From a virus (Duplodnaviria; Heunggongvirae; Uroviricota; Caudoviricetes), in IMG/VR virus record IMGVR_UViG_2571042005_000001, positions 48,446 through 112,445 of that record: a stretch of 64,000 bases of DNA. The stretch is one strand, 5' to 3'. Below the pieces are notes generated by a model, which was not told the origin of the DNA, ran no database searches, and saw nothing but the letters and a program-made list of their open reading frames with translations. Below, one piece after another: positions 1 through 64,000 of this stretch. How positions within the stretch are numbered: position 1 is the stretch's first letter; each line of letters begins with the position of its first letter. A program made the translations under genes and the position numbers.

Positions 1-3000
1 CAGGGTTTTGGAGGCATCCTGCTGCGCGGACTCCAGAGCGGTGCGTTTCTGCACGATGGTGGCACGCTGGCTCTCAAGGTCCCGAGCGGAAGCCCCGTTT
101 TTCAGCATGGCGGCGAGGATGCCTTCCTCAGCGGTGAGTTCAGCCCGGGCAAGATCCACCTGGGCTTCCTTGGCACCGAGGACATCCTGATCGCTTTTCG
201 CGCGGGCCACCTGACTGGCCACCAAGGCAGCCTGCAACGTCAAGCCTTCCCGCAGGCGGTTGCGTTCCAGTTCGATGATGGCATTCAACTCATCCCTCTG
301 GGCTTCATACAGGGCGGTTTGCTTGCCGATCACTTCGGCCTGCTGCTTGTTCACGTCCGCGGCACTCGATCCACCTTTGACCATCAAATCCAAGAGCTCC
401 TGGCTGTCCAGCAGCTCCTGCTGGGCCAGAGCCACCTTTCTGGTTTTGGCTTCAACGGTTTCACGGTCGCTTCTCGCTCGGGCAGCCAAGGCAGAGGCTT
501 CCGCTTCCAGCAGCACCAGCCCTCCACTCAACTCATCCCTGCGGGACTGCACGAAACCATCCTGCAGGGCTTTCTTGCGGGACAGCAGTTCACTTTCCGC
601 TTTCAGCACCCCGAGGTTCGCATCCCGCACCTGCTGGGTGTTCCCGGACGGGCTTTGCAGGGCATTCCTCTGGGTTTCACGGGCCAGCAGCAGTTTCTGC
701 TCAGCGATCTGCACCTCTGCACGCAACACGCGCAGTTGACCCTCGGACCCCTCCGCCTGCTGGCGTTGCAAGTCCAGCAGGGCCTGAGCGGTGTCGATGT
801 CGTACTGCATGCTGGCCTGACGGTCCTCGAAAATCGCCTGCTGAAGGGCCTGCTGTTTGCTGTACAGCTCGGTTCTCGCCGACAGCAAGTTGTTCTCCAG
901 AGCCGCCAAGTCCACCCCTTGTTGGTTGGTGGACAATGCAGTCTGCAAGGCACTTTCCAGGTTGCGGACCTGCTCCTCACTGGCCTGCAACTCCAGACGC
1001 CGGGCAGTGAGCACCTGACCTTGCGCCTCAGCGAGACGCGCCTCACCCTGCAGCCTTCCTTGAACCGTCTCGGACACCCGACCCTGGTACTCCGATTCGG
1101 CACGCAAACGGGCCGTGTGCCTCTGGGAGAGCACCTCAAGCTCCAAAGTGTTCAAAGACGTCAACTGGGCCCGGTACTGCTCGAGCACCACCGTGGAAAC
1201 CGCCCCTTCCGGAACCCGAGCAAGGGCTTTCGAAAGGGACTCTTTTTGCTTCTGGATGTTCTTCAGTTGCGACTCGAAAGGACCATCCGCTTCCGCTCTG
1301 GCCCGGTCTGACCCGGTGAGCAGGTTCTTGCTGAGTTCAGCCCCAAGGTCCCGACTGAAATCCCTGGCTTCACGCAAAGCCGACTTCAAACCCAGCACGT
1401 TGTCGAGCCGCACTTGCCCCACCTGACGCAAAGCGTCCTCAAGGGCCTTGATCTCACCGGGGGTGCTTGCAGCAGCTCGACGGGCCCGCAAACGGGCCTC
1501 CAGACTGGTCAACTCTGCGCCCGTCAAATCCTTCAAGTTGCGAAGCTCACGGCCCAGCACGTCCTGCAAAGCCGCCACCCGAGCCTCCTGCTCCCTGCGG
1601 ATGGCACCCAAACGGGCCTGCTCCACCTGGGTGCTGCTCGCCAACTCGATGCGTTGCTTCTCCTGCTGGAAACGGAACCGGGCTTGAGCTTCCGCTTCCC
1701 CTTTTCTGGCCCCGAGGCTCTGGGCGTCCCGCAACTCCTGCTCCAAGGCACCCTGAGCGGAAAGCAACTCCTGATCCCGCTGCACCCTGATGGCCGCCAG
1801 ACGCAAATTCAAAATCTGCTGGCTGTAACGGCCCTCAATCCGCAAACGGGCATCCCCGCTCTGGCCGTACAGCTCGATCTCCTTGTCCCTGAAAGCCTCC
1901 AGACTGGCCACCGCAGCATCCAAACTGCTCCGGCGTGCCCCGAGGGCAGACACTGCACCAGCAAGGAGTTGCCGTTCGGTTTGCAGGTCGTACTCTGCGA
2001 TGGCACGCATGCCCTGCTCGGTGAAGGTCTTCAGTTCATCGGCCTTCAGGAGGGTCAACTTCTGGATTTCAACTGCGAATTTCTGACGTGTGCCAACGTC
2101 AGGCGCTTCGCTGGCCTTCTTCTGCAGTTCGGCAAGCTGTTCATCGTACTTGCTGGAAATTTCATTGAAGGTTTTGGCCTGCTCCAGCATCACTTTCGTG
2201 CGACCATCCTGAGTCAGGGCAATCCGGCGATCCTGAATGCTCTGTTCCGCCTGACGCAAATCCTGCTCGGTGGATTTCAGTTGCTCAGCCACCAGTTGAT
2301 CCAATGCCTGCTGCCTCACCCGGTCAATTCGGGTTTCCAACTCAATGCGGATGGTGGGGTCCGGGATTTTCTGGCGCACCTCGTCCAGCATCGACTGGAA
2401 TTCCAGAGCGATTTTCCCGGCTTGCTTCCCGAAATCGGTTTTCACATCGAGGTTCAGTTCCGCTTCACGTTGACTCAGGGACTCATCGATGGCCTTGCGG
2501 TTCTCCAAGCTGAGTTGCAGGTCCTTTTCGGCCTGGAATGCCTCTCTGGCTGCACGTGCCTCCTCTCGTTTTTTGGCAATCAAAGCGTCGGCGTTCGAAA
2601 GGCGGGTTTTTGCTGCTGCTACCGCAGCTTGATTCCCGCTGACTTCAGCGTCCTCAAGGTCCTGCAAAATGCGACCTTTGGCTTCCTGAAGCACCACCAC
2701 CTGCTCAATCAAACCCACGAACTGCTCACCGAACTGACCGACCAGGCGCTCTCGGGACGCCTTCTCGGCTTTTTCGGCATCCTCGTAGATTTTCTCGGTG
2801 GCCTCCATGTAGCCTTTCACGGCCAGCACAGCCCCAGCCACAATTCCCGTGAGGGCAATCCACGGGCCTGCCAGAGCCAACTTGTTCAACATGGCCTGAC
2901 CTGCCATGCCGGACATGTAGATTTTGTAATCGTTCATCAACTTGTTGGCTGCAAAAATCCCAGCGCTGACTTTCGCCAGAGCCCCAACAAGCAGAATGCC

Positions 3001-4606
3001 CCCGGTACTGACAAGAAACAGCCCCGCGCCCACCTGCAAAAGCACCGGATTGAAGCCCTCCATCACGTTCAGGAAATTCGTCGCGCCTTTCAGCATGTCT
3101 GTGACCATCGGAACGAAAGTCTTCCCGAACTTCTGAATGAAAATCAGGCCTTCTGAAGTCAAAGCGCTGATCTGACCGGCCATGCTCTGCATCAACTCGG
3201 GGATGTCCTCAACTTCCTGTTTGGTTTCTTTGAGGACCACGTTCATGATCACTTGGGCTTGCTGCAAATTGGTCAGCTCGTCCTTGGTGACCCCGATGCT
3301 CCGGGCGTACTTGATCATCGCTGGTCCCACATCCCCAGAGATGCCGATGGTGTTCAGTTCTCGGGACAGTTTGGTGACTGCAACGTTCTGAATGGCCTCG
3401 AAGGACTTCTGGACCGTGCGGCCCGCAGCGAGACCGGACGCGGCACCCGCAGTGAGGGTTTTCACGGCGTCGTTCAAGGTGAAGCCGTTCCTGAGCATCA
3501 CTTTCACGGACTCTTCAGCCACGCTCGGCACGGTCTTGAAGGTCTTGACCAGTTGATCAATCGCCTTCTGGCCTTCCGCTGCCGCGATGCCTTGACGCCC
3601 GAGTTCCTTGTTGAACAGCCTCTGGCTGACTGTGGCTTTGTCTGAAGCCTGAGCCATCTTGAAGATGCTCACCGCTCCAGCGGACCCGGTGAGCAGGGCG
3701 CTGTTCGAAGCTTGGTTCATGGTGCTGGCAATGTTCAACCCGGCTTGACGTGCCCGCTCCTCCAGCCTCCTCAGGGACTCGGTGGCTTGATTCGCCCCGG
3801 TTTGAACGCGAATCAAACCCTCGGTGATCTGGTTGGATTTGAAGCCATTGCTGGCATCGGTGAGCTTCTGGCGCAACCGGTCATTGGCGGCCACCAGTCG
3901 ATCCAACTCCTGAGCGGCAGCACGTAATTGCTCGGGGCTGAGCCTGCGGCTGTCCACCTCTAGGGTGATTTTCTTGATGTTCCGGTTGTTCTTGTCGATC
4001 TCACCCATCAATTTTTCGTAGGCGCGTTTCGCAGGATCGACGTTGGCCTGCAACTCCAGTTTTTTCTTTGCCAGGTCATCGATCTGCTTCTGCACTTCCT
4101 TCAGGGCCTTGCTGGTGGCCACCATCCGAGGGTCGCTTTTCGGCACCCCTTGGGCTTTCAGATCATCCTGGAGGCGTTTCGCTTGATCGCGCACCACCTT
4201 CAACTCTTCCCGGAGTTGCGTCACGCCCTGCACGGTCGGATTGAAGTTCGCCTGGTTGCTGATCGTCTGGATTTCACGCAGCAAAGCCCTGGCTTTCTGC
4301 AGGTCCGTGACTGAAGGCCCAGAGCCACCACCACCACCGCCGCCACCCGGGGGGATGGGGGGCACTTTGATGGACTCAATCAGGGTTTTCAGGGCTTGCG
4401 CTTTGACGATCACCTTGTCCAGTTCCGTGGCGAAGGTTTGCAGGCCCGTGGCATTGAAGTGCGCATCGACCTTCAATCCCTTCTGGCGGGCATTCCACTC
4501 GGCGATGAACTGGCCGTGCTCGGTTCTGGCATCGGCCCGCATTTTGCGAAACGCAGTGAAAAATGGCGAGGTGTCGAGTTGCTGCGTGTGCTTGATTGTC
4601 GCCATT
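1..4606 (-). CDS. Tail tape-measure protein (partial; begins at ATG 4606-4604 and runs off the window start, >1530 aa)
   Basis: A minus-strand ORF is open from 4606 to position 1. The translation is long and Ala/Leu/Gln/Glu/Arg-rich with extended coiled-coil heptads, a poly-Pro/Gly tract (PPIPPGGGGGGGGSGP) and hydrophobic segments in the middle third. It lies immediately downstream of the tail chaperone-like genes. The plus-strand ORFs listed here (319..1311, 1414..3156) are low-complexity antisense artefacts. Confidence 0.85.
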
Positions 4607-4635
4607 TCTTACAGCTCCTTTGCTAGATTGGGGGA

Positions 4636-4818
4636 ATGAACCCTCAAGATGAACAGCGAATCCGGGAAGAATTTGAGTTGAAAAGGCAATTGCAGGCCGA
4701 TGCAGATGCAGCAGACACCGTTAAAGGCTGCCGCACCTTGCTCTGGCTGATCCCACTGATTTTGTTGGTGTTGATGTGGCCCTTGATCTTATTTGTGATC
4801 AACTTCATCCTGGCCTGA
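4636..4818 (+). CDS. Small membrane protein candidate (60 aa; charged N-terminus, C-terminal TM helix LLWLIPLILLVLMWPLILFVINFILA); possible moron
   Basis: Only convincing-looking ORF in the 220-bp gap between the TMP and the upstream tail gene. Codon usage is AT-richer than the flanks. The RBS is weak (GGGGGA directly abutting the ATG), so it remains uncertain. Confidence 0.3.
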   Translation: MNPQDEQRIREEFELKRQLQADADAADTVKGCRTLLWLIPLILLVLMWPLILFVINFILA

Positions 4819-4825
4819 AGGTCCA

Positions 4826-5299
4826 TCAAGGCCAAATCTGCTGGATGAGGCCCTCAAAAACCCGATTCATTTTCAGTCCGGCCCACACCGCTGCCCTGAG
4901 GTGAGCGGGGTTCGGTCTGCGCCACCTTCTGGCCGTGCGGCCTTTGTAGAGGGTGGTGGTTTGCTCCCCGAGGGCTTCCGCTTCGGCCTGGAGGGTGCTT
5001 TCTGCGCTCTGGCCGAGGGTGCCGAATTCCACGTCTGAGGCGTACCGGGTGCTGTTTTTCACGTCGAGGGTGAAGCGGTTTTTGGTGCTCCGGTTGATCA
5101 CGTCGATGTTCATGAACAGCTTCCGGGTGCGCTGGTAGATGCCTTCCGGGGTGTCGTAAACGCCTTGGTTGACGCCGGTGATGGCCAGAGCGAGGGTGTA
5201 CTGGGCGATGTCTTGCACTTCTCGGGTCATTTCGGCGTGGAGGCGAAGCTCCCTGGCTTCCTCTTCAGCCAGCCATTCATCGAAGTTGCTGTCCAGCAT
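4826..5299 (-). CDS. Tail-associated protein (157 aa), position equivalent to tail assembly chaperone / gpG-like
   Basis: Minus-strand ORF packed between the major tail gene cluster and the TMP. The call is based on synteny only. Confidence 0.45.
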   Translation of the reverse strand: MLDSNFDEWLAEEEARELRLHAEMTREVQDIAQYTLALAITGVNQGVYDTPEGIYQRTRKLFMNIDVINRSTKNRFTLDVKNSTRYASDVEFGTLGQSAESTLQAEAEALGEQTTTLYKGRTARRWRRPNPAHLRAAVWAGLKMNRVFEGLIQQIWP

Positions 5300-5302
5300 G
5301 AC

Positions 5303-5539
5303 TCACTTCCTTTGCTCAAAGCCTTGTCTCCAGGCGTCCAGTTGCCGTTGGGCTTCTTGCACCTCGTGATCCTCTGGGGTACTGGTCTGCTGGGGGCGCA
5401 GACCGCCGTTTTCTTCAAGGGTCCGCAGGTACGCTTGGCGTGGGCTGTCATCGTACCGGTAGGAGGGTTTCGGTTCGGGGCCCTCTCCGATGTATTCGGC
5501 TTTCACGCCCCATTCGGAAGCCATCAGGTGGTCCCGCAT
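5303..5539 (-). CDS. Hypothetical tail-module protein (78 aa)
   Basis: Fills a gap in the minus-strand tail module with tight 3-4 nt spacing to neighbours. Confidence 0.4.
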   Translation of the reverse strand: MRDHLMASEWGVKAEYIGEGPEPKPSYRYDDSPRQAYLRTLEENGGLRPQQTSTPEDHEVQEAQRQLDAWRQGFEQRK

Positions 5540-5652
5540 GCCCCATGCCCTTTCCCGGGAGAGACGCCTTTCTCTGGCCTGCCAGACGTCTTCGATGAGG
5601 ACGTGGGGGAGGTTCTGGACGTAATCGAAGCCTTTTTCTTCGATCAGTTCCG

Positions 5653-6063
5653 TCAGGGGGTCGCGTTCTGCAGGGCTTCCATCTCGGTTTTTTGCGCTTT
5701 GGTCAGGCGGCCCCGCAGGTTGATCGCCAGCGCTTCGACCTTTGCCAGCAGGCTTTCGAGCTGGTTGAGTTCCCAGAGGGTCTGCATGATGAGGGGCATG
5801 TCGATGAGCTGCACTTGGTTGACTTTTTCGATTTCGGTGACGCTGTGCTCCAGCATTTGCTGCACAGCAGTGACGTACTCACCTTCGATGAGGATCCCGA
5901 GGGCTTCCTGGTTCCCGTCTGCGGTGGCGAGCATGGCACCGACGGCGACGAAGTTGAGGAGTTCCCTCTGGTGGGTGCTGGCGTGTTTGAGCTTCCAGGC
6001 GGTGAGGGTGAGGGTCTGACCGGAGTCCAGGGTGATGGTCCTTTGGTATTTGGTGTCGTACAT
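5653..6063 (-). CDS. Tail assembly chaperone-like protein (about 137 aa; start taken as MYDTKYQRT at 6063-6061)
   Basis: Sits directly downstream (minus strand) of the putative major tail protein. The call is based on synteny only. Confidence 0.4.
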   Translation of the reverse strand: MYDTKYQRTITLDSGQTLTLTAWKLKHASTHQRELLNFVAVGAMLATADGNQEALGILIEGEYVTAVQQMLEHSVTEIEKVNQVQLIDMPLIMQTLWELNQLESLLAKVEALAINLRGRLTKAQKTEMEALQNATP

Positions 6064-6150
6064 GGGGCCTCCAGAGGCAAAGGGTCTTCTGTTGTTGTGA
6101 AAGGACCCCCGAAAAAGGGTGGGGGTCCTGTGGTGCTTCAAAAAGGGGGT

Positions 6151-6999
6151 TTACAGGCTGGCGAAGTAATCGACGGCGAGTTCTGCTGCCACAGTGTCGA
6201 GATCTTCGTTGGCGATGCCGCCAATGGTGAAACCTCCATCTGCGGTGGCTCCAACGGTGAAGCCGGGTTTGCTGGTGATGCTGGCAGGCAGCGGGAAACC
6301 TTTGGATTCCAGAGCAGTCAGGTTGAATTTGAGGGCGCTGCCGTTCGCTCCGTCGAGGCCTGCCCCCACGCCATCCCCAGTCAGTTGGGCGTTCGGGTAG
6401 ACGCGCAGCTCACCTTTCCCGCCGTCCGCTGCGGGGAACACCATGATGGCCATGCCATCCACGGGGGTGCTCTGGGTGGGGGTCACCCAGACGCTGGTGG
6501 GCAGGGTGCCTGCGAGGGCGAAAGTCACGCCGCCACTGACCACGGTGCTGCCTGCTGCGGTGGGCCATGCGCCGGGCGCGGCCGCTGCGGACTCTCCGGC
6601 CACGGTGACTTTGTACAGGTAACCGTTGGCAACGGCGGGGCGCACCAGGTCGCCCACTTCGTAATCGAAAGTGGTCTGGAAGGCAGCCACGTCACTTTCA
6701 TCCAGCCAGCCTTGGATGTTTCCGGCGTGCAGGTAACGCACGCCGGGATCGTCCACGCTGATGGATTCGAAGGTGACCACGTCTTTGAAGCCCGTCTGGA
6801 AGATCCGGACGGTTTCTTCTGCGCCGTTCGGGGCGGCTTTCATTTCCACTTCGTTTTTGGTGGGAGAGAACTGGGGGCTGCGGGTGTACCCGAGGTCGAA
6901 AGTCTTCAGGTCTTTCTTGCTGGGGAAGTACATGCGGAAGCCAAGCATGCGGGCTTTGTCGGCACTGCGGGCTTTCGGGTTGGCCAGAGTGATGGTCAT
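6151..6999 (-). CDS. Major tail protein (282 aa)
   Basis: Position between head-tail joining genes and chaperone/TMP. Composition is Gly/Thr/Ala-rich and beta-rich, typical of siphovirus major tail proteins. Confidence 0.55.
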   Translation of the reverse strand: MTITLANPKARSADKARMLGFRMYFPSKKDLKTFDLGYTRSPQFSPTKNEVEMKAAPNGAEETVRIFQTGFKDVVTFESISVDDPGVRYLHAGNIQGWLDESDVAAFQTTFDYEVGDLVRPAVANGYLYKVTVAGESAAAAPGAWPTAAGSTVVSGGVTFALAGTLPTSVWVTPTQSTPVDGMAIMVFPAADGGKGELRVYPNAQLTGDGVGAGLDGANGSALKFNLTALESKGFPLPASITSKPGFTVGATADGGFTIGGIANEDLDTVAAELAVDYFASL

Positions 7000-7382
7000 G
7001 GTGTCTCCTTGTGGGGGCCCTGGAAGGTCAGGGTGGTCTTGTACCCCCCGTCGATGGGGGTGTTGTTCTCCGTGAGGAGTTCGTATGGGGTGTTGTAGTT
7101 GCTGCTGCTCGGGTGCTGGTGGAGCCTCCGGGTGATCCTGCCTGCGAGGGCTCTGGCTTCGGCTTTGCTGGGTGCAAGCACGTCCATTTGGACCATGCAG
7201 GTGCGGGTGATGCCGTCAAAGTTGAGGGTTTGAGGGCTGTAAATCACCACGAAGCCACCGCTGTCTTTCAGGTACGCTTTGAAGCCACCGGGGTAACCGT
7301 AAGGCAAGTCGGCTTCCTCGTCGAGCAGGGTGTTCACGGGAGGGTCAAGGCCCGTCAGGTGGTTTTTGAGGGTTTCATCCAT
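6996..7382 (-). CDS. Tail completion / tail terminator-like protein (128 aa)
   Basis: Overlaps the next gene by 4 nt (translational coupling). Synteny in the head-tail joining block. Confidence 0.45.
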   Translation of the reverse strand: MDETLKNHLTGLDPPVNTLLDEEADLPYGYPGGFKAYLKDSGGFVVIYSPQTLNFDGITRTCMVQMDVLAPSKAEARALAGRITRRLHQHPSSSNYNTPYELLTENNTPIDGGYKTTLTFQGPHKETP

Positions 7383-7385
7383 GGT

Positions 7386-7775
7386 TCACCGGGAGAGTTT
7401 CGCTATGAAAGGCGTCCCGAGGGTGCTGCGCCTCGGGGTTTGCAGGGTGGTGAGGGTGAGGGTCCCTTCCGGGATTTCGGTGGTGGCGTTGATGGCCGGG
7501 AGGGTTTGCCCTTCTTTGAACTCTCCGAGCCAGGTGTCCCGCTCGGGGCTGGTGGCCATGAAGTCGATGCTGCGGCGATCGGTGGCTTTGCTGGGGTCCC
7601 AGGCTTTGAACCGCAGGGTGACGGTGTGGGTGGTGGGTGCTGCTGGCCTGCCGTTCACGAAGGGCTCTGCTGCGGGGGTTTTCCACGTCCAGGGGTGCTC
7701 GCGGTTGTAGATGGAGGTGCTTTGCGAGCGGGTCAGGGCTTGCATGTCAGCGAAAGCATCATCAAATTCCGTCAC
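7386..7775 (-). CDS. Head-tail adaptor / head closure-like protein (129 aa)
   Basis: Synteny. 4-nt overlap with the upstream connector gene. Confidence 0.45.
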   Translation of the reverse strand: MTEFDDAFADMQALTRSQSTSIYNREHPWTWKTPAAEPFVNGRPAAPTTHTVTLRFKAWDPSKATDRRSIDFMATSPERDTWLGEFKEGQTLPAINATTEIPEGTLTLTTLQTPRRSTLGTPFIAKLSR

Positions 7776-8170
7776 CGGGCCACCCCCGCAACGAGCCGGA
7801 AGGGACCTCTGGGGGGCCTGCAGGCCTTTTCGATCAAAGCAAGGGCTTCAGCTTTGTATTTTTCGCTCTGGTCGGCGTGCTGTTTGATGCCAGAGCTTTC
7901 CCGGCGCACCGACCCTTCCCCTTCGACTGTGACGGTCAGGCCTGCCTTCTCGGCCTTCTGGAACTCGTTGTTGGTGTGCAGCAAAACCAGCACATACAAC
8001 GCTTTGGCGTGCTCCAGCAGGGAGGTTTGTTGCACCGTCCGGTTGTTGACCTGCATGACCACCCAGGCTTCTGCTGCTGCGCAGTAATCTTCTTCCTTCC
8101 CGGAGGGCAGCACCACAGCCGGGAAGTGACTCAAGAATTGCTCTGGCGTGAATTCCATGTTCCCTCTCAA
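7772..8170 (-). CDS. Head-tail connector (gp6-like) protein (about 128-132 aa)
   Basis: Small acidic/helical protein directly after the capsid-moron block. Synteny. Confidence 0.45.
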   Translation of the reverse strand: MRGNMEFTPEQFLSHFPAVVLPSGKEEDYCAAAEAWVVMQVNNRTVQQTSLLEHAKALYVLVLLHTNNEFQKAEKAGLTVTVEGEGSVRRESSGIKQHADQSEKYKAEALALIEKACRPPRGPFRLVAGVAR

Positions 8171-8187
8171 TCACCCGACCTGAGGAT

Positions 8188-8760
8188 TCAAGCCTGGCTT
8201 GCAAGCCAAGCGTTGTATTCCTTGAGGGTCCAGTAACGCACGGTCTTGCGACCCTTCCAGAGTTCCACCTGGGCGGTTTGGGGCACCAACTGGGGGGTGT
8301 GGTTGATGACGAAGGGTTTCTCTCCATCGGTGATGGTGTACTCCCCGCCATAACTGGCAATTTGCTCCACCACCGTGGCGATCACTTGCCCTTCAGGGAT
8401 CTCCTTGATGGTTTTGTCGGCTTTGGGAGACTCGGACAGCCCGAGTTCCTGCAGGATCTTCTCGGGAGGGCTGCTCTGGCTGAGCAGTTCAAGCAGTTTG
8501 GTGATGCGTTCAGGTTGCTCTTTGAGGGTGCTGGCGATGCTCTCAGCGGTCCCTTCAGGCCAGTCGGTGGGCAGGTTCACCAGTTGGATTTTCTTTTCGG
8601 AGAGGAGTTTCTCAACGGCGTCCCGGTCACCTGCTTCAAGGTGGTCTTTGATGGCCTCCAGGTCCTTTTCGGTGGGAGGGGATTCCGAGGGGTCGATGAG
8701 CGGTCCGGTGAGGGCGAAGATGGCGGCTGCGAGGAGCCATTTGCGGGATACGTTGGACAT
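8188..8760 (-). CDS. Secreted protein with N-terminal signal peptide (190 aa); moron inside the head module
   Basis: The N-terminus MSNVSRKWLLAAAIFALTGPL looks like a Sec signal. The rest is acidic and Lys/Glu-rich. It is inserted between the major capsid gene and the head-tail connector gene, where no secreted product is expected. Confidence 0.5.
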   Translation of the reverse strand: MSNVSRKWLLAAAIFALTGPLIDPSESPPTEKDLEAIKDHLEAGDRDAVEKLLSEKKIQLVNLPTDWPEGTAESIASTLKEQPERITKLLELLSQSSPPEKILQELGLSESPKADKTIKEIPEGQVIATVVEQIASYGGEYTITDGEKPFVINHTPQLVPQTAQVELWKGRKTVRYWTLKEYNAWLASQA

Positions 8761-8811
8761 GGGTTCTCCTGAAAAAACCCCGGCTGGTGCCGGGGTTCAA
8801 TGCGTGAGGGC

Positions 8812-9903
8812 TTAAAGTTGGCGGGAGCCGGTTCGGACGCCGTCTTTGTCGGCTTTGCCGAAACCGTAGGATTCACGGAACACCACGCGCTCGAAGCCTT
8901 TGACGATCAGCTTGTCGTATTCCACCATGGTGAGTTTCTCATCGACGTACTGTTCCAGGCCGAGGTTGGTGTCGATCAGGGCGACTTTGCCGGTGCCTTC
9001 GAGCACGCTGCCTTTGGGGGCACGTTTGGGGGTCATGCCGAGGATGCTGGGGAAAGCTCCGGTTTCACGGAAGCGGGCTCCGTCAGAGGTGGCATCAGGG
9101 TCCACCAGGTGGGCAAGGGTGAGCAGCTTGCCCAGCTCCACGCGGTCACCGGTGATCACGTTGGGTTCAGCGTCGTTGTCGTTCATCAGCAGCATCAACT
9201 GCACGAGGTCTTTGAGGTCCCAGAGGGTGGTGGCGAAAGCGGTGTTGGGGGCAGGGTTGCCGTTCTCATCACCGTTGATGCTGACTTCGAGGGCCTCATT
9301 GACTTTCTCGCGTGCACGTTTGCGGCCCACTTTGGCAAGGTACCGATTGAACAAATCCAGTCGGACATGCGCCAGAGCCTGGTAGCTCGCTTCGAGCCTC
9401 CAGGAGCGCTCTTCGAGGTTCACGCTCTTTTTGGATTGGGTGAGGACAATCACACCCTGTCCTGCCCCTTCGGTGGTGTCGCCAGCAATGGCGTCCCCTT
9501 CGATTTCATCCAAGATGCCGTAACGCACGGCGGTGCTGCTGGTGGGCACCACCACGCTCACCAAGTCATTCAAGCCCAAGAGGTGCATGCCGACCTTCTC
9601 GAATTCCCGCACGACCTGCTCGACCATCACAGGGAAGAACACCTCGTTGCCGTTGTCGCTGAAGAAAGAAGCTTCGATGTTGCCTGCAGCGGGGCCCGTG
9701 GTGATGATTCCGGCGTTGCGCAGGATTTGCGCGATCGGGCCTTTGCCGTGCTTGTCTTCCACGTCAGGGTTGTACACGTCGGTGTGGAGCTGGTTGGTTC
9801 TGGCCAGTCGCAGCATGAAAGTCAAAGGGCTGATCTTTTTGGCTTGCGCTTCGGCCAGCACGCCTTTGGCGTCTCGCAGGTCACTCAGGTTGTATTTGCT
9901 CAT
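8812..9903 (-). CDS. Major capsid protein (363 aa, HK97-like position)
   Basis: Position after protease/scaffold and decoration genes. Size and composition fit a capsid protein. Confidence 0.7.
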   Translation of the reverse strand: MSKYNLSDLRDAKGVLAEAQAKKISPLTFMLRLARTNQLHTDVYNPDVEDKHGKGPIAQILRNAGIITTGPAAGNIEASFFSDNGNEVFFPVMVEQVVREFEKVGMHLLGLNDLVSVVVPTSSTAVRYGILDEIEGDAIAGDTTEGAGQGVIVLTQSKKSVNLEERSWRLEASYQALAHVRLDLFNRYLAKVGRKRAREKVNEALEVSINGDENGNPAPNTAFATTLWDLKDLVQLMLLMNDNDAEPNVITGDRVELGKLLTLAHLVDPDATSDGARFRETGAFPSILGMTPKRAPKGSVLEGTGKVALIDTNLGLEQYVDEKLTMVEYDKLIVKGFERVVFRESYGFGKADKDGVRTGSRQL

Positions 9904-9975
9904 GGGTTCTCCTCCGGGGAGCGAAATGAAAAAACCCCGAGTGTCCTCGGGGCTGGGGCTTCAGGTTGAGGTGGA

Positions 9976-10359
9976 TTACCCGAGGTCCACTCGGGCGAAA
10001 TGCTGGCCACCTTCAGTCCAGGTGGCGCGGATCCGGCATTGCAGGCCACCTGCAGCCACTTTGGCTTTGCCGGTGCCGTCCACCACGAGGGTTTTGAGGC
10101 CGACAGTGAGCAGGCTGGTGGTTTCGATGTCGTGCACGCCGCGCTCTTCGACGGTCACATTGCCGTTCGCAGCCCGAACGGACACCAGTCCAGTCAGGGG
10201 GTCGCCGTCCGCACCGAGGCCCACCGTTTCATTGCCGACGATGGTCACGCAGCTTCCAACCACCACGTTGGCGTTGTTGGCTTTGTAGGTGCTGGCGCTT
10301 TCGCTGGTGTAGGAGCGGTAACTGCGGATGTTGTTGAAAGACTTGTTCTTCATGGCCAT
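9976..10359 (-). CDS. Head decoration-like / small capsid-associated protein (127 aa)
   Basis: Gly/Val/Thr-rich beta-rich small protein between the protease and the capsid gene. Confidence 0.4.
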   Translation of the reverse strand: MAMKNKSFNNIRSYRSYTSESASTYKANNANVVVGSCVTIVGNETVGLGADGDPLTGLVSVRAANGNVTVEERGVHDIETTSLLTVGLKTLVVDGTGKAKVAAGGLQCRIRATWTEGGQHFARVDLG

Positions 10360-10361
10360 GA

Positions 10362-11861
10362 TTAAGCCTCCGTTGCCCAGTCGATGGGCTGAGTTTCGTT
10401 CTCGGTTTTGGAATTGCCAGAGGAGGGTTTGCTTTTCCGCCCGTCAGGGACAGTGGCGTCGGCTTGTTTGCGCACCAGGGCGACTTGCTTTTGCAGGTTT
10501 TCGATGCTCTGGTTTTTGAAGGCAGTGACCATCAGGTCACCTGCAGCCGGGCCATCCTGAGCGCCGTGCAGCCTGACGCACTCGGTGCGCAAATCACCCA
10601 GCAGGGCTTCCCGGTAGGCCGTGCCGTCCGCTGCGCGTGCACGCAGTTCAGTGAGGCTCTGGTCGGTGAGGCCTTCAGCGGTCTGGACCCCGAGGATCCC
10701 TGCGATGCGGGAGCGTTCCGTTGCTGCGCCCAGGGAGAGCACACCCTGGTAGACTTCGGCGTGCTCGGTGCGCAGCACTTCAGGGGTGAGGGCAGGGGCG
10801 TTTGCCGTGGTGCCGCCTGCAGTGGCGGGAGGGGTGGCTGTGGTGCTGGAGCTCCCAGCTTCAGCGGCAGTGTTTTGGGCTTCCTGGTTTTCTTGGGGCA
10901 TGGATGCCTCTCCTTTCCGGTCACGGCCTCTGGTGCCGGTTGCCGATTGAGGGATGGAGTCGAGTTCTTCACGGACGATGTCGGACAGGGTGGCAATGCG
11001 GTCAGCGAGGCCCGCATCGATGGCGGCTTGCCCTCGCCATGTGGCACCCGTGGCGAGCTTGGCGGCTTCCTCGTCGGTCATCTCTCGACCAACTGCAACG
11101 GCATGCACGAACTCGTCATGGATGGCCTGCAGTCCGCCCATCCAGTCTTCGAGGGTCGCTTCATCCATCGCTTCGAAACGCTGCCCTCGGGCTTTGCCGG
11201 GCGTGGAACGCACGTAAGTGAACTTCACGCCTGCCTGAGCTGCCGCTTCGGACTGGTCAACGTGCGTGGCGATCACCCCGATGGACCCGAGTTCCGCTCC
11301 GGGCGCCATGACCACTTCGGTGGCCTGAGAACCAATCCACAGGGCAGCGGAGTACATGCCGTCATTCACCACGGCCACCACGCGTTTCTTCTCCGCTGCT
11401 CGGGCCACGGCGCTGCCTGCAATGCCCGTGCCGGAAACTGTCCCTCCGGGACTGTCGATGTTCAAGATGATGCTGTGCACCCTCGGGTCGTCAGCGAAAG
11501 CATCGATCTGCGTGGCGAAACTGTGCGGATCCACGTAACCGCACATCTCCAACCAACCTGCCCGGGCCATCACCGGGCCAATCAAAGGCATGATCGCCAC
11601 GACTTTCCCGCCGCTGTCAGCCGAGGAACGACCTTCAGCGGTAGGGGTTTTCAGGAGCTCAGCGAGGTTGATGCCTTCGTCGGAGGCACCCACGGTGATG
11701 TTGTACTGGCGGTCTTTTCGCAGTTCAGCCAGCAAGGCCGGGTCGGCATCGATGCCTTCCATTCTTGCGGTCAGGATGGCCAGCATCGTTTCGACGCCCT
11801 GCTCGGACATCAACCAGCGCCCACGGGAAAAGTAACGGTTGATGATGCTGTCAAATTTCAT
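10362..11861 (-). CDS. Prohead protease of the S49 (SppA/ClpP-like) family fused to a scaffold-like C-terminal region (499 aa)
   Basis: Motifs DSPGGTVSGT and MAPGAELGSIGV match the S49 phage head-maturation protease core. The C-terminal half is Ala/Glu/Thr-rich and coiled. It lies directly downstream of the portal gene. Confidence 0.7.
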   Translation of the reverse strand: MKFDSIINRYFSRGRWLMSEQGVETMLAILTARMEGIDADPALLAELRKDRQYNITVGASDEGINLAELLKTPTAEGRSSADSGGKVVAIMPLIGPVMARAGWLEMCGYVDPHSFATQIDAFADDPRVHSIILNIDSPGGTVSGTGIAGSAVARAAEKKRVVAVVNDGMYSAALWIGSQATEVVMAPGAELGSIGVIATHVDQSEAAAQAGVKFTYVRSTPGKARGQRFEAMDEATLEDWMGGLQAIHDEFVHAVAVGREMTDEEAAKLATGATWRGQAAIDAGLADRIATLSDIVREELDSIPQSATGTRGRDRKGEASMPQENQEAQNTAAEAGSSSTTATPPATAGGTTANAPALTPEVLRTEHAEVYQGVLSLGAATERSRIAGILGVQTAEGLTDQSLTELRARAADGTAYREALLGDLRTECVRLHGAQDGPAAGDLMVTAFKNQSIENLQKQVALVRKQADATVPDGRKSKPSSGNSKTENETQPIDWATEA

Positions 11862-11921
11862 GTGTTCTCCTCACAAAAAAACCACCCTGAAGGGTGGCGA
11901 AAAAGGGTGCTTCGGGCGCGG

Positions 11922-13393
11922 TCACTGCACCTGCCTCACCTCCTCGTAGGCGTTGCTGAGCTTGTTGAAGGCCAGCATGGAAGTCACGGCATTTTCAGGC
12001 TGCTGAGGCATGTTCGGTTGACCATCTGCGAGGTCCTCGGTGAGGTCCAAGCCGTGTTTTTGTTCGATGCGGGAACGCATGGCTTTCGGGAACTTCTCGT
12101 ACAACTTCAAGTCGGTGGCCACCTGGATGCTCTCGGTGTTCGCTTCATCCAGAGCGAAAGCGCTCGGGGCCTGCTGGAATTCCACCTGGCAGGCCACTGG
12201 GATGCCGGAGAGTTGCATGTGCAAGTTGATGCCGAATTCGAATTGCCGGGCGACCACGTTGGCGAGGTTCCACGCTTCGGACTCCACCATCGGGTACTGC
12301 ACTTTGGCGAGCGCTTCGGTGGTGGTGTCCACGCTGCCCCTCAGGAAGCCCAGGGTGCGCATCCCGGAGAACTTCAGGCGTTCCAGGGCCTTCATCACGT
12401 CAGGGTAGCCTTCTGCGCTCTTGGCGAGGTGCGTGACGTTCAATTTCGTGCCCAGAGGGGTGATCAGCAGGCCCTGCTCGGCCTGATCGATGATCAACGA
12501 GGCCATTTCGGTGTGGAAGTCCAGCACTGCCGACTGGTAATCCTCGTCGGTCAGGGGCCCTGAGTCCGGGTCGGAGTCGGCTTCCAGCTCTTGCCGGGTG
12601 GGTGTGGGCACTTCGGCATGCAAAAGCACCGCTTTGGCCATCAAACCCACCACCCGCTCAAGGCTCTGGATGGCTTTGTGGTGCATTTCGGTGGCTTGAA
12701 TGGCAGGAAGCATGAGCGGCACCCCATAAGGGCTGTCGCTGTCCGTCTGGATGGGAATGTACCTGTACGTGCGGGTGTCGAGTTGCACTTGCGGACCGAA
12801 AGCCTGCTGGAAGTACTGATAATTCCCTTCTTCATCCTGCGAGATGCGCACCGTTTCGCAGGGCACAATCGCCACGTCCTGCACGCCTTTGCGGTTCTCC
12901 AGAGGGAACCATTCGCAGCTTGACGCTCCGAAGATGGCTTCGCGGAGCTGGTTGTTGGCCAGCCCGTTCAGGCCACCGCCCACAGGGTAGATGCGCTGCG
13001 CCCACACTTTGAATTCCTGCTCGGCTTGCTTCACGGCCCTCGCTCCACCGGTGAACCGCACGGTGTGGCCGGGGTTGGCGAGGGCAATGAAATCACGGAT
13101 TGCGCCGCTCATGTCCGGGTCGAATTGCGCCAGCCAGCGCAGCAGTCGCACCAACCGGACAGCTGAATCGTTCGGGTAACCCGAGAAGGCCATGGTGCGC
13201 ATGCCTCCCATGCCGAAACTTCCGCCGAGCTCACGGGTCGGACCGCGTGAGATGCGGCCCCCTTTGAGTTTGCTGCTCACTGCGCGAACAGCTTGCGCCC
13301 GAAGGTGGGTCAGTTGACTGCGGGCTTCCGGGGTGACAGGGGGGTCCCTTTTGGGGCGACCCAACCCGAGCAGGCGTTGAAAAACATTCATTT
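11922..13393 (-). CDS. Portal protein (about 490 aa; start taken as MNVFQRLL at 13393 with RBS GGAGGTCCC)
   Basis: Size and position immediately after the large terminase. The longer 545-aa ORF in the track overlaps TerL by 170 nt, so the internal start is preferred. Confidence 0.7.
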
Positions 13394-14986
13394 TTTGGGA
13401 CCTCCAGCGTTTCTGTTCCGGGCTGCCTGCATGGACTTGAGGACGGATTTGTATGTGGTGGCAGACACAGGGTTCTGTTCTTCCTCTGGGAGCAGCAGGG
13501 CCGTGGCGGCCCAGACCAGGGCGTCCATGCGGTTGGGGGATTCCATGCCGCGAATCCAACCGGTGAGTTCCTCTTCAAGCAGCTCAAAGAAACCCACGTG
13601 TGAAACCCGGCCTTGCATGTAAGCCACAGCGATGGGCTCCGCGCGGATTTGTTTGCCTTTCGAAGCCCAAACCAAGGTGATTTTGGGGGTGCTGACGCCG
13701 ACGCTCTGGCAGTGCGCGCGCAGCACCGACGAGACCATCTCACCACCGTTGTTCTTCTCAGCGATGATTTCATTTGCCTGCCAGAACCGGTAAGCCTGCA
13801 AAGACACCACAGCCCACTCGTCCGGGCTGTAAGACCCAGTCAGGTCCTCCAGGACGTAACCGCGACCATCCGACCCGAGGGCCATCACCACAATGCCGCA
13901 CTCATCACCAGATTCGGAGGTGCTCGGGTCAAGGGCGACCACGATGCGCACCAGACGCAACGTCTTGAGGTCCACGGTGGGCGGCACCCGGTGGTCTTGA
14001 ATCCACTGCATTTGCCAGAGGGCGGATTCACTGTCGGTCGGGTCGTTCATGTACTCAATCCGGAAGGACTGGGGCGTCATGGCTTTGCGGATTTCCTCAA
14101 GGGCCTCCAAGGACCACCGGGTGGGCCACAGCAGGCTCCCATCCTCCAGGATCGCCTGGTACCTGCGGGTCACCCAACCGCCATTCTCACCTTCCGCCAG
14201 CAGGCGCATCAGCAGGCTTTTCTTGTGCAGGATCGTGCCGAGCACAATGAAGTGGTATTCTTGCGCGCCAGGCAACGGCAGCAGTGCACGCGTGAACCAA
14301 TTCCAGAGTTTCTCCCTCTGGGATGCGGTGTACACGTTCTCGTCGTTCTCAAGGTCATCGACGATGATCAAATCTGGACGCTTACCGCCTTTTTTCAGAC
14401 CACGCAACTTCTGGCGTGCCCCGACGCCCATGAAGCGAATGCCGCCCATGGTGATCACGTCCCGCACGGTTTTCTTGGTGCGTTTCTTGCGGTAATCTTT
14501 CGCTTCAGGCAACCGCAAATGCGGGTATTTCTCGGTCAGTTTCTCGTTCTCAAGCAACTCACCGTACAAATCCCCCATCAACGATTCGGCCTGCGTTGCC
14601 GTGTCAGACACCAGAATGATGAAGGCCTTCCTGAGGTGCGCCGCTTCATACAACGGCCGGCCCAGAGAATGCAGGGTGCTTTTCGCATGGCCACGCGGAG
14701 CGGCAATGCACACCCGGTTGTTCTGCAAAGCCAAACTGGCCGTCTCGAAATGGAACGCAGCAGGTTCACTCGGGAAGTGGTGCGGCAAGAACTCCTGGCA
14801 CCACCCGAGCATCTTGAAGCCATCCAGGCTGATTTTGCTGCTGGCATCCCGGGTGCTTCCGGTCAGGGAGTCAGCGATGTCCTCCAGGTATTCCATCCAC
14901 GCTGGGCGGTCACTCTGGGAGGTCAAATTCGCGGCTTGCCCACTTGCCCGTAACATTTCGGTATAGGTTGGCACGCGTAACTTCAT
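13388..14986 (-). CDS. Terminase large subunit (about 520-532 aa)
   Basis: N-terminal ATPase Walker-A-like CIAAPRGHAKST and a C-terminal RNaseH-like nuclease segment with acidic residues (VALDPSTSESGDECGIVVMA). Sits downstream of the small terminase. Confidence 0.8.
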   Translation of the reverse strand: MKLRVPTYTEMLRASGQAANLTSQSDRPAWMEYLEDIADSLTGSTRDASSKISLDGFKMLGWCQEFLPHHFPSEPAAFHFETASLALQNNRVCIAAPRGHAKSTLHSLGRPLYEAAHLRKAFIILVSDTATQAESLMGDLYGELLENEKLTEKYPHLRLPEAKDYRKKRTKKTVRDVITMGGIRFMGVGARQKLRGLKKGGKRPDLIIVDDLENDENVYTASQREKLWNWFTRALLPLPGAQEYHFIVLGTILHKKSLLMRLLAEGENGGWVTRRYQAILEDGSLLWPTRWSLEALEEIRKAMTPQSFRIEYMNDPTDSESALWQMQWIQDHRVPPTVDLKTLRLVRIVVALDPSTSESGDECGIVVMALGSDGRGYVLEDLTGSYSPDEWAVVSLQAYRFWQANEIIAEKNNGGEMVSSVLRAHCQSVGVSTPKITLVWASKGKQIRAEPIAVAYMQGRVSHVGFFELLEEELTGWIRGMESPNRMDALVWAATALLLPEEEQNPVSATTYKSVLKSMQAARNRNAGGPKK

Positions 14987-15581
14987 CGATCCCCACCTCC
15001 CTCATGGCTTCATCGAGGTCGATGCTGAGCAGCAGCATGAAGTCATCGAGCGCTTTTTTGAGGGCTGCCCGGTCAAATTTCGAGCCTGAGTTGCGCTCCA
15101 CCTGCTCAGCCGTGCGGATCAGCATGCTAAATTCGAACACCGAAAGCTTCTTGATGACCTCCGGGCTTCTGAGATGCTCGGAGGTCATCATGGCCAGCAC
15201 CCTGCAGACCTGCGCAAGGGTGCGCCGCTGGTCCAGGGTTTTGGCTTTGTCCTGCGCAATGCGGTCCTCATTGAACCGCCGTTGCCCTTCCCGGACTTTC
15301 TCCTGGAAGACCTGCCGGACTTTCGGCCAGTTCTCCTCAGCCGACCAGCGCTCCAACGTTCGAACGGTCGGCGCATCCGGCTCTTTGGCGAGATCCGCAA
15401 GGCTGCAGTCGGTGGTGATGTAAAGCATCCGCAACTGCTCACGCAGCACCTGCTTCACTTCAACTGCAACGGCCTTCTTCGGAGGGGGCTTCTTGCGGGT
15501 GGTTTTCTTGGTTGCAGCGGGGCCGTCTCTGGAATTCTTCCGGCCCCGAGTTGCAGCCGGGGGTTTCTCTCTCGGGGCCAT
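14910..15581 (-). CDS. Terminase small subunit (223 aa)
   Basis: Basic Lys/Arg/Pro-rich N-terminus, helical DNA-binding-like middle section, immediately upstream of TerL with overlap. Confidence 0.5.
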   Translation of the reverse strand: MAPREKPPAATRGRKNSRDGPAATKKTTRKKPPPKKAVAVEVKQVLREQLRMLYITTDCSLADLAKEPDAPTVRTLERWSAEENWPKVRQVFQEKVREGQRRFNEDRIAQDKAKTLDQRRTLAQVCRVLAMMTSEHLRSPEVIKKLSVFEFSMLIRTAEQVERNSGSKFDRAALKKALDDFMLLLSIDLDEAMREVGIDEVTRANLYRNVTGKWASREFDLPE

Positions 15582-15604
15582 GTCACCTCCAGGTGGCTGA
15601 AAGG

Positions 15605-16645
15605 TCAGTGATCAACGCTTCTGGCTTGCTCCAGTTGACGCTTCACGCACAAGGCGATTTCTCGCATCATCAAAGGCGGCACGCTGTTCCCAACCCGAGC
15701 CCACGCCTCCTTGAACTCACCGGGGAACTGGTATTCATCCGGGAAGGAACCGAGGCGCTTCAGCTCACCGAGGTTGATCAACCTCGGGTAACGCCAGTGG
15801 TAAATGCCAGAAGCGCCATTCCCGAACACCGTTTTGCTGATCGTCAAAGCAGGCTTGTTCGGGTCGAGTTTGTGGCTGTTGAACCAGTGGCCTTTCGGGT
15901 GGGCCTCATCGAAGCCCTGGCCGGGTTTCACTTTCGCCCAGATGGACTTCCCGAACTCCGACTGGATCAAACCGGAGTCCTGGTCTTCAGGGAGACCCTC
16001 GAAAGCCTCCCGGACGGTGACCGGTCGGGTGTGCGGCACCGGAAAGACCGGCTGCAGCTTCAAGTCTTTGCGGAAACCCACGAAGATCATGCGCTCCCGG
16101 GCTTGAGGCACCCCGAGGAAACTGGCATTCAGCTTCCGGCAGGCCACTTCGTACCCGCAGGATTTCAGTTCCGTGAGGATCTCAGCAAAAACCTGCTTCA
16201 TTTTGCCTTTCACCATCCCGGCGACGTTCTCCATCACGAAAGCCCGGGGCTGCACGCCCCTCAGGAGGCGCACGAATTCCCGGAACAACTGGTTTCTCGG
16301 GTCATCAATCATGCGCTTCCCGCTGGTGCTGAAGCCCTGGCAGGGAGGACTCCCGTCGAGCACGTCCAACTCACCGACCTGCAGGCCCGTCAAACGGAAG
16401 AATTCAGGCACCGACAACTGCGCGATGTCCCCATGCCACACCTGCAAGTGAGGGTAATTCAACCGCAAAGTGTCCACGGCGTGCTGCTCCCAGTCCACCG
16501 CCAGAACTTCCTTGAAGCCCGCCATGTGGTAACCGGTGCTCGACCCGCCACCCCCAGCGAAGAAACTCGCCACGGTCGGTGCTCCTTGCGCTCTGGGGGC
16601 ATGCGCGTCCGACCAGCACTGCCTGAGGAAATCCGGGTAGGTCAT
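15605..16645 (-). CDS. DNA (cytosine-5)-methyltransferase (346 aa)
   Basis: Canonical C5-MTase motifs are visible: FAGGGG (motif I, AdoMet binding), PCQGFS (motif IV, catalytic Cys), ENV (motif VI), QARER (motif VIII) and GNSVPP (motif X). Confidence 0.9.
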   Translation of the reverse strand: MTYPDFLRQCWSDAHAPRAQGAPTVASFFAGGGGSSTGYHMAGFKEVLAVDWEQHAVDTLRLNYPHLQVWHGDIAQLSVPEFFRLTGLQVGELDVLDGSPPCQGFSTSGKRMIDDPRNQLFREFVRLLRGVQPRAFVMENVAGMVKGKMKQVFAEILTELKSCGYEVACRKLNASFLGVPQARERMIFVGFRKDLKLQPVFPVPHTRPVTVREAFEGLPEDQDSGLIQSEFGKSIWAKVKPGQGFDEAHPKGHWFNSHKLDPNKPALTISKTVFGNGASGIYHWRYPRLINLGELKRLGSFPDEYQFPGEFKEAWARVGNSVPPLMMREIALCVKRQLEQARSVDH

Positions 16646-17208
16646 GGCACGAACTCCTCACCGCAATGCGGACAGGTCACCTTCTTCACTTCCTTGGCGA
16701 TTTCTTCGGTGTACTCGGGAAATTCAGAAGGCAAGTTCTCAGCGTTGAACTTCTCGAACAGGGCATTCACTTCAATTTCAGAGAAGCCCGTCCCGAGCAG
16801 AGACCCACCATCGGCTTGCAGTTCCTGCAGCCACGTGGACAGGTTGGCTTGCACCCAACCGCCCAGTTCTACGTGCTTGTTGTCGGCAACCACGTAAGCC
16901 CGGGCGTCCACGTCGCTGGACAGGTGCACGCCACGCACCACCGGAATCAACCACTCGCCGTCCTGCTCGGCCACCCGGTCCGGTGCAGGCTGACCAGAAG
17001 CTTTCAGGGCACTCAAGGACTCCAATCGACCGTGCCCAGCGAGGATCTTGTTGGTGGTTTCATCCAGCAGGATCGGGCTGACGTACCCGAACCGCCCGAG
17101 GGACTCTTGCAGCTCGGTGATGGCGTGGTCTTTGGGGTTCCCATCCCAGGTGAGGGACAGCAGGGCCGAAAGGGGCATGTACTCAATTCGCATGGTTTGC
17201 TGTTGCAT
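16642..17208 (-). CDS. ParB-like nuclease domain protein with C-terminal Zn-ribbon (188 aa)
   Basis: ParB/Srx-fold motif KILAGHGRLESL. C-terminal CPHCGEEFVP. 4-nt overlap with the C5-MTase gene, suggesting co-translation. Confidence 0.65.
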   Translation of the reverse strand: MQQQTMRIEYMPLSALLSLTWDGNPKDHAITELQESLGRFGYVSPILLDETTNKILAGHGRLESLSALKASGQPAPDRVAEQDGEWLIPVVRGVHLSSDVDARAYVVADNKHVELGGWVQANLSTWLQELQADGGSLLGTGFSEIEVNALFEKFNAENLPSEFPEYTEEIAKEVKKVTCPHCGEEFVP

Positions 17209-17258
17209 GATTCACTCCAATAAAAAACCCCGAGCCGTACAGACTCGGGGTGGGTGTG

Positions 17259-17335
17259 TGGCGATCCGGGCAGGATTTGAACCTGCGACCCTGCGTTTTG
17301 GAGACGCACGCTCTACCAGACTGAGCTACCAGATC
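17259..17335 (-). tRNA. tRNA-Trp (anticodon CCA), 77 nt with encoded CCA
   Basis: The reverse complement folds by eye into a cloverleaf: acceptor GATCTGG/CCGGATC, D-arm GCTC-AGTCTGGTA-GAGC, anticodon stem TGCGT/ACGCA with loop CTCCAAA, T-arm GCAGG-TTCAAAT-CCTGC, discriminator G, CCA. Confidence 0.8.
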
Positions 17336-17514
17336 ACGAAAGCCCAGAGTGCCCCTCTGGGCTGCATTTCGTCAACGAAAGTCTTTCAGCGCCTCCCGGA
17401 TTTTCTGATCGCTGTCCGGTGTGGGCTCTGGGTGTTTTGCGCGCTTGGCATTGCGGTGCTTCTGGATCACCTGCTTGGTTTGCAGGGCCAGAGCGAAAGC
17501 CATCGGGCTGGGCT

Positions 17515-17757
17515 TCATTCCCGCTCAGGGTAATGCCAGGTGCCCACAGCTTTCGTGTCCTCATCTTGCGCGATGCTGGCCACGCCGTAAGGTGCCTGTT
17601 CGGTGTCATTGAAAGGATCAGGGAAAACTGTGGCATTGACCCTGTTTTCACTGCTCTCAAAAGCGTTGTTGACGATGGCGGGACGGTGCCACTCTTGGCC
17701 GTGTCGATCTGTGGTGACGTAGTGAATGATTCTTCCAACTGTCGCTTTGGTGGTCAT
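17515..17757 (-). CDS. Hypothetical protein (80 aa)
   Basis: Minus-strand ORF with a plausible globular composition. Confidence 0.35.
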   Translation of the reverse strand: MTTKATVGRIIHYVTTDRHGQEWHRPAIVNNAFESSENRVNATVFPDPFNDTEQAPYGVASIAQDEDTKAVGTWHYPERE

Positions 17758-17970
17758 GGTGTTCTCCTGTCGGGTGCCTGTCTTGCACTCTGGGTGGGCT
17801 GAAAGGGCTTAAAGCGGAACGTGGTGCCATTTGTCGCATGGCTGCGAGATGGGGATCACCTCCTTAGCGCAGGGCGCCACATGCTGATGGTTTGGGTGCA
17901 TGGCCTGAAACGGGGTGCGGTAAGTGCATTTTCATGGTCTACCTCAGGGCCACCCGTTAGCTGTTTGTTG

Positions 17971-18396
17971 TTAAACGTCTAACGGTTCGTCTTGGAACAG
18001 TTCACTCAAATCAAAATCCGGCCGTGTCCTGCACTGGCCGGATTTCAGTGGCGCACCTTTGACAGCCAGAGCTGCTGCGCAAGCTGCAAGGGTGGCTTCC
18101 CGCTGTTGAGCTTGGGACCTCTGGGCAGGCAAAACCAGAAATTTCCTGCCGTTGGCCTCCTCCCACACCCATCCCCTCTGGCCGGTGATGTCGCAGAACA
18201 CATGCAGCATGCGCGCTGAAAGGTCAGGGTTGCAGTGCGGGTCGAGGATGCAGGCATGCAGCTCATGCAAAGGCGCAGAGAAGCGCTTGCTGAACCATGC
18301 TGCATCAGCGGTCTTGCCATTGGGCAGAGGCGTCGCTTCTATGAAATTCCGAAATGACATGCAACCTCCCAGAGCAGCCCAGGCCGGGACTCTCAC
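17971..18396 (-). CDS. Hypothetical protein (141 aa)
   Basis: Minus-strand ORF with no recognisable motif. Confidence 0.35.
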   Translation of the reverse strand: MRVPAWAALGGCMSFRNFIEATPLPNGKTADAAWFSKRFSAPLHELHACILDPHCNPDLSARMLHVFCDITGQRGWVWEEANGRKFLVLPAQRSQAQQREATLAACAAALAVKGAPLKSGQCRTRPDFDLSELFQDEPLDV

Positions 18397-18750
18397 CCGG
18401 ATCTTCCCTCACGGGACGCTTTCCTTAAGCGACCTGAACGAAAGCCCTGACCGTGAAGCCAGGGACCCGAACGGCAAACATCGAACCGGTGCGAGCAGAG
18501 CCCATCATGGATGCTTCGCACCGACTGGCTTCTCGCGCCAGACGACCCCCTTGCTGACCTTCCCTGCCCGGGTGCTTTGAGATGCCCATCCGGCAACCCT
18601 AGACCAGCAAGGACCCTCAGGAGGTGACCCCCTATCAACTGGGCCCGGAATGCCACCGGGGTGGGTGCATGCGCCACCTTGCACCTCTGGCCTGAAACCG
18701 CCACGGCGCTGGCAGGTCCACTTCGCGCTTCAAGCCTCGCGCAGCCTCGC

Positions 18751-18786
18751 ATCTGCCTGCAAACCGAAACGAAAAAGGCCTGCACA
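18751..18786 (-). terminator. Rho-independent terminator (minus strand) after gene 18851..19801
   Basis: A GGCCTGC/GCAGGCC stem with a 6-nt loop is followed on the minus strand by TTTTTCGTTTCGGTTT. Confidence 0.5.
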
Positions 18787-18850
18787 ATGGCAGGCCCTGA
18801 CAGACTTTTTGCAGCTTAAATACATTATACGGGGTTTTGCGTGTAAAAGG

Positions 18851-19801
18851 TCAATCGGGGTTTTCCTCCTGCTCCAGCAGGGCAGCAGAATCCCTCAGGA
18901 ATTGCTGCTCTGACTTCTGGTTGAAGTGCTCCACCAAAGTGGCCTGCTCCAGAGTTCCATCCTTGTGGACCAGCACGCTCACCCCTCCGGCATGCACAGC
19001 CTGATCCGGGCTGTTCCCATCAGGATCCTGATCGCCCAGCACGTCCCGCACGAAAGATCGGGCTTCTCTGGCCTTGAAGTTCCTTTCAGCCATCAATTCT
19101 CCAGGTGTGTCCCAGTGCATGGTCAAAGACAACCGCAAAGCCTCCAGTGCCTGCAGCATCCGCGGATGCTTCTTGCGGATGGCGTCACGCAGCACCAGAG
19201 CACCCCGGTCCTCTCGCCACACGAGATGCATGTCATCTTCGATGGGCCGACCATTCAGGGTGGCTTTGCTGGAAAGCCATGCAGCCAGGTCCTGCCAGGC
19301 GGCAGGGTTGTGGGGCCTGCCGGAGAGGATGTCGAGGGCTTCACCGTTCACGATCTCCAAGGGCCTCTCGGGGGTGTTGGTGTGCAGCACAATCAATTCG
19401 AAGTAAAAGCGGATCCCGTCGAGGGTCATGAAGTGCACGCCCGGCTGGTACCTTCCGGTGGCCACCTTGCGGTTCTGGTCGTATTCTTTCCTGCAGCGCA
19501 CAAACCTGCGTTCGGCATGCACGGCCTGCACGGCGAGGGCTTTGGCATCATCGAACTGGCCTCGCCACACCAGGAAACTCATTTCTTTCAGCAACCGGTG
19601 GGATTCCATGAACGCATCGATCATCTGCACACTGGAATGGTCCGCTGGCTGCTCGGGGTTCGGCAACCCCATCAAGTTCAAGTCAAAATCAGGGAGGCAA
19701 TGCCCCAACCAGATGGCTCTGGCAATGAGGTTGTGTTCCAGTTTCATGTCGGGGGTGTATTCGCGTCGGTTCATCCTCAGTGTCTCCCAGAAGAAAACCA
19801 C
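18851..19801 (-). CDS. Hypothetical protein (316 aa)
   Basis: Long clean minus-strand ORF followed by a terminator. Confidence 0.5.
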   Translation of the reverse strand: MVFFWETLRMNRREYTPDMKLEHNLIARAIWLGHCLPDFDLNLMGLPNPEQPADHSSVQMIDAFMESHRLLKEMSFLVWRGQFDDAKALAVQAVHAERRFVRCRKEYDQNRKVATGRYQPGVHFMTLDGIRFYFELIVLHTNTPERPLEIVNGEALDILSGRPHNPAAWQDLAAWLSSKATLNGRPIEDDMHLVWREDRGALVLRDAIRKKHPRMLQALEALRLSLTMHWDTPGELMAERNFKAREARSFVRDVLGDQDPDGNSPDQAVHAGGVSVLVHKDGTLEQATLVEHFNQKSEQQFLRDSAALLEQEENPD

Positions 19802-20160
19802 CCTGGGTGCTCGGGTGGCTGGTGTTGGTGTTCAGGTGTTGGGCTGTCCAGTCAAATCCGGTGTGAGGTCACGATGGGTTCAAAGCCGTCCCTTTCTGCG
19901 CTTCGAGGCGTTCGGGTGGCGCTTACGCAACCGCTCTGGCTTCCGATGAGGTGCAGGCTGAGCGTGGATTTTGAAGGGTGCTGGGGCATGCCGAATCAAG
20001 CCCATCTGCACGGAAAGGAAAAATTCCTTCAGGCTGATTCCCCTGCACGCCAGTTCCTGCTGGATGCGGTGCCTCGGGTACCCGGCGTGCTCCAGAGACC
20101 GAATCATGCTTTCGTTTCTGGCATGCTGCCGTATGAACCCATGGAGGTGGCCGTTGTGTG

Positions 20161-20400
20161 TCATCTCGTTGCCCTCTGGGAGTGACGGTTTCGCATTTCT
20201 TCTGCGAAGTCCTCCCGGTGGAGTTGCACGCCACGCCAGAAGGCGGCAACCTGCTCGGGGTGCGTGTACGGACAGTGGATGCTCCATTTGAAGCCTGAAC
20301 TGTTGGCTTTGAGGGCAAACAGGGCTTCTTCGTAACCGTGGGTTTCGGCTTTCTCCAGAGCCACCCTGACGGTTTTCTCGATTTGAAATCGGGTTTTGGG
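20161..20400 (-). CDS. Hypothetical small protein (about 80-108 aa; start uncertain)
   Basis: Minus-strand ORF. The upstream part of the track ORF overlaps its neighbour. Confidence 0.3.
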   Translation of the reverse strand, partial: PKTRFQIEKTVRVALEKAETHGYEEALFALKANSSGFKWSIHCPYTHPEQVAAFWRGVQLHREDFAEEMRNRHSQRATR

Positions 20401-20426
20401 CAAAGGGGTGTGTTGCTCTGGGTTGG

Positions 20427-21098
20427 TCATGGCCATCCACCTGGGGGCACGTCGAAGTTTTCTTTGAAGACATCGGGGTTTTGCCATGGGGGGGTGAAGT
20501 CTTGCAGTCCGGTCGGGGTGATGGTTTTGTAGCCTCGGGTCATGCCGTGCACCAGGGCGATGAGTTCGCTGCAGTCGCAGAGTTCACCTTGTGGGCCTTC
20601 GAATCTGGAGTTGAGGGGCAGGATGATGGCTTCGTCCACTTCGATCCACTGGAAGGGGGGTGGCGGGGTGGGCATGCGGTGCCATGGGCGGTCTTTGGCT
20701 GTGCGGGTCGACCAGAGCATGGGCATGCGGTACCAGAGTTGTGTGGAGAAGGTGCATTTCGCTTGGGCTTGCTCAGTGAAAGCCAAGTCGACGATGCTTT
20801 TGTCGAGTTGGTGAAAGGGTGCCAGTCGGAAGCCATTGAAGTGCAGGATGCCTTTGAGCATGCGCATCAGCGTGGCTTCCACAACGAAGTTGTCCTGTTC
20901 GCTCCACGCGTTGCTGTAACTCTGGTAGCTCTGGCTGATCAGGGGTTTGCCTGAGAGGGCAAGTTCGATGCGTGCAGTGCTGGGGTCGTTGTGGATGAAG
21001 AAGTGGTACGGTTCGAGCAGGTAATTTCGGTTCAGGGCGTCTTGCAGGTTTTGGAGGTCCTCGAAGGTCAGCAGGTTGAATTTTTGCTTCTCGGGCAT
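20427..21098 (-). CDS. Hypothetical protein (223 aa)
   Basis: Minus-strand ORF in a GT-skewed block. Confidence 0.45.
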   Translation of the reverse strand: MPEKQKFNLLTFEDLQNLQDALNRNYLLEPYHFFIHNDPSTARIELALSGKPLISQSYQSYSNAWSEQDNFVVEATLMRMLKGILHFNGFRLAPFHQLDKSIVDLAFTEQAQAKCTFSTQLWYRMPMLWSTRTAKDRPWHRMPTPPPPFQWIEVDEAIILPLNSRFEGPQGELCDCSELIALVHGMTRGYKTITPTGLQDFTPPWQNPDVFKENFDVPPGGWP

Positions 21099-21117
21099 GG
21101 TGGGTTCCTTCTGGGGC

Positions 21118-21357
21118 TCATGGGTTTTGCTTGTGTTTCTGGAGGTGCCTGTAGCCTTTGGGGGTGAGGCGGTAAAAGCAGACTTCTCGGGGTGAGTATT
21201 GGATTTTGCGTTTCAGCAGTCCATCGATGACCATTTCGCTGGCCAGCCTGCCGACCAGAGCTGGGCTGTGGCCGGTGGCTTCTGCGATGTCATGCACGGA
21301 CTGGAATGTGAAGTTGGTGGCGTGCAGGATGTGCAGGCTTTTTTTGGGTGCGCGCAT
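21118..21357 (-). CDS. Winged-helix DNA-binding protein (79 aa)
   Basis: Small basic protein with an HTH-like segment SVHDIAEATGHSPALVGRLASEM and a basic C-terminal wing. Confidence 0.45.
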   Translation of the reverse strand: MRAPKKSLHILHATNFTFQSVHDIAEATGHSPALVGRLASEMVIDGLLKRKIQYSPREVCFYRLTPKGYRHLQKHKQNP

Positions 21358-21419
21358 GGGTCTCTCTGAATGAAAGAAACCGGGTGCTTTTGGCAGCCCG
21401 GTTCTGGTGAGGTGGGGGT

Positions 21420-21959
21420 TCAGGGTTCGGTTTGCTCTGGCTGTGGCTCTGGCTGTGGGGTTTCAGCCCAACCGACTGTGAAGTGAGGTCCTTTGAATTG
21501 TGCGGCTTCTTCTTCGCCAGTGAATTCCTGCACGGTGTATCCCCAGGCGTCGAGGGATTCTTTGACGATCGGGTTCAGTTGCCCTTTGACGTACAGCATG
21601 GGGCTTGTAACCCATGGGTTTTGGGTCATGGTGATGATTTCACGCATGATGAACCCCCACTGTGCTTGCCATTCGCCAGAGGTGACGTTCTGGTGGCGTT
21701 CTCGGGCGGTTTTGGCGTCGATGATCATGGGTTCGTGCACAGTGGGGTCTCCTGCTTCGATGGCGTACTGGCGTTGTGGGTGGCGTTTTTGTTCGAGGGT
21801 GAGGATGGTTTGGGCTTGGTTGAGGTCGGTGAAGTGGTGGGCGTGCTCCCGGAAGTACCGGTGGAAGTTGTGGCTTGCGAAGTATTGCTGGTGGCCGTCT
21901 TCGAAGGTGATTTTGATGCAGTAGGTGGTGTCGGGGTGCTGGAAGTCGGTGCTGGTCAT
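21420..21959 (-). CDS. Hypothetical protein (179 aa)
   Basis: Minus-strand ORF with a 4-nt overlap to the upstream gene. Confidence 0.45.
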   Translation of the reverse strand: MTSTDFQHPDTTYCIKITFEDGHQQYFASHNFHRYFREHAHHFTDLNQAQTILTLEQKRHPQRQYAIEAGDPTVHEPMIIDAKTARERHQNVTSGEWQAQWGFIMREIITMTQNPWVTSPMLYVKGQLNPIVKESLDAWGYTVQEFTGEEEAAQFKGPHFTVGWAETPQPEPQPEQTEP

Positions 21960-22489
21960 TCGAAGATCACCTTGATCATGGGCACTTGGGTGTTGAGGTG
22001 TGCGTGGATGTAGTGGATGCTTCCTGCGGGCTCGGTGCTCTTGAACCAGTACAGGTCGCCTGCAATGAAGGTGGCGTGCTGTTCGAGGGTGTGGACGTGG
22101 GGGGCGAGCAGGGTGTCCCAGAGGGCTTGGGGGAGGGTGAGGGTGACGCCTGAGGGTTCGCTTTCTTCACCGAAGGTTTTTTCGGTGTGGTGGGTGTGGG
22201 TGAGGGTGATGTAGGGGGTCCAGTTTGGGGCGAACTGGGAGAGTTTGCGGTCGAGGAAGATGTATGGGCGGGAGGTTTCGGGGTGTTTTTGGGTGTGGAG
22301 TTTGAGCATGTGCTCCAGGGCGTACTGGAGTTGCTCGGGGTTGAGGGGCAGGTCGGTGTTTTTGTGGGCTTCTCCGATGGTGAAGGCGATGTGCTCTCGG
22401 GTGAAGGGTTTGAAGGGGGTGTGGCGGTGGGTGCCGTGCAGTCCGTCTGTGTAGAGGGTGTGGTAGTAGGTGGTGTGTTGTGTTTTCAT
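21956..22489 (-). CDS. Hypothetical His/Thr-rich protein (about 177 aa; start taken as MKTQHTTYY at 22489 with RBS GGAGACAAC)
   Basis: First gene behind the consensus promoter at 22539-22570. The track's upstream ATG at 22543 lies inside the -10 element and is discounted. Confidence 0.5.
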   Translation of the reverse strand: MKTQHTTYYHTLYTDGLHGTHRHTPFKPFTREHIAFTIGEAHKNTDLPLNPEQLQYALEHMLKLHTQKHPETSRPYIFLDRKLSQFAPNWTPYITLTHTHHTEKTFGEESEPSGVTLTLPQALWDTLLAPHVHTLEQHATFIAGDLYWFKSTEPAGSIHYIHAHLNTQVPMIKVIFE

Positions 22490-22538
22490 GTTGTCTCCTG
22501 TGCGCGTTTGCTTCCCGGCTGTGCGCGTTCTTATGTCA

Positions 22539-22570
22539 TTCATTGTATATCATTCAGATATACTTGTCAA
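22539..22570 (-). promoter_or_regulatory. Perfect-consensus sigma70-type promoter (minus strand) TTGACA-N17-TACAAT with a palindromic operator (GTATATC...GATATAC) in the spacer
   Basis: Read on the minus strand: ttgacaAGTATATCTGAATGATAtacaat. A near-identical copy sits at 63479-63510. The adjacent inverted repeat TGACATTTGATGTCA at 22602-22616 may be a second operator. Confidence 0.6.
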
Positions 22571-22642
22571 CGCTTAAACCGCTCTGGGAAGGCAAAAAAT
22601 CAAATTGTTAAACAGAAAACATCAAACAAATGACATTTGATG

Positions 22643-23251
22643 TCACACCAAAAACGTGATGTCTGGAGTCCTCGAAGGTGGCGCATCCAGCAAACGAAGC
22701 ACGCTGGTCCCGCTGTAAGAGAACCCCAACCGGGTCCGGTCATCCGGACCCACCACGTGACCCACCGAATGCAGCCAGAGCAGCTTCCCAGTGAACAAAA
22801 CCGGATGGGCCTTCAGAAGGTCCCGGCCTGGCCACAGCAGGTTCTTCAGCATCGGCGCAGGCACATGCAAATCAAAGCCCGAGAACTTCAGCTCAGGGCA
22901 CACCTGAGGGTTCCGGCAGTAAAAGAGCTGCGCCCTCACCTCATCCGACCATGTGGGCGGCAGGCGAATGAAAAAATCATCCAGATCCACGCACTCCACC
23001 CCCTCCGGCGTCACGGTGGTGCCCCAAGCCAACAGGTATTCCGCGGTGGCCACCGCCTGCCCAGCGGTCAGTTCGCCCCGGTAAGCCTCTGGCGTGCAAC
23101 CCAGACCGTACACAAACCCTTCCAAGGTGAACGGCTTGTAGAACCGCCCACGGTCAAACTGCTCCCGGGAATCCCTCAACCCCCTCTGGAAGATCTCAGC
23201 GAGCAGATTCGAATGGAGCGGGGTGTATTGACTGTTTTGGGGGTTTTTCAT
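22643..23251 (-). CDS. Hypothetical protein (202 aa)
   Basis: Minus-strand ORF. Confidence 0.45.
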   Translation of the reverse strand: MKNPQNSQYTPLHSNLLAEIFQRGLRDSREQFDRGRFYKPFTLEGFVYGLGCTPEAYRGELTAGQAVATAEYLLAWGTTVTPEGVECVDLDDFFIRLPPTWSDEVRAQLFYCRNPQVCPELKFSGFDLHVPAPMLKNLLWPGRDLLKAHPVLFTGKLLWLHSVGHVVGPDDRTRLGFSYSGTSVLRLLDAPPSRTPDITFLV

Positions 23252-23712
23252 GTCGATCCTTTCACGAAAATGGCCAGCATCCGCTCAGCCAGATCCTTGC
23301 AACTCATGCCATAAGGGTTCCGGGTGCTCCTCAACACCCCGAACCGCCAGCAACCCATGTGGTGAGGACCAAAACCAAAAGTGTCCATGTGTTCCACCGG
23401 GCATTCCTCCAGAGCTGCATCCAGCAGCACCCGCGTGAAATCCCGATCGAAGGCATGCCCGAGGTCCTGGCAGGCACGCATGAAGGCATCCAACTGCTCA
23501 TCTGAAATGCGCGCCCAGCCCCGCTCCTCTGGGCGTTCCGCATGCCACGCCACGAAGCCCACAGGAATGGAGAACCCCAAAGTTGGCGTGAACAGCACTT
23601 CCCTCACCAGAAAAAGCGCAGGCTTCGGCTCCACAGGCTGACGGTCAAAATCCGCCATTTCCAGCAGGGCCCACCAGAGCACCACAAAGAACGACCGCAC
23701 AGCCTGCATCAT
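23248..23712 (-). CDS. Hypothetical protein (154 aa)
   Basis: Minus-strand ORF with a 4-nt overlap to its neighbour. Confidence 0.4.
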   Translation of the reverse strand: MMQAVRSFFVVLWWALLEMADFDRQPVEPKPALFLVREVLFTPTLGFSIPVGFVAWHAERPEERGWARISDEQLDAFMRACQDLGHAFDRDFTRVLLDAALEECPVEHMDTFGFGPHHMGCWRFGVLRSTRNPYGMSCKDLAERMLAIFVKGST

Positions 23713-24077
23713 CCGACCATCCTCCGATCAAGGCTCTGGTGTCCTCGCCGGGCCAAGCAGTACGCCCGACCCAGACCATCCCCTGGGCTCAAGCCCGGCA
23801 GGGACGTGAACACCCTCAGTTCAAGGCCACGTTTCGAAGGGACCGGCACGCGCACCTGGTACGCGCCTTTCTCCCGGCCCCAATCCCAACCCAACTGTGC
23901 GACCCGTGCAGCCAGAGCAAAGAACAACTCCTTCTCCAGCAGAGACCCTTCCTGTGGCCGGTCAGCCACTGTCCACAGGCCCCCGTTCAGCTCGTAAACG
24001 CTTTTCATTCCGGCATGTGGCCGCACGAATTCCGGATCCACGAAAGCCAGCTCTTCAAACAACACCAAACTCGGCAT
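23709..24077 (-). CDS. Hypothetical protein (122 aa)
   Basis: Minus-strand ORF. Confidence 0.35.
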   Translation of the reverse strand: MPSLVLFEELAFVDPEFVRPHAGMKSVYELNGGLWTVADRPQEGSLLEKELFFALAARVAQLGWDWGREKGAYQVRVPVPSKRGLELRVFTSLPGLSPGDGLGRAYCLARRGHQSLDRRMVG

Positions 24078-24465
24078 CGAGCACTCCTATGGTCTTTGGG
24101 ATGATCTCCCAGGTGTAATGCGGGAACGGACCATCGGGGGTGCTCACGGTGGCCACCCAATGGCAATGAAAAGCCTTGCTGCGGTCCCCAAGGTGCTGCC
24201 AGCGCAGCACAGCCAGAGGGTTTCGCTGGTGCACCCGCATTTGCTCAGCGGCCATCAACCGGCATGCTTCGACGGAAGAAAACAACTCCAGGTAAATGAG
24301 GCGCTCACTGCCCTCCACCGTCCGGGCCACGCACCGCAAAGAAAACACCCTGCGGGTCTTCTGCAAGGCACCCAGCCACTCCAAGAACCGCAGCCACCTG
24401 AGCTTCAAAGCGACATCAATTTCGACCACATCATGGATCCTTTCACCCCTCGGGGAATGCAACAA
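24055..24465 (-). CDS. Hypothetical protein (136 aa)
   Basis: Minus-strand ORF. Confidence 0.35.
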   Translation of the reverse strand: MLHSPRGERIHDVVEIDVALKLRWLRFLEWLGALQKTRRVFSLRCVARTVEGSERLIYLELFSSVEACRLMAAEQMRVHQRNPLAVLRWQHLGDRSKAFHCHWVATVSTPDGPFPHYTWEIIPKTIGVLDAEFGVV

Positions 24466-24477
24466 ACTGTACGAGGC

Positions 24478-24876
24478 TCAAGATGAGCGGCCCGAAATCC
24501 TCAAGGTCCGCCCGATCTCCTCTTGCAACTTCGAATCCACCCGCGCCTTCAAAGCAAAGAACCCCTCGGTCTGCTCGGGGCCCAGAGGGGCGCGAAGCTC
24601 AATGAATTCCTCAATGGCTTTCAGGTGGCCACGGTAGAACTGCAGGTCCTCATGGAACACCATGCAATCCCGAATGAACCACGCCCGGCGACCCGGCAAG
24701 CACACCGCTTGGTGCTGCAGCAGCAACAGCGACCGCTCATGGACCTTCAGGCGCTTCCATTCCGCCACCAACTGGCCGGGACGCCACGCCTCGAAAGGCA
24801 AATCCCAGAGGTTCACGGGACGCCGCTCAAACCTTCCGCCTGCCATGACGCACCTTCCGGGTTTCTCTGGCAGCAC
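24478..24876 (-). CDS. Hypothetical protein (132 aa)
   Basis: Minus-strand ORF. Confidence 0.35.
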   Translation of the reverse strand: MLPEKPGRCVMAGGRFERRPVNLWDLPFEAWRPGQLVAEWKRLKVHERSLLLLQHQAVCLPGRRAWFIRDCMVFHEDLQFYRGHLKAIEEFIELRAPLGPEQTEGFFALKARVDSKLQEEIGRTLRISGRSS

Positions 24877-25300
24877 ACCGCTTCACCTTCTCAGGCGAAA
24901 AGCGTTGCGCAGGAAAAGGATTCCCCTCTTTCAGGAAACCCGGAGCCCCCCTGTTCTTTGTGAGGGGTTGCAGCGCAGCCACCGCAGCCCGCAAGCGGGA
25001 AGCCTCCACTTCCAGAGGCACAGCCGAAACCACGCTGGCAGAACCCTGCTCTGGAGGCATCAAAGCATCCAGCAGCCCTCCCGTCATTTGGTAGGGGCAC
25101 CACTCTGGGACCTTCGGGCGTTTCGTGACCAGAAAGGCCCTCAAAGGATGCGAAGGGTGAGAGAGCGGGGATGCGCCTTCACACCACACCATCAGCACGT
25201 CATCGTCTGGCAAGTCCTGTTCAGCGAGGAGCCACTTGAACTCCCAGCCTTCCGGAAGGCCATGGGAACCCCGAAACCACCCTCCACCCTCACCCTCCAC
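24827..25300 (-). CDS. Hypothetical protein (157 aa; start uncertain)
   Basis: Minus-strand ORF. Confidence 0.35.
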   Translation of the reverse strand: MEGEGGGWFRGSHGLPEGWEFKWLLAEQDLPDDDVLMVWCEGASPLSHPSHPLRAFLVTKRPKVPEWCPYQMTGGLLDALMPPEQGSASVVSAVPLEVEASRLRAAVAALQPLTKNRGAPGFLKEGNPFPAQRFSPEKVKRCAARETRKVRHGRRKV

Positions 25301-25724
25301 GGAGCACCATCAAGCCATGAAATTCAAAGAACAACCCCAGCACCGCGAAAGCAGCAGCTCCAGGCGAATGGAAAAACAGGGCCGTGGACCCCAGCCCCAC
25401 ATGCACCATCGGGCGACTCAGCAACCCGAACCAGTGCACCCGCATCAAATTCACCAAGGTCAAATACAAATTCAACCCCAGCACCACCCAGAACAAACCC
25501 TCTGGCAGCCCGAACTTCCTGAAACCCAAGAAAGCCAGGTGGTACATCGGCAGCACCAGAGCCACGACCAGCAAACCCCACAGCACATGCTCCGCTGCAG
25601 CTTTGGCCTCCAAGGACTCCGAAGCGAAAACCACCCTCCGGCCACTGTGCAGCACATCATGCAACACACCCCAGCACAACACCACGCAATACACCCAGAA
25701 CATGACGGTCAAAAGCAGCACCAT
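25290..25724 (-). CDS. Integral membrane protein (144 aa, about 4 TM helices)
   Basis: Hydrophobic segments VLLLTVMFWVYCVVLCWGVL, LWGLLVVALVLPMYHLAFLGF, LFWVVLGLNLYLTLV and AFAVLGLFFEF. Confidence 0.45.
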   Translation of the reverse strand: MVLLLTVMFWVYCVVLCWGVLHDVLHSGRRVVFASESLEAKAAAEHVLWGLLVVALVLPMYHLAFLGFRKFGLPEGLFWVVLGLNLYLTLVNLMRVHWFGLLSRPMVHVGLGSTALFFHSPGAAAFAVLGLFFEFHGLMVLRGG

Positions 25725-25740
25725 GAAAGAACCTCCAGCA

Positions 25741-25768
25741 AACAGAAAACCCCGAGGATCTCGGGGCC
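25741..25768 (-). terminator. Rho-independent terminator (minus strand)
   Basis: Stem CCCCGAG-atc-CTCGGGG followed on the minus strand by TTTTCTGTT. It precedes a CA-rich 330-bp non-coding stretch (25770-26100). Confidence 0.4.
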
Positions 25769-26101
25769 CAGAAAGTCAACTTGTGTCGGTGACACCCAGA
25801 GCACCAGAAAACACCACGCGAAAGCAGCAGCCACAGCCACGCAACCCCCAAACGCAAAGCCCTCTGGCACAACAGAAAAAGCCCCCACTCCCACACCACG
25901 CCAACACCACCACACGTGACGGCAAAACCACCGACCCGCCCGGCCCACAAAAACCCTCTGGGACACCCCAAAGGGAAACTCGGGGTACACACATCACCGA
26001 AAACCTTCCGAAAAACGCTTTTTTGCAACTCCGGTTTTTCGCCCCGAGGTGCCTGCCAGAGGGTGGGTCTTTGTGGGGTTGGTTGTTGTGCTGGATGGGT
26101 T

Positions 26102-26954
26102 TTAGGGGTGTTGGGGTTTGATGTTTGTGTCGATGATTTGGAGGTTGAATTGTTGGCTGAGGGATTGGATGAGTTTTTGGTTGGTTTGGTTCACGCAGAT
26201 TTCCGCTTGGATGAGGATTGGGGATCCGTCTGGGAGGGCAAGGATGAGGTGTGGGTGGGCGTAAGTGTAGTGGTCGGTTTGGAGTTTGTGTTTTTCGAGC
26301 CAGCGCTTGAGCCAGAGCTGGCTTTCGCAGAGCACGAGGGTGGTGTTGGGTGGGATGGGGTTGGTTGTGAAGGCGGGGATGGGGTTGGGGGTGGAGAGGA
26401 GGATTTCGAGGGCTTGGAGGGCAACTTGGTCACCTGTGGTGGGTTTGAGGGAGCCGCCTGCTTGTTCGGGTGTGGGTGGGTAGGGTCGTGTTGCGCTGTG
26501 CCAGGTGAGGAAATCGTGGAGCCGGATGAGGGTGTCTGCATTGATGGTGTGTGTCTGGCCGTGCATGTCTTGGTAGGCGAGGGGCCCGGAGGCATCGATG
26601 GGCTGGTAGAGCTCGTGGAATTTCTCGGGGGACAGGGCTTCTCGGGCACCGTTGTGGTGGGTGAGGATCAGGTCGCCTTCCCGGATGATTTGAATGGATT
26701 GGTGGGTGGTTCTGATGAAGGGTTGCCATTGGTCGATGCCGAAGCCGCGGTCTTTGAGGCGGTGGTCCATGTTTCTGGGGTATTCAGGGTCGATGGTGCT
26801 GATCTGGTCGGGGTGTGGGTGGAGGGTGGTCCATTTGAGTTTTTGGATGTGGATGCCGGAGAGGGTGACGCCGTCTTCCATGCCCCATGTGAAGGGGTGG
26901 GTGGTGACGGGGTTTTGTTTTTGGATGTACTGCTGGGCTTTGGGGGTGGTCATG
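26102..26954 (-). CDS. Hypothetical protein (about 284 aa; start MTTPKAQQY at 26954)
   Basis: The track's 432-aa ORF has a His/Pro-rich N-terminus that is an out-of-frame overlap of the upstream membrane-protein gene, so the internal start is used. Codon usage is A/C-rich. Confidence 0.45.
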
Positions 26955-26964
26955 GTGGGTCCTT

Positions 26965-27339
26965 TCACTTGAGGGTTTGAAGGCCGATGTGGGCGATGGT
27001 GGCGATGAGGATGATGCCTGCGAATCCGCTGTATGTGACGGTGGTTTTTGTTGTGGGGTAGAGCCTTTGGCGCAGGTCGTGGAGGAGCAAGCTGAGGATG
27101 TGGTTGGCGATGATCAGCCAGTAGATCCAGAGGGGGATGTGGAGGTGGGTGAAGCCGAGGTAGTTGAGGTAGTAGATGGGGATGGTGATGGTGATGAGGA
27201 TGAGGTCTCGGAGGGTGTGGTTTACGGTTTTGGGTTGTGTGGGTTTGGGTGGAAGGATGGTGAGCAGGATGGTGAGAATTGCGAGGATGGCGTTGATGGT
27301 GATGTATGCGTAGAGGCTGATGGTGAGGAAGGTGGTCAT
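26965..27339 (-). CDS. Small integral membrane protein (124 aa, about 4 TM helices)
   Basis: Strongly hydrophobic helices (ILAILTILLTIL, LILITITIPIYYL, IPLWIYWLIIANHILSLLL, GFAGIILIATIAHIGL). Confidence 0.5.
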   Translation of the reverse strand: MTTFLTISLYAYITINAILAILTILLTILPPKPTQPKTVNHTLRDLILITITIPIYYLNYLGFTHLHIPLWIYWLIIANHILSLLLHDLRQRLYPTTKTTVTYSGFAGIILIATIAHIGLQTLK

Positions 27340-27396
27340 GGTTGCTCCTGGTTGTTTTGGGGTGGTTGTTTGAGGATTTGGATGTGGGTGGTTGGC

Positions 27397-27903
27397 TCAT
27401 GCGCGTTCATGCTGTTGGTGGGGTGTGCCTGAGAAGTTGAGGCGGTTGTACAATTCCCGCAGGAAAGGTTCGTTCATGGGTTTACTGATCACCAAGGTGC
27501 TGGCGTGCACCCGGTCCATGCGGCGCTTCTCGTTCCGGGTCAGTTCTTTCCAGAGCAGCCCGTACACGGGAAATTCGTTGTTGAGGTAGCGCTGCAGGGT
27601 GGTGAGCCTTTGCTGCCCGTCGATGATCAGGTTGTCGTATTCGTCTGCATCGGGGCTTTCGGTGATCACGAAACGCCCAATGTCGAGTTCCAGCCAGCAG
27701 CTTTCCATGAAGCACACCTGTTGTTCCTGGGTCCACACGAAGGCCCGTTGAAAGTGGGGGAGTTTCAGTCCACAAATGAGGTTGGGGTGTCCTTCTTGAG
27801 CTTGCTGGTGTTTGTAGATGAAGTGGCTGAGCGAAAAGTCGTGGCTTTGGCCTCTGGCAAGAGGGGGTGGGATGCGTTGGTGGTGTTCAGGGAGTTCAGT
27901 CAT
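27397..27903 (-). CDS. DUF262 (ParB/Srx-fold, GmrSD N-terminal-like) domain protein (168 aa)
   Basis: Diagnostic DGQQRLTT motif in NLIIDGQQRLTTLQRYLNN. It is a stand-alone DUF262 with no fused DUF1524/HNH partner. Confidence 0.7.
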   Translation of the reverse strand: MTELPEHHQRIPPPLARGQSHDFSLSHFIYKHQQAQEGHPNLICGLKLPHFQRAFVWTQEQQVCFMESCWLELDIGRFVITESPDADEYDNLIIDGQQRLTTLQRYLNNEFPVYGLLWKELTRNEKRRMDRVHASTLVISKPMNEPFLRELYNRLNFSGTPHQQHERA

Positions 27904-28144
27904 GGTGCCTCGTTGGTTTCTCTGATGGGTTTTGGATGGTGTTCTGGATGATTTTGGTGTTGGTGGTGTGGGCTTGTTGGTTGTCTTCGTGGGTCCAGAG
28001 TGGGGTTTGGAGGGCGCTGGGGTACCATTCGAGGTTGAGGGGGTGGGGTGGTGTTTTGGGGTGTTTCATGGTTTCCTTTGCAGCCAGACTATAGACAATT
28101 CTTTAAAAATAGTATATGATGGTTTCAGTTAAGGGAGGACAGAC

Positions 28145-28552
28145 ATGAACAGCCAGATCAAAATCCACATCCACAATCAGGAAGACAAAGGGTTCTTCGA
28201 ACTCATGGGTCGCTTCTTCGCCAGCTTTCAAGTGCGCCAAGCCATCGGCAGCCCCCTCAGCAGCGACGAAACCTACACCTGGGCTGTGGCCACCTCCGGC
28301 AAAGCTGTCCTCGGCTTCGCAAGCATCAAACCCCTCAAGAACGGAGCCGCCACCTTCGAAGCCGTGTACACCACCGAAGGCAACGAACTCAAAGGCCAAC
28401 TGGTCCAGAGCATCATCGAGCACGCCCGCAACCACGGCATCAAATCTCTCAAAATCATCGCCAAAATCGAGAACGCTGACTTCTACCGCGCTCTGGGCTT
28501 CGTGAGTGGCCGCCTGCAAGGCCAGTTCATCACCCTCGAAATCAAACTCTGA
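28145..28552 (+). CDS. GNAT-family N-acetyltransferase (135 aa)
   Basis: Core with FASIKPLKNGAATFEAVYT, ARNHGIKSLKIIA and FYRALGF motifs. RBS AAGGGAGG 7 nt upstream. Preceded by an AT-rich promoter-like stretch (28090-28135). It is one of the few plus-strand genes in the window. Confidence 0.65.
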   Translation: MNSQIKIHIHNQEDKGFFELMGRFFASFQVRQAIGSPLSSDETYTWAVATSGKAVLGFASIKPLKNGAATFEAVYTTEGNELKGQLVQSIIEHARNHGIKSLKIIAKIENADFYRALGFVSGRLQGQFITLEIKL

Positions 28553-28579
28553 TTCACTTTCACTGAAAGGAACCTGACC

Positions 28580-28810
28580 ATGACCACACTGAACATCACC
28601 ATCGAAAACGAAGGAATCTACTTCTGCCAGAGCGAGAGCGTCGAATTCTACTTGATCCAGTCCGAGGAGGGGGGTTTTGAGCTCGGGAATGAAATGTGGG
28701 ACACCGAAGCCCTGAGTGCCGAGCCTGACTGGGAGACTTTGAAGAAGCAGGCCATCGAGCAAGTGGAAGCCGGTGACTTCCAGGAGCCTGCAGAAGACCT
28801 CGACGACTGA
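28580..28810 (+). CDS. Hyper-acidic small protein (76 aa; about 22 Asp/Glu, 2 Lys, 0 Arg), possible DNA-mimic or immunity protein
   Basis: Sits 27 nt downstream of the GNAT gene in the same operon and is followed by a terminator. Sequence MTTLNITIENEGIYFCQSESVEFYLIQSEEGGFELGNEMWDTEALSAEPDWETLKKQAIEQVEAGDFQEPAEDLDD. Confidence 0.5.
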   Translation: MTTLNITIENEGIYFCQSESVEFYLIQSEEGGFELGNEMWDTEALSAEPDWETLKKQAIEQVEAGDFQEPAEDLDD

Positions 28811-28835
28811 ACTCCTTTTCCCTTACCCTTAACTG

Positions 28836-28862
28836 CCCTCAGGTGACCCCTGAGGGTTTTTG
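28836..28862 (+). terminator. Rho-independent terminator (plus strand) ending the GNAT/acidic-protein operon
   Basis: CCCTCAGG-tgac-CCTGAGGG stem followed by TTTTT. Confidence 0.6.
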
Positions 28863-28881
28863 CTGGACGCTGTTTCTGGTT

Positions 28882-29580
28882 TCACTGCCCCTTTTGGTTT
28901 GGGAGGGGTGTGACGCTCTGGGGGATGGTCAGCAGCTCGATGCCAGGGAAGCGGTCACTGGGTTGCCAGTCGGCAGCAACTTCATCACAGAAATCCAGTC
29001 CATGCTGGGCCACTTCGGGGTACCAATCTGGGCCAGAGATGTGATCCAGAACTTGCTGTTCGTTTTCGGCTTCCACCCAGCAGACCATGATGGTGTGGGT
29101 GTGTGATTCCCCTGAGCACATGAACCATTTGTGGGGGGTTTGCCCTTTGATGGACCTCATGTCATTTGCTTTGAAGCGAACCCAGTAGCGTTTCAGGGTG
29201 CTGGTGCTGGGTTTGGGGACCTTCCGGAATCCGAATTTGGGTAGGGCCCTGTAGAGCATGCTTTCCCGGTGGATGTGCTGGGGCTTGTATGTGACGGTGC
29301 GGGCCTGCTCGTTTTTGTGGTCTTCGATGAACAGGTGATTGTCCACGAAGTGCTTCCAGCCTTGATCGTAGTCCTGGGCGAGACTGAAAGGGTTGGCTTG
29401 GCCGTTCTTGAGTTCCATTTCAACGGCCCAGTGCTCCGTCTCGAAAACCGGGCTGTATGGGGTGCCGGGTGCGGGGGGTGCCTCCTGGGCCACCAGCACT
29501 TCAAGCACGAGGATGATGGTGTATTTGCGCGCTGCGCCTGCAGGGGTGGCATTCAGGGTGTTCTGCTGGGGGTCACTCAT
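28882..29580 (-). CDS. Hypothetical protein (about 232 aa; start MSDPQQNT)
   Basis: Minus-strand ORF in a GT-skewed block. Confidence 0.4.
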   Translation of the reverse strand: MSDPQQNTLNATPAGAARKYTIILVLEVLVAQEAPPAPGTPYSPVFETEHWAVEMELKNGQANPFSLAQDYDQGWKHFVDNHLFIEDHKNEQARTVTYKPQHIHRESMLYRALPKFGFRKVPKPSTSTLKRYWVRFKANDMRSIKGQTPHKWFMCSGESHTHTIMVCWVEAENEQQVLDHISGPDWYPEVAQHGLDFCDEVAADWQPSDRFPGIELLTIPQSVTPLPNQKGQ

Positions 29581-30103
29581 GGGTTTTCTCCGGGTAGAAG
29601 TGCCTGCTGGCCCATCTGGCCAGAGGTGCGCGGTGCAGGTTGTGCCGGTCATGGTCGGCGAGCATTGCGAGGTCCGGTGTGGCTTGCGGGCGGATGGTTG
29701 CGAGGTACTTGAGGTGGTGCAGGATGTTGTACTGGCCCATCAAGTCCGGGTGGGTGTCCATGATGACCAGAGCGAGGGCAGTTGCGCGGCTGTTGCCGTT
29801 CGTGCTTTGGATGTGCAGGTGCTCGGGGCGGTGGTGCTCCACGAACAGGCAAGCCACCCTGCATTGCAGCCACGGGCGGATTTTTGGGGTTTTGGGGTTC
29901 TGGGGGGTGCTGATGTGCTCGAAAGTGAGGCGCAAAAGGGGCCTGCTGGTGTCCACCCATGCGGGTATTCTTTCGGTGGGTTGCCCGAGGCTGATCACCA
30001 TGCTTGGGGTGCTCTGGGGGGGCTCGTTGAGCCCTCCGATGGTGATGATCACAGTTGATCTCCGGTGAAAGTGACGAGGATGCGCCTCTGGGTGGAGGTG
30101 CAC
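29573..30103 (-). CDS. Hypothetical protein (about 140-176 aa; start uncertain)
   Basis: Minus-strand ORF. Confidence 0.3.
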   Translation of the reverse strand: MHLHPEAHPRHFHRRSTVIITIGGLNEPPQSTPSMVISLGQPTERIPAWVDTSRPLLRLTFEHISTPQNPKTPKIRPWLQCRVACLFVEHHRPEHLHIQSTNGNSRATALALVIMDTHPDLMGQYNILHHLKYLATIRPQATPDLAMLADHDRHNLHRAPLARWASRHFYPEKTHE

Positions 30104-31200
30104 ACCCCGAAGTGGGTGTATTCGTCTTTGGGTTCAGGGAGAGGGGTGATGTTGATGGGGTGGCTGAGGCCGCAAGCCGAGCAGTGCCTGACTTGGATGG
30201 TGGTGCTGGGTGTGGCTGCGCTGGTGGTGTTTTTGGCCCAGTTCTCTGGGAGTTGAGGGGCAATGAAGGTCCGGCCCCGGTTGTAGTGCGGGATGGGGTC
30301 TTCTGTTGGGATGGGCACGCAGCTCTCCCAACTTTCGTATTCGTTGCCGTCGGCGTCGAAGTACAGGGTTTTCCCCATGGTTTTTTGGGCGGTGAGGCCG
30401 TGCTTTTTGAGTTCTTTGCGGTCGAAGTCTTCAGGGGTTTTCCAGATGACCGGTTCGATCTTCCAGCCGGGTGCGCGCTGCAGGTGATTGAAGGCCTCGT
30501 TGAACACTTGCAGGAGGTCCACGAAGTGCCGTTGCCATTTGAGGGGCATGCTTTGCAGGAGTGTCCGCTCCAGCAGCAGGTAGTTGGCGTACGACAGGCT
30601 GAAGTATTCGTGGATGGCCCCGTCACGGCTGATTTGCACGCCGTCCGGGGTGTGGGTGGTGTACTGGGTGTCCGGGTCGAACCGGTCCATGAGGTGGGCG
30701 AGCGCAGCGTAACCTTCAGGGGTGAGTTGCTGGCGTTGTGCCTGCAGCAGGGCCAGCCGTGCCCGGAGGATCAGAGAGGTGAGGTCGAGGTTCTCCAGGT
30801 ACAACGTTGTGGCGGTTTCGCTTTGCAGGGTCACGGCTTGGCAGTCTCCATGCAGGAACTGGAAGCGTTCAAGGCCGTCTTGCAGGTCTTTGGCGTAAAG
30901 GTCCTGCAGGGTGTGCTGCTTCCCGCAGTGCTCGCAGTGCAGGGTCATGGTGGCGAAGCAGTACTTGATGTGCGCTCCGGGGGGTGATGTGCTGGGCTCG
31001 GCGACTGGCAGGTAACGGTGGGTTTCGTTGACGATGTACTTGCGGTCCGATTGGGCCCACAAGTCGGGGTTTTTTTCAGCCCAGAGTTGCAGGTTGGTTT
31101 GGGCTTCGTCTCGGGTGGAGCCGTGCACCATGGGGATGTAGTACTTGTTGTGCGGGTCCCAGGTGCTGATCACGGTGATGGGGTTGGGTTCACTTGGCAT
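30049..31200 (-). CDS. Hypothetical protein with two Cys-pair Zn-ribbon-like motifs (383 aa)
   Basis: CEHCGK near the N-terminal third and CSACG near the C-terminus. Otherwise helical. Confidence 0.45.
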   Translation of the reverse strand: MPSEPNPITVISTWDPHNKYYIPMVHGSTRDEAQTNLQLWAEKNPDLWAQSDRKYIVNETHRYLPVAEPSTSPPGAHIKYCFATMTLHCEHCGKQHTLQDLYAKDLQDGLERFQFLHGDCQAVTLQSETATTLYLENLDLTSLILRARLALLQAQRQQLTPEGYAALAHLMDRFDPDTQYTTHTPDGVQISRDGAIHEYFSLSYANYLLLERTLLQSMPLKWQRHFVDLLQVFNEAFNHLQRAPGWKIEPVIWKTPEDFDRKELKKHGLTAQKTMGKTLYFDADGNEYESWESCVPIPTEDPIPHYNRGRTFIAPQLPENWAKNTTSAATPSTTIQVRHCSACGLSHPINITPLPEPKDEYTHFGVCTSTQRRILVTFTGDQL

Positions 31201-31501
31201 GCTTTTTCTCCTTTGCTTGCATCAAGGCCTGTTCGATTTCGGTGATGGCCTGCCCACTGGTGACCTTCTGGGTGGTGTACCTCAGGACCGTCCAGTGGTT
31301 GGTGGCTGCGAGGTTGTATTTTTCGGTGTCCCGTTCGTAACCGTCTGGTTGGGTGTGTCGGCTGATGCCGCGCGTGCCACCTTCGATTTCCACGGCGAGC
31401 ATGAATTGTGGCCATGCGAAATCGAACCGGAAGTTGCGGTGGATGCTGAATTTGTATTCCCGTGTGGGTTCAGGCAGCCCGAGGAGGTGGATTTGATGCA
31501 A
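31190..31501 (-). CDS. DUF559 / Vsr-like (PD-(D/E)XK-related) endonuclease domain protein (103 aa)
   Basis: Segment FDFAWPQFMLAVEIEGGTRGISRHTQPDGYERDTEKYNLAATNHWTVLRYT matches the DUF559 pattern (DF..P..klaiE.DG..H ... RD..L...GW.VLR). Confidence 0.5.
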   Translation of the reverse strand: MHQIHLLGLPEPTREYKFSIHRNFRFDFAWPQFMLAVEIEGGTRGISRHTQPDGYERDTEKYNLAATNHWTVLRYTTQKVTSGQAITEIEQALMQAKEKKHAK

Positions 31502-31711
31502 GAAAAGTTCCTCCCCAGGGGATGGTTGCCTGGGGAGGTGGGGTTTGTGTTTTCGTGTTTTGAGGTCTTTGATTTTCTGGAGTTCTTGACCGGCCCGAGG
31601 GTCGCCTTGCTTTGCGCGTTTCTGCAGGTATTGCGTGGCGGCATCCTGGGTGATTTTGCGGCGGGGAATGGTGGGCCTCCTTTGTGCAGGGGGGTGGTGG
31701 TTTGGGAGGGG

Positions 31712-32134
31712 TCACCTGCGGGGTGGAGGGGGGTTCAGTTTCGTGCAGAGGTGGGTGTATGCCTGAATGAATGCCCGGGTGATCAGCGGGTGCTGGATGT
31801 GGGCGGTGGCGCGTTCCCTGCAGCCGTTTTGCTGCCAGCCATCGATGAGCAGGATCCCTGAGCGTTTGCGCCAGATCCAGCCTTTGTGGCAAGCGCGTTC
31901 TTGCAGCACGGGCAGCAATTCCAGGGAGAGTTTCCTGAGGTTGACGTGCTCTTCGAGGGGCGGCTCGGTCCAGTTGGGGTTGGTGAAGTTCACCGTGATC
32001 CATTCCAGGGGGGTTTGGAGGGTGACTTTCTGGTGGGGTTCGGTGGTCACGGTGAGGGTGGGGTCAGGGTCGGCGAGGGTGAGGTTGTGGAGCAGGTTGA
32101 AGGTTTCTGGGGTGAAATCGAGGTCTTGGATCAT
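31712..32134 (-). CDS. Hypothetical protein (140 aa)
   Basis: Minus-strand ORF with a 4-nt overlap to the phosphatase gene. Confidence 0.35.
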   Translation of the reverse strand: MIQDLDFTPETFNLLHNLTLADPDPTLTVTTEPHQKVTLQTPLEWITVNFTNPNWTEPPLEEHVNLRKLSLELLPVLQERACHKGWIWRKRSGILLIDGWQQNGCRERATAHIQHPLITRAFIQAYTHLCTKLNPPPPRR

Positions 32135-32835
32135 GGGGCTTCCTGCATTTCGGGGACGCTGGAGAGGGGCTGAACCGAGCCGTCCATGTGAATGATTTCC
32201 CGTTTTTCGGTGTCCATGACGCAGAACCGCTTCTCGGGCCTGATGTCACCTCCAAGGTCAATGAAGTAACTCACCCGGCCATCCTGATGGGTGAGTTTCA
32301 TCGGGTGGGGCAAAGGTGTGTGCCCATGCACACTGAACTCCACACCCCTCGGCAAGAACCTCAAGGGGTGCACCATCGGGCGTTCCCAGAGGTGGCCGTG
32401 AATGCCGACTTTGCTGGTGTAAATCTGGTCGTGGTCGTGCTGCGGGGGCATGGCGTGAGAGGCAAGCAGGGGGCCTTGAATGAACACTTCCGGTTGGTCT
32501 TTCAGCCAGAGCAAATGCCGGGTGAGCATCGATGATGCGTCACTGAGGAAACGACGCTCGTATTCCCGCCAGGTGGCATGACCTCCATGCTTGTGCCAGT
32601 GCCTCATGTCGCTGGCGTCACCCCAACGTGCATACATTGCCATGGCTTCATGGTTGCCCATCAGCAGCACCGCCCGGCCTTCCACCACCAGCCGCTTCAC
32701 GCCTTCAATCACTTCCACGTTCTGGTGGCCACGGTCAATCAAATCCCCGAGGAACAGCAACGGTTGGTCTCCGGCCACCCCAAGGGCGAATTCGAGCAGC
32801 CTGAAACTGCCGTGGATGTCTGGGATGATGATCAT
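32131..32835 (-). CDS. Calcineurin-like metallophosphoesterase / Ser-Thr phosphatase (234 aa)
   Basis: Metallophosphatase signature motifs PDIHG, GDLIDRG and GNHE, with downstream His-containing segments. Similar to lambda-PPase-type phage phosphatases. Confidence 0.75.
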   Translation of the reverse strand: MIIIPDIHGSFRLLEFALGVAGDQPLLFLGDLIDRGHQNVEVIEGVKRLVVEGRAVLLMGNHEAMAMYARWGDASDMRHWHKHGGHATWREYERRFLSDASSMLTRHLLWLKDQPEVFIQGPLLASHAMPPQHDHDQIYTSKVGIHGHLWERPMVHPLRFLPRGVEFSVHGHTPLPHPMKLTHQDGRVSYFIDLGGDIRPEKRFCVMDTEKREIIHMDGSVQPLSSVPEMQEAP

Positions 32836-33116
32836 TCTTCACCTGCCTCTTGGGGGGTTTTGGAAAGGGGATGCATGCCGGGGGAATTCAGGGACAGGTA
32901 CTGGTCATAAATCCTGTTCAATTCATTGACCTCTCTGGTTTCGCTTTCCAGGTACAGAAAGGCCACATCTTGGTTGTTTTGGCGTGACCTTTCGTACTCC
33001 TTCTGGTAGTGCGTGACCACGCGTTGCTGCCGCTCGTGCTGCATGAGCAAATCCAGTTTGAGTTCAATGCGGTCCAGTTGTTTTTTCAAAGCCGGGTGGA
33101 TGGGTTCATCGCCCAT
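32832..33116 (-). CDS. Hypothetical protein (94 aa)
   Basis: Minus-strand ORF. Confidence 0.35.
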   Translation of the reverse strand: MGDEPIHPALKKQLDRIELKLDLLMQHERQQRVVTHYQKEYERSRQNNQDVAFLYLESETREVNELNRIYDQYLSLNSPGMHPLSKTPQEAGEE

Positions 33117-33420
33117 GGTCGAACAGCTTTCTGGTCACCGCTTGGCTTTTCTGCAAGAACCGCCCGGTCATGGAGTGATGGAATTGCCAGCGTTTGAAGA
33201 CCCTTTCCATCGATGGGATCACCACCTGCTTTTCCAGTCCCGTCTCAGGGTCCCTGCACAGCACTTCCGTGAAGCCCCGCTTGGCTTGCTCCTGAATCGC
33301 CCGGTTGACCTGCAGGGATTCCCGCACGCATGCAGCAGGCGAATCGTACTTGCCTCGCTTCACCATGTCCTGCAGGGTCTCGTAAGAGCAGGCATCGAAG
33401 GTGAACACCACCCGGGTCAT
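33106..33420 (-). CDS. Hypothetical protein (104 aa)
   Basis: Minus-strand ORF. Confidence 0.35.
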   Translation of the reverse strand: MTRVVFTFDACSYETLQDMVKRGKYDSPAACVRESLQVNRAIQEQAKRGFTEVLCRDPETGLEKQVVIPSMERVFKRWQFHHSMTGRFLQKSQAVTRKLFDHGR

Positions 33421-33785
33421 GGTTGATCCTTCAAGACTTCCGGAATGCTGCCTGCAATGTGCTGCAGTTCCGAATCGTTCATGCCCATCGCTCCGACTTT
33501 GCCTTTGCTGCAGCGCGCAACCGCCACCACCTGCACGATCAGCACATCACAGTCCGGCGAACTGGTGCATTGTAGGGTCCCTGCGACCAGAGCGTCAAGC
33601 TTGCTCTGGGTGGGCTTGGCTTCGGTTTCAGGGATGATCACGGCATCCTGTGGTTTGGGAGGGGTGCTGGTGGCGAGCACCAGGTAAGAGCCGACGTCCA
33701 GGATTTCACTCATGTTTTTGGTCTTTCTGGGCGTTCTGGCAGGCCCGGAGGTGCGCTTTGAGGGTGGCCAGCATTTCACTGGCAT
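33417..33785 (-). CDS. Hypothetical protein (122 aa)
   Basis: Minus-strand ORF. Confidence 0.35.
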   Translation of the reverse strand: MPVKCWPPSKRTSGPARTPRKTKNMSEILDVGSYLVLATSTPPKPQDAVIIPETEAKPTQSKLDALVAGTLQCTSSPDCDVLIVQVVAVARCSKGKVGAMGMNDSELQHIAGSIPEVLKDQP

Positions 33786-34146
33786 GCTGCTCGGAAACCC
33801 GGTCGTGTGACGTCTGGTTTTCCTGAAAGGAGTGCAGGAAAGTCACCGTGAACACCCGATTGAAGTGATTCTGGTGCACTTCCCGCAAAAACCCGAGTTC
33901 CGAAGAGCGCCGGAGGACCGCCAGAAACACGCTCTCCATCACCTTCTGGAAGTCCACGTGGGTGCTGGGGGTGATTTGTGCTTTTTTGGGCAGGTAAACA
34001 GCATGCGTCTGGTGCTGCAGGCACAGGGAGTGCCGCAAGTCCTCGGTGGTCACGGCAAGCCCAGGGTCGGCCTCTTGGAGGTCCTCCAGCAAATCAAATG
34101 CCTCCCTGGGCGCGATGAGATCAAGAAGGGAAGGCAGGGGGGTCAC
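33706..34146 (-). CDS. Hypothetical protein (146 aa; start uncertain)
   Basis: Minus-strand ORF. Confidence 0.35.
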   Translation of the reverse strand: MTPLPSLLDLIAPREAFDLLEDLQEADPGLAVTTEDLRHSLCLQHQTHAVYLPKKAQITPSTHVDFQKVMESVFLAVLRRSSELGFLREVHQNHFNRVFTVTFLHSFQENQTSHDRVSEQHASEMLATLKAHLRACQNAQKDQKHE

Positions 34147-34670
34147 TCGTTCTCCAGGTGCTCAAGCCAACGCTGGACGTTCACCACGGTGAGCTTGCGG
34201 TAACCCATTTCCAGGTGGCCTTCTTTGTGCAAATCGGAAAGGATTTTGCTGGTTGATTCACGGATCTGGTGTATGAGCGCGGATATGTCCTGGTGGGTGA
34301 TGGCCACAGTGCAACTGCCGTCCCCATGATGGTCGGCGAGCGGCGTGTCCAGCAGTTGCGCAAGCAGGATCTGGATGCGTTTGCGCCCAGGGAACACATG
34401 CAGGGCCGAAAACACCCCCATCCTGCCGATCTGTTTCTCCAGCGAAGCCACGTCCACCTCTGGAACCGCAGTGAGCTTCGAGAGCATCGCTGCCGTGAAA
34501 GACACGCCGGTCGGCAAATGGAAACTTTCGCCTGGCAGAATCAAATTCGTGGTGACTTCCTCACCGTAGAGGAACGTCGGCACAGCCAGCACCCCTTCAT
34601 TCAGGCGGTAATTCAGGCCCTGCCAGCTCACCGGTGAGCTCTGGCCGCGATGCAACATCAACTCAGTCAT
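34143..34670 (-). CDS. Hypothetical protein (175 aa)
   Basis: Minus-strand ORF. Confidence 0.35.
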   Translation of the reverse strand: MTELMLHRGQSSPVSWQGLNYRLNEGVLAVPTFLYGEEVTTNLILPGESFHLPTGVSFTAAMLSKLTAVPEVDVASLEKQIGRMGVFSALHVFPGRKRIQILLAQLLDTPLADHHGDGSCTVAITHQDISALIHQIRESTSKILSDLHKEGHLEMGYRKLTVVNVQRWLEHLENE

Positions 34671-35080
34671 GCTTTCTCCTTTTCAGGGAACCACTCAGGC
34701 CAATTGGCTGGGTTGCACCTCTTGTTTTCAATGGTCCAGAGGGCGTCTTGCAGGGCGTCATTTGCCCAGCGGCACCCTTCTGATTTCAGTTGGGAGCCAT
34801 CCACATAGAAAGCCAAATGGTTCGACCAGGGGCCTTCGTAATAAACCGGGTGGGTGCGGTGGTGGTCCACGAAGCGCACGAAACCCATTTCGATGTGCAG
34901 CACCCAACCTTCCGGGGTTTCCCAGCGCAACTGCAAGGATGGCTTTTCGGCGTCTTCAGGCATGCGGATGGGTGCATGAACATCCGGGGGCCCGAGCAGG
35001 TCGGTGAGTTCAGTTGGGATGCTGGCCATGCAGTGACCGGTGAGCACTTCGGCACTCAACGCGCGGATCTTCTCGGGCAT
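34667..35080 (-). CDS. Hypothetical protein (137 aa)
   Basis: Minus-strand ORF. Confidence 0.35.
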   Translation of the reverse strand: MPEKIRALSAEVLTGHCMASIPTELTDLLGPPDVHAPIRMPEDAEKPSLQLRWETPEGWVLHIEMGFVRFVDHHRTHPVYYEGPWSNHLAFYVDGSQLKSEGCRWANDALQDALWTIENKRCNPANWPEWFPEKEKA

Positions 35081-35778
35081 CAGTCCGCCGCCTCCTGACG
35101 GGTGGGGTAGAACAGCAGCTTGTTTCGGGTGGAAGAGCGCTCAGCGACCACCAGCCCATCTGCCTGCAGGGCTTTGACGACCTTTTCGATCTGCCGGATG
35201 GGGGTCCTGCGGTTGAATCCGATCTGCTGGCAGATGGCCCTGACGGTCACGCCGGGCGTGCCTTCAATCACCTCTCGGACCTTTCCCTCAAGGATTTGCT
35301 GCTCCTCGCTTTGCTCCTCTGCACTCAAAGCCCTGTACATGAAAGGGTCTTTTTGGCTGCCGGATCCAGCGCGACCAAGCAAGTTGTTGTCCAGCAGGGT
35401 CCTGATGTAAGAGCGGGTCACGGCATCATCGAGGACCAGCAGCTCAGCAAGCTCAGTGAGCCCCATCGGGCGTTGCTGCACAGCCAACAAAATGGCCTTC
35501 TTGACGCTCGGGAATTCCGGGAATTCCTGCAGCCGGTGATGGTGACGGTTCAGGTACACCTCTCCGGCGTCGGTCAGGCAGATGCCGCTCGCTTCTTTCC
35601 TGGCGAAGCCCAGCATGTACAGGGGGGACAGGGTGGAGTGCACGTCCTCAAGGTCAAAATGGTACCCTTTCAGGCGCTCAGTGAGGGCCTTGATGGGCGT
35701 CGGGTGGGCGGAGAGTTTCGAGAGCACTTTCACCATGGCAACGATGGTGATTTCACTGAGGGTTTCGGTGTTTCGTTC
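35080..35778 (-). CDS. Multi-winged-helix (MarR/PadR-like repeats) DNA-binding protein (about 232 aa)
   Basis: Three segments look like wHTH modules (AMVKVLSKLSAHPTPIKALTERLK..., AILLAVQQRPMGLTELAELLVLD..., TVRAICQQIGFNRRTPIRQIEKVVKALQADGLV). Confidence 0.4.
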   Translation of the reverse strand, partial: ERNTETLSEITIVAMVKVLSKLSAHPTPIKALTERLKGYHFDLEDVHSTLSPLYMLGFARKEASGICLTDAGEVYLNRHHHRLQEFPEFPSVKKAILLAVQQRPMGLTELAELLVLDDAVTRSYIRTLLDNNLLGRAGSGSQKDPFMYRALSAEEQSEEQQILEGKVREVIEGTPGVTVRAICQQIGFNRRTPIRQIEKVVKALQADGLVVAERSSTRNKLLFYPTRQEAAD

Positions 35779-35780
35779 CA

Positions 35781-36686
35781 TCAGCCTTTCTTCACTTTCG
35801 GTTGGATCACGCTGGCCACATGCGCTTTCGGATCCGGGACGTTGCTTCTCCACTGCTGGTAATCGCGGTGCAGCACTTTGACTTTGTACTGCCCGTCGGC
35901 GTTGCGCTTCGGGGCTTGCAGGTCATGAAACAAGCACAAACTCAACGCTTCGCTGAGGTCCGAAGTGACCAGTTCGAAGTAAGAGAAGTCCTGCCGGGCA
36001 ACCTGGGCTTTCAACTGGTCCCGTTCGGCCCTCAATTCCCGCATTTCAGCGGCGTGCCGTTCACGCTCCCGACTCGCCCCGGAGTGCGCCTTCTCGACTT
36101 TCTGTTGCGCTTCCAGCAAAGACTTTTGAAGCCCGAGAATCTCCTTTTTCAACTGGTCTGTTTCTGGAGCAGCAGCAGCCCGCTGCGCTTCACTTGCCCG
36201 GACCTGCAGGGCACGCACCTCGCTTTCAAGGGTGTCCACCTGCTGTCGGAGTTGCTGTTCGTGCCGCTCGTACTGGTCGAGTTCGTTTTTGTAGTGGTGG
36301 GTCACTGCCGCAGCGAGGCAATCCTCAAAGAACTTCCGGGCGTCCAGGGCGTGCTTCTTCAGCACCGCGTCGGCCAGAGCAGCATCGAAAGTGCGGTGCA
36401 GCAACCACTCCTGTGCGACATCCACAAAGCAATCCATGCCGCGCCGCAACAACCTCAAATTGAAGTGGTCGTTGTGGTGATCGCTGAAAGGCTGCGTCAA
36501 GTAAGCCTCTCTGGTGCTCTGCAGCAAATCGGTGATCGCCAGGAAGGACTTGCGGGCCATCAAACCGAAATCCTCATCGTTCAACTGCGCCAAACGCAAC
36601 GCCGGCGGAGGGGTGACCCTTTTGCGGACAGGGGGCGGTTGGTTCACGCCAGACAACTGCTGGTTCAATTTGTTCAGTTTGCTCAC
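35781..36686 (-). CDS. Coiled-coil protein (301 aa)
   Basis: Long Glu/Gln/Arg/Leu-rich heptad region in the middle. Confidence 0.4.
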   Translation of the reverse strand: MSKLNKLNQQLSGVNQPPPVRKRVTPPPALRLAQLNDEDFGLMARKSFLAITDLLQSTREAYLTQPFSDHHNDHFNLRLLRRGMDCFVDVAQEWLLHRTFDAALADAVLKKHALDARKFFEDCLAAAVTHHYKNELDQYERHEQQLRQQVDTLESEVRALQVRASEAQRAAAAPETDQLKKEILGLQKSLLEAQQKVEKAHSGASRERERHAAEMRELRAERDQLKAQVARQDFSYFELVTSDLSEALSLCLFHDLQAPKRNADGQYKVKVLHRDYQQWRSNVPDPKAHVASVIQPKVKKG

Positions 36687-37399
36687 GGTTCTCCTCTCCC
36701 TGCGTTGATCTCAGAGAGGTAATGCTGGAAGGCCTCGCTGTTGAACGGCAAAGGGGTGCGCACCACCTTCAGAAGGGTGGTTGCCACCTGCGCAGCACCA
36801 TGCTCGTGGATGTGAGACAGCACCTCCGGCAACCACTCCGCGAACACCCGCATGGGGGCTTTGCTTTTGAATTTCAGTTCACACAACGCCCGGAACACCT
36901 CCGGGTAAGCCTCCAGAAGAATCAAAGCGGAAAACTCCACCTCTGGGTGCTCCGCGAGATCCAAGGCGACTTTTGCGCGTGCAGACGTGAGTTTCGCCTG
37001 CCGGGACAGCAGTGCAAGCTGCTCCGGGTAAGGCAAAGGCGGGGTTTCCACTTTCGGCGGGAGGGCAGGGGTGCGTTTCCCGCCACGCAAAGAACGCTTC
37101 CGGGACTGCAGCACAGCCTTCGCAGGAAGCCACTCCGCAGGGGCGCGGATGGTGTACTCGGGTTTTCGTCCCGGTCGATCCAGGCGACTCACCACCTGGA
37201 AGCCCAGCAGGGCATGCAGGGTTTTGCGGGCCGTGTCCTCGGTGATCAGGCACCTCCGGGCAATTTCAGGGATGCCTGCCTGGACACTCAAGGTGCCGGC
37301 ACTCAAAGTGATCAGGTGACTCACCACCCGGTGCTCATGGGGGGTGAGGGGGTACTTGTCGAGCCGGTCCCGCAAAGCATCGGTTGTCTTTCGGGCCAC
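36683..37399 (-). CDS. HTH DNA-binding protein (238 aa), possible replication/regulatory factor
   Basis: N-terminal HTH-like segment SHLITLSAGTLSVQAGIPEIARRCLITEDTARKTLHALLG. Confidence 0.4.
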   Translation of the reverse strand: MARKTTDALRDRLDKYPLTPHEHRVVSHLITLSAGTLSVQAGIPEIARRCLITEDTARKTLHALLGFQVVSRLDRPGRKPEYTIRAPAEWLPAKAVLQSRKRSLRGGKRTPALPPKVETPPLPYPEQLALLSRQAKLTSARAKVALDLAEHPEVEFSALILLEAYPEVFRALCELKFKSKAPMRVFAEWLPEVLSHIHEHGAAQVATTLLKVVRTPLPFNSEAFQHYLSEINAGRGEP

Positions 37400-38248
37400 C
37401 TACGTCCGCTTTCTGCAAGGCCCTGGCCCCCTGAGGGTCTCCGCGTACAGACCGCACAACTCCTTGCGGTTCAACTCCGCGAGCTTCGCACGGGTCTGCA
37501 ACTCAATGCCCGGCATGGACCACCAGCCCCCGTAATACCCGGCCTTCCGGAAAGCCATGATCTGATCGATCATGCTCTGGGCAGTCACCTCCGGGAAAGG
37601 ATCCGGGGCTTCAGGTTCAGGCGCAGGCTTGCTGGGCGTGGGCTTGGAGGGCTCCACGGCGGCAATCAAAGCCTGCACTTCATCCACTGGTTTTCCCTGC
37701 CAGGCCCCCTGCACCCGGTTGATCACCTGATCGAGCACCATGTGCAACTCTGGCTTCTTGTGCGGACTGTTCGGCACCCGCCAAGCGCCTTGCGCCCCAC
37801 CGATCGGAATGGGAGGGTCAATGGCCGTGAATTGCCCGAGACGCCAACCGTTCGACCCGAAGTACCACGGGTCATCATGATCCTCAGGGGCACCGGTGAT
37901 CACCTCCTCGATGATGGCCACCGCATAAATGCCTTGCTTCACGAACCTGAGGACCTCTGAAGGGTCCGTGAAATCCGGCATGGCCGCTGGTTGCATGCCG
38001 ACAATGCCCAGGCAGATCTGCTTCAATTCCTCGCCGAGCCTGAGTGCAGCCTGCTCACCTGACGGGCCTCTGCCGCCATGAAGGGCGATGGTGTCACCGA
38101 CCTTCAAACCCAGCCTCTGGGGTGGGTACTCGCGGTTCTCGACGCGTTTCTTTGGGAAGCCACCCCCGAAGTCGTGCAGCATCATCGCTGGCCACGGCTG
38201 CAGGAGCGTCAAAGCCCGCAAATTCTCAAAATCATAAGGGGGCATCAA
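37400..38248 (-). CDS. ASCH-domain (PUA-like) protein (282 aa)
   Basis: N-terminus LTLLQPWPAMMLHDFGGGFPKKRVENR...GDTIALHGG matches the ASCH hallmark (QPWA...G.K..E.R). The C-terminal half is uncharacterised. Confidence 0.55.
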   Translation of the reverse strand: MMPPYDFENLRALTLLQPWPAMMLHDFGGGFPKKRVENREYPPQRLGLKVGDTIALHGGRGPSGEQAALRLGEELKQICLGIVGMQPAAMPDFTDPSEVLRFVKQGIYAVAIIEEVITGAPEDHDDPWYFGSNGWRLGQFTAIDPPIPIGGAQGAWRVPNSPHKKPELHMVLDQVINRVQGAWQGKPVDEVQALIAAVEPSKPTPSKPAPEPEAPDPFPEVTAQSMIDQIMAFRKAGYYGGWWSMPGIELQTRAKLAELNRKELCGLYAETLRGPGPCRKRT

Positions 38249-38898
38249 CGGTCATCCTCCGGTGGCAAGTAACTTTTGATCTGGTGCTCCAGGAAGTGCT
38301 TGGCTTCTTCGAAACGCGTGTGAGGCAAATCGCGGTATGAAGCCAGCCCGAAATGCTCCTTGAAAAGCCGCCAGGCTTTCGAATAACCCATGTGCTTCCC
38401 GAGGGCCTGCCCAAGTGCATGGATGACTTTCACTTGCCCAGCGCTGATCGGCGCGGTTTTCTTCCAGCCTTCCAGTTCAGAGATTCGCTGGTCATGCTGG
38501 GTGAGTTGCTTTTCGTGCTGCACAAGCTGCTGCGCGGACTCCAGCAGCATTTCCGCTGGGGTCTTCAAGGCAGGGACAGCAACCCTTCGATTCCGGGCAT
38601 CTCCGAACGCCTGCACCAACTTCACTTTCAGGGCCACAGACAAATCGTTGTTGCGCACCAGCGTCAGCAGAAAGTACACCTGGTCTTCGTTCAGCAAAGC
38701 GAACTTCGGGGGTCTCCCACGGCCTTCCTTTTCTGCGATTTCAAATCGGAATAAACCAAAGCCTTTCATTTCATCCTCGTAATCGCTCAGCAAACTGAGG
38801 ATGCTTTCATGCTGGTTCCCGAGTTGCGCAGCCACCAACCGGGAGTCGACTCGGGGTTCTTCATTCAAGTAATTCAAGGTGAGGGGGGCATCGGTCAT
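38245..38898 (-). CDS. Phage regulatory protein Rha / antirepressor-like (217 aa)
   Basis: N-terminal VDSRLVAAQLGNQHESILSLL matches the Rha family signature. The C-terminal domain is of a KilA-C/ORF6C type (helical). Confidence 0.6.
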   Translation of the reverse strand: MTDAPLTLNYLNEEPRVDSRLVAAQLGNQHESILSLLSDYEDEMKGFGLFRFEIAEKEGRGRPPKFALLNEDQVYFLLTLVRNNDLSVALKVKLVQAFGDARNRRVAVPALKTPAEMLLESAQQLVQHEKQLTQHDQRISELEGWKKTAPISAGQVKVIHALGQALGKHMGYSKAWRLFKEHFGLASYRDLPHTRFEEAKHFLEHQIKSYLPPEDDR

Positions 38899-38931
38899 GA
38901 AAAACCTCCAAAAACCAGAGGGGCCTCTGGA

Positions 38932-39489
38932 TCAAAATGAGGGTTGAGGGTCACTCGAGTTGCTGGCCATCTTCAAGATGCGCATGGTCAACCTGTCATT
39001 GAGCAGGTCCCGGTCCGGCGCAAACAGAGGCGTTTCCACATCCACCACCAGCGTCAACTCCCAAGGCTCGACGAACAAATGGTTGTACTGCTCGGAGGGA
39101 TCATGGAATTTGATGAGGTGCGCAGCGAGCACGAAATCACGCGTTTTGCTGCCCTTCGAGCTCAACTCGGGAATGGTGATCACCTCACCATCTGAAGGAT
39201 TGAAGGCCTTCAAGGAGAAAGCGACCATCTCGCCAGCTTTGGGTTTCTTGTTGATGCGATGGCAGACCTGAAAGAACTTCAAATCCACCGCGTTCTGCAA
39301 ATTCACCACCAGATGGGTGTACAAATCACCATGGTTGTCGGGCTTGGTGCTCGCTTCGCTGAGGGTGACCGAAAATTCCTTTTTCACTTCCGCTTCCTTC
39401 TTTCGATTTCCAAACGCCGAGCCGCGGCATAAGCCGAAAGGTACTCGGGGGTGGCCGCCTTGATCTCTTGGATGTGCTGCACACTCCAA
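38932..39489 (-). CDS. Hypothetical protein (about 150-185 aa; start uncertain because it overlaps the upstream gene)
   Basis: Minus-strand ORF. Confidence 0.35.
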   Translation of the reverse strand: MECAAHPRDQGGHPRVPFGLCRGSAFGNRKKEAEVKKEFSVTLSEASTKPDNHGDLYTHLVVNLQNAVDLKFFQVCHRINKKPKAGEMVAFSLKAFNPSDGEVITIPELSSKGSKTRDFVLAAHLIKFHDPSEQYNHLFVEPWELTLVVDVETPLFAPDRDLLNDRLTMRILKMASNSSDPQPSF

Positions 39490-41529
39490 CCTTCAATCAA
39501 AGCGAGCTGCTCGTCTCGCAAAGGGTGATGGTGGATCTTCAACAAGCGGTCCTCGCTCCAAATGGGCCAGTTGGGCAACTGCGGTTGGATTTCCGGCCTG
39601 ATTTGACCTTTCAGAATCAAGCGAACCAATGACTCTGTGAGGTTGTGTTCGGTGGCCACTTGGCGTCGGACTTCAGAGGGCAGATCTGGCGCATCCGCAC
39701 CGAAGTACAGGGGGTGTCGGTTCCGCAACGCCTGAATCAACTCCGGGGTGGCTTTCGGGCCTATAGGATTGTTCTGGCGATGCTCGCGGTATGCTTTGAT
39801 GGCCTCCGGAGGGTAGTAAGTGGCCCATTGACGACCAGCATCCCAGCATTTCTTGCCTATGAAACGCAAATCCAGCCAGTCTTTGGCACCTGAAGGATCC
39901 ACCTGTAATTCTTCGCACACATCCCGGAGTCGCACCCAGCCTTCAGGAGGGTACTGCTCCTGGATGTGCGCTTTGAAGGCAAGAACAGCGCTCGGGTCAA
40001 AAGCCAACTTGTCTCCGACTTGCATGGCATGAAGTTGTTTTTGGTTCAAAGCCTTGTAGATTTTTTGGATGCTCCAACCAAGCAGTTCAGAAGCCTCATG
40101 CACAGTGATGTGTCCTGCAGGCCAGTGGCTGCTGCGGAGGTTCACCACGGAAATCTGGGTGTTTTCCAGGTACTGCCGCAAAACCTCCACAGGAATGTAC
40201 GTGTGGCCTTGGTGGTGCGAATAATGGTCCGTCAACTGGTGCTTTTTCATGAACTTGTACAGCACACTCTTGGTGACGTGAACAGCGAGAGTGGCTGCGA
40301 GCAGCAGCACTTTGCCTTCCAATTGAGGGAAGTCAGGTCCGGCCAACCGATGGGCGAGCTGCACGAAAAGGCGGGTGGCTTCGTCAAGGTCCATGATGTC
40401 CACAATGACCGGGTCGACTGGCCCAGCCACCGGCTTGAATTTTGCGCGCACCGCCAGCACCGGTTTCTCCTTCGGGACCTTCGGGACCTTCGGGACCTTC
40501 GGGGGTGCAACGGCAGGCTCTGGTTTGGGTTTCTGTTGCCTCTCGGTTCTCAAAGCATTCTTGAGGTCCGGTACATGCACCAAAAACACACCGTTGTCCC
40601 TGCAGGTGCGAACGGTGTGCCGATCAAGCAGGCGCATGATCTCCGAGGCACTGACCCCCGTGACCAGCTCGGCTCCTTGAAGGGGCTTGAAGTCCGGGGA
40701 GGGTTTGGGTGTTACAGCCTCGGGCTTGGGTTTGGCTGCTGGTTTGGGTTGTGGAACTGGCCTCTGGGTGCGGAGATCCGCGATCTTTTCTTTCCAGCCT
40801 GACAGCACATTTTCATGCACGTAAACCCCAGGGCCACACTTCCGCACCATCGACCCTTCTGGAGTGTGCTGCTGCATCAACTGAGCAACCATGCCCGATG
40901 AGCACTTCAGCAACCCCCGAGCTTCTTTTAAGGACACAAAGCCTTGGCTTTTCAACTCTGCCCGGTCCGGCTTTTTGGGGGAGCGTACCAGTTGAATGTC
41001 CAGTTCGGGCTTGCCCTTCCGGGACTCCAAGTACACCTGCAGTGGATCTCGACGTCCAACTTTCTGCAGTTCCTCCGGGGTTGCTTCACGCACAGTGCCA
41101 CGTTCCTGCTGGGCGTAAATGCACAAGTTGCCCACGAACCGCCCGCAGATTTTGCCTTGCTTGCGGAGTTCTTCGAGGGTGGCTTTGACCACGTTGATGT
41201 TCAAGGCCAGTTCGGTGGCCACTGAAGCGGCCGTGGCTGAACGACCCCCGTCGAAGTGGCTGTGCAGGAGACCCATGAGGTCTTTGCGCACGTCGGACTG
41301 GTCATGGTCGAAGCTCATCCGTTCGTACAGGATGCTGGTGTTGATCTGGATGCAGCGGATCATGCCCCGGTTGATGAGTTCATCGACAATGGCGCGGTAA
41401 ACGTTCATTGAATTGTTCCCGAGGGCACCCCCGATGTCGGATTTGCGGATCATGGTGAGGTGATCGAAGAGGGCCATCACTTTTTCGATCTGCTCCTCGG
41501 TGATGGTGATGGTTTTGGGCAGGGGCATG
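39384..41529 (-). CDS. Large multi-HTH DNA-binding protein (about 715 aa; start MPLPKTITITEEQ at 41529 with RBS GGAGGTG) with an internal (PKV)n repeat
   Basis: At least four excisionase/MerR-like HTH modules are spread along the protein (e.g. VSLKEARGLLKCSSGMVAQLM, VSASEIMRLLDRHTVRTC, VHEASELLGWSIQKIYKALN, VRLRDVCEELQVDPSGAKDWL). Pro/Lys-rich linkers encode the 9-bp repeat at 40471-40502. Confidence 0.5.
40471..40502. repeat. In-frame 9-bp tandem repeat (ggaccttcg x about 3.5) encoding PKVPKVPKVP inside the multi-HTH gene
   Basis: cttcgggaccttcgggaccttcgggaccttcggg read directly on the plus strand. Confidence 0.8.
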
Positions 41530-41541
41530 CAGCACCTCCTT

Positions 41542-41940
41542 TCAGGTTGTTGGTTTGCTGAGGGTGGTGAGGGCTTTTGCGTAAGCGACCACCAGGGCGA
41601 CCCGGAAGGCAGCTTCGGTTTCGCTGGGGGTGGTGCAGTGGGTGCTTCCCTCGCCGATCGGGACGTGGCCATGCAGCAGCACCACCACCCGGCCCGCCAT
41701 GGGCACCTCCCAGCTCGCTTCGAGGTCCGTGATGCCCTGCCGGACTTTCATTTCGAGCTCCATGCAGGCCCAGTCCCACTTCTCGGATTTCAAGACGGGT
41801 TTCTCGTCCGAGAAAGCAAGCGTGAAATGACCCCTCGGGGTTCTGAAGGCGAAAGACTGGAATTTGCCTTTGTCCACGGTGGTGATGAAAAACTCCGGGC
41901 GGACAGCCCGGAGCAACATCAGGGGGAAAGGGTGTTCCAT
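41542..41940 (-). CDS. Hypothetical protein (about 132 aa; start MEHPFPLMLL)
   Basis: Minus-strand ORF. Confidence 0.35.
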   Translation of the reverse strand: MEHPFPLMLLRAVRPEFFITTVDKGKFQSFAFRTPRGHFTLAFSDEKPVLKSEKWDWACMELEMKVRQGITDLEASWEVPMAGRVVVLLHGHVPIGEGSTHCTTPSETEAAFRVALVVAYAKALTTLSKPTT

Positions 41941-42146
41941 GTGGCTTACAAATCCAGAGCCTGGATCTGCTGCAGGGTTTCCGCCACGTGCTCCTGCGAT
42001 GGCTTGGGGGCACACAGGGGCTGGATGTGACTGGAAGCCTCACCTGCCAGAGGAGGCAGGTCTCGGGTCATCTCGGTGAGCAGTTCTCGCTGGACAAGGC
42101 TGATGGGGTCTTCTTGTGGCATGCTGCGCTCCTCTTGGGGTGAAAA

Positions 42147-42731
42147 TCACTCTGCTGGTTCGTAGGTTTTCTCGAAAATGTCGGGCTTGCAGGGGTACCG
42201 TTCGCCATTCACGCCGGTGATGATCCAATCTCCAGCAGAAATGTACATGCGGCCTTCCAGGGTGCTGATGTAGGGGTACAGGCGCACGATGTCCAATTTG
42301 CTGGCAAGGTACATGGCTTGGGTGAGGTCAATGTCCTCAGGCAACTCGTCTTCGTACTCCCAGCCGTCTTCCATGCCCTGCTGGTACTGCGCAGCTTCAA
42401 CCACCACTGGTTTCTTCTTGAATTTCCGGGTGCCTTCCTGCGGGTGGGTTGCCTGCGGGGACTCTTCGAACAGCACAGGGAACGGCTCCGAGGGGACAAC
42501 GAAGTACTCCGTGTGGCCAGTAAACCTGCAAACCATGTCCAGGTCGCGTGCGACGGTGTCCAGTTCCTCTTGATCTCCACGGGGGTTGATGGCCGGGAGG
42601 AGGATGTAGCGCAGGTCGTTGTGTGTGTGCACTTCGTATTCTTTGCCTTCAAGGACGATGCTTTTGGCCTCTTTGGGGATGAGGAGTTGGGTGGCCACAA
42701 TCGGATGCGGAACGGGGATGTATCGGTCCAT
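42147..42731 (-). CDS. Hypothetical acidic protein (194 aa)
   Basis: Minus-strand ORF. Confidence 0.4.
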   Translation of the reverse strand: MDRYIPVPHPIVATQLLIPKEAKSIVLEGKEYEVHTHNDLRYILLPAINPRGDQEELDTVARDLDMVCRFTGHTEYFVVPSEPFPVLFEESPQATHPQEGTRKFKKKPVVVEAAQYQQGMEDGWEYEDELPEDIDLTQAMYLASKLDIVRLYPYISTLEGRMYISAGDWIITGVNGERYPCKPDIFEKTYEPAE

Positions 42732-42892
42732 TTCAATTGCCTTTCTGGTCTTCTTGGAGGGTGATTTCTCGTGGCTGCCGGAGTTTCAGGCGTCTTCTGT
42801 GCTGGTCGTTGTTCGCGTACCAGGCAAGCAACTGGAAACCCAAGGTGAAGGTGGCAACGGCGATCAGTGCAGCGATCAGCACGGCAAACCTT

Positions 42893-43172
42893 TCAGTTTT
42901 CGATGACCCGTTCAAGGTTGTTCGGCTCGAACGCCCCAGCGGTCATCCATGGGAGGTTGTTTTCCTGTGCGTACTTTTCAACATCCGGCTGGAAGGACGG
43001 GAAGTGCACCCAGACCTTTCCGGAGATCTGGGCTTGCGTGGCGTTGGGCTCCACCACCAAGCCCACCTCTCGGGTCACACAGAGGTTGTCGTATGGACTG
43101 CTCGGCGCATGGAACCTGCCCACGTAACGCACTTTGATGCCTGGAGGGAAATCACTCGGGTTTTTTTTCATG
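42893..43172 (-). CDS. Hypothetical small protein (about 93 aa; start MKKNPSDF)
   Basis: Minus-strand ORF overlapping the PAPS-reductase gene start by about 20 nt. Confidence 0.3.
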
Positions 43173-43988
43173 GGTGCGCTGCCCCTCCTGAGAGCAGCCA
43201 TCGATGTGAATGCCAGTGATTTCTGGCAGGGACCTTCGGGACTGGTGCATGGTGTAACCGGTTTTTTGTTCCAATTCGACGTACCGCTGGTACAACTCTG
43301 GATTCCTGACGGCACCGTTCCGCAGGTCGTTGCTGTTCGCCAGAATGCAAAAAACGCAACTCAGGCGGTCATTCCCGAGGCCGTAAGCAGGGTGGAGTTC
43401 CTGCCCTGCCTCCCGGATGGCCTCGAACACTTGGTCACGGTTGAAGTGGTGGATGGGCAGCCAGTCGAACCATGCACGGCTCTGGGTGGTGTTGGTTTCA
43501 TTTTTCCGCCATGTAATGGCTTTTGCGCGCCTCGGGCTTTCCTCAGCTCGGAGGCCCACGCAGTTGATGATGGTTTGAAAGCCGTGCTCTTTGGCGTACC
43601 GCCTGACTTCCCGTTCAATGGGGCCTCGCTTCAGGTCGGAGGTGCACTGTCGGTGCTGCGCGCTCGGCCAGCTCGGCACGTCCGGCCTGCTGTCAAACCG
43701 CGCTTCCACCATGCCCAGCAGGGTCTTGTTGGCACGGGCCACCACGAAAGGCAACCCTGCGTTTCTGGCTTGCTGCTCGGCGTGCTCCAAAGCTCCGGGC
43801 CATTCCATTTCCCCGAGGGAGGCGTGAACGACCAGCATTTGTGCTGCAGGACTGATTTTCAGGAGTTCGATCAGCATGGCCTGGCTGTCTTTTCCGCCAC
43901 TGTGGTTCGAGACGATCAATGCCCCTGCGCGGATGAGGTCTTGGACTTCATCGGGTGGCCACTGGGTTTCAAACAGCGGGTTTTGCAT
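43152..43988 (-). CDS. Phosphoadenosine-phosphosulfate (PAPS) reductase-family PP-loop ATP-pyrophosphatase (278 aa)
   Basis: PP-loop motif SGGKDS near the N-terminus (LIVSNHSGGKDSQAML). Size fits phage-associated PAPS-reductase/DndC-like proteins. Confidence 0.7.
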   Translation of the reverse strand: MQNPLFETQWPPDEVQDLIRAGALIVSNHSGGKDSQAMLIELLKISPAAQMLVVHASLGEMEWPGALEHAEQQARNAGLPFVVARANKTLLGMVEARFDSRPDVPSWPSAQHRQCTSDLKRGPIEREVRRYAKEHGFQTIINCVGLRAEESPRRAKAITWRKNETNTTQSRAWFDWLPIHHFNRDQVFEAIREAGQELHPAYGLGNDRLSCVFCILANSNDLRNGAVRNPELYQRYVELEQKTGYTMHQSRRSLPEITGIHIDGCSQEGQRTHEKKPE

Positions 43989-44400
43989 GGTCCTCTTGCG
44001 GGGGTGCCGTCATGGCACGGTGTTTTTTGATCAGGTTTTCTGCCCGATCGCTGAATTCTTTGATGGGTTTCCTGTGGATCCGGTTGTAGTTGCTGAGCAA
44101 ATCCATGGCTTCAGACATCCACGCTCGGGCATCCACCCAGTGCACCTGCTGGTGCTCGTAGCGTTGCAGGGCTTCCATTCCTGCAGGGCTGAGTCGGCAG
44201 TGCCCGTTGATGCTGTGATCCACCAACCCGAAGGCTTTCAGGCGTTCGAAGGTGGCATTCAAGCGCTCGTGGCCACACATGCCGGACTTGCCGCGCACAT
44301 GGCGCGTTTTGGGGGACGAGCCGTTGTTCTCTCGGATCAAATCCCGAATTTCAGTCAGCATTTCAAGTTCGGCTTTGCCGAGTTCCACTTCGATTTTCAT
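43969..44400 (-). CDS. Hypothetical protein (143 aa)
   Basis: Minus-strand ORF. Confidence 0.35.
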   Translation of the reverse strand: MKIEVELGKAELEMLTEIRDLIRENNGSSPKTRHVRGKSGMCGHERLNATFERLKAFGLVDHSINGHCRLSPAGMEALQRYEHQQVHWVDARAWMSEAMDLLSNYNRIHRKPIKEFSDRAENLIKKHRAMTAPPQEDHAKPAV

Positions 44401-44633
44401 GACTCACCGCCCGGTAAAGAACAGGCCTGATGCTTTTTTGTTCCACCAGGCCTTGCGTGACAAGAATTTTGAGGTTCTTCCAGACGGCCCGAATGCCGTT
44501 CGTGGTGCGATTGCCTCTGCCGTCCTCTGACAGGGTGTCGTTGATTTCCTGTGCACTGAGCCACATGCCAGATGTGGATCGCAGGTGCCGGAGGATCCGG
44601 TTGCAAAGCCAAGTGCGTGCTTGTTTTGCCATG
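44363..44633 (-). CDS. Small winged-helix protein (about 90 aa; start MAKQARTW)
   Basis: Basic N-terminus and a wHTH-like core. Confidence 0.35.
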
Positions 44634-44848
44634 CTGCCCTTCACTGCCGGACCCAAGATGCCCGGCCAACGTGCCTGAACTCCTCGGATTTCAATCGACA
44701 GAAAGCCTGCCCTTGCTGCGGTATCTCCACGCACCCCTGCACGCCCCACGACCGCACTTCCGTCACCTGCAAGAAGCAACCCCCGAACAACCGGTGCTCG
44801 GGGTACACTTGGACCACATCACCAACGACAACGCTGCGCCCACTGGCA

Positions 44849-45703
44849 TCAACCATGCTGGGCATCCAGAGCGAAAAGGGAGTGGGGTCCGATTTTGCGG
44901 TTTGCTTCTGCTGCAGGATTGAGCCACAGCACCTCTTGCCGGTCCCCTCCACGGTCCGCTTGGCTGACCTGGTGGTACTTCCCCCACCCTTCCAGAAGGT
45001 CGTCATACAGGTCGCTTTCGTAAGCGGAGAGCATCACCATGCCCTGGTAGTCTTGGGTGAGGAATTCCAGCATTTCGATGTGCTGGGTGTCGTCCAGCAT
45101 CTCCTGACGGTACATGGGTTTGAATTTCCGGGTGCGGGCAAGGTAAGGGGGATCGATGTAAGCCAGCACCCCTGAGTGGTTCAGTCGCCCAAGCACCTCA
45201 AGGGCGGGCCTGCATTCAATCTGGGCGTCTTTGATGCGTTCCACGGTGGCCATGATCCGCTCGGGCAGGTTCCGCCACTGCTGGGTGACTCCTGCGCCCA
45301 CGCCGTTCAGGGCTCCGTTGTGCCTCCACCCACTGCGGTACCGTCCGTTCGCCGTGCCGCCCTGACTCATCCAGTGTTTGATCAGGGTGCGGCGGGCAAG
45401 TTCAACAGGGTCATCTGTGGGATGAAAACTGTCTTCGTATTCGATTCTCGACCATGGGGTCAGGCGGATGGTTCGCTCCAACTCTTTCGGTTGGTTGCGC
45501 AGCACCCGGAACAGGTTGGCGATCTCGTGATCGATGTCGTTCAGGTATTCGCTCTCACTGTGTGGCTTCTGGAAAAACACACTGAATGACCCGCCGTAAG
45601 GCTCAACGTAAGTGTGATGCTCGGGCATCAACGACACGATCCACTTGCCGATCCGCCACTTGCTGCCCGGGTAACGCAAAACCGGTCCTCTCAGTTCAGC
45701 CAT
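44849..45703 (-). CDS. DNA N6-adenine methyltransferase, Dam-like (284 aa)
   Basis: N-terminal RYPGSKWRI (Dam motif), FxGxG-like YVEPYGGSFSVFF, and catalytic DPPY (YIDPPYLARTRK). Confidence 0.8.
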   Translation of the reverse strand: MAELRGPVLRYPGSKWRIGKWIVSLMPEHHTYVEPYGGSFSVFFQKPHSESEYLNDIDHEIANLFRVLRNQPKELERTIRLTPWSRIEYEDSFHPTDDPVELARRTLIKHWMSQGGTANGRYRSGWRHNGALNGVGAGVTQQWRNLPERIMATVERIKDAQIECRPALEVLGRLNHSGVLAYIDPPYLARTRKFKPMYRQEMLDDTQHIEMLEFLTQDYQGMVMLSAYESDLYDDLLEGWGKYHQVSQADRGGDRQEVLWLNPAAEANRKIGPHSLFALDAQHG

Positions 45704-46239
45704 GACGGTACCGGAAGCCCGAGGAGGGTGAAGGCTTGCTGCATGGTGCCCTTGTGGTACAGGTGGAACATGGGGGCCTGCACGAGGCTCTCAGCGGTCA
45801 CCATTGAGTTTTTCATGCGGTCGTATGCACTCTGGGCCTCAAGGGACTGTTTGAGGAGGTCGAGGGTCTCCAGCAGCACCCGAACGTCCTCTGGTGCGGC
45901 TGCAATTGCTTCGGCATCCGGGTGGTTGATGCCATTGATGTGGGTCCGGTAATGCACTTCGTGCTGCGCAAAGCTTCTGGCTGGAGCCATGATGCACATG
46001 CCAGGACCAAGACTTTGAAAGCGGGGCTGGGCATAACCGGTTCTCTCAACACACTGGAAGTCCATCACGAAATTCCCATTTCTCAAACTGGTCAGGCGAA
46101 TCTCAGTCATGGGGTCCTGGTCGTGTCCCACATGCCCACGCCAGCCCCACGGTCCAGGTGTCGCTTTCTGCCAGCGTTCACGGATGGCTTGAATGCCTTC
46201 CAGGGCACCTTGCAGGCCGGGATTGGCGGGCGCAGTCAC
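45691..46239 (-). CDS. Hypothetical protein (182 aa)
   Basis: Minus-strand ORF. Confidence 0.4.
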   Translation of the reverse strand: MTAPANPGLQGALEGIQAIRERWQKATPGPWGWRGHVGHDQDPMTEIRLTSLRNGNFVMDFQCVERTGYAQPRFQSLGPGMCIMAPARSFAQHEVHYRTHINGINHPDAEAIAAAPEDVRVLLETLDLLKQSLEAQSAYDRMKNSMVTAESLVQAPMFHLYHKGTMQQAFTLLGLPVPSWLN

Positions 46240-46362
46240 AAATCCCCCGGTTTCTTGTGGTAATCGGGTTCCAGAGGGGCGGTTTTCATGGCGTGCATGA
46301 AGGCAAGAAGGCCGACCAGTAGGGTCAGGCCTGAGAGGGAAAGCAGAATTGGGGTCATTGAT

Positions 46363-46700
46363 TTACCCTTTCTCTCGAAGGATGAGGTGCAGGTACCTGA
46401 AGAGTTCTTGTTCCTCTCTGGCGGTCAGTGCTGTGGCGTCGAGGGCTTGCCCTTCGAGGGTGTGCCTTTTGATGGGTGGTTTGGGGGGTGGCACTTTGTA
46501 CCCTGCGAGTTGCATCAGGTGGGTGAAGTCCACCTGGTAGGTTTCGGCGAGCTTGGCGAGCACGTCCGGGCTGGGCTTCTGGATGCGTCCCCTTTCGAGC
46601 TGGGACAGGTATCCGGTTTGCAGGCCACAGATGGCGTCCATGTCTGGCAGGGTGAAGCCGATGTTTTCCCGGATTGCGCGAAGTTGAGGCCCGAGGGTGG
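46363..46700 (-). CDS. XRE-family HTH transcriptional regulator (about 100 aa; non-ATG start likely)
   Basis: LRAIRENIGFTLPDMDAICGLQTGYLSQLERGRIQKPSPDVLAKLAETYQV is a classic Cro/C1-type HTH. The track's 261-aa Arg-rich extension is discounted. Confidence 0.5.
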
Positions 46701-47455
46701 TCACCGGATGGGGGTCCAGTGGTCGGCGTGGCTGTTTTTGTGGGCGTGGACCCATGCGGTCATGTAAATGACGAGGTTTTTGTGCCACAGGCGCATTTTT
46801 TGCCATTCGCTGAGGGTGGGGTCTTTGAGGATTTCGCTGGTGGGTCGGTGCGTGCCGACGCGGGGTTCGTTCTGGTATTTGCTGCCGTCCTCTGCTCGGG
46901 CGAGCTGCAGGTACTCCTTGATTTCTCCGGTGAGGATCACGCGGGGCAGGTACAGCCACCAGGGTTCCATGCAGAAAGCGAGCTTGTCGGCAACGCAGAG
47001 CCTTGAGAAGGGGTGGTTGTGTTGCCGGGCGTAGAAGCGGCTGTGGTACAGGCAGAGCCGGCCCCATTCTTCGCCGAACAGCACAAACATGAAAGCTGCG
47101 CCGAAAAGCACGTGCTTTTCGCCTTCTTCGCCGTCCATGTTGTGGCACCAGCGGGTGAGGTACCCGAAGTCATGAATGAAGAAAGCCACCCACAGCCTGG
47201 GGTCCCAGGGGAAGCCGTACAGTTTCCGCCATGCTGCAGCCACGAACAGCGGGTGAATCAGGAACTGGTGCGCCCCGAGGAGCACGGATCTCGGGCCGAC
47301 CGGGAAGGAGAGCATCAAGAGGGTGAGGGTGGCCAGCGTTCCGAGGGTGGTGAGGGTGGGGGTGATCAAGTCCAGTTTGGTGAGGATCACGGTGTAAAGC
47401 AGGCTGGTCAGTGCAGCGATGAACAGCAGGAGGCGGCGTGGGTTTTCAAGCATGG
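46701..47455 (-). CDS. Membrane-anchored protein with an HD-like motif (about 250 aa; start MLENPRRLLL)
   Basis: Two N-terminal TM helices, then FFIHDFGYLTRW and additional His-rich segments. The HD-phosphohydrolase assignment is tentative. Confidence 0.4.
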
Positions 47456-47970
47456 CTTTGAAGTCCAGGGTTGGTGACTGGGAGGGTGTGTGTGGCGGTT
47501 GGTTCACTGAGGCTTTCGAGTGGCACGTGGAGTTGCTGTGCCCAGTGGGCGGCGTGTTCTTCGGCGAAGAAAAGCTCTGTGAATTCCGCTTGCCAGGTGA
47601 GGGTTCCGTCTGGGGCCCGGAAGTACACCCCGAAGAAGGGGGCTTTTTCGGGTGGGCATGCTTGAATTTTGGTGATTCTGGAGTGGTGGGATTCTTTGTG
47701 CGGCTGGATCTGTACGGATGCCACTTCCTGCTGGTCAACCAGATGGGTTTGCTGGGCGAGCGCTGCGCCTTCTGGGGTGAGTTTGCATTTCCCATCAAGG
47801 CCCAGTTGAACGAGCCCTGCTTTCTGCAGGGCTTTGAAGGTCTTGTCGAGGGATTTGAAGTGCCACTGGTGTTTGTTGGAGCGAACGTCCGTTGCTGGGA
47901 TGCGTTTCCCTGCGTTGCGTGCTTGCAGGTTGTGGATGTGCAGCAACATCATTTTTTGTTGGATGTTCAT
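47446..47970 (-). CDS. Hypothetical protein with N-terminal wHTH-like segment (about 175 aa)
   Basis: Minus-strand ORF. Confidence 0.35.
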   Translation of the reverse strand: MNIQQKMMLLHIHNLQARNAGKRIPATDVRSNKHQWHFKSLDKTFKALQKAGLVQLGLDGKCKLTPEGAALAQQTHLVDQQEVASVQIQPHKESHHSRITKIQACPPEKAPFFGVYFRAPDGTLTWQAEFTELFFAEEHAAHWAQQLHVPLESLSEPTATHTLPVTNPGLQSHA

Positions 47971-47992
47971 GGGGGTCTCCTTCAGGAGGAAC

Positions 47993-48817
47993 TCATTTGA
48001 GTTGCACGAAGGGGACGGTGCCCCCAGAGTAAGTGGGCAGTTTCCCATCCCATTTCTGGATGGCTTCGTATTGCACCAGTTGAGGGGTGATGGTTTTGGC
48101 TTTGAGTTTTGCTGCTTCAGCGTCCGCTTTGGCTTTGGTGATGATTTCGTAAGCCCGGGTGTCGGCTTGCAACCGGCGCTTTTCGGCTTCTGCGCGGGTG
48201 GCTCGGATTTCGTTTTCGCGCTGGATGGCTATTTGTGTGGCTTGCTGTGCAGCGTCAATGCTCTGTTTGACTTCGCGGGGCAGGATGATCTGCCCGGTGA
48301 ACATGAAGTTGTCCACCTGAATGAACTCCTTGGAGAGCCTTTCGCGGATCGCTTGGGCCACTTTGAGTTGAAATTCGGGGCGTTTGGTGCCGTTGATTTC
48401 CATTGCGCTGTACTGGGAAGCCACCGAGGTCACTGCGTCTCGCACAATGTCCCGACCTACGGTGTCGATGATGTCAGGGGATTGCTTGCCGTATTTGCTG
48501 TAAATGTTGGGGGTTTTGCCGCGCTCGAAAGCCATGGAGAAAGCCACGTCCGCGGAGAGGGACAGGCCTTCTTTGCTCTGGAATTTCAGGTTGTCTTCGG
48601 CTTTCCATTCAACGCGCTGCAGGCGCACTGGGAACACGATGATGTCCTCAGTGAACGGGTTGTAGGTGATGCGTCCAACCACGATGTTGCTGGTGGTGAC
48701 TTCACGTTTCGCGCCGAGCGTGTCCACCCGGATGGCTTCCTCGTCGGGGTTGACGGTGGTGATGGCGCAGGAGGTCATAAAGGCGATGGCCAGAAACAGG
48801 AAGGGGTGCTTTTTCAT
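47993..48817 (-). CDS. SPFH / band-7 (prohibitin-stomatin-flotillin) domain lipoprotein (274 aa)
   Basis: Lipoprotein signal MKKHPFLFLAIAFMTSC (lipobox MTSC). The SPFH-like core is followed by a long Ala/Glu/Lys-rich coiled region (EIRATRAEAEKRRLQADTRAYEIITKAKADAEAAKLKAK). Confidence 0.65.
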   Translation of the reverse strand: MKKHPFLFLAIAFMTSCAITTVNPDEEAIRVDTLGAKREVTTSNIVVGRITYNPFTEDIIVFPVRLQRVEWKAEDNLKFQSKEGLSLSADVAFSMAFERGKTPNIYSKYGKQSPDIIDTVGRDIVRDAVTSVASQYSAMEINGTKRPEFQLKVAQAIRERLSKEFIQVDNFMFTGQIILPREVKQSIDAAQQATQIAIQRENEIRATRAEAEKRRLQADTRAYEIITKAKADAEAAKLKAKTITPQLVQYEAIQKWDGKLPTYSGGTVPFVQLK

Positions 48818-49050
48818 TTGGGCTCCTTGGTGTGGGTCAAGTTCTGCAGGTGGGTGTTGATCTGCTCGCCGAGCGTTTGGTGGGCGAGCCGGTCAAGCAC
48901 GTCAATCTGGCCACTGCGCAACACATCACCGTGGCGTTTCAAAAGATCCTGCAGGCCATCCATCATTTGCTTTCTGGAGATGCGCCCGAGGGAATGCTGG
49001 ACGTTCAATTTGCGGTATTCACTCTGGATTTTTTGTGTGGGTTTCACCAT
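48814..49050 (-). CDS. Hypothetical protein (78 aa)
   Basis: Minus-strand ORF with a 4-nt overlap. Confidence 0.3.
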   Translation of the reverse strand: MVKPTQKIQSEYRKLNVQHSLGRISRKQMMDGLQDLLKRHGDVLRSGQIDVLDRLAHQTLGEQINTHLQNLTHTKEPK

Positions 49051-50075
49051 GCGGTCACCTCTGGGAAGCTGTGGTGGGTGACCCCATCAAGGTCACGTCC
49101 GGCTTTTCGTGTGCCTGCCCGGGCCAGCACCAGCAGGGGGTAGGTTTTGGTTTCTGGCCTGCCGTCTCTGGCGAGGGTGCCGTCTGCGTTCATCAGCACA
49201 TCGCCGCGTTTTTTGTTCATGTGGCGTTTCGCTCCATCGATGTATTGGATGGGGTCACAGAACTGGTGGATGGGGATGAATTCACCCCACTGCTTGAAGT
49301 GGAAGGGGGTGTTCGCTTCCTGGCAGTCGTCGCGGATCTGCCGGGCCCAGTCGGGGTGCATGGGTCGGGCGTTCTTGCCGGATTCCCCGCCGACAATCAC
49401 CCAATGGATGCCGTCCGGGTGGAGGTGGCCTTTGAGGTCCACGGGCCCGAGGAGGGGTTCGCAACTCAAGAAGCGCACCTGCGCTGGAATGCTGGTGAGG
49501 ACCGGGATGCGCTGGGTGGCTTGCTGTTGGTCTTCTGCGGTGGTGCCCAGCCAGATGTTCGGCCCGAGGAAGTCTTTCGGGTCATCAAAGCCTCGAGCGA
49601 TGCTGTCGAAGGCTGTGTCTGGGTCTTCGAGGCCTGGGAGGGCTTCTGCGATGCTCTGGCGTCTGCCGGGGGTGAGGAGGTAGTCTTTCATGCGCTCAGG
49701 TCTTTTGGTGAGCAGCAGGAACCGGTGGGCTGCATCGTAAGGGCTTGAGGCGAGGATCATGCTGGCAAACACCCGGTCCAGAAAGGCGTCAGGGACAAGT
49801 GGATGGAAAAGGTCGGACATGCTGCCCACGAAGATTCGTGCAGGTGTTTTGCTGCGGAATTTCAGGGGGTCAATCAGCCTTGATGGGTGGAGTTGGATGC
49901 TGCCAAACGGTTGCCGGTACTGCTCAGGGAGGCGCTTCCCGGCGTGCAGCGCGTCATGCCTCTGGTCGTGCAGGGTTTTGGCGTAGCAGTTCTTGCAGCC
50001 CGCAGTGATTTGAGTGCAGCCAGAGGTGGGATTCCAGGTGTGGGTTGCCCAGGTGATGCTGGTTTTGTTGATCAT
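49044..50075 (-). CDS. Phage Gp37/Gp68 family protein (DUF5131) (343 aa)
   Basis: N-terminal hallmark ITWATHTWNPTSGCTQITAGCKNCYA (compare family consensus WNP.TGC....GC.NCYA). Confidence 0.7.
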   Translation of the reverse strand: MINKTSITWATHTWNPTSGCTQITAGCKNCYAKTLHDQRHDALHAGKRLPEQYRQPFGSIQLHPSRLIDPLKFRSKTPARIFVGSMSDLFHPLVPDAFLDRVFASMILASSPYDAAHRFLLLTKRPERMKDYLLTPGRRQSIAEALPGLEDPDTAFDSIARGFDDPKDFLGPNIWLGTTAEDQQQATQRIPVLTSIPAQVRFLSCEPLLGPVDLKGHLHPDGIHWVIVGGESGKNARPMHPDWARQIRDDCQEANTPFHFKQWGEFIPIHQFCDPIQYIDGAKRHMNKKRGDVLMNADGTLARDGRPETKTYPLLVLARAGTRKAGRDLDGVTHHSFPEVTAW

Positions 50076-50381
50076 TCATCCCTCATGGTGGCTTCCGGTT
50101 GCGCTTGGCTTTGCAGGGAGGCGCAGGGGTGGTGGGGCGGGTTTGACTTTCCCGGCACTCACCAGATATTTCAGGCCGATTTCGGTCAGGTGGTATTTGA
50201 ATTGCGCCTTGTGGCCTTCGTCGGTGGTGGTTCGTCCCACGAAGCCAGAGAGCCACAACGGCAAAATTCGTTCTTGCAGCTGGGTTTTGGTGAGGCACAG
50301 TTCCAGCAGCAGGTCGTTGGTCTTTTTGGGTTTCCGCAAGGCCATCAGCAATTTGATGTTCTCTTGTCTTTCGAGGCTCAT
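50076..50381 (-). CDS. Small winged-helix protein (101 aa)
   Basis: Minus-strand ORF. Confidence 0.35.
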   Translation of the reverse strand: MSLERQENIKLLMALRKPKKTNDLLLELCLTKTQLQERILPLWLSGFVGRTTTDEGHKAQFKYHLTEIGLKYLVSAGKVKPAPPPLRLPAKPSATGSHHEG

Positions 50382-50700
50382 GGGGTGGCCTTGTTGAGCC
50401 CATGAGCCTTCATGCGCTCCTCAACCAGCAGGTGCGCCCTGCGTTCCGCTTTCCCGAGGGCGTTGAGGTACTCAAGTGCGGTGTTCTGGTTGGGAACGGA
50501 CCTCGGGGTGCCTTGTTTTTGCAGTTCGAACAGGTCATGGGTGGCTTTCAAGGCGGCGGTCAGGGCGTCCACTTCTTGCAGCAGGTCGCTGAGTTGCTGG
50601 ACGGTCAGCAGGGAGTGCTCAGCCCCATGTTCCTGCTGGTGGGCCACGCGGGCTTTGAGGTCTTCAAACATCCTTTTCCTCGGCTTTCGGAATGGTTTCC
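50378..50700 (-). CDS. Hypothetical basic protein (about 107 aa; start uncertain)
   Basis: Minus-strand ORF. Confidence 0.3.
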
Positions 50701-51101
50701 GTTTCATTGTTGATGCTCTGTTCGATGCGTTCCGCTTCGAGCAGCAAGCGGGTCGCCACGGCCCGCAGCAGGGACTGCGCGGATTCTTTGTGCTTGGGGA
50801 TGATCGGCCCGAGGTACCTGTGGAAGTACACCTCAAACGTTTGAGGGTCTTCTTTTTCAGGCTCAGGGACATCCCGAACGTGGCCACCGAGATCCAGCAG
50901 CCGGAGGTGCTGCCGGTCCAGCAAATCCAGCACCTCCGGGAGTTTCCGGATGAGGCGCAGGTTGTGCTTCACCCTCGGGTGGGTGGCCATGAAGGAGCAG
51001 ATGACTTCTCCACTTTCGGAGATGATCACCTGTTCATGGGTGACCTTCCAAGGTCCGGGTGTGGCCTTCTCGCGGAGCTTGTGAACATCCTGGATGTCCA
51101 T
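50664..51101 (-). CDS. Hypothetical protein (145 aa)
   Basis: Minus-strand ORF. Confidence 0.35.
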   Translation of the reverse strand: MDIQDVHKLREKATPGPWKVTHEQVIISESGEVICSFMATHPRVKHNLRLIRKLPEVLDLLDRQHLRLLDLGGHVRDVPEPEKEDPQTFEVYFHRYLGPIIPKHKESAQSLLRAVATRLLLEAERIEQSINNETETIPKAEEKDV

Positions 51102-51102
51102 G

Positions 51103-51606
51103 TCAGGCCACCACAGGGGCGTTCATTTCCCGGTAATCGCGGTAGAAGCCCAGCACATACCGGAAGGCCTCATCGAAGGAATCACAGTACTTGAAGGCCG
51201 CCGCTGGCATGCTTGAGGCTTTCCATGCCACTGCCCAGAGTCCAGAGCGCGTGGCGTAGAAGCTGCAGCCGTACCCTTCCAGCAGGCCTTCCACGGTAAA
51301 CAGGTCAACGTTCTCGCAGAACACTTCATGCCGGATGGGGATGAACAACTGCACGAATTCAATTCGAACGTCCTGCACGAAATCCGCCAGCTTTTTGTAG
51401 GTGCGCCTCTCGGGGGGCCTCTTGCCAACGATCGGCTCAACGATCCCTGTGTAGGAAACCACTTCGCCTTTTTTGACGCTGGCAGTGGCCCTGAAGGTGT
51501 ACACGGCGCGACCGTAACGGAATTCCACCTGCACGGCTTTGCCTTGCTCGTGGATGGTGCAGTCCCTGAGAGGGGTGCTTTTCAACGTCAGTGTTGTATG
51601 ATGCAT
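51103..51606 (-). CDS. Hypothetical protein (about 168 aa)
   Basis: Minus-strand ORF followed (at lower coordinates) by gene 50664..51101 and preceded by a 400-bp non-coding gap. Confidence 0.35.
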   Translation of the reverse strand: MHHTTLTLKSTPLRDCTIHEQGKAVQVEFRYGRAVYTFRATASVKKGEVVSYTGIVEPIVGKRPPERRTYKKLADFVQDVRIEFVQLFIPIRHEVFCENVDLFTVEGLLEGYGCSFYATRSGLWAVAWKASSMPAAAFKYCDSFDEAFRYVLGFYRDYREMNAPVVA

Positions 51607-52033
51607 GCAAGCCTTTCTCCCGGAATTCACATGGTTGGTTGCCCTGAATTCCGGGTTTTCTGTTGTGGTTTCTGGTTTTGTGGTCCATCAAAAACCTCAC
51701 TCCGGGCCTGTGAGGGTGGTGCGTTGCAAGTGCAGGAGGCATGTGGCAAGTGGACCCCCTGCCCGGAACGGGGGTTATGGCAACGGTCCTTTACCGTCAA
51801 ATGATCCCAGGTCGAAACCTGCTGTTCTCACCTCCACTCCGGCCCTGCAGCTCGGAACCTGAGAGCAATCAAAGTCCTGCAAATGTGTTTGGTATGAAGC
51901 ACCCAGCAGGCTGTCACCGTTTCTTTCTGTTCGGATTGGTTCGCTTTGCGCGGGAACTGCTGGCCCGCACCGCGAACCTGAACTGCCACCCTCGGGGCGT
52001 GACCCCGAAAGGCCCGTGACCGGGTGGCTTGCT

Positions 52034-52734
52034 TCAGTCCTGCTGCTTGGAGCCGCCCGGCTGGTGTTTCACCACGCGCGCTTCCACAACCATCCCGAGG
52101 ATTTCGCGGTCTGAAATCAAATCGAAATCCACCAGGGTGATGTCCCCGTTGGGTTCCCTGAATTCAAGTTCGGGGGTTCCGTACTGCTCCACTGCCGCCT
52201 CTCGGATCGCTTCTCCAGTCAGGTCAACAATGAGATCTCCGGGGTTGCAGTTGGTGTCGTATCCGTCGATGGTGACGATGATTTCGCTGTTGAAGGATTT
52301 CAAGGTGACTTCGATGGCGCTGTGGTTCCAGGTGTTGTTCGGGTCGAAGGACTCCAGGATGCCTTTGCGGCCTTTGAGTCGGTTGGCGAGCTGCTCGGCT
52401 GCCAGGGTGAGGGTGCTTCCGGCATCTGGTGACGTGAAGGTGGTGGAGGTGTGGGAGGGGTCGTCGAGGGTGCCGACCGCAGCCCCGAGGGTCATGCCGT
52501 GTGCTGCGAGGTGGTTTCCGAGTGGAATCAGGATCTGGGTGTTGTAATCGGCTGGGGTCTCCCGGATGTGGTCGAAGGGAGGGAAGGGCGTTTTGTGCAG
52601 GCCGGAGTCGAGGTAGTGTTCGAGTTCGTTGAGGGTGCGGATGGCGCTGTAATCGCCTTTGAGCGCTGGCTTGAGCTGCGCGATGCGTTCTTGCAGCAGG
52701 TTCACGGTTTCTTGGGTGATGGTGTAATGCATGG
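52034..52734 (-). CDS. Hypothetical protein (about 233 aa; start MHYTITQE)
   Basis: Minus-strand ORF. Confidence 0.4.
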
Positions 52735-52946
52735 GTGTCCTTTCGGGGAATGAAAACCCCGGAAGAAATGGGTTCCGGGGTGTCTGACAGTCAACTCTTA
52801 TCGCTTGTAACCGCTCACATAACCCACTTCCTGTTCTGGCTGCCTGCTGAGCCAACCACGATCCTGCAGGCGAACCAAACGAAAGCCAGAGTGAACCTCT
52901 CACCTGTTAGGAGTTCACCCCAGCGAGCTTCTGTTTTGCTGTGGAA

Positions 52947-52993
52947 GCCACCCCCGGGATTTGAACCCGGCATGGAATGAACCTTCAGGTGGC
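52947..52993 (-). other. tRNA-like 3' fragment (acceptor stem plus T-arm mini-helix, 47 nt; no D or anticodon arms)
   Basis: The reverse complement GCCACCT-GAAGGTTCATTCCAT-GCCGGG-TTCAAAT-CCCGG-GGGTGGC forms a 7-bp acceptor-like stem and a canonical T-arm (GGTTCAAATCC). It could be a tRNA remnant, a phage pseudo-tRNA, or an attachment-site relic. Confidence 0.35.
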
Positions 52994-53004
52994 AGAAAAC
53001 CGGG

Positions 53005-53790
53005 TCAATTGTGCCCGGTGGAGACTTGCAACGGCTTGGTGATTTCGAACTGCATGACGTAATCCGCGACGGTGATCCACTCACCGGAATCCAGTTTGAG
53101 TTTGGTGTCCAGACTGGCCGGTTCAAGGTCCTCGAGGTTCACATCCACGCCGACGGTCAACTTGCGCACGCCGACCAGAAAGGCCAGCAGTTCCTCGCGG
53201 CTCGGGGCAACGTAAATCTCGGTGTCTTCTTCGAAACTGAAAGCCTGCATCTGCACGACTTCCACGACCACTTCATGCCCAGCGACCCTCAGCACCTCTT
53301 CGATGTTGACGCGTTTGACATTCACCCAGTCGAGGTGCACTTCCCCTTTGCTGTAAGACAAAGAGAAACGTTCCGGCTGGCCATCCTCGTGAAATTCATC
53401 ACTGGTGCCGTGAAAAATCCAGCCTTGCGGAATCGCTGATTCACTGGCACAGAAATCATTCACGGTCTCACCGGCGGCAAACAACACCTGCCCAACTGGG
53501 ATCCGCCTGCCAAACCAGACTTTGTTGGTTTCATGGTGCCTCAAGAACACCCGGGCATGGTCGGTCTCTGGATTCCAGATGATCAACTTGAAATGCTGCA
53601 CCCCTGTGGGTTTCGCTTCATAAGCACCGCACCCGCTGCACCCGAGCTCAACGGCACTCCTGCCGTAAGGGGTGTCCACCCCGACGTCTGGGTGAATGCA
53701 GTTGCAGGGCGTGAGGTTCACCGCCACAGTCAGGGTGGTGTCCTCCTGAAAGAACAGGCATCTGGGGGGTGGAATGTTCCATCTGTTCAT
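53005..53790 (-). CDS. Hypothetical protein (about 262 aa; start MNRWNIPP)
   Basis: Minus-strand ORF with several Cys residues. Confidence 0.4.
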   Translation of the reverse strand: MNRWNIPPPRCLFFQEDTTLTVAVNLTPCNCIHPDVGVDTPYGRSAVELGCSGCGAYEAKPTGVQHFKLIIWNPETDHARVFLRHHETNKVWFGRRIPVGQVLFAAGETVNDFCASESAIPQGWIFHGTSDEFHEDGQPERFSLSYSKGEVHLDWVNVKRVNIEEVLRVAGHEVVVEVVQMQAFSFEEDTEIYVAPSREELLAFLVGVRKLTVGVDVNLEDLEPASLDTKLKLDSGEWITVADYVMQFEITKPLQVSTGHN

Positions 53791-53862
53791 GTGTCTCCTG
53801 TGCAAGAAAGAATTCCCCCGGCCATTCACCGGGGGTTTTTGACGCACACTCCTGAGGTCAAT

Positions 53863-53960
53863 GGAGAGGGACAGGATTTGAACCTGCATGCGATTGTTTG
53901 CCTTGGATTCCCCTGTGGTAGCGGTCAGGGCTTCCCAGCCTCCTGTTTTTCTGGCAGCCC
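53863..53960 (-). other. Second tRNA-like remnant (T-arm GCAGG-TTCAAAT-CCTGT plus 3' acceptor strand; no matching 5' acceptor found)
   Basis: The 16-nt stretch GCAGGTTCAAATCCTG is identical to the T-arm of the tRNA-Trp at 17259-17335, then diverges. A cloverleaf could not be completed by eye. Confidence 0.3.
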
Positions 53961-54014
53961 ACGTTCATGCAGCCTGGGCACAGCCGCGCACCACTGCGCT
54001 TCCCTCTCATGCAT

Positions 54015-55300
54015 TCAATCCACAAACTGGATTTTCTCCCCGAGGTCCGTGGCCACCGCAATCAAACCCCTGCGGATCACCAGGGCCCGCAATGCAGCAA
54101 CCTCCTCAACGGTTGGAGGCGCAGCCTCTGGATGCTCCTTTTCTGCTTGGAGGGCAACCGTAAGGGAAGGAGGGGGTTCTTCTGGAGCATCTTCTTTTGG
54201 AGCCTGAGGAACCGCACCTTGCACTCTGGGTGTGGCCGGCTGGGTGACTTGCGGCTCAGGCAAAAGCGGTTCTTTGCCGAGCACTGCATTCAAAGATGGT
54301 GGTGCTGCAGGAGGGTTCATTTCACGGTAGTTCTCCAGAGCCAAGCGGAACATGGGGGTGTCTCTGATGGGCACCGTGGCCCGACCCCGAACGAAACCCT
54401 GAATCTCCTCCGGTGAGAACACCAACCCGTGGGTGACGAGGTAAGCGCAGATTTCCTTGTATCCCAGTCCGTGCCGGTTCTTGAAGTCCGCAATTTCGTA
54501 AGGCTCGATGGGTTTGTTGGACTGGATGGTCAATTGCGAACTGGCCGCCACGGTTTTCGCCTGCTCAATCACATCCTGGTGCTTCTGGTACAGCGGGTGC
54601 TGCCGGAGGGCTTTGAGGATCGTGCGGCACATGTCCCGACCGATGGCGCGCCGCCCACTGGCGTAATTCGAGAAGCTTTTCTTGTTGTAAGAAAGCCCTT
54701 TGCTGGACAGAAAATCAGTGATCTGCTGGTAACTCATCTGAGTGAGTGTTTTGAAGGCCGCCATGAACCGAATGAACTCCTCGCTGGGCGTCTCATTGCC
54801 ATCGAGAGGGATCGGCTCGGGTTTCGCTGGGAGCTGCAGGTGCACGTCCGGGAAGCACTCCATTGAGTTGGTCCTCTGGTCGGACTGCAGGGCTTCCAGC
54901 AAACCTTCAGGCACCATTTTCAGGTGCTGCAGCAAACGCTCCGCGACTTCCTGCAGGGTGAAGTAACACGGGTCTTCGTTCAGGTTGTTCACCAGGTAAC
55001 CGTCAGACTCAGGGTGCTCTTCGCCCTTGAAGACCATCAAGAAGAAGCACCGGTCGGCAGTTGCGCCCGGGGCGCGACTCTCAAATCCGGTTTGCGCGGT
55101 GATCACCTGCGTGCCGCGCCTCACAATGTACTTTCTGCTGCTCAAATTGCCTCCTCTCAAAATGAAAACCCGGTCAGGCAGAACCGGGAGCTGCACAACC
55201 GCCCTCTTCACAGGTGGACGGCCAGACGCTGGAGTGTGTTTTGCCCTGGGCCACTCAATCAGGGGGGAACCCGTAACAGGGGCACCTTGCCGGAGGGCTT
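54015..55300 (-). CDS. Hypothetical protein (about 380-430 aa; start uncertain), possible replication-associated
   Basis: Long minus-strand ORF with internal HTH-like segments (MSYQQITDFLSSKGLSYNKKSFSNYASG). Confidence 0.4.
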
Positions 55301-55855
55301 CACGCTGAAGTGCCATTTCCAGCGCTTCGCATCCCTGCAGGCCGCGTTCGGTGTGAAAACCAGTGGAAAAAGATGCAAGGCACCTGACTGGTCGTGGTTC
55401 CCGCAGTCGCCTTATCCCCACAAAAAAACCACACTGGTTTCCTTGTGGGTGTGCGCTGCTTTGCTTGCTTGCTCTCTCCAGAACCCACCCCGAACGTGGG
55501 GTGTTTTCAGCCAGCAGCTGCTGGCGGTCCGGGGGACATGAATGCTGCCTGCGCGCGGGCTCTTAGAACACCACGTTCGTCGCCCTTCTGGCAGGTTCGC
55601 CACCAAGTGGCATGGCGCAAAAGAGGTCCCTGAATTTGGCACCACCGTCTCAGGAAAGGTTAGAGGAAGTGGTGAGAAAACCCCTGCCTGGGCTTCAATG
55701 CCGCCTTGCTTCCGGGGGCACCAGGGGGCGCGGCATGGCCCCCTGCCCGATTCACGCGGACACCCCTGAATTCTCCCCCAGGGTGGGCTTGCGGACTCTG
55801 GAAGGCAAGGACATGACTTGCTGCCCTCCCAGTGCGCGCCGCCAAACGCACACGC

Positions 55856-56467
55856 TCACCTCAGCAACCCAACCGCCTTGAACATCGCCTCGCTGGTGAT
55901 TTCACCATTCGCCACGGCGTTGCCCAGCACCGAAACCACCGAGCCAAGCTCATAAGGGGTCAAAGCCAGAGGATCGATGATCACCGGATGGTCCAGAGGG
56001 TCCGGCCCGAGGGTGGGTAAGTCCACGAAGGAAGGCGCGAACATCCACTGGTAATCCATGAACACCGCATTGAACAGTTCCTCGGTGAACATCTCATCTG
56101 CAATGTCGAGCACCTCACCCAGCGGGAAGTCTTTTCTTTCTGCGATCGGCCATTCCTCATCCGGGACGAGGGTCTTGACTTTCCGCAGCACCGCTTCAGC
56201 CACGGTGACTGCGTTGCGCTCCTCGACGCCCCCAGCGACCAGCGTGTCGAGCACACTGAAGCCAATCACTTCTTCACCGGCCATGCAGGTGAAAAACGCG
56301 TGGGTGCTCAACTCACCACAATCCACCCGAATGCCTTGCTCTGCGAGGTGCTCCAGCAAATTCCGCATGGCGGACACTTCACAATCATGCCGCTCTGGGC
56401 TCACGGTGGTGACGAAGGAATCTCCAAAAGGCCGACTCAGGCAGGCCGTGATTCTCTTGGGTTTCAT
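55856..56467 (-). CDS. Hypothetical protein (203 aa)
   Basis: Minus-strand ORF after a 450-bp non-coding gap. Confidence 0.4.
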   Translation of the reverse strand: MKPKRITACLSRPFGDSFVTTVSPERHDCEVSAMRNLLEHLAEQGIRVDCGELSTHAFFTCMAGEEVIGFSVLDTLVAGGVEERNAVTVAEAVLRKVKTLVPDEEWPIAERKDFPLGEVLDIADEMFTEELFNAVFMDYQWMFAPSFVDLPTLGPDPLDHPVIIDPLALTPYELGSVVSVLGNAVANGEITSEAMFKAVGLLR

Positions 56468-56751
56468 GCCAACTCCTTGGACCGGTGGGTCAGAATCAAA
56501 ACGTTGTCCGGCGCAGCCTGAGCGGAAGTGATCACCTTCGCGCGCAAGAGGCCCTCAAGGGCCAACTCCAGCAGCCTCGCAGCCTCAGCGCAAGCCTCCG
56601 GCAAATCCGACACCAGAGGCCCCTGCGCAACCATGAACTTCAGTGCAGCTCTGGCCACCAACCGGTGAAAGGTGGCCAGAACCAAGAAAGGCATCATGCT
56701 TTCCCGAACATCCGAATTGGAGCGGCACCCAAACGGTACTGCTCGGCCCAA
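56464..56751 (-). CDS. Hypothetical protein (95 aa)
   Basis: Minus-strand ORF with a 4-nt overlap. Confidence 0.3.
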   Translation of the reverse strand: MGRAVPFGCRSNSDVRESMMPFLVLATFHRLVARAALKFMVAQGPLVSDLPEACAEAARLLELALEGLLRAKVITSAQAAPDNVLILTHRSKELA

Positions 56752-56948
56752 GCTTCCGCCCGCTCCCGACTGGAAGCCAGCACCGACTCTGGCACCAGTT
56801 CACCCTTGGCGTTGCGGCTGAACACCCTGAAGCCACCCTTCACCTCGTGCACTTCGAACACGCACTCGGAAAGATCCTCGGTGGGCACAGCGAACAACCC
56901 GACGCATGCCACGGCAGCGAAGACCAGCAGGATCAAAAGGGCGAGCAT
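56694..56948 (-). CDS. Small membrane protein (about 84 aa; start MLALLILLVF)
   Basis: N-terminal TM helix. Confidence 0.3.
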   Translation of the reverse strand: MLALLILLVFAAVACVGLFAVPTEDLSECVFEVHEVKGGFRVFSRNAKGELVPESVLASSRERAEAWAEQYRLGAAPIRMFGKA

Positions 56949-57190
56949 CACGCCCCCCGTTTCTTCTGGTCGGCAATGACCACCACCGTCACAATCAGGG
57001 TGGCCAGAAACACCAGACCAACCATGCGGTAATTCATGCCTTCCACCTGCCAGAGCCACGCGCGGAAAGCCGGAATGGAAAACAGGCCGTACTCGACCAC
57101 CAGCAGCAAAACCATCACCAGAGAAGCAGAAAGCCGCTTCTTGCGCACTTGCCCCGATGCTTTGAGGGTGCTAATGTGTCTGGAAACCAT
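56948..57190 (-). CDS. Small membrane protein (80 aa, 2 TM)
   Basis: Hydrophobic helices LVMVLLLVVEYGLFSIPAF and MVGLVFLATLIVTVVVIA. Confidence 0.35.
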   Translation of the reverse strand: MVSRHISTLKASGQVRKKRLSASLVMVLLLVVEYGLFSIPAFRAWLWQVEGMNYRMVGLVFLATLIVTVVVIADQKKRGA

Positions 57191-57258
57191 CAGATTTCTC
57201 CTTTCACCCTCACGCTCCGGTTGGCGCCTGCGTGGGGGTGAACCCCTTCATGGGATTC

Positions 57259-57333
57259 TGGAGGTCAGGGCAGGAATCGAACCTGCAATCTGCCCTTTAC
57301 GAAAGGGCTGCTCTGCCATTGAGCCACCTGACC
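57259..57333 (-). tRNA. tRNA-Thr (anticodon CGT), 75 nt with encoded CCA
   Basis: The reverse complement gives a cloverleaf by eye: acceptor GGTCAGG/CCTGACC, D-arm GCTC-AATGGCA-GAGC, anticodon stem GCCCT/AGGGC with loop TTCGTAA, T-arm GCAGG-TTCGATT-CCTGC, discriminator T, CCA. Confidence 0.8.
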
Positions 57334-58179
57334 ATGACGCCCCCAAAAGGGAGCGGGGGTTTCATGAAAAAAGCCCCCCCGAGAGGGGCCAGCACTTGGA
57401 GTGACACGAAAAACGCAAGGCAACTCGGGGCCTTGATGCCGAACCGTGAACTTGGGGAAGTGTGGCTGGAGACAAGGAATCCAGCAGGGAAGATTTCTCA
57501 CTGGGTCAGAAAGACGTGGCCTGTAAGTTGAGGCACCCAGCGAGACTGCAAAGGTCTGGATTCGTTCTGGTGGACCGGGGGGGAAGCCCGGCAGCCAAGG
57601 AAGAAAAATTCACGGGTCCCTCACAGCGAAACGCTGATCGGGTGTTACAGTCATGCCCTGCCCTCCTCTGAAGCGACAGGCACTCATCACGGCAGCCACG
57701 GGCGCTCCGATGTCTCATCGGGGTGGGTTCCATCAATCTGGTACAGCCGTGATTTTGGGGTTGTGGATCCGCCGCACATCCACAAGCGGCGCAGTCCCCA
57801 AGACGCTCCCACTGGGGCAATGGAGCCAACCTCACCGGCACGAACCTCACGATTACACCGGGTCCTTCGCTTGCCCTTGGAGCAAGAACCACCCTCATCC
57901 TCAGGGCTGGCGACTGGTTTTCTTGGTTGACTTTCCTGTACTGCAAAATGTGCTTCTTCCATTCCGTCTGAAAGGGTCACCTGTCCAGCGCAACCCGCAA
58001 GTGGGGCTTCTGCTCCACTGCAGCCAGGCCTTCCTGAATGACTTTCAGGTGTTCCGGAAAAGCACGGTTGTCAAACAACTCCGGTGCCGCGTTTCTGGGG
58101 GTGGGTGCGGTTGCCTTGGCCCACTTCAAACAACAGGAATCCACGGCCTGCACAAGCAGACCTCCACAAAGCAGGTTTG

Positions 58180-58509
58180 TCACCTGACTGTTCTGGTTGA
58201 TTCCTTCTGAGACTTCCTGCGACGACGCGCCCTGAAACGCAAGAACTCCTCTGGGGCCGGCTCGTTTTCAGTGAGCAGGTCCTCATAGCGGGCGATCTGT
58301 TTGTCCTCGGGCAGCTTGCTGTTCAGAAAGTCGCGGTATTGCTTCAGGATCATGAAAGTGGGGTTGTAGATGGGTTTCCTGAACCACTTGTACGCCGTTT
58401 CCTTGCTGATTCCTGACTCTGTGACGAACCGTTGCTTCTGGCGTTCGGCTGACACGTCAAAACCAGCGGTCTTCAGGAGGTCAAAAAGTTTATGAGGAGA
58501 AACGTACAT
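58180..58509 (-). CDS. Cro-like / small regulatory protein (109 aa), divergent from the CI-like gene
   Basis: Leftward gene abutting an AT-rich operator region. Basic C-terminus (RFRARRRRKSQKESTRTVR). Confidence 0.4.
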   Translation of the reverse strand: MYVSPHKLFDLLKTAGFDVSAERQKQRFVTESGISKETAYKWFRKPIYNPTFMILKQYRDFLNSKLPEDKQIARYEDLLTENEPAPEEFLRFRARRRRKSQKESTRTVR

Positions 58510-58561
58510 GTGTAACTTATTGTACTCAGCAGTCTAAATGAAAGTCAACACTTTAACTGCT

Positions 58562-58623
58562 GGGCACACTTTTTGATATTGTTCAAATTTTACAGAGGGC
58601 AGAGATGAGCAAAAAGTGTAACC
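58562..58623. promoter_or_regulatory. Operator: imperfect inverted repeat (GGGCACACTTTTTGAT ... AGCAAAAAGTGTAACC) in the Cro/CI intergenic region, inside an AT-rich divergent promoter region (58510-58710)
   Basis: The arms CACACTTTTTG and CAAAAAGTGTA are reverse complements (10 of 11 positions), separated by about 30 bp. The same ACACTTTTTG core recurs at 59846, 59937 and 60150. Confidence 0.5.
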
Positions 58624-58710
58624 AGAGGTTTGTAAGCTCCGTGTGATACGTGATATAGAATCATTTATATTACTGAGTACCCTAAATGCAGGGTTGGAGG
58701 AAGGTCCAGA

Positions 58711-59284
58711 GATGCCAAGGAAACCCGTTGCAACACCCAAGCCAGAGAAGATCATTGATGCCAGGGATGCCGGGCTGGCTTTGAAGCATTGGATGAAGAG
58801 CCACATCAATCCGAGAACAAACCAGCGGTGGACGCTTGACGAGTTGGCTTCCGTCACGGGGATCAGTCGAACCACTTTGGGGCATTACCTTTCTGGGAAT
58901 CGAGATCTTCGCAAAATCACCCAACCGATTGCACAGAAATTGCTGCCTGTGCTGGGGATGACGGATCAAGAGTTTTGGGATTATTTTGATGTCCCGCAGA
59001 AACGGTGGGCTGAGGTGCGGGTGTTTGATCAGCCGGTGCAGCGTCTGGAAGCGGAGACGCTGCACATTGTTGCTCAAGATGAAATCAAAGGTGAATGGCC
59101 CATTGCTGTGGGCATTCACCTTTACGTGCAGCCAGATGAAGGCACTGGCTTTTTGTTGTTCAAAGTGGGCGATGAGCTGAGGACTTACCGGAGCGATTCG
59201 GCATTCATTCCTGCAGGAGCAAAATCAGTTGGCGCGATCCTATGGGCTGATGCAGAGCCTCTGCTGCGCGCATTGCGTCGCTGA
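58711..59284 (+). CDS. CI-like repressor, XRE-family HTH N-terminal domain plus uncharacterised C-terminal domain (190 aa; start MPRKPVAT with RBS GGAGGAAGG)
   Basis: HTH segment WTLDELASVTGISRTTLGHYLSGNRD. Divergent arrangement with the Cro-like gene. No clear S24 Ser-Lys dyad was seen in the C-terminal domain. Confidence 0.5.
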
Positions 59285-59483
59285 AATGTTCAGGTTGCAC
59301 CAAAATCCGCATGTGTTCCCCTTCTGGCTGCATTTGCAGGGGGAAGCGCCTAGCGAGCAGGGCGGCTTCCCGAGGGGTCAATTTCACGGTGAGCTCTCGG
59401 GTGTAAGTGGATTCAAAATGTTGGGTTGTTGTCATGAGGGGTTCCCGGGGTGGTGCCGAATTGCAACCTGTGCTTGTGGTTGT

Positions 59484-59720
59484 TTATGATTTGCAGTTCA
59501 AAATGAGGGTTTCAACTTCTTGCATGTTTTGCTGGACCACATAATAGTAGTCCGCATCACCATACCGGCGACTTGTGTAAAGAATCCATTCGGATTCCAG
59601 CAAGTCGCGTTGTTCTCTGGTGAGACCTGTCCCGATGCAGACTAGTCCATCCAATTGGTATTCTGCGGGGAAGTTGCTCCTATTTGTCGATGGTGCAGTC
59701 ACAAAAAACCTCCGTAACAC
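59484..59720 (-). CDS. Hypothetical protein (78 aa)
   Basis: Minus-strand ORF. Confidence 0.3.
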   Translation of the reverse strand: MLRRFFVTAPSTNRSNFPAEYQLDGLVCIGTGLTREQRDLLESEWILYTSRRYGDADYYYVVQQNMQEVETLILNCKS

Positions 59721-59943
59721 AAGATATTGCGATTCAGGTTATTACAGGGTTGTTTGAATAAGGTATCACACTTATACGAATTAAGGAATTACACCTATCT
59801 GAAAAGGGGGTTTTGGGGTAAGTGAAAACCCCTAAAGTTTGTAAGGTCACACTTTACATTTTCACCATGCACTCATGCGTCAATTTTTGGGGTTTTTGGG
59901 CGTGTTTTGACGCCTCAAAGACAAGCAACCCCCGCAAAAGTGT

Positions 59944-59975
59944 GACCAAAAAGAACCCCCGAATGGTTCGGGGGT
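59944..59975 (-). terminator. Rho-independent terminator (minus strand) downstream of the TPR gene and small ORF
   Basis: CCCCCGAA-tgg-TTCGGGGG stem followed on the minus strand by TTCTTTTTGG. Confidence 0.55.
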
Positions 59976-60032
59976 CCAAAGTCCCATCTTGAAGTTCAGC
60001 AACTGGCGCAAGGCCCGGGAGGATTTCCTCCA

Positions 60033-60149
60033 TCAGCATATGCAGCAGAAGGGGTGGCCAGAGAGAAAAGGGCAACAAGAACCAGACTCAGCATACGTCT
60101 CATCATGATCTAAACGTATGCTGAATACCACGTGAAATCTCAAAAGCAT
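60033..60149 (-). CDS. Candidate small peptide gene (38 aa: MLLRFHVVFSIRLDHDETYAESGSCCPFLSGHPFCCIC), start 2 nt after the TPR gene's stop codon
   Basis: It shares a reading direction with the TPR gene and lies between that gene's stop and the terminator at 59944-59975. Hydrophobic N-terminus and Cys-rich C-terminus. It overlaps an 11-bp perfect inverted repeat (tcagcatacgt-N16-acgtatgctga, 60088-60125), which could instead be an operator or hairpin. Confidence 0.3.
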   Translation of the reverse strand: MLLRFHVVFSIRLDHDETYAESGSCCPFLSGHPFCCIC

Positions 60150-60151
60150 GG

Positions 60152-61606
60152 TCACACTTTTTGATTGATGAAGGGCGAAATCAAGTCCAGCACTGGCTGC
60201 AGGATCAAAGGGTACACCCCGTGCCGCTCCATGGCTTCCCGGTGACGGTAAGCCTGGGTGCGTCCCCTGCGGGGCAATTTTTGACCAGACAGAACCCCCA
60301 GAGCGAGTCGAACCATGTATTTTTTGGGGCAACCCGGGTATTTTCTGTTCCGCCATTTTGCCTTTTCGTAGGTGACCACCACATAATCTTCGACGTGCTT
60401 CTGGAGCCCTCCGAACCGCTCGGACAGCAGGTACATGACCACTGGGGTGAAGTTTTTCATCCACGTGATCAGGAATTGCTGTTCGCCTTCAGGAAGGTGT
60501 TTGAACTGCCCCACCATCATTTTTGCAGCTTGGTCCAGCTCTGGGCCCCGAGGCAACTCTGGGAGGTTCGCATGAATCTGGATTTTGGTGGCGTAGTACA
60601 TCAAGGCCAGCACCGGAATGCCTGTGGTGGGGTGCCGGAAACTGCTGTTGAGGTGCTCCAGAGCGGTGAGGTCGTGGTGCAAGCTCTTGGCAAGGGCCAC
60701 AACGGCATGTGAAACAAAACCGTTGATTTCACCCCGGTTGGCCCCGGCATGCTTGGTGATGGCGTCCACGAGCTGCTGGCGTTCGTCGGCCACCTCTTCG
60801 GTGTGCATCAGCATGAAATTCAGGTGGTAATGCTCGTAGAGTTTGCCCAACTTGCGAAACAACTTGGCAATCCACGGCAAGAATGCCTCCGGTGCCTCTT
60901 CGTAGTTGTCCCGACTGAACTGGCCTTGCAGTTCAGCGATGGCTTTCTGCATGTGCAGGGGCAATTCTGTGGTGGGAGATGACTGCATCCAGGCGATCAT
61001 CCCCAGGTACTCCTGGCAGCCGACGTACATCAAACTGTTGGGCACGCAACCCTGCATGACACCCTTAAAAGCATGGGTGGCTGCACTAAAATCACCCCGG
61101 AACAAACGCATGCGTGCCATTTCATAGGAAGCAATCCACTCGGCGTTCTGGTCGCCGGTCATTTTGGCGATTTTGATTGCATCAAACATCCGAATGTCGG
61201 CCTGCGTGTGACGCCCGATCTGGTTTGCAGCGGTGGCGACTGCGAGCAGCAGGCGGAACCTTGCTTCCACATCCGTCCCAGTATTCACTGAGATGTCCGG
61301 GTTGAGGCTCTCAGCCATCATCTTCAACTGCGCTTCATTGGCCCTGCGGGTCAGGATGGCAAAGTACCAAGCTTTGCACAACTGGCAGCCCTTGTGCTGG
61401 TACAGCAACGCCAGAGCTTCATCGATCTGGCCGAGCCTGGACAGGATCCGGGCGATCCTTGCGTCCCGGATGCTGGAGTCCGGCAACTGCCGCAGGGCAG
61501 CCAGCAGGTCAGCATAACGGTTTGTGGCTTCAACCTCTGCATAAAAAGCCGACCATTCCACGTGCTGGTGGATCAATACATTCAATTTTTCTGCATCGGG
61601 AATCAT
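60152..61606 (-). CDS. TPR-like helical-repeat regulatory protein (about 484 aa; start MIPDAEKLNV)
   Basis: Helical repeat composition throughout, with recurrent A/L/Y/W-rich pairs of helices. Located two genes from the CI-like repressor. Preceded by an AT-rich promoter region (61610-61660). Confidence 0.55.
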   Translation of the reverse strand: MIPDAEKLNVLIHQHVEWSAFYAEVEATNRYADLLAALRQLPDSSIRDARIARILSRLGQIDEALALLYQHKGCQLCKAWYFAILTRRANEAQLKMMAESLNPDISVNTGTDVEARFRLLLAVATAANQIGRHTQADIRMFDAIKIAKMTGDQNAEWIASYEMARMRLFRGDFSAATHAFKGVMQGCVPNSLMYVGCQEYLGMIAWMQSSPTTELPLHMQKAIAELQGQFSRDNYEEAPEAFLPWIAKLFRKLGKLYEHYHLNFMLMHTEEVADERQQLVDAITKHAGANRGEINGFVSHAVVALAKSLHHDLTALEHLNSSFRHPTTGIPVLALMYYATKIQIHANLPELPRGPELDQAAKMMVGQFKHLPEGEQQFLITWMKNFTPVVMYLLSERFGGLQKHVEDYVVVTYEKAKWRNRKYPGCPKKYMVRLALGVLSGQKLPRRGRTQAYRHREAMERHGVYPLILQPVLDLISPFINQKV

Positions 61607-61660
61607 GAGCACCTCTCTCAGTGTAACAAAAGGCACGGGGGGGTACCCCGTGCCAAGCGG

Positions 61661-61981
61661 TCATTCTGTAATCCAGATCTCCTCGATGAGGCCTTCGTTG
61701 ACCCTCACCCCGAGGGTGCATTTCAATGCAAGTGCCTGCCCGATCGCATTGCGGGTCTGGTCGATGAGCTTCGCCGGAACACCGAAAGTCACCCAGCTCC
61801 CGTTGATCTGCAGGTCAAGGGTGGCCCCTGCCCAGGGTTCTTTGCGACGGAAAGGGACGTTTTCGTGCACGTCCCCTTCCAGGGCCTGCTGGGTGAACAG
61901 GTGCGGGTGGGCTTCGAGCAGTTTGCGGGTGGCGATTTTGCCGATGATCGCTTCAAGGTCCTCTGGGAAAAGGCGTTTCAC
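61661..61981 (-). CDS. Hypothetical protein (106 aa)
   Basis: Minus-strand ORF. Confidence 0.35.
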   Translation of the reverse strand: MKRLFPEDLEAIIGKIATRKLLEAHPHLFTQQALEGDVHENVPFRRKEPWAGATLDLQINGSWVTFGVPAKLIDQTRNAIGQALALKCTLGVRVNEGLIEEIWITE

Positions 61982-62406
61982 TTCAGCGCCTCAGGTTGGA
62001 TGATCCCGCGGACCAGCAATTCTTTGAGGAGGGTGGCTCTGGTGGCTTCGATGGTCAAGGCGATCACATCGCCCAGCTCGGCTTTGCATTCATGGTCGAG
62101 GTGCTTCCCGAGGTGGTGGATGAGGATGCGGGTTGCTTGCTCCTGACTGGCTTCTGCCCGGTGGCCGAGGGAATCAATGGCTTCCTGGGCTTCGACGCTC
62201 ACCCCGTTTTTCTGGGCGCGCATCAGCACGAGCCGTTCACGTTCGGCTTTCCATTCAGCCTGGGTTTCTTCGCTGAAACGCTGGAGTTCTTCGCGGTGCG
62301 CCTCGAAGCCCTCTGTGGCCTCAATGTCCCAGCAGGGGTCAGCAGCCCAACTGCGTTTGAGGGCTTCGATTTCTTCGGGGGTGCGGGGTGCGGGTGTGTT
62401 TTTCAT
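61978..62406 (-). CDS. Hypothetical acidic helical protein (142 aa)
   Basis: Minus-strand ORF with a 4-nt overlap. Confidence 0.35.
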   Translation of the reverse strand: MKNTPAPRTPEEIEALKRSWAADPCWDIEATEGFEAHREELQRFSEETQAEWKAERERLVLMRAQKNGVSVEAQEAIDSLGHRAEASQEQATRILIHHLGKHLDHECKAELGDVIALTIEATRATLLKELLVRGIIQPEALK

Positions 62407-62693
62407 GCTGCCATCTCCAGAGCCAGAATTTTGCTTGCAGGAAGGGGCTCAAGGTCCCCTTCTTGCATGAGCGCGTTGATGTATGCGGCTTCCTCTTCCA
62501 CTGCGGACTGTACAACCCCGGTGCCCCAACATCTGGCGCACTCCACTTCCTGGTTGCCGTACTCGGGCACGTCCACGACGACAAGCCCGTTGTGGCAATG
62601 CTGGCAAGGCATGTGGCTTTCAACCACGGGGTCTTGCTGGTTGCGGAAGATGGCTTCAGGGAAATCCTGCCATGGGAAGGCAGGGCGGCACAT
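62403..62693 (-). CDS. Zn-binding protein (96 aa; CQHCHNG ... CARCWGTG)
   Basis: Two Cys/His pairs spaced about 25 aa apart. Confidence 0.4.
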   Translation of the reverse strand: MCRPAFPWQDFPEAIFRNQQDPVVESHMPCQHCHNGLVVVDVPEYGNQEVECARCWGTGVVQSAVEEEAAYINALMQEGDLEPLPASKILALEMAA

Positions 62694-62914
62694 CAGGAAG
62701 CCCTCTGATTGATGTACTGGCGGAAGTGTGTTTCAGCGTCCTTGCGGGCGTAGAATTCTTCTCTGGCTTTGGAGACGGCTTTGTTGACGCAGGTGCGGCA
62801 TTCGGTTTTGCCACGCACCCAGTTGCCGCAGTCGGCATCTTTGACTTCTTTGCAGGATGAGCACAGGCGGGCGAGGGAGGAAAAGGCGGGGCCTTTCATA
62901 CGGCCACCACCCAT
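62693..62914 (-). CDS. Small Zn-finger protein (73 aa; CSSCKEVKDADCGNW ... CRTC)
   Basis: Four-Cys pattern and basic composition. Confidence 0.4.
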   Translation of the reverse strand: MGGGRMKGPAFSSLARLCSSCKEVKDADCGNWVRGKTECRTCVNKAVSKAREEFYARKDAETHFRQYINQRAS

Positions 62915-63411
62915 CCAGCACCTGTGTTGCTGCGCTTGTGGATTTCGATGGCGGCCTGCAAGTAGTCCATGATTTCGCGCATTTCGCCGCGTTTGATTTC
63001 GGTGAAGCTGGTGATGGTGCGGCCAGTGACACGGGAAGCGAGTTCTTTCTGATTGACGCGCATGCCGGTGCCCTTGTTCATTTCGCCGAGGGTGCGGTGA
63101 AACTGGTGGGCTTCACCCAAGCTGAGGGTGGTTTCGGCAAGGTCGATGCTTTCGGTGGTGACGGGCTGGAACTGCATGCGCTTGCCGGAAGCATCGAGGG
63201 TGTTAACAACTTTGAGGATCCAGCGGGCGGCGTCTTCGATGGTTTGCAGTTTGCCGTTCACGTGCACTTCCACGGTGTCGCCGGTGCGAGTGGCTTCAAC
63301 GTTGAAAGTTTGGGCGGGGGTGTCCATCCATTCGCGCTCGCTGATGGTTGCGGCCACTTTCAGGTAGCCTTTGTCTTGCATTTTGCTGGAGAGGGTTTGT
63401 AGAGTGTTCAT
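62896..63411 (-). CDS. Hypothetical early protein (about 171 aa; start MNTLQTLS with RBS GAGGTGGA)
   Basis: First gene behind the consensus promoter at 63479-63510. Confidence 0.45.
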   Translation of the reverse strand: MNTLQTLSSKMQDKGYLKVAATISEREWMDTPAQTFNVEATRTGDTVEVHVNGKLQTIEDAARWILKVVNTLDASGKRMQFQPVTTESIDLAETTLSLGEAHQFHRTLGEMNKGTGMRVNQKELASRVTGRTITSFTEIKRGEMREIMDYLQAAIEIHKRSNTGAGWVVAV

Positions 63412-63478
63412 TGATTCCACCTCAACTGGGATTCCTGTAGAGGACGCTTGCTGCCAGGCGGTCTGTCCTCTCAGGTGA

Positions 63479-63532
63479 TTTCATTGTACATCATTCCGAT
63501 ATACTTGTCAATCTCTCGGATATACAGTATCA
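63479..63532. promoter_or_regulatory. Back-to-back divergent promoters sharing the -35 region. The minus-strand promoter is TTGACA-N17-TACAAT (63479-63510). The plus-strand promoter is TTGTCA-N17-TATCAT (63504-63532), which gives a leaderless transcript for the HTH gene. GATATAC operator half-sites sit in both spacers.
   Basis: Read on the minus strand: ttgacaAGTATATCGGAATGATGtacaat. This is the second copy of the 22539-22570 element. Read on the plus strand: ttgtcaATCTCTCGGATATACAGtatcat, with the ATG only 6 nt downstream at 63539. Confidence 0.55.
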
Positions 63533-63538
63533 TTTGGG

Positions 63539-63770
63539 CATGACACACGATGACCTCGAACAACAACTGGCCGAACAACTCAAAACCCGCATGGCCCAGC
63601 AAGGCCACACCCAAGAAAGCCTCGGGCTGGCCATCGACCCAGCCGCCAAACAACCCAGACAAAACATCCACCAGTACCTCTCTGGCAGTCGCAGTTTGCT
63701 GGTCGGCACCACCCTCAAAATCCTGAAAGCCCTCGGAGCCAAACGCATCCACATTGAATGGAAAGACTGA
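63539..63770 (+). CDS. Small XRE-family HTH protein (77 aa), probably leaderless
   Basis: HTH segment QGHTQESLGLAIDPAAKQPRQNIHQYLSGSRS. The ATG lies at the predicted transcription start. Immediately followed by the iteron array. Confidence 0.5.
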
Positions 63771-63990
63771 CCCGAGACCTTTTTGTGTGGTTTGTCCCCA
63801 GAACAGAGACCTTTTTGTGTGGTTTGTCCCGGGCCCAGCAGAGACCTTTTTGTGTGGTTTCAGCAAAAGCCCCAGCAAAAGCCACCTGTAGACACAGGGA
63901 CCTTTTTGTGTGGTTCAAAACCCACCACCACCAAAACACCGTTCTGCACAAGATTTCCTCAGAAGCCCAGAACAGAGACCTTTTTGTGTG
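63764..63990. repeat. Iteron-like array: at least 5 direct copies of GAGACCTTTTTGTGTGGTT at irregular spacing (32, 35, 57 and 77 bp). The array runs to the window edge.
   Basis: Copies at 63764, 63796, 63831, 63888 and 63965. Copies 2 and 5 share the longer unit cccagaacagagacctttttgtgtg. Confidence 0.75.
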
Positions 63991-64000
63991 ATTCACCCCC

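Follow-up and report, generated by a model that had tools for sequence, protein, structure and literature searches.

Two strong-looking promoters that lie about 41 kb apart in a phage of Deinococcus enclose the same palindrome, and the question is which protein, if any, uses that palindrome to control both. The window, which is the whole stretch of 64,000 nucleotides (64 kb) analysed here, contains the two promoters, PL1 and PL2, each at the head of a short block of leftward genes. Our reading, to which we assign a probability of roughly one half, is that a dimeric repressor, most likely an autoregulated 76-aa HTH protein, blocks RNA polymerase at both leftward promoters. We infer promoter firing, palindrome binding, the identity of the binder and the order of affinities from the layout of the sites. 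The system is ordinary phage gene control, with a repressor, an operator and a promoter of known type. The regulation of Deinococcus prophages is essentially uncharted and the host is poorly studied.

The phage and its duplicated promoter element

The 76-aa HTH protein is 100% identical to an NCBI entry, 'transcriptional regulator', of Deinococcus misasensis, so we take the window to come from that species, and it is part of a D. misasensis prophage. The same phage is found on contigs from three public sequencing runs, and a DNA similarity search of the window against known phages gave no match. The GC content is ~0.58. A codon-usage gene call places almost all window genes leftward, and the public calls for contigs with the identical sequence agree with it. 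Rfam finds two tRNAs in the window and nothing else. The landmarks are as follows.

8812-9903, major head protein
10362-11861, S49 prohead protease
11922-13391, portal
13388-14986, large terminase
17259-17335, minus strand, tRNA-Trp(CCA)
38245-38898, Rha/Ant-like regulator
57259-57333, minus strand, tRNA-Thr(CGT)
several sites in the window, methyltransferases and a NinI-like phosphatase

Just upstream of the terminase genes lie genes for a ParB-like nuclease-domain protein (16642-17208) and a C5 cytosine methyltransferase (15605-16645). A DUF5131 protein is encoded at 49044-50075 and a PAPS-reductase-like protein at 43152-43988.

An earlier note on this DNA had pointed to two near-identical 32-bp elements about 41 kb apart. 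The copies are indeed identical at 30 of 32 positions and differ at exactly the two positions that it quoted; its coordinates are right for the first copy but off by one for the second, which runs from 63480 to 63511 and not from 63479 to 63510. The element is 25% GC. The search for further copies that the note had proposed, run on the 64-kb window, returned only these two at up to 3 mismatches, with 0 further copies expected by chance. Around them, a repeat search detected no larger duplication, the element being the only good repeat that the two places share. Tandem related prophages were considered as the source of the duplication and rejected, as nothing else is repeated between both loci.

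On the minus strand, both copies read TTGACA-N17-TACAAT, as the note had stated. The pattern TTGACA-N15-19-TAYAAT has only 2 matches in the 64-kb window, PL1 and PL2, against 0.02 expected, and an independent consensus scan gives each of them 11/12 with a 17-bp spacer. PL1 and PL2 are predicted to fire as strong sigma-70-type (housekeeping-sigma) promoters. Each copy lies directly upstream of leftward genes, and the gene starts at 22489 and 63411 are the same in the codon-usage and the public calls, in keeping with what had been claimed. The two promoters and their operons are laid out as follows.

22539-22570, minus strand, 32-bp element with PL1 promoter-operator: -35 TTGACA at 22565-22570, -10 TACAAT at 22542-22547, predicted start ~22535
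18851-22489, minus strand, PL1 operon: proteins of 177, 179, 79 (winged-helix), 223, ~90 and ~310 aa
21118-21357, minus strand, third PL1 gene: 79-aa winged-helix protein with a weak MarR_2 match (E 1e-4)
18775-18798, minus strand, terminator-like hairpin and T run of the PL1 operon
63480-63511, minus strand, 32-bp element with PL2 promoter-operator: -35 TTGACA at 63506-63511, -10 TACAAT at 63483-63488, predicted start ~63476
61661-63411, minus strand, PL2 operon: proteins of 171, 73 (Cys-rich), 96, 142 and 106 aa, all ORFans
61632-61654, minus strand, strong terminator-like hairpin of the PL2 operon: 9 pairs, 8 of them G-C, then TTTT

The leaders are ~46 nt (PL1) and ~65 nt (PL2) long, and both have Shine-Dalgarno sites. 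The PL1 leader also contains an exact 11-nt direct repeat, AACGCGCACAG (minus strand), at 22498-22508 and 22519-22529, 21 nt apart, that could serve translational or other control.

The sequence does not support the description of the two units as early operons. Each is a short ORFan cassette, one of 1.8 kb and one of up to 3.7 kb, that ends at a predicted intrinsic terminator, and the PL1 operon has the early region on one side and the packaging genes on the other. Pfam, PHROGs and PADLOC suggest no function for the operon proteins, with the exception of the weak MarR-type match of the 79-aa protein. The PL1 operon proteins have no homologues outside the phage lineage, and the first gene of each operon has none beyond near-identical copies, nor are these two genes related to one another. 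Judged from these comparisons, both units look like short accessory cassettes of lineage-specific ORFans. Tight repression behind consensus promoters would mark both as candidates for host takeover, exclusion or anti-defence. About 800 nt at 17960-18775, from the PL1 terminator to the next gene, are without a confident gene call.

A second palindrome had been reported beside PL1. It is real, a single copy of TGACATTTGATGTCA at 22631-22645, but it lies outside the interval that the note had assigned to the unit, is upstream of the promoter in the sense of transcription (~60 bp from the PL1 -35), and does not stand out statistically. It shares bases with the stop codon of the upstream gene and can take part in an AU-rich hairpin with a U tract behind it. 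Either weak insulating termination or the binding of another protein may be its role. Directly upstream of PL1, the segment 22586-25724 departs from the rest of the phage in its GC and AT skew, which are reversed, and in its low codon-usage scores. Contigs from the matching run break at 22585 and, by calculation, at ~24348, and a relative, L005, diverges at 23231. The segment is possibly a variable or foreign insert.

Three putative operators and a divergent regulator gene

The note had described inverted half-sites GTATATC...GATATAC in the promoter spacer; they are perfect at PL1 and have one mismatch at PL2 (GTACATC). In both promoters, the 19-bp palindrome fills the spacer between -35 and -10 and overlaps the first three bases of the -10. 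What the note had missed is a site next to PL2, Ob, which would be a third, weaker operator and lies in the spacer of a rightward promoter, PR. The sites and the gene that PR serves are as follows.

22545-22563, operator O1: GTATATC-ATTCA-GATATAC, a perfect 14/14, spanning ~-28 to -10 of PL1
63486-63504, operator Oa: GTACATC-ATTCC-GATATAC, 13/14, in the PL2 spacer
63507-63525, operator Ob: GTCAATC-TCTCG-GATATAC, 12/14, in the PR spacer
63505-63533, plus strand, PR promoter: TTGTCA (63505-63510)-N17-TATCAT (63528-63533)
63540-63770, plus strand, 76-aa XRE/Cro-C1-type HTH protein, the proposed repressor

With mismatches allowed, the window has 3 sites of this 7-5-7 form against 0.04 expected, and the heptamer GATATAC occurs 4 times in 64 kb against 0.12 expected, each time at O1, Oa or Ob. 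A literature search for the heptamers turned up primer sequences only. The layout, with three sites and a heptamer confined to them, lends support to the idea, already put forward in the note, that PL1 and PL2 are co-regulated through an embedded palindromic operator.

The consensus scan picked out PR separately, at 10/12 and with a 17-bp spacer, and the -35 hexamers of PR and PL2 overlap almost base for base. Oa and Ob are 21 bp apart from centre to centre, that is, two helical turns, which puts the two on one face of the helix. Between the end of the PR -10 and the ATG at 63540 there are 6 nt. In D. radiodurans, leaderless genes have a TANNNT -10 about 6-7 bp before the start codon (PMC12340547), and leaderless mRNAs, which lack a Shine-Dalgarno site, are abundant in Deinococcus (PMC12340547; PMC4007540). 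The PR mRNA is predicted to be leaderless, its gap between -10 and ATG fitting the Deinococcus layout.

From this arrangement we propose the following circuit. A dimeric repressor bound to the dyad, from about -28 to -10, would occlude RNA polymerase at PL1 and PL2, and the likeliest repressor would be the XRE-type HTH protein of 76 aa whose gene adjoins PL2 and is read in the opposite direction. It is the best and most economical candidate, and its own divergent promoter carries the third operator. The gradient of matches, from O1 (14/14) through Oa (13/14) to Ob (12/14), would make repression tightest at PL1 and next at PL2, with the repressor's own gene last. The protein would then regulate itself negatively through the weakest site, Ob, in PR. 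Because the -35 hexamers overlap, PL2 and PR would be mutually exclusive for polymerase, and the two leftward cassettes would be switched by one repressor. Such a circuit is compact, comprising a repressor gene that is leaderless and autoregulated, its three graded operators and the two strong promoters; the promoters would be useful as genetic parts in Deinococcus.

A plainer account does away with a dedicated regulator and supposes a duplicated strong promoter in which the palindrome is incidental. It can draw on scans of viral contigs with the bare 14-base palindrome and two shuffled control palindromes, in which almost all of the matches listed lie outside promoters and target and controls behave alike; for the palindrome itself, 1 of the 114 matches listed is in a promoter context, and in viral contigs it is there mostly by chance. 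The account does not sit well with a third copy of the palindrome in the promoter of the neighbouring regulator, where there is no promoter similarity, nor with the position of all four heptamers in 64 kb at these sites. Furthermore, an 11/12 consensus promoter left unrepressed in a prophage would be unusual, and a comparison of the copies, and of the window with the relative L015, shows half-sites that are kept around centres that vary. We regard an incidental palindrome as very improbable.

L015 is the most diverged of the contigs that carry the phage, with 92.6% identity over 7 kb, and has 5 substitutions in the 64-bp control region. Three change the five-base centres of the operators Oa and Ob, one a variable position of the PR -10 (TATCAT to TATGAT) and one the stretch between that -10 and the ATG. 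All 28 half-site positions and both -35 hexamers are unchanged, as is the length of the 6-nt gap. The direction of this pattern fits a dyad contacted by protein; with only five changes, the chance that all of them avoid the half-sites is ~0.06.

The assignment of the 76-aa protein to the XRE type draws on weak similarities. HTH_3 matches it at E 0.006 and 17 bits, against a Pfam cut-off of 23, and there is a weak HTH_31 match as well; the matches to PHROG repressor families are also weak (E 0.005-0.012). The best match among solved structures is a POU-specific domain at E 0.59. A single-sequence structure model is poor (pLDDT 64), and the Foldseek matches obtained with it are meaningless. Among 5.8 billion proteins, no homologue was found beyond close phage relatives.

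Just past the HTH gene, at 63774-63993, are five direct repeats of GAGACCTTTTTGTGTGGTT with 0-1 mismatch and spacings of 32-78 bp. These repeats are iteron-like; they could serve as an origin or in partition, or the 76-aa HTH protein could have its true target here. Two assemblies from different samples both end at 63996, a position that could mark a repeat or the genome end.

Recurrence of the promoter-operator and the candidate binders

The note had named as repressor either a CI-like protein or the small HTH protein. The second part of this proposal is the one that we retain, with the start codon at 63540; the CI-like protein belongs to a separate switch with other repeats, as follows.

58694-59284, plus strand, CI-like gene: HTH_3 match at E 1.7e-5
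58180-58509, minus strand, Cro-like gene, facing the CI-like gene
58510-58693, spacer between the two: AT-rich, ~50% GC, with its own promoters (TTGACT-18-TACAAT)
58562-58577 and 58608-58623, inverted pair of the motif GGKYACACTTTTTG(AT), with a further copy at 60150-60165

The CI-like protein is the only full-length repressor-like protein in the window, and the HTH_3 match is at its N-terminus. Its own divergent region (58510-58693), however, contains another inverted repeat, GGKYACACTTTTTG, which recurs a third time at 60150, and neither GTATATC nor GATATAC. Control of the two promoters by this protein has, in our view, hardly any likelihood. The main lysis-lysogeny switch is probably the one at 58.5 kb, and a different protein would run it. 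Positions 59846 and 59938 are listed with this switch, and the -10 of the Cro-like gene, TACAAT, lies 9 nt before its ATG, which implies a nearly leaderless mRNA.

A second candidate lies within the PL1 operon itself, whose winged-helix gene could bind the operators in place of the HTH protein. The 79-aa product would then autoregulate PL1 and repress PL2 and the HTH promoter in trans. The MarR_2 match of this protein at E 1e-4 is consistent with such a role, and the scans described below contain two metagenomic operons (L037 and L053) that have the identical promoter-operator and open with a PadR-family winged-helix gene; in most other contexts, too, the regulator is encoded inside the operon that it controls. 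A profile comparison between the 79-aa protein and the PadR proteins of L037 and L053 nevertheless gives a probability of 10%, with only the wing motif aligned. The proposal also reduces the third operator, in the HTH promoter, to mere cross-regulation and leaves the HTH protein without a target. We consider the 79-aa protein a rather unlikely repressor.

The contexts in which the same design occurs elsewhere bear on the binder in another way. The scan pattern was TTGACA-N-GTATATC-N5-GATRTAC. In a collection with one genome per species (185,579 genomes), it has 9 matches, against ~2 expected by our own estimate with equal base frequencies. Six of the 9 precede operons of a brnT toxin and a CopG-type antitoxin, with PF04365 and PF12441 confirmed on examples; a RelB-like/ParE pair and a TacA/GNAT pair follow one match each. 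Metagenomes contain 33 matches, as follows.

14 of 33, brnT operons
3 and 3 of 33, two phage groups
2 of 33, PadR-led operons with a second tandem operator
2 of 33, operons led by an RHH gene
2 of 33, a divergent RHH gene with extra operator-like copies
2 of 33, IS1-like transposase genes
1 of 33, a divergent small Cro/C1-like HTH gene (L032), arranged as in the window
4 of 33, context unclear

The brnT and CopG operons (L007-L011, L014, L029 and others; Magasanikbacteria and Uhrbacteria of the candidate phyla radiation, Verrucomicrobiota and Kiritimatiellales) have a conserved promoter in common, with the operator between -35 and -10. At these brnT loci 6-8 nt separate the -10 from the ATG, implying leaderless toxin-antitoxin transcripts.

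In IMG/VR, 13 fragments of one phage group of 45-46% GC (L016-L028) have the form TTG(C/A)(A/C)A-N-GTATATCAAAATGAT(G/A)TACAAT. The core is found past the tail genes, at the head of a series of small genes that it drives, among them one for an RHH protein weakly similar to PF12441. An alignment of these phages with the Deinococcus copies has only the promoter-operator core in common, the flanks being unrelated, and no protein is common to the window and the other loci that bear the cassette.

Since several families of repressor use the design, the operator sequence does not name its binder. That the same operator is found elsewhere mostly with RHH or PadR regulators, and not with XRE proteins, counts against the HTH model. 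It suggests a further candidate, an RHH protein from outside the window, such as a host antitoxin of the BrnA/CopG type, that would bind the sites and whose degradation would free the cassettes. The cassettes would in that case be part of a host toxin-antitoxin regulon. The exact promoter-operator heads 20 operons of brnT and a CopG antitoxin (6 in the genome scan and 14 in the metagenome scan) as well as TacA, RelB-like and other RHH-gene operons, and in the separate phage group the driven operon includes the RHH protein with a weak PF12441 match. On the other hand, custom HMMs find neither BrnT nor a PF12441-like RHH protein in the six-frame ORFs of the window. No Deinococcus is among the exact matches in the 185,579 species genomes, a collection that did not return the two sites of the window either and so is without this region. 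Moreover, regulators other than RHH proteins also accompany the operator, so that no protein family can be read from its sequence. An RHH protein supplied from outside strikes us as quite improbable, and the 76-aa HTH protein is kept as the proposed repressor.

The wider reach of the design is the most interesting lead that remains. The recurrence across lineages may reflect the spread of a cassette or convergence. Convergence is possible because the last bases of the dyad are fixed as TAC, the start of the -10, which leaves 4 free positions per half-site. The suggestion in the note of a mobile regulatory cassette agrees with the recurrence of the core in unrelated operons and phages, but transfer and convergence are indistinguishable here. 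It is conceivable, though doubtful, that a 29-bp unit (TTGACA, 1 base and GTATATC-N5-GATATAC overlapping a TACNNT -10) is portable or repeatedly re-invented among toxin-antitoxin modules, PadR operons, IS elements and phages of several phyla and, in this phage, wires two unrelated ORFan cassettes to one repressor, maybe of the host antitoxin type. If such a plug-in did respond to a host antitoxin-type repressor, the release of phage genes would be coupled to toxin-antitoxin activation. Toxin-antitoxin operons are autoregulated, and the presence of the promoter-operator before autoregulated operons elsewhere fits a repressor-binding role of the palindrome. A modest question of general interest follows from finding one promoter-operator in distant lineages beside RHH, PadR and HTH regulators, namely, whether cassettes are exchanged or arise by convergence.

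Relation to known systems

The note had likened the two promoters to lambdoid PL and PR, which are divergent early promoters on either side of the repressor gene that drive the N-side and cro-side operons. The analogy is loose at best, as both promoters point leftward, lie 41 kb apart and coexist with a separate CI/Cro pair. By analogy of layout, the PL2/PR pair with its graded operators resembles lambda OR more than it does PL/PR. As in OR of lambda, 434 and P22, an HTH repressor would be encoded divergently from a promoter on the lytic side, and graded palindromic operators overlap the promoters. Likewise, the repressor gene would be negatively autoregulated via the weakest site and have a leaderless mRNA; the lambda cI mRNA from PRM is leaderless. 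The differences are several. The divergent pair has two operators here, not three, with a remote third site 41 kb off; the -35 hexamers overlap back to back, and the half-sites are in a 7-5-7 arrangement. In contrast to the lambdoid case, the window has a separate CI/Cro-like switch (58.5 kb), and the promoters serve short ORFan cassettes instead of the main early operons. The 76-aa protein itself is without sequence homology to lambdoid repressors.

Within Deinococcus, the XRE-family repressor DdrO acts on a palindrome, the RDRM, that overlaps promoters at several unlinked loci. The RDRM is another motif, of 17 bp, and was rejected as an explanation for the window sites, whose half-sites do not fit it by eye. 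Neither does the 76-aa protein have the C-terminal domain of DdrO, and no IrrE-like protease is among the window proteins scanned.

The closest likeness in the promoter itself is with the brnT/CopG operons (PF04365 and PF12441), which have the identical TTGACA, one base and GTATATC-N5-GATATAC, the final TAC starting the -10. The spacer position of the operator, common to both, is the one expected if repression works by occlusion. The window, in contrast, has no toxin, antitoxin or RHH protein of the brnT/CopG type, and the ORFans immediately downstream are of 171-179 aa. The brnT/CopG transcripts look leaderless, whereas those of PL1 and PL2 have leaders, and the -10 is TACNNT there and TACAAT in the window.

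The L016-L028 phages share with the window a nearly identical core between unrelated flanks, and no protein. One copy is seen per fragment in these phages, and the operon that it heads holds the RHH-like protein.

Follow-up and report, generated by a model that had tools for sequence, protein, structure and literature searches.

A mini-GNAT–acidic gene pair and a stand-alone DUF262 cassette as candidate independent accessory elements of a Deinococcus misasensis prophage

A short rightward operon, encoding a minimal GNAT-fold protein and a hyper-acidic orphan, lies next to a leftward gene for a nuclease-less DUF262 protein in the window (the whole 64-kb stretch of DNA that was analysed). We propose that these are two evolutionarily independent accessory elements in a variable stretch of the leftward operon of a Deinococcus misasensis prophage, and that the gene pair has a host-modulating or anti-defence role; we give this reading a probability of roughly 45%. 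The GNAT is named in NCBI as a Deinococcus misasensis protein, and phage genes of the window include those for a terminase, an S49 protease, a C5-methylase, DUF5131 and pRha. The locus is ordinary phage accessory-gene mosaicism and not a demonstrated three-gene defence system, and it does not overturn current understanding. The view of this locus is corrected: what was gained recently appears to be DUF262 and not the GNAT with its acidic partner, and a system of all three genes is not supported.

Organisation and history of the locus

The ORFs of DUF262, the GNAT and the acidic protein were recovered with the same boundaries as in the first-pass annotation. The features of the locus are as follows.

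26965..27339, minus strand: predicted membrane protein of 124 aa, next gene of the leftward unit, kept in the relative L005 (codon-position GC fits the frame)
27339..27395, minus strand: non-coding relic of a disrupted 155-aa gene, from its 3' end (matches the C-terminus of the 155-aa protein of L005, phmmer E 1.8e-7)
27396..27927, minus strand: DUF262 cassette, 532 bp, with its own ribosome-binding site and the DUF262 ORF (blastn breakpoints, junction alignment against L005)
27397..27903, minus strand: stand-alone ParB-fold DUF262 (GmrS-like) NTPase domain protein, 168 aa (Pfam, PHROG, PADLOC, alignments)
27896..28069, minus strand: orf57, 57 codons, of which 47 are the truncated 5' part of the 155-aa gene and 10 are new codons from the cassette
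28070..28144, no strand: intergenic region from which orf57 (leftward) and the GNAT gene (rightward) diverge
28092..28120, plus strand: sigma-70-like promoter candidate TAGACA-17-TATGAT, 10/12 consensus matches, same site in L005
28131..28139, plus strand: Shine-Dalgarno AAGGGAGGA of the GNAT gene, 5 nt upstream of the ATG (read from the sequence; invariant in L005)
28145..28552, plus strand: mini-GNAT-fold protein, 135 aa (Pfam, HMMER family, AlphaFold2, Foldseek, loop analysis, dN/dS)
28565..28572, plus strand: ribosome-binding site GAAAGGAA of the acidic gene (read from the sequence)
28580..28810, plus strand: hyper-acidic orphan protein, 76 aa (composition, homologue search, dN/dS, AlphaFold2)
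28835..28862, plus strand: intrinsic-terminator-like hairpin, 9-bp stem and 5-nt loop at 28835-28857, then UUUUUG

A codon-position GC test over 4.8-63.4 kb identified the GNAT and acidic genes as the sole well-patterned ORFs on the plus strand, all others being on the minus strand, which confirms the earlier claim that nearly all other genes at 17-57 kb are minus-strand. Candidate plus-strand genes at 24-26 kb were rejected, their inverted strand composition being explained by a hydrophobic minus-strand gene. Codon-position GC also led to rejection of a 432-aa ORF (26102-27400) running over the DUF262 stop codon: the pattern is wrong for the N-terminal part of this ORF and favours the 124-aa frame instead. 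Two tRNAs exactly 40,000 bp apart were considered as att repeats and discarded, their sequences being unrelated.

The AT-rich promoter, strong ribosome-binding site and terminator that had been ascribed to the pair are present as sequence-level signals (TAGACA-17-TATGAT, AAGGGAGGA and the hairpin). Counts from a region-wide scan for promoters and terminators were not above chance, and support for these signals comes from their position and conservation. A 121-nt alignment spanning the divergent region (28040-28160) is 98% identical to L005, versus about 90% in adjacent coding DNA, and the promoter hexamers and the Shine-Dalgarno of the GNAT gene are unchanged. The terminator hairpin (dG -18.3 kcal/mol, z -2.69 relative to shuffles) sits in window DNA that is absent from L005. 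The gap between the GNAT and acidic genes is 27 nt, and a simple scan found no leftward promoter. Together, these signals support the prediction of a self-contained, oppositely oriented two-gene transcription unit within the phage-derived region.

L005, an 8-kb metagenome contig, is the sole known relative of this phage lineage in the collections searched. Megablast of the 26-31 kb segment against GenBank phages gave no match, nor did an IMG/VR scan with the Metallophos neighbour or a GTDB genome scan with the 283-aa neighbour. L005 retains the pair, with 90% (GNAT) and 89% (acidic) identity, and dN/dS between the two sequences is 0.18 for the GNAT and 0.12 for the acidic gene, values which show at the sequence level that both genes are under purifying selection. 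DUF262 is absent from L005, as is any ParB-fold gene across its 8 kb. L005 has an intact 155-aa gene in which, in the window, the 532-bp cassette has taken the place of 267 bp from the middle. In the window, the upstream part of this gene survives as orf57 (aligned by phmmer with the L005 protein of 155 aa at E 1.9e-28, with junction sequences in agreement), and the 27339..27395 remnant now serves as spacer and ribosome-binding site ahead of the next leftward gene. Since the cassette replaced the middle of a gene, DUF262 would be a recent acquisition, and since orf57 lies between it and the divergent intergenic region, it comes second in the leftward unit. Judging from this comparison, the GNAT-acidic pair is older, and DUF262 is a recent, separately acquired single-gene cassette that broke a phage gene; "older" and "conserved" rest on two sequences, because only one relative was present in the collections searched.

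These data bear on two claims of the first-pass annotation, which had presented the GNAT pair as a moron cassette and the three genes as one compact locus. Own promoter and terminator are seen in the pair as sequence-level signals only. As to absence in a close relative, the pair is present in the sole relative (n=1) and has phage-typical codon composition, and it is the DUF262 cassette that differs between the two; designation of the pair as the moron is not supported. Nor is a single compact locus supported, as in L005 the pair occurs without DUF262. No DUF262 or acidic homologue was found at the other GNAT-family loci examined, and no such GNAT at other short-DUF262 loci. The neighbourhood is itself variable: beside the pair, L005 carries an inserted orphan N6/N4 methyltransferase, and a further gene, of 383 aa, is found in the window.

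The mini-GNAT and its family

The 135-aa protein scored marginally with Pfam Acetyltransf_1 (21.9 bits versus a cutoff of 20.7), its homologues matching strongly, and all NCBIfam scores were far under their cutoffs. Its AlphaFold2 model (pLDDT 96.5) has the complete beta1-alpha1-alpha2-beta2-4-alpha3-beta5-alpha4-beta6-7 topology, and Foldseek aligned it with many GNATs at probability 1.0 and TM 0.7-0.78 (about 0.75). The pyrophosphate loop (motif A) reads VYTTEGNELKGQL, with no Arg or Gln, and the canonical Q/RxxGxG/A motif is absent, so that the protein is possibly not an acetyltransferase. The motif is kept in just 16 of 98 family members. The beta4-alpha3 segment, which forms the acetyl-CoA pyrophosphate site, has 23 residues versus 26 in 70 of the 98. 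Tyr114 is retained, as is the GF of motif B. According to the model, then, this is a complete but minimal GNAT-fold protein with a shortened acetyl-CoA pyrophosphate loop. Among PDB sequence profiles the best match was a bS18-alanine N-acetyltransferase (9mto, E 1.5e-10); the protein shares the generic fold with such RimI-type and small housekeeping N-acetyltransferases (TM about 0.75), but identity is only 12-18%, the P-loop motif is missing and the gene is phage-borne.

HMMER searches gathered a family of 118 representatives of 130-150 aa, whose HMM matched the window GNAT at 2.7e-41. Pfam GNAT models were matched by 35 of 42 family members and PHROG 1249 ("acetyltransferase") by 24 of the 42; a PHROG search with the window GNAT itself gave no match. 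Likewise, tblastn against phages with the GNAT or with family member P0016, and an IMG/VR scan with the GNAT, were without match, and the sole match in a JGI metagenome scan with the window GNAT was an unrelated chromosomal GNAT. The best-conserved part of the family is an N-terminal motif (G22, FFAS, W46), which is present in the window protein.

In 9 of 10 family contexts examined, the mini-GNAT is surrounded by PAPS_reduct/DUF3440 and ParB_N modules (IbrA/IbrB-like), with ParB_N adjacent or near in at least 8 of the 10; 9 of the 10 have no small partner gene, which argues that the family is not intrinsically toxic. The window protein resembles these IbrA/IbrB- or YbdN/YbdM-like mini-GNATs over its full length (25-40% identity, E down to 3e-15), in its size of about 135 aa, in the N-terminal LMGxFFAS...W.VA motif and in the GF motif. 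It differs from them in its short beta4-alpha3 loop and in its acidic orphan partner, and it is not flanked by PAPS-reductase, ParB_N or SNF2 genes; the entire 64-kb window yielded no homologue of PAPS reductase or ParB_N. Sequence comparison identifies it as a diverged orphan of this module-associated family. More generally, a mini-GNAT of about 135 aa recurs as the third component of the uncharacterised PAPS-reductase/ParB modules (IbrA/IbrB, YbdN/YbdM) that phages, plasmids and some bacteria carry, which hints at a ParB-directed pathway of DNA or nucleotide modification.

The acidic and DUF262 proteins

The 76-aa protein contains 21 Asp and Glu residues (27.6%), 2 Lys and no Arg, with a pI of 4.05; the near absence of basic residues noted in the first-pass annotation is borne out, and its figure of about 29% acidic residues is not. 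The net charge of about -19 over 76 residues is comparable with that of Ocr. Only two homologous sequences exist among 5.8 billion proteins. A tblastn search against phages returned one match at chance level (E 0.7), and neither tblastn against plasmids nor an IMG/VR scan returned any. No Pfam match at E <= 1 and no PHROG match were obtained, and no RHH, HTH or DUF1778 domain was detected. In the AlphaFold2 prediction (pLDDT 88), four strands form a beta meander, residues 51-63 are helical and the acidic tail is disordered; the prediction is based on a two-sequence alignment, for which the five models span pLDDT 67 to 88. The model had no significant PDB match and no structural match to known DNA mimics; its best, non-significant Foldseek match was a pneumococcal toxin-antitoxin module (6af4, E 0.19).

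The DUF262 protein matched Pfam GmrSD_N (PF03235) at E 1.8e-17 (64.5 bits versus a cutoff of 33.2) and carries the motifs QRAFVW, DGQQR and YNRLN, corresponding to QRxxxW, DGxQR and FxxxN as defined in PMC12065111. It shares this domain and all three motifs with GmrS/GmrSD, NsnA of Menshen, SspE and DndB (PMC12065111), but unlike GmrSD, Menshen, SspE and DndB it consists of the NTPase domain alone (about 170 aa), and PHROG 1583 and PADLOC NsnA matched it via their N-terminal domain only. No DUF1524, HNH or ParBDB domain was found in it and no nuclease, NsnB or NsnC among neighbouring genes. It aligned end to end, at 33-40% identity, with phage proteins of about 175 aa: K139 orf10 (Vibrio), SCTP-2 gp312 (Salicola) and phiM12 gp065 (Sinorhizobium). 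These have an identical C-terminal YNxLNFxGxxH..E.A motif, and they occupy other genomic positions with no shared neighbour. As a member of this conserved short phage family, DUF262 is not a truncated pseudogene, an outcome that would have counted against the first-pass annotation; the alignments indicate an intact, nuclease-less member of a short stand-alone family common in phages. The description of a 168-aa DGQQR protein divergent from the pair and lacking a nuclease partner stands, with orf57 lying between. The conserved short DUF262 family and the hyper-acidic orphan under purifying selection offer two cheap experimental targets.

Proposed roles and rival explanations

According to the explanation that we favour, the GNAT-acidic operon would be the older element, with a conserved promoter of its own that drives rightward transcription and a terminator of its own. 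The GNAT would descend from a mini-GNAT family whose usual place, in phages, plasmids and some bacterial loci, is inside SNF2/PAPS-reductase (IbrA-like)/ParB_N (IbrB-like) modules, and it would have lost those partners. With the N-terminal substrate arm retained, it may still recognise the usual ligand of the family, acylating it or only binding it, and this ligand would not be the lineage-specific acidic protein. The latter may bind a basic surface, most likely that of a host nucleic-acid-binding protein and less likely that of the GNAT. The most plausible role for the two together would be host modulation or anti-defence, with expression that does not depend on the lytic operon; a part in defence or anti-defence is possible. 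DUF262 would be a separate cassette encoding a stand-alone ParB-fold NTP-binding domain.

Among the other explanations, an anti-restriction, anti-BREX or anti-CRISPR DNA mimic acting on its own is unlikely, yet it is the least unlikely of them. The acidic protein would be the mimic and the GNAT an unrelated or dead passenger, possibly an IbrAB-like regulator. The strong negative charge, the predicted small beta-sheet and helix with an acidic tail, and the variable region with its orphan methyltransferase in L005 are consistent with it, as is a Ralstonia family member annotated "transcriptional regulator" that adjoins a PAPS reductase and a YadA adhesin. However, acidity alone is unspecific and is the sole feature shared with Ocr/ArdA-type mimics; the protein has no sequence-family or significant structural match to Ocr, ArdA, Ugi, AcrIIA4 or AcrIIC2, and the earlier suggestion that it might belong to this class is not supported. 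Moreover, the purifying selection on the GNAT argues against a dead passenger. A toxin-antitoxin or immunity module seems to us rather improbable. The GNAT would be a toxic acetyltransferase acting, for example, on aminoacyl-tRNA, and the acidic protein would neutralise it by binding, resulting in prophage stabilisation or abortive infection. The complementary charges (GNAT pI 9.26 versus 4.05), the close spacing and predicted co-transcription of two genes that occur together in both genomes, the selection on both and the non-significant 6af4 match all point in this direction, and GNAT-RHH modules (TacAT, AtaRT, KacAT, ItaRT) likewise place a GNAT-fold protein beside a small acidic protein on a mobile element. 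Yet TacT, AtaT, KacT and ItaT are absent from the top 50 Foldseek and top 60 PDB profile matches, among which RimI- and PaiA-like enzymes are nearest, and the acetyl-CoA loop is degenerate. The GNAT has only the fold in common with toxins of the TacT/AtaT type, its family resides in PAPS-reductase/ParB operons without antitoxins, and the GNAT toxin proposed earlier is not supported. In GNAT-RHH modules the gene order is the reverse of that in the window, where the partner is downstream and is predicted to be a beta meander with a helix instead of an RHH/DUF1778 protein. YjhX (TopAI) and YjhQ form a pair of a small toxin, which is basic, and a GNAT-type antitoxin. As in this pair, which is named in PMC9068703, the window GNAT and a small protein are predicted to share a transcript and belong to a prophage-like element, but the gene order is opposite and the Pfam search that left the acidic protein without match included the YjhX family.

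The ParB_N genes so regularly found beside or near family members would also fit a functional triad, in which DUF262 replaced the usual ParB_N partner and directs or gates the GNAT on DNA, both being governed by a shared divergent control region. Fusions of a ParB fold with an acetyltransferase exist and bind GTP (PMC12704722), some DNA-modifying enzymes require phage ParB proteins (PMC13229309), and DUF262 lies on one side and the GNAT on the other of a single, highly conserved 75-bp region. We nevertheless consider this triad very improbable: L005 keeps the pair under purifying selection with neither DUF262 nor a ParB-fold gene in its 8 kb, DUF262 came as a cassette that broke another gene, the two do not co-occur at the other loci of either family, and between DUF262 and the control region lies the 57-codon remnant ORF. 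The favoured reading of two independent elements has a counterpoint of its own, in that relatives of this GNAT nearly always have ParB_N as a neighbour and DUF262, next to the GNAT here, is itself of the ParB fold, which could mean a functional link. As long shots, the GNAT and DUF262 may make up a minimal acyltransferase pair that is DNA-directed and gated by NTP, with one ParB fold swapped for another and the acidic protein regulating the pair, or DUF262 may be a decoy which, having no nuclease, poisons host GmrSD/Menshen-type sensors of the methylated phage DNA. Either would, if true, be a new anti-defence principle.

The plus-strand GNAT–acidic gene pair

ORFs of the window were scored by codon-position GC, with GC3 ≥0.68 and low GC2 taken as the pattern. 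Between 4.8 and 63.4 kb, all patterned ORFs lie on the minus strand except the GNAT and acidic genes; two further plus-strand matches were rejected as shadows of minus-strand genes. The GNAT, acidic and DUF262 ORFs were confirmed as described in the first-pass annotation, and the signals it had reported for the pair (its own promoter-like site, a strong Shine-Dalgarno sequence and a terminator hairpin) were found in the sequence.

27397–27903, minus strand: DUF262 gene (168 aa)
27896–28069, minus strand: orf57, a 57-codon ORF
28092–28120, plus strand: promoter-like TAGACA-17-TATGAT, preceding the pair
five bases 5' of the GNAT ATG, plus strand: Shine-Dalgarno sequence, AAGGGAGGA
28145–28552, plus strand: GNAT gene
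28580–28810, plus strand: acidic gene (76 aa)
3' of the pair: 9-bp GC-rich hairpin followed by UUUUUG (dG -18.3 kcal/mol, z -2.69)

Since region-wide counts of promoter- and terminator-type motifs are not above chance, the argument for these signals rests on position and conservation. The only known relative, the 8-kb metagenome contig L005, aligns collinearly with the window (90–93% DNA identity). A 121-nt alignment across the divergent intergenic region showed 98% identity, against about 90% in the adjacent coding DNA, with no change in either promoter hexamer or in the Shine-Dalgarno sequence. The GNAT and acidic proteins are 90% and 89% identical to their L005 counterparts, with dN/dS values of 0.18 and 0.12 (0.09–1.8 in flanking genes), and both genes have a phage-typical codon composition. 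Together, dN/dS, codon composition and promoter-region conservation suggest that the pair is functional; coming from two sequences only, they are suggestive rather than conclusive.

The DUF262 gene and its insertion site

The DUF262 gene is absent from L005. Window positions 27396–27927 (532 bp) correspond there to an unrelated 267-bp segment, the central part of a 155-aa gene that is intact in L005. In the window, orf57 consists of 47 codons from the start of this gene plus ten new ones, and the gene's last 57 nt persist as non-coding spacer. Because the breakpoints fall within the 155-aa gene, the DUF262 gene arrived alone, on a cassette that carries a ribosome-binding site and disrupted a phage gene, and it is probably the recent acquisition. 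Two other differences mark a variable neighbourhood: an orphan N6/N4 DNA methyltransferase adjoins the pair in L005 (2723–3460), the window site (28826–28918) being only 93 bp long, terminator hairpin included, and a 383-aa zinc-ribbon-like gene (window 30049–31200) is mostly missing from L005.

The DUF262 protein matches Pfam GmrSD_N well above cutoff. Its alignment with phage proteins of about 175–180 aa begins at residue 10 and runs to the C-terminal end; the motifs LPxFQRxxVW, IDGQQR and YNxLNFxG are shared unchanged by this protein and its homologues from Vibrio phage K139 (orf10), Sinorhizobium phage phiM12 and Salicola phage SCTP-2. These features argue against a truncated pseudogene; the protein is predicted to be an intact stand-alone ParB-fold NTP-binding protein. 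Its matches to PHROG 1583 and PADLOC NsnA are confined to their N-terminal domains. As previously noted, no nuclease partner is present near the gene, nor is any NsnB/C partner. GmrS homologues with a single domain form a known class that is as yet uncharacterised (PMC4619093). The short-DUF262 phage homologues have no common neighbour, and none adjoins this GNAT family.

Relatives of the GNAT and acidic proteins

A word-indexed search with the GNAT protein matched only itself. Run in full against 1.84 billion representatives, HMMER returned 118 proteins; almost all are 130–150 aa long and align end to end at 25–40% identity. Most family members matched GNAT Pfam models, and PHROG 1249 ("acetyltransferase") was matched by 24 of 42. 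AlphaFold2, with the family alignment as input, predicted a complete GNAT fold (pLDDT 96.5). Conservation within the family is highest in the N-terminal arm (G22, FFAS, W46), which the window protein retains. The pyrophosphate-binding motif is weak family-wide (canonical in 16 of 98 members) and is shortened further here (EGNELKG, in a 23-residue segment compared to the usual 26). Catalysis cannot be assumed.

Ten contexts of distant relatives were inspected. A PAPS-reductase/DUF3440 gene occurs in nine and ParB_N in at least eight, often with an SNF2 helicase alongside.

Gene contexts of distant GNAT relatives
P0040, P0008, P0009: SNF2, PAPS reductase, ParB_N
P0037, P0005, P0006, P0007: PAPS reductase, ParB_N
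P0024: PAPS reductase, then a gene for a 238-aa protein lacking any recorded Pfam hit
Ralstonia megaplasmid: YadA-type adhesin (next to the GNAT), PAPS reductase, GNAT (annotated "transcriptional regulator"), split ParB
P0004 (exception): adjoins a type IV CRISPR-Cas locus

The PAPS-reductase/ParB_N pair is the IbrA/IbrB (YbdN/YbdM) gene pair (names from PMC9068703). ParB-fold–acetyltransferase fusions exist and bind GTP (PMC12704722), and some DNA-modifying dioxygenases need phage ParB proteins (PMC13229309); we infer that the GNAT family may have a DNA- or nucleotide-directed role, which both published results fit. As the window holds no PAPS-reductase or ParB_N homologue, its GNAT is an orphan of the IbrA/IbrB-like module. 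A mini-GNAT of about 135 aa recurs as third gene of PAPS-reductase(DUF3440)/ParB_N modules (loci L006, L007, L009, L012, L013, L015, L018, L022 and L023), and this third component is a useful family-level lead. CRISPR-Cas genes (type IV Csf1/Csf3/Cas6; Cse1) were observed a few kb from family members (L008 1505–4931, L015 7560–8423, L018 5118–6311), which suggests phage-plasmid or plasmid hosts.

The acidic protein (Asp+Glu 27.6%, two Lys, no Arg, pI 4.05) has one homologue among 5.8 billion proteins, that of L005, and no match in Pfam, PHROG, NCBIfam or PDB sequences. AlphaFold2 modelling from the two-sequence alignment (best pLDDT 88, five models 67 to 88) gave a meander of four strands, a helix spanning residues 51–63 and a disordered acidic tail. 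Profile comparison found it unrelated to the GNAT family, whose other members have neither an acidic homologue nor a comparable downstream acidic ORF. The acidic protein is a lineage-specific addition.

We favour two independent accessory elements over one locus: an older, separately transcribed GNAT–acidic operon, which would modulate a host or phage target, and a DUF262 gene that would have been inserted recently. All are known kinds of phage accessory genes. The unified defence/anti-defence locus proposed in the first-pass annotation is only partly supported; its one-locus part is not supported, as L005 keeps the pair without DUF262, and a functional triad of the three genes is possible but less supported than two elements. 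A toxin-antitoxin pair is likewise a possible, less supported reading. The top Foldseek match of the acidic model was a toxin-antitoxin module (E 0.19), followed by the phage RNA-polymerase inhibitor P7, with nothing significant; for the GNAT, Foldseek and PDB profile searches returned generic GNATs (e.g. RimI, PaiA, GCN5, SACOL1063) and no toxin-type GNAT in the best 50 to 60 matches, which speaks against the suggested toxin. Nor did the Foldseek result bear out a DNA-mimic fold: acidity is the sole link to DNA mimics, and a pure mimic is possible with less support.

Phage setting and minor observations

The window (GC about 58%) carries phage genes, including a large terminase domain and an S49 prohead protease, with pRha and Metallophos genes close to the three genes. 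Megablast of 26–31 kb gave no GenBank phage with similar DNA; a Deinococcus misasensis NCBI protein, from a 112-kb contig, is identical to the window's GNAT. Two genes touch speculation on the DUF262 gene, since methylated phage DNA would be a potential target for type IV (GmrSD-like) enzymes.

15605–16645: C5 cytosine DNA methylase
49044–50075: DUF5131 (Gp37/Gp68-like) protein

The 124-aa membrane-protein gene at 26965–27339 has a dN/dS of 1.78 relative to L005 (18.5 non-synonymous, 3.5 synonymous changes) despite a correct codon-position GC pattern, which suggests relaxed or diversifying selection. Coding strands at 20001–32000 are unusually C/A-rich (plus-strand GC skew up to 0.45) and therefore encode His/Pro/Gln/Thr-rich proteins; the opposite skew at 24–26 kb is due to a hydrophobic minus-strand gene (25290–25724). 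A 432-aa ORF (26102–27400), overlapping the DUF262 stop codon (ATGA), was rejected because its His/Pro-rich N-terminal part is an out-of-frame artefact of this composition; the real gene is a 283-aa ORF (26102–26953).

Two minus-strand tRNA genes, Trp-CCA (17259–17335) and Thr-CGT (57259–57333), start exactly 40,000 bp apart; their unrelated sequences rule them out as att repeats. Thr-CGT adjoins a GC fall to 0.50 at 58–60 kb, where the prophage may end. A 39.6-kb contig of Logan SRR3313967, assembled independently from the same organism, stops near window position 24348, perhaps at a repeat or where the phage genome ends.

Follow-up and report, generated by a model that had tools for sequence, protein, structure and literature searches.

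Does the lysogeny region of this phage encode a peptide-signalling module comparable to arbitrium? To our knowledge, phages of the Bacillus group are the only ones in which peptide communication is known to steer the lysis-lysogeny decision. The question is raised by a stretch of 64,000 nucleotides of the virus record IMGVR_UViG_2571042005_000001 (positions 48,446 to 112,445; the window), for which a preliminary description had proposed that a TPR protein and a 38-aa Cys-rich peptide, encoded beside a CI/Cro-like switch, form an arbitrium/RRNPP-like pair. RRNPP systems are found on chromosomes, plasmids and phages (PMC10075063), and all descriptions of them to date come from Bacillota and the mobile elements of that phylum (PMC10075063, PMC9765709). 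In SPbeta, aimR is followed after 13 nt by aimP, then by a stem-loop, the AimR operator and a small gene (PMC6458997, PMC6536502), and the AimP hexapeptide is GMPRGA (PMC6458997).

The TPR Protein and Its Neighbors

The TPR protein gene (484 aa) occupies positions 60152 to 61606 on the minus strand, and the all-helical, TPR-like character first assigned to its product was borne out by Pfam and by an AF2 model. Pfam matches to TPR were weak for the protein itself and clearer over the whole family. A single-sequence AF2 model was unusable (pLDDT 49.6); the model retained here (pLDDT 92.1) consists of a TPR superhelix from residue 1 to approximately 405, the N-terminus being itself modelled as TPR helices, and of a novel alpha/beta C-terminal domain (residues ~405-484) with the conserved motif YPKxFM...LLxG...RxQAxRH. 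No signal-peptide-like hydrophobic stretch was found at the N-terminus of the protein or at the aligned N-termini of its family. As modelled, it is predicted to be a cytoplasmic protein with a superhelix of the peptide-binding type, as expected of a receptor of the RRNPP group.

The comparison with AimR, Rap, NprR and PlcR revealed no sequence link to any of the four. An hhalign comparison with SPbeta AimR returned a probability of 0.1%, and a PDB profile search matched LGN/Pins-type TPRs only. Foldseek searches of the AF2 model (PDB, BFVD) placed generic TPRs on top, with the Rap protein of phi105 at rank 48, and did not single out RRNPP proteins. NCBIfam, PADLOC and Rfam searches gave nothing relevant, and Pfam, family-wide and NCBIfam searches returned no HTH family match. 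The C-terminal domain, searched alone by profile against Pfam and PDB, had no match either, known DNA-binding families included, so that any role given to this domain is a guess. Generic TPR scaffolds such as LGN/Pins, APC/C subunits and MalT domain III account for the fold but not for the conserved cassette described below, and none of them has an adjacent gene for an exported peptide.

Downstream of the TPR gene and the small ORFs discussed below, the third gene of the cassette encodes 72 aa on the minus strand (59484-59702), with a GTG start codon 5 nt after GGAGG in an ORF that is open from 59720; the L001 gene call is also 72 aa (L001, L002 and so on designate the other loci of the TPR family). 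By analogy of position with aimX, this gene is a candidate output gene. Most loci have an ORF of 71-78 aa there, which is not conserved as a family: the L002/L014 clade alone showed homology among its members (51% identity, E 1e-21). Next comes a 76-aa ORF on the same strand (59205-59435), without a family match in Pfam, NCBIfam and other profile searches, the 3' end of which runs 80 nt into the convergent CI-like gene. The latter (58703-59284, plus strand) encodes a 193-aa CI-like repressor candidate with an N-terminal HTH_3 domain (E 1.7e-5, 25.2 bits, cut-off 23). Divergent from it lies the gene of a 109-aa Cro-like protein (58180-58509, minus strand; weak HTH_3 match, E 0.05), with a promoter-like site nearby at 58548-58519. 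A 193-aa protein encoded at L010 had no detectable homology to the CI-like protein of the window.

A Small Family Tied to Deinococcus

The TPR family is very small and unannotated, with approximately 20 clusters among 1.84 billion proteins. It emerged from an exhaustive HMMER search, a word-indexed protein search having returned only 1-2 relatives. No homologues were found in GTDB genomes, IMG/VR and JGI metagenomes, where searches were pattern-limited, or in GenBank phages and PLSDB plasmids. Its members come from phages, plasmid-like elements and chromosomes of Deinococcus. At L004 the cassette is a self-contained insertion of three genes between DinB and miaB in a chromosome similar to that of Deinococcus roseus, at L010 and L011 it adjoins a phage integrase, and L007 and L014 are two paralogous modules on one element. 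Together with the CI/Cro-like genes of the window, these contexts fit a mobile lysogeny module.

Judging from the sequences of its relatives, the family is tied to Deinococcus as host clade. An exact tRNA-Thr match and tblastn searches with the terminase, the integrase, the DUF5131 protein and a 762-aa protein gave nothing decisive on the host of the present phage. The IS4 transposase at L007 shares only 37-44% identity with Deinococcus plasmids.

A Gene for a Predicted Exported Peptide Follows the TPR Gene

Which small ORF accompanies the TPR gene? The 38-aa Cys-rich ORF initially put forward as the propeptide gene (60033-60149, minus strand) does exist, 2 nt past the TPR stop codon and thus tightly coupled to it. 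Its proposed role did not survive comparison of the loci. A counterpart was present only in the 95%-identical L001 and in none of the 10 other independent family loci, and all differences between the window and L001 within this frame are non-synonymous (LLRFHVVF to LLRIHVAF, GHP to GCP). Moreover, its N-terminus lacks two marks of a signal peptide, a charged n-region and an uninterrupted hydrophobic core. What is conserved is accounted for by an overlapping ORF in another frame, and the 38-aa ORF is most likely no gene; that it encodes the propeptide appears extremely improbable.

The overlapping ORF (59996-60106, minus strand) starts 45 nt after the TPR stop codon, with no obvious Shine-Dalgarno sequence before it, and encodes 36 aa: a Sec-type signal peptide, MMRRMLSLVLVALFSLATPSAAYA, then a 12-aa tail, DGGNPPGPCASC, that ends in P-C-x-x-C. 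All 11 independent loci, the TPR proteins of which share 21-42% identity, have a counterpart in position and composition directly after the TPR gene, so the suggestion that homologues keep a small ORF at this place holds for the 36-aa frame and fails for the 38-aa one. The peptide ORFs (36-53 aa) start at most 56 nt past the TPR stop codon, one of them overlapping it, and end in C-x-x-C in nine loci, C-x3-C in one and C-x5-C in one. Signal peptides were called from their n/h/c-region pattern. As read from these sequences, each of the 11 modules would thus have a small gene for an exported propeptide beside its putative receptor, as in RRNPP systems. The pairing is also specific. When 153 kb were filtered in six frames for a signal peptide and a terminal Cys pair, 10 ORFs passed, 9 of which directly follow a TPR gene.

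The codon differences fit this frame as the conserved gene. Between the window and L001, the differing codons of the 36-aa ORF comprise three synonymous and one non-synonymous; each of the other frames has none and three, respectively. The single amino-acid change lies in the signal peptide, and in close locus pairs generally the changes in the peptide were confined to the signal peptide, with none in the tail. Across the family, the tails track receptor relatedness (Mantel r = 0.31, reached by 124 of 5000 permutations), as illustrated by GGNPPGPCASC and GGNGPGACSVC or by TWPPPAGPCATCG and AWPPPYGPCSDCG, tail pairs from related receptors.

Do such peptides have to be signals? The two products of the cassette, TPR protein and Cys-pair peptide, could cooperate without communicating. 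The exported peptide might then be a small factor of the envelope, a lipoprotein or an agent of superinfection exclusion, or else a Sec-dependent antimicrobial or a peptide with metal or redox activity, and the TPR protein would be its regulator, chaperone or immunity partner. Small exported proteins of lysogeny modules are often exclusion factors, e.g., Ltp of TP-J34 and Cor of HK022, and 4 of the 11 signal peptides have lipobox-like ends (L-S-S-C, L-I-S-C, V-G-C or L-V-S-C). The invariant Cys pair also suggests chemistry (disulfide formation, metal binding) beyond a recognition epitope alone, and the TPR fold has no proven RRNPP link in the Foldseek results. However, the mature parts of the peptides, which are Pro- and Gly-rich and only ~12-30 aa long, are far shorter than known exclusion proteins, and the co-variation of the tail with the TPR protein would be less expected of such a factor. 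Strict coupling of peptide and TPR genes persists in the non-phage chromosomal contexts of L004 and L017, and the loci share no dedicated transporter or modification gene beside the pair. On balance, we consider a non-communicative function unlikely. A RiPP precursor was also considered, radical-SAM genes lying near L004 and L005, and was rejected: the L004 enzyme is the host miaB, the loci have no modifying enzyme in common, and what precedes the tails is a Sec signal peptide, not a leader peptide.

Two predicted RNA structures lie at the start and just past the end of the 36-aa ORF. A palindrome reported earlier (60088-60125) corresponds to a predicted RNA stem-loop at 60086-60126 on the minus strand (15 bp as folded, dG -26.1, z -2.2), which overlaps both small ORFs and holds the start codon of the propeptide gene in its loop. 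In L005, L010, L002, L007 and L004, comparable hairpins cover the Shine-Dalgarno sequence or the AUG of the peptide gene. The intrinsic terminator described after the small ORF was likewise recovered, 19 nt past the propeptide stop codon (59945-59977, minus strand), as an 11-bp stem with 7 GC pairs (hairpin at 59977-59953) followed by TTTTT.

Repeated DNA Motifs in the Cassette and at the CI/Cro-like Switch

Our search also recovered the repeats on which a receptor-binding site had been proposed: three exact copies of GGTCACACTTT at 59845 (plus), 59937 (minus) and 60150 (plus), and a related inverted pair by cI/cro with one-mismatch copies at 58562 (plus) and 58613 (minus). With at most one mismatch, these five are the only matches in the 64-kb window and they fall within 1.6 kb, 1.5 being expected window-wide. 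Most extend to 13-15 bp. Site A (60149-60163, TGGTCACACTTTTTG) overlaps the TPR stop codon, and site B (59936-59948, TGGTCACACTTTT on the minus strand) comes directly after the T-run of the terminator. Site C (59845-59855), inverted to B with ~80 bp between them, lies upstream of the third gene. Sites D (58561-58575, TGGGCACACTTTTTG) and E (58610-58624, CAAAAAGTGTAACCA) form an inverted pair with a 34-bp spacer in the divergent CI-like/Cro-like promoter region, with D shortly before the -35 of the leftward promoter-like site and E upstream of that of the rightward one. In comparison with L001, the cores of D and E are conserved as islands and the spacer between them has diverged.

Sites A and B are mutually inverted and enclose the propeptide gene together with its terminator. 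None of 400 shuffles reached the bracket inverted repeat of the window, and such a repeat was individually significant here and at L010, L004 and L007, and not significant in 7 of the 11 loci. A degenerate core, GT[TCA]ACA, defined after inspection of the data, lies +1 to +9 nt from the TPR stop codon in five loci (background 0.4-1.7 per kb). L003 has an equivalent third motif copy +156 nt after its peptide stop codon.

Is the TPR protein the reader of these sites? A simple dimer operator would not span their spacings of 34, ~80 and ~200 bp. The motif might instead form a long-range stem in the mRNA that encloses the propeptide cistron (processing or stability), or be bound by the CI-like, Cro-like, small downstream or a host protein. 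Over 13-15 nt, site A is complementary to site B, and read-through of the terminator would place the two on one transcript. The arms at L007 have the opposite orientation to those of the other loci and are still mutually inverted, which suits RNA pairing. A different protein would fit the lack of a recognizable DNA-binding domain in the TPR protein and the position of D and E within the CI/Cro control region. Against an RNA stem, the mismatches of D and E are not G-U compatible, and both sites lie upstream of the promoter-like sites and are therefore probably not co-transcribed. The GT[TCA]ACA core recurs across loci that share only the TPR and peptide genes, which points to a conserved protein as reader. 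The bracket inverted repeat is present at L004, where CI/Cro genes are absent, and a separate inverted repeat (58517-58541/58661-58685) overlaps both -10 regions and is a better candidate than D/E for the CI/Cro operator. We therefore regard it as rather unlikely that the motif is something other than an operator of the TPR protein.

Comparison With Arbitrium and Other RRNPP Systems

The locus resembles the arbitrium system (AimR-AimP-AimX) of SPbeta and phi3T in the succession of receptor, short gap, signal-peptide propeptide of ~40 aa and stem-loop, and in the long-spacer inverted repeats followed by a small non-conserved gene (PMC6458997). Site B has the position that the AimR operator of SPbeta has relative to aimP and the stem-loop (PMC6458997). 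Both systems belong to the lysogeny regions of temperate phages, and in both the C-terminus of the propeptide is a conserved motif with variable specificity positions. As far as sequence can tell, the gene order is that of arbitrium, with a putative receptor, propeptide, operator and small gene in turn. However, there is no detectable sequence homology to AimR, and the present receptor candidate lacks an N-terminal HTH, is ~100 aa longer and has the novel C-terminal domain. Its peptides end in P-C-x-x-C instead of an AimP-type hexapeptide. The repeat arms of 13-15 bp are spaced 34, ~80 and ~200 bp apart, whereas those of arbitrium are 6 bp with a spacing of 25 bp, and further motif copies lie at the CI/Cro promoters. 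Finally, the host clade is Deinococcus here and Bacillus there.

With the RRNPP receptors at large (Rap-Phr, NprR-NprX, PlcR-PapR, Rgg/ComR, and the phage Rap-Phr of phi105 and phi3T), the locus shares a predicted cytoplasmic TPR receptor beside an exported propeptide, the C-terminal part of which is the signal in those systems and the candidate signal here. Two paralogous modules on one element, as at L007/L014, are a further likeness. In contrast, no Pfam, NCBIfam or PDB sequence link connects them with the present family, which lacks their N-terminal HTH (in Rap, an N-terminal 3-helix bundle effector domain) and has an invariant Cys pair in its peptides. RRNPP systems are also those of Bacillota (PMC10075063, PMC9765709), and the present family is tied to Deinococcus.

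Weighing these likenesses and differences, we lean towards the view that the cassette is an arbitrium/RRNPP-like receptor-propeptide module outside Bacillota. In its favor are a TPR-peptide pairing that is universal in the family and specific, tails that track the receptors, changes that spare the tail, an SPbeta-like layout and non-random cis-sites. The original idea of a TPR receptor and an exported propeptide at the switch of a phage from outside the Firmicutes is supported by the 11 signal-peptide ORFs, the gene order, the positions of the cis-sites and the Deinococcus clade; counting against it are the wrong frame of the peptide that it named, the lack of an N-terminal HTH and of sequence homology to RRNPP proteins or AimR, and a Foldseek ranking in which RRNPP proteins do not stand out. 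A bolder version, to which we give somewhat less than even credence, is that this is the first peptide communication of phages and mobile elements outside Bacillota, its TPR receptor binding DNA through a new C-terminal domain and sensing an exported P-C-x-x-C pheromone, and the Deinococcus-associated system having evolved independently or diverged beyond recognition.

In RRNPP systems, the mature peptide returns to the cell through Opp and switches the receptor by binding in its TPR groove; in arbitrium, the peptide releases the receptor from inverted repeats downstream of the peptide gene. In a module of the present kind, the propeptide would be exported and then cleaved, and its C-terminal fragment with the Cys pair would build up outside the cells and be re-imported. 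The fragment would then dock on the concave face of the TPR protein and alter the occupancy of the repeated sites by this protein, possibly via the conserved C-terminal domain. Expression of the propeptide gene, of the downstream small gene and from the CI/Cro promoters would change, and the lysis-lysogeny decision would be biased by the number of nearby infections. Because the Cys pair could form a disulfide, the activity of the signal could depend on redox state; if so, the decision would be coupled both to phage density and to oxidative stress.

The conserved mobile cassette combines a different putative receptor architecture with a new peptide chemistry. If signalling is real, the receptor-propeptide strategy would be older, or have been reinvented more often, than thought, and the family shows what detectors can miss when they depend on homology to known RRNPP receptors. 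The short length of the peptides puts them within reach of synthesis, and candidate DNA targets are mapped. With approximately 20 clusters, including one two-module element, the family is small enough to suit a study of specificity pairs.

Gene organization of the switch region

The TPR ORF, the 38-aa ORF, the terminator and the motif copies of the preliminary description were all found again, and its coordinates and features were essentially right. On the minus strand, the TPR gene (484 aa, 60152-61606) is followed, 2 nt past its stop codon, by the start of the 38-aa ORF (60033-60149), which overlaps a 36-aa ORF (MMRRMLSLVLVALFSLATPSAAYADGGNPPGPCASC, 59996-60106, minus strand) in a different frame. 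Downstream of both small ORFs lie a terminator hairpin with its T-run (59977-59945, minus strand), the third cassette gene of 72-78 aa (59484-59702/59720, minus strand; GGAGG 5 nt before a GTG at 59702) and a 76-aa ORF (59205-59435, minus strand). The latter is convergent with a CI-like gene (58703-59284; HTH_3, E = 1.7e-5), from which a 109-aa Cro-like gene (58180-58509) diverges. The position of the cassette at the phage lysogeny switch, with associated repeated sites, is established.

Since a GC-rich 9-bp terminator hairpin upstream of the TPR gene (61632-61654) ends only 26 nt before its ATG, expression of this gene would need either read-through from the upstream operon or a promoter overlapping the end of that operon. 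Over 80 nt (59205-59284), the 76-aa ORF and the CI-like gene share their 3' ends in convergent orientation, in the window and in its close relative L001 alike. Because of this overlap, read-through of the TPR/peptide operon would yield RNA antisense to the CI-like 3' end.

The rest of the window is phage-like, with a terminase, an S49 prohead protease, methylases, a DUF5131 protein and two tRNAs, namely tRNA-Trp(CCA) (17259-17335) and tRNA-Thr(CGT) (57259-57333), the second immediately left of the switch region. A sequence of about 20 nt (AGAGACCTTTTTGTGTGGTT) is directly repeated at 63765-63993, in five copies with irregular spacings of 32, 35, 56 and 78 nt. The copies start right after a 78-aa ORF without family match (63534-63770), reach the window end and look like iterons or an operator array.

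Identification of the propeptide gene

The peptide had been assigned to the 38-aa ORF. In the comparison with L001, the sole close relative of the window locus (95% protein identity), the 36-aa frame differs by four codons, three of them synonymous and one a replacement (T to A) within the signal peptide, while each of the other two frames has no synonymous and three non-synonymous changes. Eleven independent modules were readable (pairwise TPR identity of 21-42%), and all carry a 36-53-aa ORF on the same strand, starting at most 56 nt past the TPR stop codon; in one module this ORF overlaps the TPR stop as ATGA. A small ORF after the TPR gene kept its position in 11 of 11 modules; the 38-aa frame had no counterpart among the distant family loci. 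These loci were decisive, as only the 36-aa-type ORF recurs, and the 38-aa ORF was dropped as a mis-assigned peptide gene.

In all eleven peptide ORFs, the encoded start is rich in K/R and leads into a hydrophobic core; a cleavage region of small residues or a lipobox-like motif comes next, then a Pro/Gly-rich segment and a C-terminal Cys pair. The tails read ...DGGNPPGPCASC in the window and, in the compared loci, ...GGNGPGACSVC (L003), ...LPGGHCSDDC (L004), ...GLPGQCQVC (L005), ...SDPGHCSVC (L007A), ...PPSLCVGGSNC (L010), ...PPMVPCNIC (L013), ...WPPPAGPCATCG (L014A), ...WPPPYGPCSDCG (L002), ...WPAVPCTDC (L017) and ...PTKPCPLC (L019). When every ORF of 25-80 aa in the six reading frames of 153 kb was filtered for a signal-peptide-like N-terminus and a terminal Cys pair, ten passed, nine of which belong to the eleven post-TPR peptide ORFs. 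On these sequence comparisons, we consider it established that a cassette of a TPR gene plus a predicted exported peptide with a terminal Cys pair is conserved.

A recognisable Shine-Dalgarno was found in 8 of 11 peptide ORFs, that of the window not being among them. In at least five loci (window 60086-60126, L005 2009-2051, L010 2888-2913, L002 2652-2684, L007 11452-11475), the propeptide gene has a strong RNA hairpin over its Shine-Dalgarno or start codon; in the window, a 15-bp stem holds the start codon in its loop. Such hairpins suggest that peptide production is controlled at translation or by attenuation. The L002 hairpin precedes a U-run and thereby resembles a terminator within the first codons of the peptide gene.

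The TPR protein

An exhaustive HMMER search of 1.84 billion proteins retrieved just 20 representatives of the TPR protein family. Pfam TPR matches were sub-threshold for the window protein and consistent across the family. In the comparison with AimR suggested in the preliminary description, hhalign was negative; the family profile, searched against PDB, matched LGN/Pins-type TPRs at about 1e-9 and zero RRNPP proteins. The AlphaFold model built from a 17-sequence alignment (pLDDT 92.1, pTM 0.89) comprises a TPR superhelix to about residue 405, then a compact beta-beta-alpha-alpha-beta-alpha domain (405-484). Generic TPRs ranked first in Foldseek, and a search against BFVD gave no useful match. 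The modeled fold is compatible with an RRNPP-type receptor, and such receptors may be counted among its closest neighbours of known structure. The protein has no N-terminal HTH, a DNA-binding domain that is one of the features defining RRNPP receptors, and no sequence homology to them was found. The C-terminal domain holds the most conserved motif of the family (YPKxFM...LLxG...RxQAxRH) and had no sequence match in Pfam or PDB. Since the TPR and peptide genes alone are common to all loci, this domain is the obvious candidate for a putative reader of the repeated DNA motif.

Repeated motifs and the CI/Cro control region

With up to one mismatch allowed, the 64-kb window has just five matches to the motif GGTCACACTTT, against 1.5 expected, and all are inside 1.6 kb. 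Three are exact, at 59845(+), 59937(-) and 60150(+), and two have one mismatch, at 58562(+) and 58613(-). Site A (60149-60163) lies across the TPR stop codon, site B (59936-59948) lies in inverted orientation after the terminator T-run, and site C (59845-59855), inverted again, is about 80 bp beyond site B. Sites D and E (58561-58575, 58610-58624) are inverted relative to each other across a 34-bp spacer and precede the -35 elements of two divergent promoter-like sites; between the window and L001 their cores are conserved and the intervening spacer is heavily substituted. Two further, degenerate versions of this motif (GTATCACAC and the complementary GTGTGATAC) were seen at 59763-59771 and 58641-58649, one upstream of the 72-aa gene and the other at the -35 of the CI-like promoter-like site. 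A second inverted repeat (58517-58541 / 58661-58685), not to be confused with the GGTCACAC sites, has arms of 25 nt that are 80% complementary, with the core TACTCAG/CTGAGTA. It overlaps the -10 regions of both divergent promoter-like sites, is the better candidate for the CI/Cro operator and probably represents that operator pair.

For an unbiased test, we searched for inverted 11-mers in which the left arm was at the TPR stop and the right arm no more than 130 nt past the peptide stop. Among 400 shuffles, the observed match was reached by 0 in the window, 4 in L010, 7 in L004 and 8 in L007, and the test was non-significant in the remaining seven loci. A degenerate core, GT[TCA]ACA, defined post hoc after the data were seen (background of 0.4-1.7 per kb), was present near the TPR stop in six loci, at +1 to +9 nt in five of them and at +30 nt in L002. 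Past the peptide stop, it was found again at 13-82 nt in 7 of 9 loci scanned and at +150/+156 nt in the window and L003. The SPbeta AimR operator (6-bp inverted repeats, 25-bp spacer) sits after a stem-loop downstream of aimP (PMC6458997, PMC6536502). Like SPbeta, the window cassette has repeated sites past the post-peptide stem-loop. Sites A, B and C are thus placed where RRNPP-type regulators typically act, that is, the peptide gene and the gap between it and the next gene. Alternatively, the pairing of A with B may act at the RNA level.

A predicted receptor-propeptide system

We propose that the peptide would be processed and then sensed by the TPR protein, and that the 72-aa gene and the CI/Cro promoters would be regulated in this way. 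This proposal is based on the strict pairing of TPR and peptide genes, peptide tails that co-vary with receptors (Mantel r = 0.31, reached in 124 of 5000 permutations), the restriction of amino-acid changes to the signal peptide in close locus pairs, and a layout that parallels arbitrium. Under the main alternative, the two products would work in the envelope, or would be an antimicrobial or redox peptide and the protein regulating it; some weight is left to this alternative by the invariant Cys pair and by four signal peptides with a lipobox-like motif. The peptide-signalling concept of the preliminary description is strengthened as a predicted function. The TPR protein falls outside the AimR and RRNPP sequence families. 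RRNPP surveys cover Bacillota only (PMC10075063), and our literature search found no paper tying Deinococcus to RRNPP or arbitrium systems. In terms of predicted function, the cassette fits best as a new variant of the receptor-propeptide signalling design, one with a distinct architecture and from a new phylum.

Genomic contexts and host

In two loci (L010, L011), the cassette has a tyrosine integrase on one side and, on the other, a divergent small-gene set including an HTH_17 gene. An element of about 100 kb bears a pair of paralogous TPR-plus-peptide modules of 473 and 494 aa (L007 10001-14392, equivalent to L014 3375-7766), which face one another with three small genes between, and carries type IV CRISPR-Cas genes (Csf3, Cas6). 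Its IS4 transposase is closest to those of Deinococcus plasmids. The L017 cassette is chromosomal and adjoins oxidoreductase genes and a MalT-like regulator, and that of L004 adjoins miaB and DinB genes. The L004 MiaB is 93% identical to that of Deinococcus roseus, and all named proteins among its best 120 matches are from Deinococcus or Deinobacterium. DinB and miaB are adjacent in D. roseus, and L004 has a 2.6-kb insertion between them (L004 1819-4472 vs L016 649-698), containing just the TPR-peptide gene pair, a 71-aa gene and a further DinB paralogue, with no recombinase inside it. The cassette thus behaves as a self-contained mobile unit.

The window tRNA-Thr(CGT) had no exact match in any GTDB species representative. 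The G+C content was 50-59% in the loci, 56% in the D. roseus region and about 58% in the window. From the sequences compared, the link of the cassette family to Deinococcus is regarded as established, and from family membership, GC content and shared samples we infer that the host of the window phage is Deinococcus.

Follow-up and report, generated by a model that had tools for sequence, protein, structure and literature searches.

The window, the whole 64,000-nucleotide stretch of phage DNA analysed here, closes at its right-hand side with a small regulatory gene, a divergent promoter region in front of it and an array of short direct repeats behind it. The gene occupies 63540..63770 on the plus strand and encodes an XRE/HipB-type helix-turn-helix (HTH) regulator of 76 amino acids (aa), one residue fewer than the 77 aa of the original prediction. 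The protein is identical to WP_034340852.1, a "transcriptional regulator" of Deinococcus misasensis. In a variant with 92.6% identity (L011), synonymous and non-synonymous changes stand at 4 : 1 in the HTH frame and at 1 : 4 in an antisense open reading frame (ORF) of 135 aa. On the minus strand, at 62896..63411, lies the first gene of a long leftward (early) operon, placed there by its ORF and by a Logan gene call. Its product of 171 aa has no Pfam, PHROG or NCBIfam match, and its homologues are only near-identical ones.

Pfam matches of the HTH protein are weak: HTH_3 reaches E 0.006 for the 76-aa protein, and HTH_3 and HTH_31 appear in three of nine family members, with a best E of 0.0006. 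An AlphaFold2 model built from nine sequences has a pLDDT of 91.7, and its best Foldseek matches are HipB, C-proteins (C.Esp1396I), the N-terminal domain (NTD) of the 434 repressor and the NTD of TP901-1 CI, with TM 0.6-0.76 and a probability of about 1. Model and matches together bear out the earlier XRE-type assignment; as modelled, the 76-aa protein is an XRE/HipB-type HTH with the lambda-repressor-like superfamily fold. A single-sequence AlphaFold model was of low confidence, and the fold search made from it was meaningless. Sequence and profile searches of the PDB with the HTH and 171-aa proteins were uninformative.

Promoter-type sites number two, against 0.3 expected. The rightward promoter (63505..63533, plus strand) consists of TTGTCA (63505-63510), N17 and TATCAT (63528-63533), with 10/12 matches; the leftward, sigma-70-type promoter (63483..63511, minus strand) consists of TTGACA (63511-63506), N17 and TACAAT (63488-63483), with 11/12 matches. 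The -35 hexamers overlap by 5 nt, which agrees with the predicted overlap of TTGTCA-N17-TATCAT with the minus-strand -35 region. The two promoters had been described as face-to-face; they are in fact back-to-back (divergent) and share their -35 region. In variant L011 the rightward -10 is TATGAT, still a good -10. The ATG of the HTH gene follows the -10 box by 7 nt with no Shine-Dalgarno sequence between them, which predicts a leaderless mRNA. Leaderless transcripts are common in the genus, making up about 60% of Deinococcus deserti mRNAs (PMC4007540), and this takes the force out of the parallel once drawn with lambda cI transcribed from PRM.

Two putative operators are set into the promoter region. 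O1 (63486..63504), GTACATC-N5-GATATAC, lies over the -10 box and spacer of the leftward promoter; O2 (63507..63525), GTCAATC-N5-GATATAC, is 21 bp from O1 and lies over both -35 boxes and the rightward spacer. Their half-sites are kept in variant L011, and the N5 spacer varies. GATATAC occurs four times in the window, against 0.12 expected, and the pattern GTATATC-N5-GATATAC has three matches there, against 0.04 expected. Two GATATAC sites had been reported at 63497 and 63518; both exist, at 63498 and 63519. A second copy of the leftward promoter (22540..22571, minus strand; 30/32 nt identical) carries a perfect operator, GTATATC-N5-GATATAC (22545-22563). A homologue of the HTH protein (P0003, locus L020) has three ATCAATC-N5-GATTGAT palindromes upstream, spaced by 21 bp, and no downstream array. 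In the window, the palindromes overlap the HTH gene's own promoter and the divergent one, and the sites at L020 are analogous. The two 7-N5-7 palindromes (GTAYATC-N5-GATATAC), not the repeats, are the likely targets of the 76-aa protein, and the promoter copy at 22540-22571 is probably under the same regulator.

These elements suggest a genetic switch. Translated from a leaderless mRNA, the 76-aa protein would act as a dimeric XRE/HipB-type regulator, and the dimer would most likely bind the 19-bp palindromes O1 and O2, 21 bp apart. With these sites over the back-to-back promoters, the protein would regulate its own production as well as the long early operon that runs leftward, and the duplicated leftward promoter at 22.5 kb would add a third, perfect operator. 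The switch is in itself a compact, testable circuit: a 76-aa HipB-like repressor, two 19-bp operators, promoters with a shared -35 region and a duplicated operator 41 kb off. Switch and array would be two separate modules lying side by side. No terminator-like site was found on the plus strand between 63770 and the array, which suggests that rightward transcription from the switch promoter probably runs on into it.

The array begins 4 nt past the HTH-gene stop codon. Its 19-bp unit, GAGACCTTTTTGTGTGGTT, occurs in five same-strand copies between 63774 and 63993, against 0.02 expected by chance. On the plus strand, copies 1 (63774..63792), 2 (63806..63824) and 3 (63841..63859) are exact, copy 4 (63897..63915) has one mismatch (GGGACC...) and copy 5 (63975..63993) likewise (...GTGTGATT). 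The conserved unit reaches about 21-22 nt (CAGAGACC...GGTT(T)). With up to three mismatches allowed, neither strand of the 64 kb holds a further copy of GAGACCTTTTTGTGTGGTT, inverted copies included, and the 13-mer core gave the same outcome, its copies being confined to the array. The repeats are asymmetric and all in one orientation. Start-to-start spacings are 32, 35, 56 and 78, which leaves gaps of 13, 16, 37 and 59 nt between the units. The original prediction of at least five direct repeats right after the HTH gene is thus borne out, and so is the irregularity of their spacing; the upper figure of its 32-77 bp range gives way to the 78 measured. TRF describes copies 1-3 as a 32-35-bp tandem repeat. 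The spacers differ wholly in sequence and length, and the 19-nt core is exact or near exact in all five copies. In a 99%-identical variant (L004), the last 600 nt contain four substitutions; all of them lie in spacers, and the 95 nt of cores are unchanged, a distribution with a p of only about 0.1.

Several classes of repeat were considered and rejected. A protein-coding repeat fails on phase: none of the spacings 32, 35 and 56 is divisible by 3, and any ORF running across the array has the copies in three different frames, out of frame with each other. The array is therefore non-coding. CRISPR arrays were defined by repeats of 23-47 nt with unique spacers of similar, regular length, and a unit of 19-22 nt with such uneven gaps does not belong to them; irregular spacing and short units had already been held against CRISPR, and rightly. 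A structured RNA is rejected as well, with no Rfam match at E up to 1 and with folding of the array no better than that of shuffled sequence (z 0.11). In the visible part of the array region (63400-64000) there is no DnaA box TTATCCACA at up to one mismatch. The visible part likewise holds no AT-rich unwinding element; the lowest GC of a 40-nt stretch is 0.325, in the promoter and not in the array.

The array had been predicted to reach the window edge, and this is confirmed. Of two Logan assemblies, each from its own sample, one matches the window exactly and the other is 99% identical; both end at 63996, 3 nt past the 19-nt copy 5, and 64000 is the last base of the window. Both Logan contigs close with a 30-mer whose first base coincides with that of the long form of the repeat unit (63966/7). 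Because an assembler with k=31 stops in this way when a further near-identical copy exists, the break at 63996 needs no structural boundary; a break shared at a single base could instead mark a true one. The assembly stops within the repeats.

A continuation of the contig and relatives carrying the array were sought by several routes. Scanning viral, genome and metagenome contigs with an exact 17-mer and a two-copy core pattern gave only unrelated tandem repeats (L005-L009), in about the number expected by chance. Exact-protein look-ups with the HTH protein, the 171-aa protein, the antisense 135-aa ORF and a 142-aa protein returned only contigs that stop at 63996 or earlier, and in P0002, a relative with 96% identity, the sequence breaks off within the HTH gene. 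To catch spurious ORFs on a contig that carries the array onward, the array was also translated synthetically in six frames and searched as protein; of 8000 word candidates, none reached an E of 10 or below. None of these searches extended the contig. When phage and plasmid collections were queried by BLASTN and TBLASTN and related loci were scanned, no relative of the phage with the array came up. A walk from the left end of the window met head and tail genes only.

The reading favoured here, tentatively and with somewhat less than an even chance of being right, is that the array consists of iterons belonging to a site of replication or partition, and that the protein binding them is encoded off the contig. 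Iteron origins are marked by non-coding DNA with at least three direct repeats, all oriented alike and about 17-22 bp long, and the array offers five copies of 19-22 bp. It would be a loading platform for a different protein that recognises direct repeats sequence-specifically. Most probably this would be a replication initiator or a ParB-type partition protein, or both, with its gene past the end of the contig; the repeats would then be the iterons of the phage replication origin and/or its centromere. The window carries a terminase, an S49 protease, two internal tRNAs and about 43 kb of early genes, and no Rep, ParA, ParB, integrase or transposase is recognisable in its 64 kb. With no Rep or Par in so long an early region, the replication module is still missing. 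The arrangement is well-formed but ordinary-looking, and the key partner gene is absent from the data. The sequence features, the HTH fold, the operator pattern and the match in architecture are shown directly; the binding partners, the origin or partition function and the plasmid state of the element are inferred.

The element may be an extrachromosomal phage-plasmid. A more elaborate version of this idea makes the contig (part of) a phage-plasmid of about 110 kb, extrachromosomal in Deinococcus and P1/SSU5-like, with a megaplasmid-type iteron array as origin/centromere directly downstream of a leaderless cro-like gene, and with read-through from the switch directly activating or silencing replication or partition. 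Taken as a whole, this version is unlikely. To our knowledge, no phage-plasmid of P1/SSU5-like lifestyle has been described in the Deinococcus phylum.

The common stop of the assemblies could also be taken at face value, as the physical end of a prophage. The repeats would then be recombinase sites, either arm-type sites of a tyrosine integrase in attP/attR or transposase sites as in Mu attL and the ends of Tn7, and the coexistence of integrated with excised (or differently inserted) forms would explain why the assemblies stop. That two samples agree on 63996, with the window ending at 64000, fits this picture, and the terminal bases ...TTCA-C fit a CA end, with CA at 63994-63995 just before the Logan contigs end (chance about 1 in 16). 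The order of features, a small regulator gene directed towards the end and then irregular direct repeats up to the terminus, resembles Mu c-attL, and for attP, five arm-type sites in some 220 bp would be nothing unusual. Like Mu attL, the Tn7 ends and lambda-type attP arm sites, the array comprises several direct repeats of about 20 bp, unevenly spaced up to the assembly stop. Unlike them, it is accompanied in the 64 kb by no recognisable integrase, DDE transposase or MuB-type ATPase; rve, DDE and AAA matches, which would mark a Mu-like transposable phage, are absent from all ORFs scanned. Nor does the window hold inverted motif copies of the kind expected at a second end. Arm-type sites would go with a core shared with a host attB, often at a tRNA 3' end; core and host flank would lie past the end of the sequence, and both tRNAs of the window are internal. 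With more than 64 kb the element exceeds the size of a Mu-like phage, its head genes are lambda/HK97-like (Terminase_6C, S49 protease), and k=31 assembly behaviour at a near-identical repeat would account for the break. A prophage end is thus rather unlikely.

The array might otherwise be a regulatory site for the adjacent 76-aa HTH protein, the 171-aa protein or a CI-like repressor, used, for instance, as decoy, immunity site or roadblock behind the gene. Its start just past the HTH stop codon invites this idea, as does a word shared with the motif GGTCACACTTTTT, which has five copies at up to two mismatches, all within 58562-60162, around the CI-like gene. Array unit and GGTCACACTTTTT share only the 7-mer CTTTTTG, in the same orientation (shuffle p ~0.03). 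The two had been assigned to one recognition family related by inversion, an assignment that finds no support: CTTTTTG alone is in register, and the other words are rearranged, not block-inverted. Binding of the array by the adjacent HTH protein, also proposed in the original prediction, is not supported: the protein's family is associated with 7-N5-7 operators in its own promoter region and has a downstream array at none of the three other homologue loci examined. Its fold matches (HipB, C-proteins, 434 repressor) are dimeric regulators with palindromes to match in the gene's own promoter, whereas the repeats lack symmetry and share one orientation. The motif, moreover, is nowhere else in the phage, whereas regulator sites are usually found at promoters. 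A regulatory role is improbable on this evidence.

Least probable of all is an array with no dedicated function or with another one (a local tandem-duplication remnant, a packaging-recognition site or host-factor sites): the TRF tandem repeat of copies 1-3 is in its favour, but conservation of the 19-nt core across five copies, with spacers that differ, points to selection on the core and away from recent duplication, and terminase genes 49 kb from the array speak against packaging.

If confirmed as iterons of a replication or partition site, the array would be a first element acting in cis on replication or partition in a Deinococcus phage. Genetic tools for the genus are few, and the array would add a candidate small replicon or incompatibility determinant. 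Deinococcus phages have hardly been sampled, and nearly all proteins of the D. misasensis phage are without homologues in the collections searched.

Among known systems, the lambdoid PR-cro-cII-O region with the ori-lambda iterons offers one parallel, along with Cro/CI-type switches and the operators of HipB and C-proteins. In both, a small HTH gene sits at divergent promoters with paired operators and iteron-like repeats follow downstream, and transcription from the switch promoter would head towards the repeats. Unlike the phage array, which is intergenic and asymmetric, the lambda iterons are contained in the O gene, and each is an inverted repeat. The D. misasensis phage also differs in having a separate CI-like gene with its own motif cluster 4 kb away, and its 76-aa protein has no sequence homology with Cro or CI beyond the fold.

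The iteron origins of P1 (oriR, incC/incA), F (ori2) and RK2 consist of multiple direct 17-22-bp units, partly irregular in spacing and non-coding. The same likeness extends to plasmid NZ_CP092195 of Deinococcus sp. KNUC1210, where a 19-nt repeat, present in 9-10 copies and mostly at steps of 32-33 bp, lies between parB and a "replication initiator protein A"; here too the direct units fall within 17-22 bp, are partly irregular in spacing and are non-coding. In iteron origins of plasmids and phage-plasmids the Rep gene adjoins, and an AT-rich DNA unwinding element (DUE) and DnaA boxes are present; none of these is seen by the visible part of the phage array. Such arrays are not a general feature of Deinococcus parAB operons: of six loci examined, two had an iteron array and four did not, one of the four carrying a CRISPR-like array instead.

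In Deinococcus radiodurans, the megaplasmid MP1 carries seven copies of a 19-24-nt direct repeat, with spacings of 32, 87, 36, 32, 77 and 55, just upstream of parAB, and this array (cisMP) has been found experimentally to give ori and parS-like function (PMC7671480, Maurya & Misra 2020). The phage array differs from cisMP and from cisII of chromosome II in several respects: these have parAB immediately downstream, include AT-rich stretches as well as sequences like DnaA boxes, and belong to chromosome-like replicons, whereas the phage array has no parAB in view, shows neither element in its visible part and sits on a phage. Sequence kinship of the repeat unit with cisMP or cisII is rejected (shuffle p 0.13 and 0.23). 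The likeness lies in architecture only. All belong to the same genus and consist of asymmetric direct repeats of 18-19 bp in one orientation, 7-11 copies in cisMP/cisII and at least 5 in the phage. Spacing is irregular throughout, with a shortest step of about 32 bp (32/87/36/32/77/55 in MP1, 32/35/56/78 in the phage), and GC is about 0.47-0.52, below the genome mean. The resemblance to replication-origin iterons or a partition site that the original prediction pointed to is therefore upheld, as a match to the iteron-array architecture of Deinococcus replicons.

The best reading of the locus is a pair of neighbouring modules, a switch and an array. The first would be a Cro/HipB-like switch, consisting of a 76-aa regulator (63540-63770, plus strand), two candidate operators (O1 and O2) and a pair of back-to-back promoters. 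The second would be an iteron-type array (63774-63993) serving another protein, whose gene would lie beyond the available sequence. The regulator is identical to WP_034340852.1, a 'transcriptional regulator' of Deinococcus misasensis, and one 112,445-nt contig carries it.

The Logan gene caller chose a 135-aa antisense ORF (63471-63878, minus strand), which spans the HTH gene and three repeats, over the small plus-strand gene. Comparison with L011, a 92.6%-identical variant contig, rules this ORF out as spurious: the overlap holds five substitutions, and four of these are silent when read in the plus frame against one in the antisense frame. On this pattern the plus-strand HTH gene is the real one, encoding 76 aa rather than the 77 first given. 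By sequence alone its HTH assignment is weak, with matches to Pfam HTH_3 at E 0.006, under the Pfam cut-off, and to PHROG 'transcriptional regulator/repressor' families at E 0.005-0.012. HMMER, run exhaustively against 1.8 billion representatives, recovered eight homologues (75-86 aa, 38-51% identity). Within the resulting family of nine, three members have a weak match to HTH_3 or HTH_31 (best E 0.0006). An AlphaFold2 model using the homologue alignment (pLDDT 91.7) has helices at 5-21, 25-32, 39-47 and 56-64. Its top Foldseek matches in the PDB are exclusively lambda-repressor-like HTH proteins, so the predicted HTH identity is confirmed at the fold level; HipB (TM 0.70-0.76, rmsd 2.2 Å) is one of them, and the others include the controller proteins C.Esp1396I and C.Csp231I, the N-terminal domains of 434 repressor and TP901-1 CI, and ClgR. 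HipB, controller proteins, 434 repressor and the like bind DNA as dimers at inverted repeats.

A promoter scan of 1.2 kb returned exactly two sigma-70-like sites against 0.3 expected: a rightward promoter, TTGTCA-N17-TATCAT (63505-63533, plus strand), and a leftward promoter, TTGACA-N17-TACAAT (63511-63483, minus strand). Their -35 hexamers share five bases, so the arrangement is back-to-back and divergent, not face-to-face as originally described. The ATG at 63540 starts 7 nt after the rightward -10 box, and the intervening TTGGGC holds no ribosome-binding site; this geometry predicts a leaderless start. Such a start is no special parallel to lambda cI, as had been proposed, given that in Deinococcus deserti 60% of mRNAs have 5' ends on the start codon or in its immediate vicinity (PMC4007540). 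No plus-strand terminator-like site lies between the HTH stop codon and repeat copy 1, which begins 4 nt after the stop, so rightward transcripts probably enter the array. The sole plus-strand terminator candidate is a weak 5-bp stem ahead of copy 4.

GATATAC half-sites occur four times in the window (0.12 expected). The two reported beside the promoters are present, each one base from the position first given, at 63498 and 63519, where they form the right halves of 19-bp palindromes. O1 (GTACATC-ATTCC-GATATAC, 63486-63504) lies over the leftward promoter's -10 box and spacer; O2 (GTCAATC-TCTCG-GATATAC, 63507-63525), 21 bp away, covers both -35 boxes and the rightward promoter spacer. A search of the 64 kb for GTATATC-N5-GATATAC with up to three mismatches found three sites (0.04 expected), namely O1, O2 and a perfect copy at 22545-22563. 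The perfect copy sits inside a second copy of the leftward promoter (22540-22571 and 63480-63511 are identical at 30 of 32 nt). This second copy lies upstream of a gene starting at about 22489 and adjoins the window's most AT-rich 40-mer (GC 0.20, at about 22594); another regulated operon may begin in the region 22540-22640, which could even be an origin-like site.

In L011 the half-sites of O1 and O2 are intact, while the N5 spacers and neighbouring bases are altered. The closest homologue is P0003, and at its locus (L020, GCA_014646895.1) the equivalent upstream region holds three ATCAATC-N5-GATTGAT palindromes with the same 7-N5-7 layout and 21-bp spacing and different half-site letters. 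Protein and palindrome co-vary between the window and L020, which makes a good, if circumstantial, case that the family binds such operators. The L020 palindromes lie at 5904-5985 of BMOD01000018.1, between divergent genes, on a contig of 106 kb that also encodes a DEAD helicase, TGT, a DnaE-type polymerase and an S24 LexA/CI-like protein. That contig may be another large Deinococcus-type temperate phage.

A further motif, GGTCACACTTTTT, occurs (up to two mismatches) in five copies clustered at 58562-60162, as inverted pairs flanking the upstream region of the CI-like gene and the region before a 484-aa gene. The original prediction held that GGTCACACTTTTT and the array unit are related by inversion and belong to one recognition family. 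Neither idea is supported: the two share only CTTTTTG (p about 0.03), and their GGTC/GACC and CACAC/GTGTG words come in a different order, so the motifs are not mutual inversions. The cluster is probably a separate, second operator set for the CI-like repressor, in which case the phage would have a second immunity-type region.

The expected run of at least five direct repeats immediately after the HTH gene was found. GAGACCTTTTTGTGTGGTT has five plus-strand copies, at 63774, 63806, 63841, 63897 and 63975 (the last two with one mismatch each), and none elsewhere in the window on either strand with up to three mismatches (0.02 expected); a scan with the 13-nt core gave the same picture. The conserved unit is about 21-22 nt once a left-hand CA and, usually, a right-hand T are counted. 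From start to start the copies are 32, 35, 56 and 78 apart, and TRF groups copies 1-3 into a 32-nt tandem repeat. Only one of the four spacings is a multiple of three, and successive copies fall in different frames in every ORF across the array; this rules out a coding repeat and indicates that the array is non-coding. A CRISPR array is excluded, as had been argued from the start, by the shortness of the units and by gaps that range from 13 to 59 nt. There is no Rfam match, and the predicted transcript fold is no better than shuffled sequence. Array GC is 0.47-0.52 against 0.58 for the window, and the visible part of the region contains no DnaA box (up to one mismatch) or strongly AT-rich stretch. 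A further, small tandem repeat, CAGCAAAAGCCC x 1.9, lies in the spacer between copies 3 and 4 (63861-63883). Unrelated tandem-repeat arrays in a Myxococcales MAG and four metagenome contigs (L005-L009) share a 14-15-mer, (G)GACCTTTTTGTGTG; roughly estimated, collections of this size should yield about as many such matches by chance.

The array is cut by an assembly break. Logan contig L003 (run SRR3313967), 100% identical to window 24348-63996, and L004 (SRR18106136), 99% identical, both end at 63996. The public contig likely ends here too, because two Logan contigs and the window stop within four bases. The final 30-mer of the Logan contigs begins at 63967, the start of a long unit form (CCCAGAACAGAGACC...) common to copies 2 and 5. 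A k=31 assembler halts where another near-identical copy exists, so the simplest reading is that the array continues with at least one further copy. A different contig from the same run breaks off at about 304, within a tape-measure-size ORF open at the left window edge. The two-copy repeat pattern found nothing else attributable to D. misasensis in the genome collection, which makes it less likely that many more tightly spaced copies continue on another contig, provided that the assembly is in the collection with the rest unmasked.

Position 63996 could also be a real boundary, such as the end of a replicon, a transposon-like end, or an att junction where excised and integrated forms are mixed. 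That the repeats are recombinase or transposase end sites is an unlikely reading; no integrase, serine recombinase or DDE transposase, nor any Rep initiator, ParA or ParB, was matched in the ORFs scanned with Pfam, PHROGs and NCBIfam, and the precomputed Pfam marks on the Logan contigs that span 24.3-41.2 kb and 52.9-64 kb show none either. More doubtful still is that the repeats serve one of the local HTH proteins as a regulatory array: they directly follow such a gene, but no array follows the homologue gene at the three loci examined (L020, L021, L022), which have nothing else in common with this phage. Least probable is an array with no function or some other one; the cores are identical while the spacers are unrelated. 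All four L004 substitutions (99.06% identity) in the last 600 nt fall within spacers, which is not significant alone and fits selection acting on the core.

The window (GC 0.58) is phage-like nearly throughout, with nearly all genes on the minus strand. A Terminase_6C large terminase, S49 head protease and C5 methylase lie at 8-16 kb. The long early region encodes Rha, a D12 methylase, DUF5131, PAPS reductase, a Band-7 protein, a metallophosphatase and a 762-aa protein with an excisionase-type HTH; the CI-like HTH_3 protein is at 58712-59284 (plus strand). Genes for tRNA-Trp(CCA) (17259-17335) and tRNA-Thr(CGT) (57259-57333), both on the minus strand, lie among phage genes, neither at any visible prophage boundary. 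Essentially no relatives appear in the phage, plasmid, IMG/VR, GTDB-genome and JGI-metagenome collections. An extrachromosomal phage-plasmid is a live, unproven possibility, since neither an integrase nor a replication module can be recognised in the 64 kb, two tRNA genes are carried and the source contig is about 112 kb.

The leading reading, held at somewhat less than even confidence, is that the repeats are iterons of a phage replication origin and/or a partition site. Direct repeats of 18 bp form arrays upstream of parAB in D. radiodurans (chromosome II, 11 copies; megaplasmid, 8). These arrays allow a non-replicating plasmid to be autonomously maintained and are bound by DnaA and the cognate ParB, and their deletion lowers replicon copy number (Maurya and Misra 2020, PMC7671480). 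The megaplasmid locus showed seven copies of TCCCGCAAAGGTGTCGCTA, spaced 32, 87, 36, 32, 77 and 55, stopping 160 bp ahead of parA. Five further Deinococcus parAB loci were compared. In plasmid NZ_CP092195 the interval from parB to a gene annotated 'replication initiator protein A' contains 9-10 copies of CCGGTARCTTTGGGGGAAA, most of them at steps of 32-33 bp; the other four loci have no comparable array, one of them having a CRISPR-like array instead. On D. gobiensis plasmid P5 (L014 1201-1870) a CRISPR-like array of 61-bp period lies just upstream of parA, and on a Deinococcus sp. KNUC1210 plasmid (L016 1624-2907) iscB is inserted between parA and parB.

The window array resembles these comparators, which are tied to replication or partition by experiment or annotation, in unit length, single orientation, shortest step (about 32 bp), irregular larger steps (55-56 and 77-78 bp) and GC under the genome mean. 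It differs from the megaplasmid (cisMP) and chromosome II (cisII) arrays in unit sequence, the best local match being AAAGGTsTC (shuffle p 0.13 and 0.23, respectively). Because unit sequences are not significantly similar, the link would be one of kind, not homology. A Deinococcus phage-plasmid in which transcription from the switch promoter reads into the origin would, if true, be of greater interest. The locus stays within known kinds of system, as a new and so far orphan case of a repressor switch beside iteron-like repeats in an almost unknown phage group.
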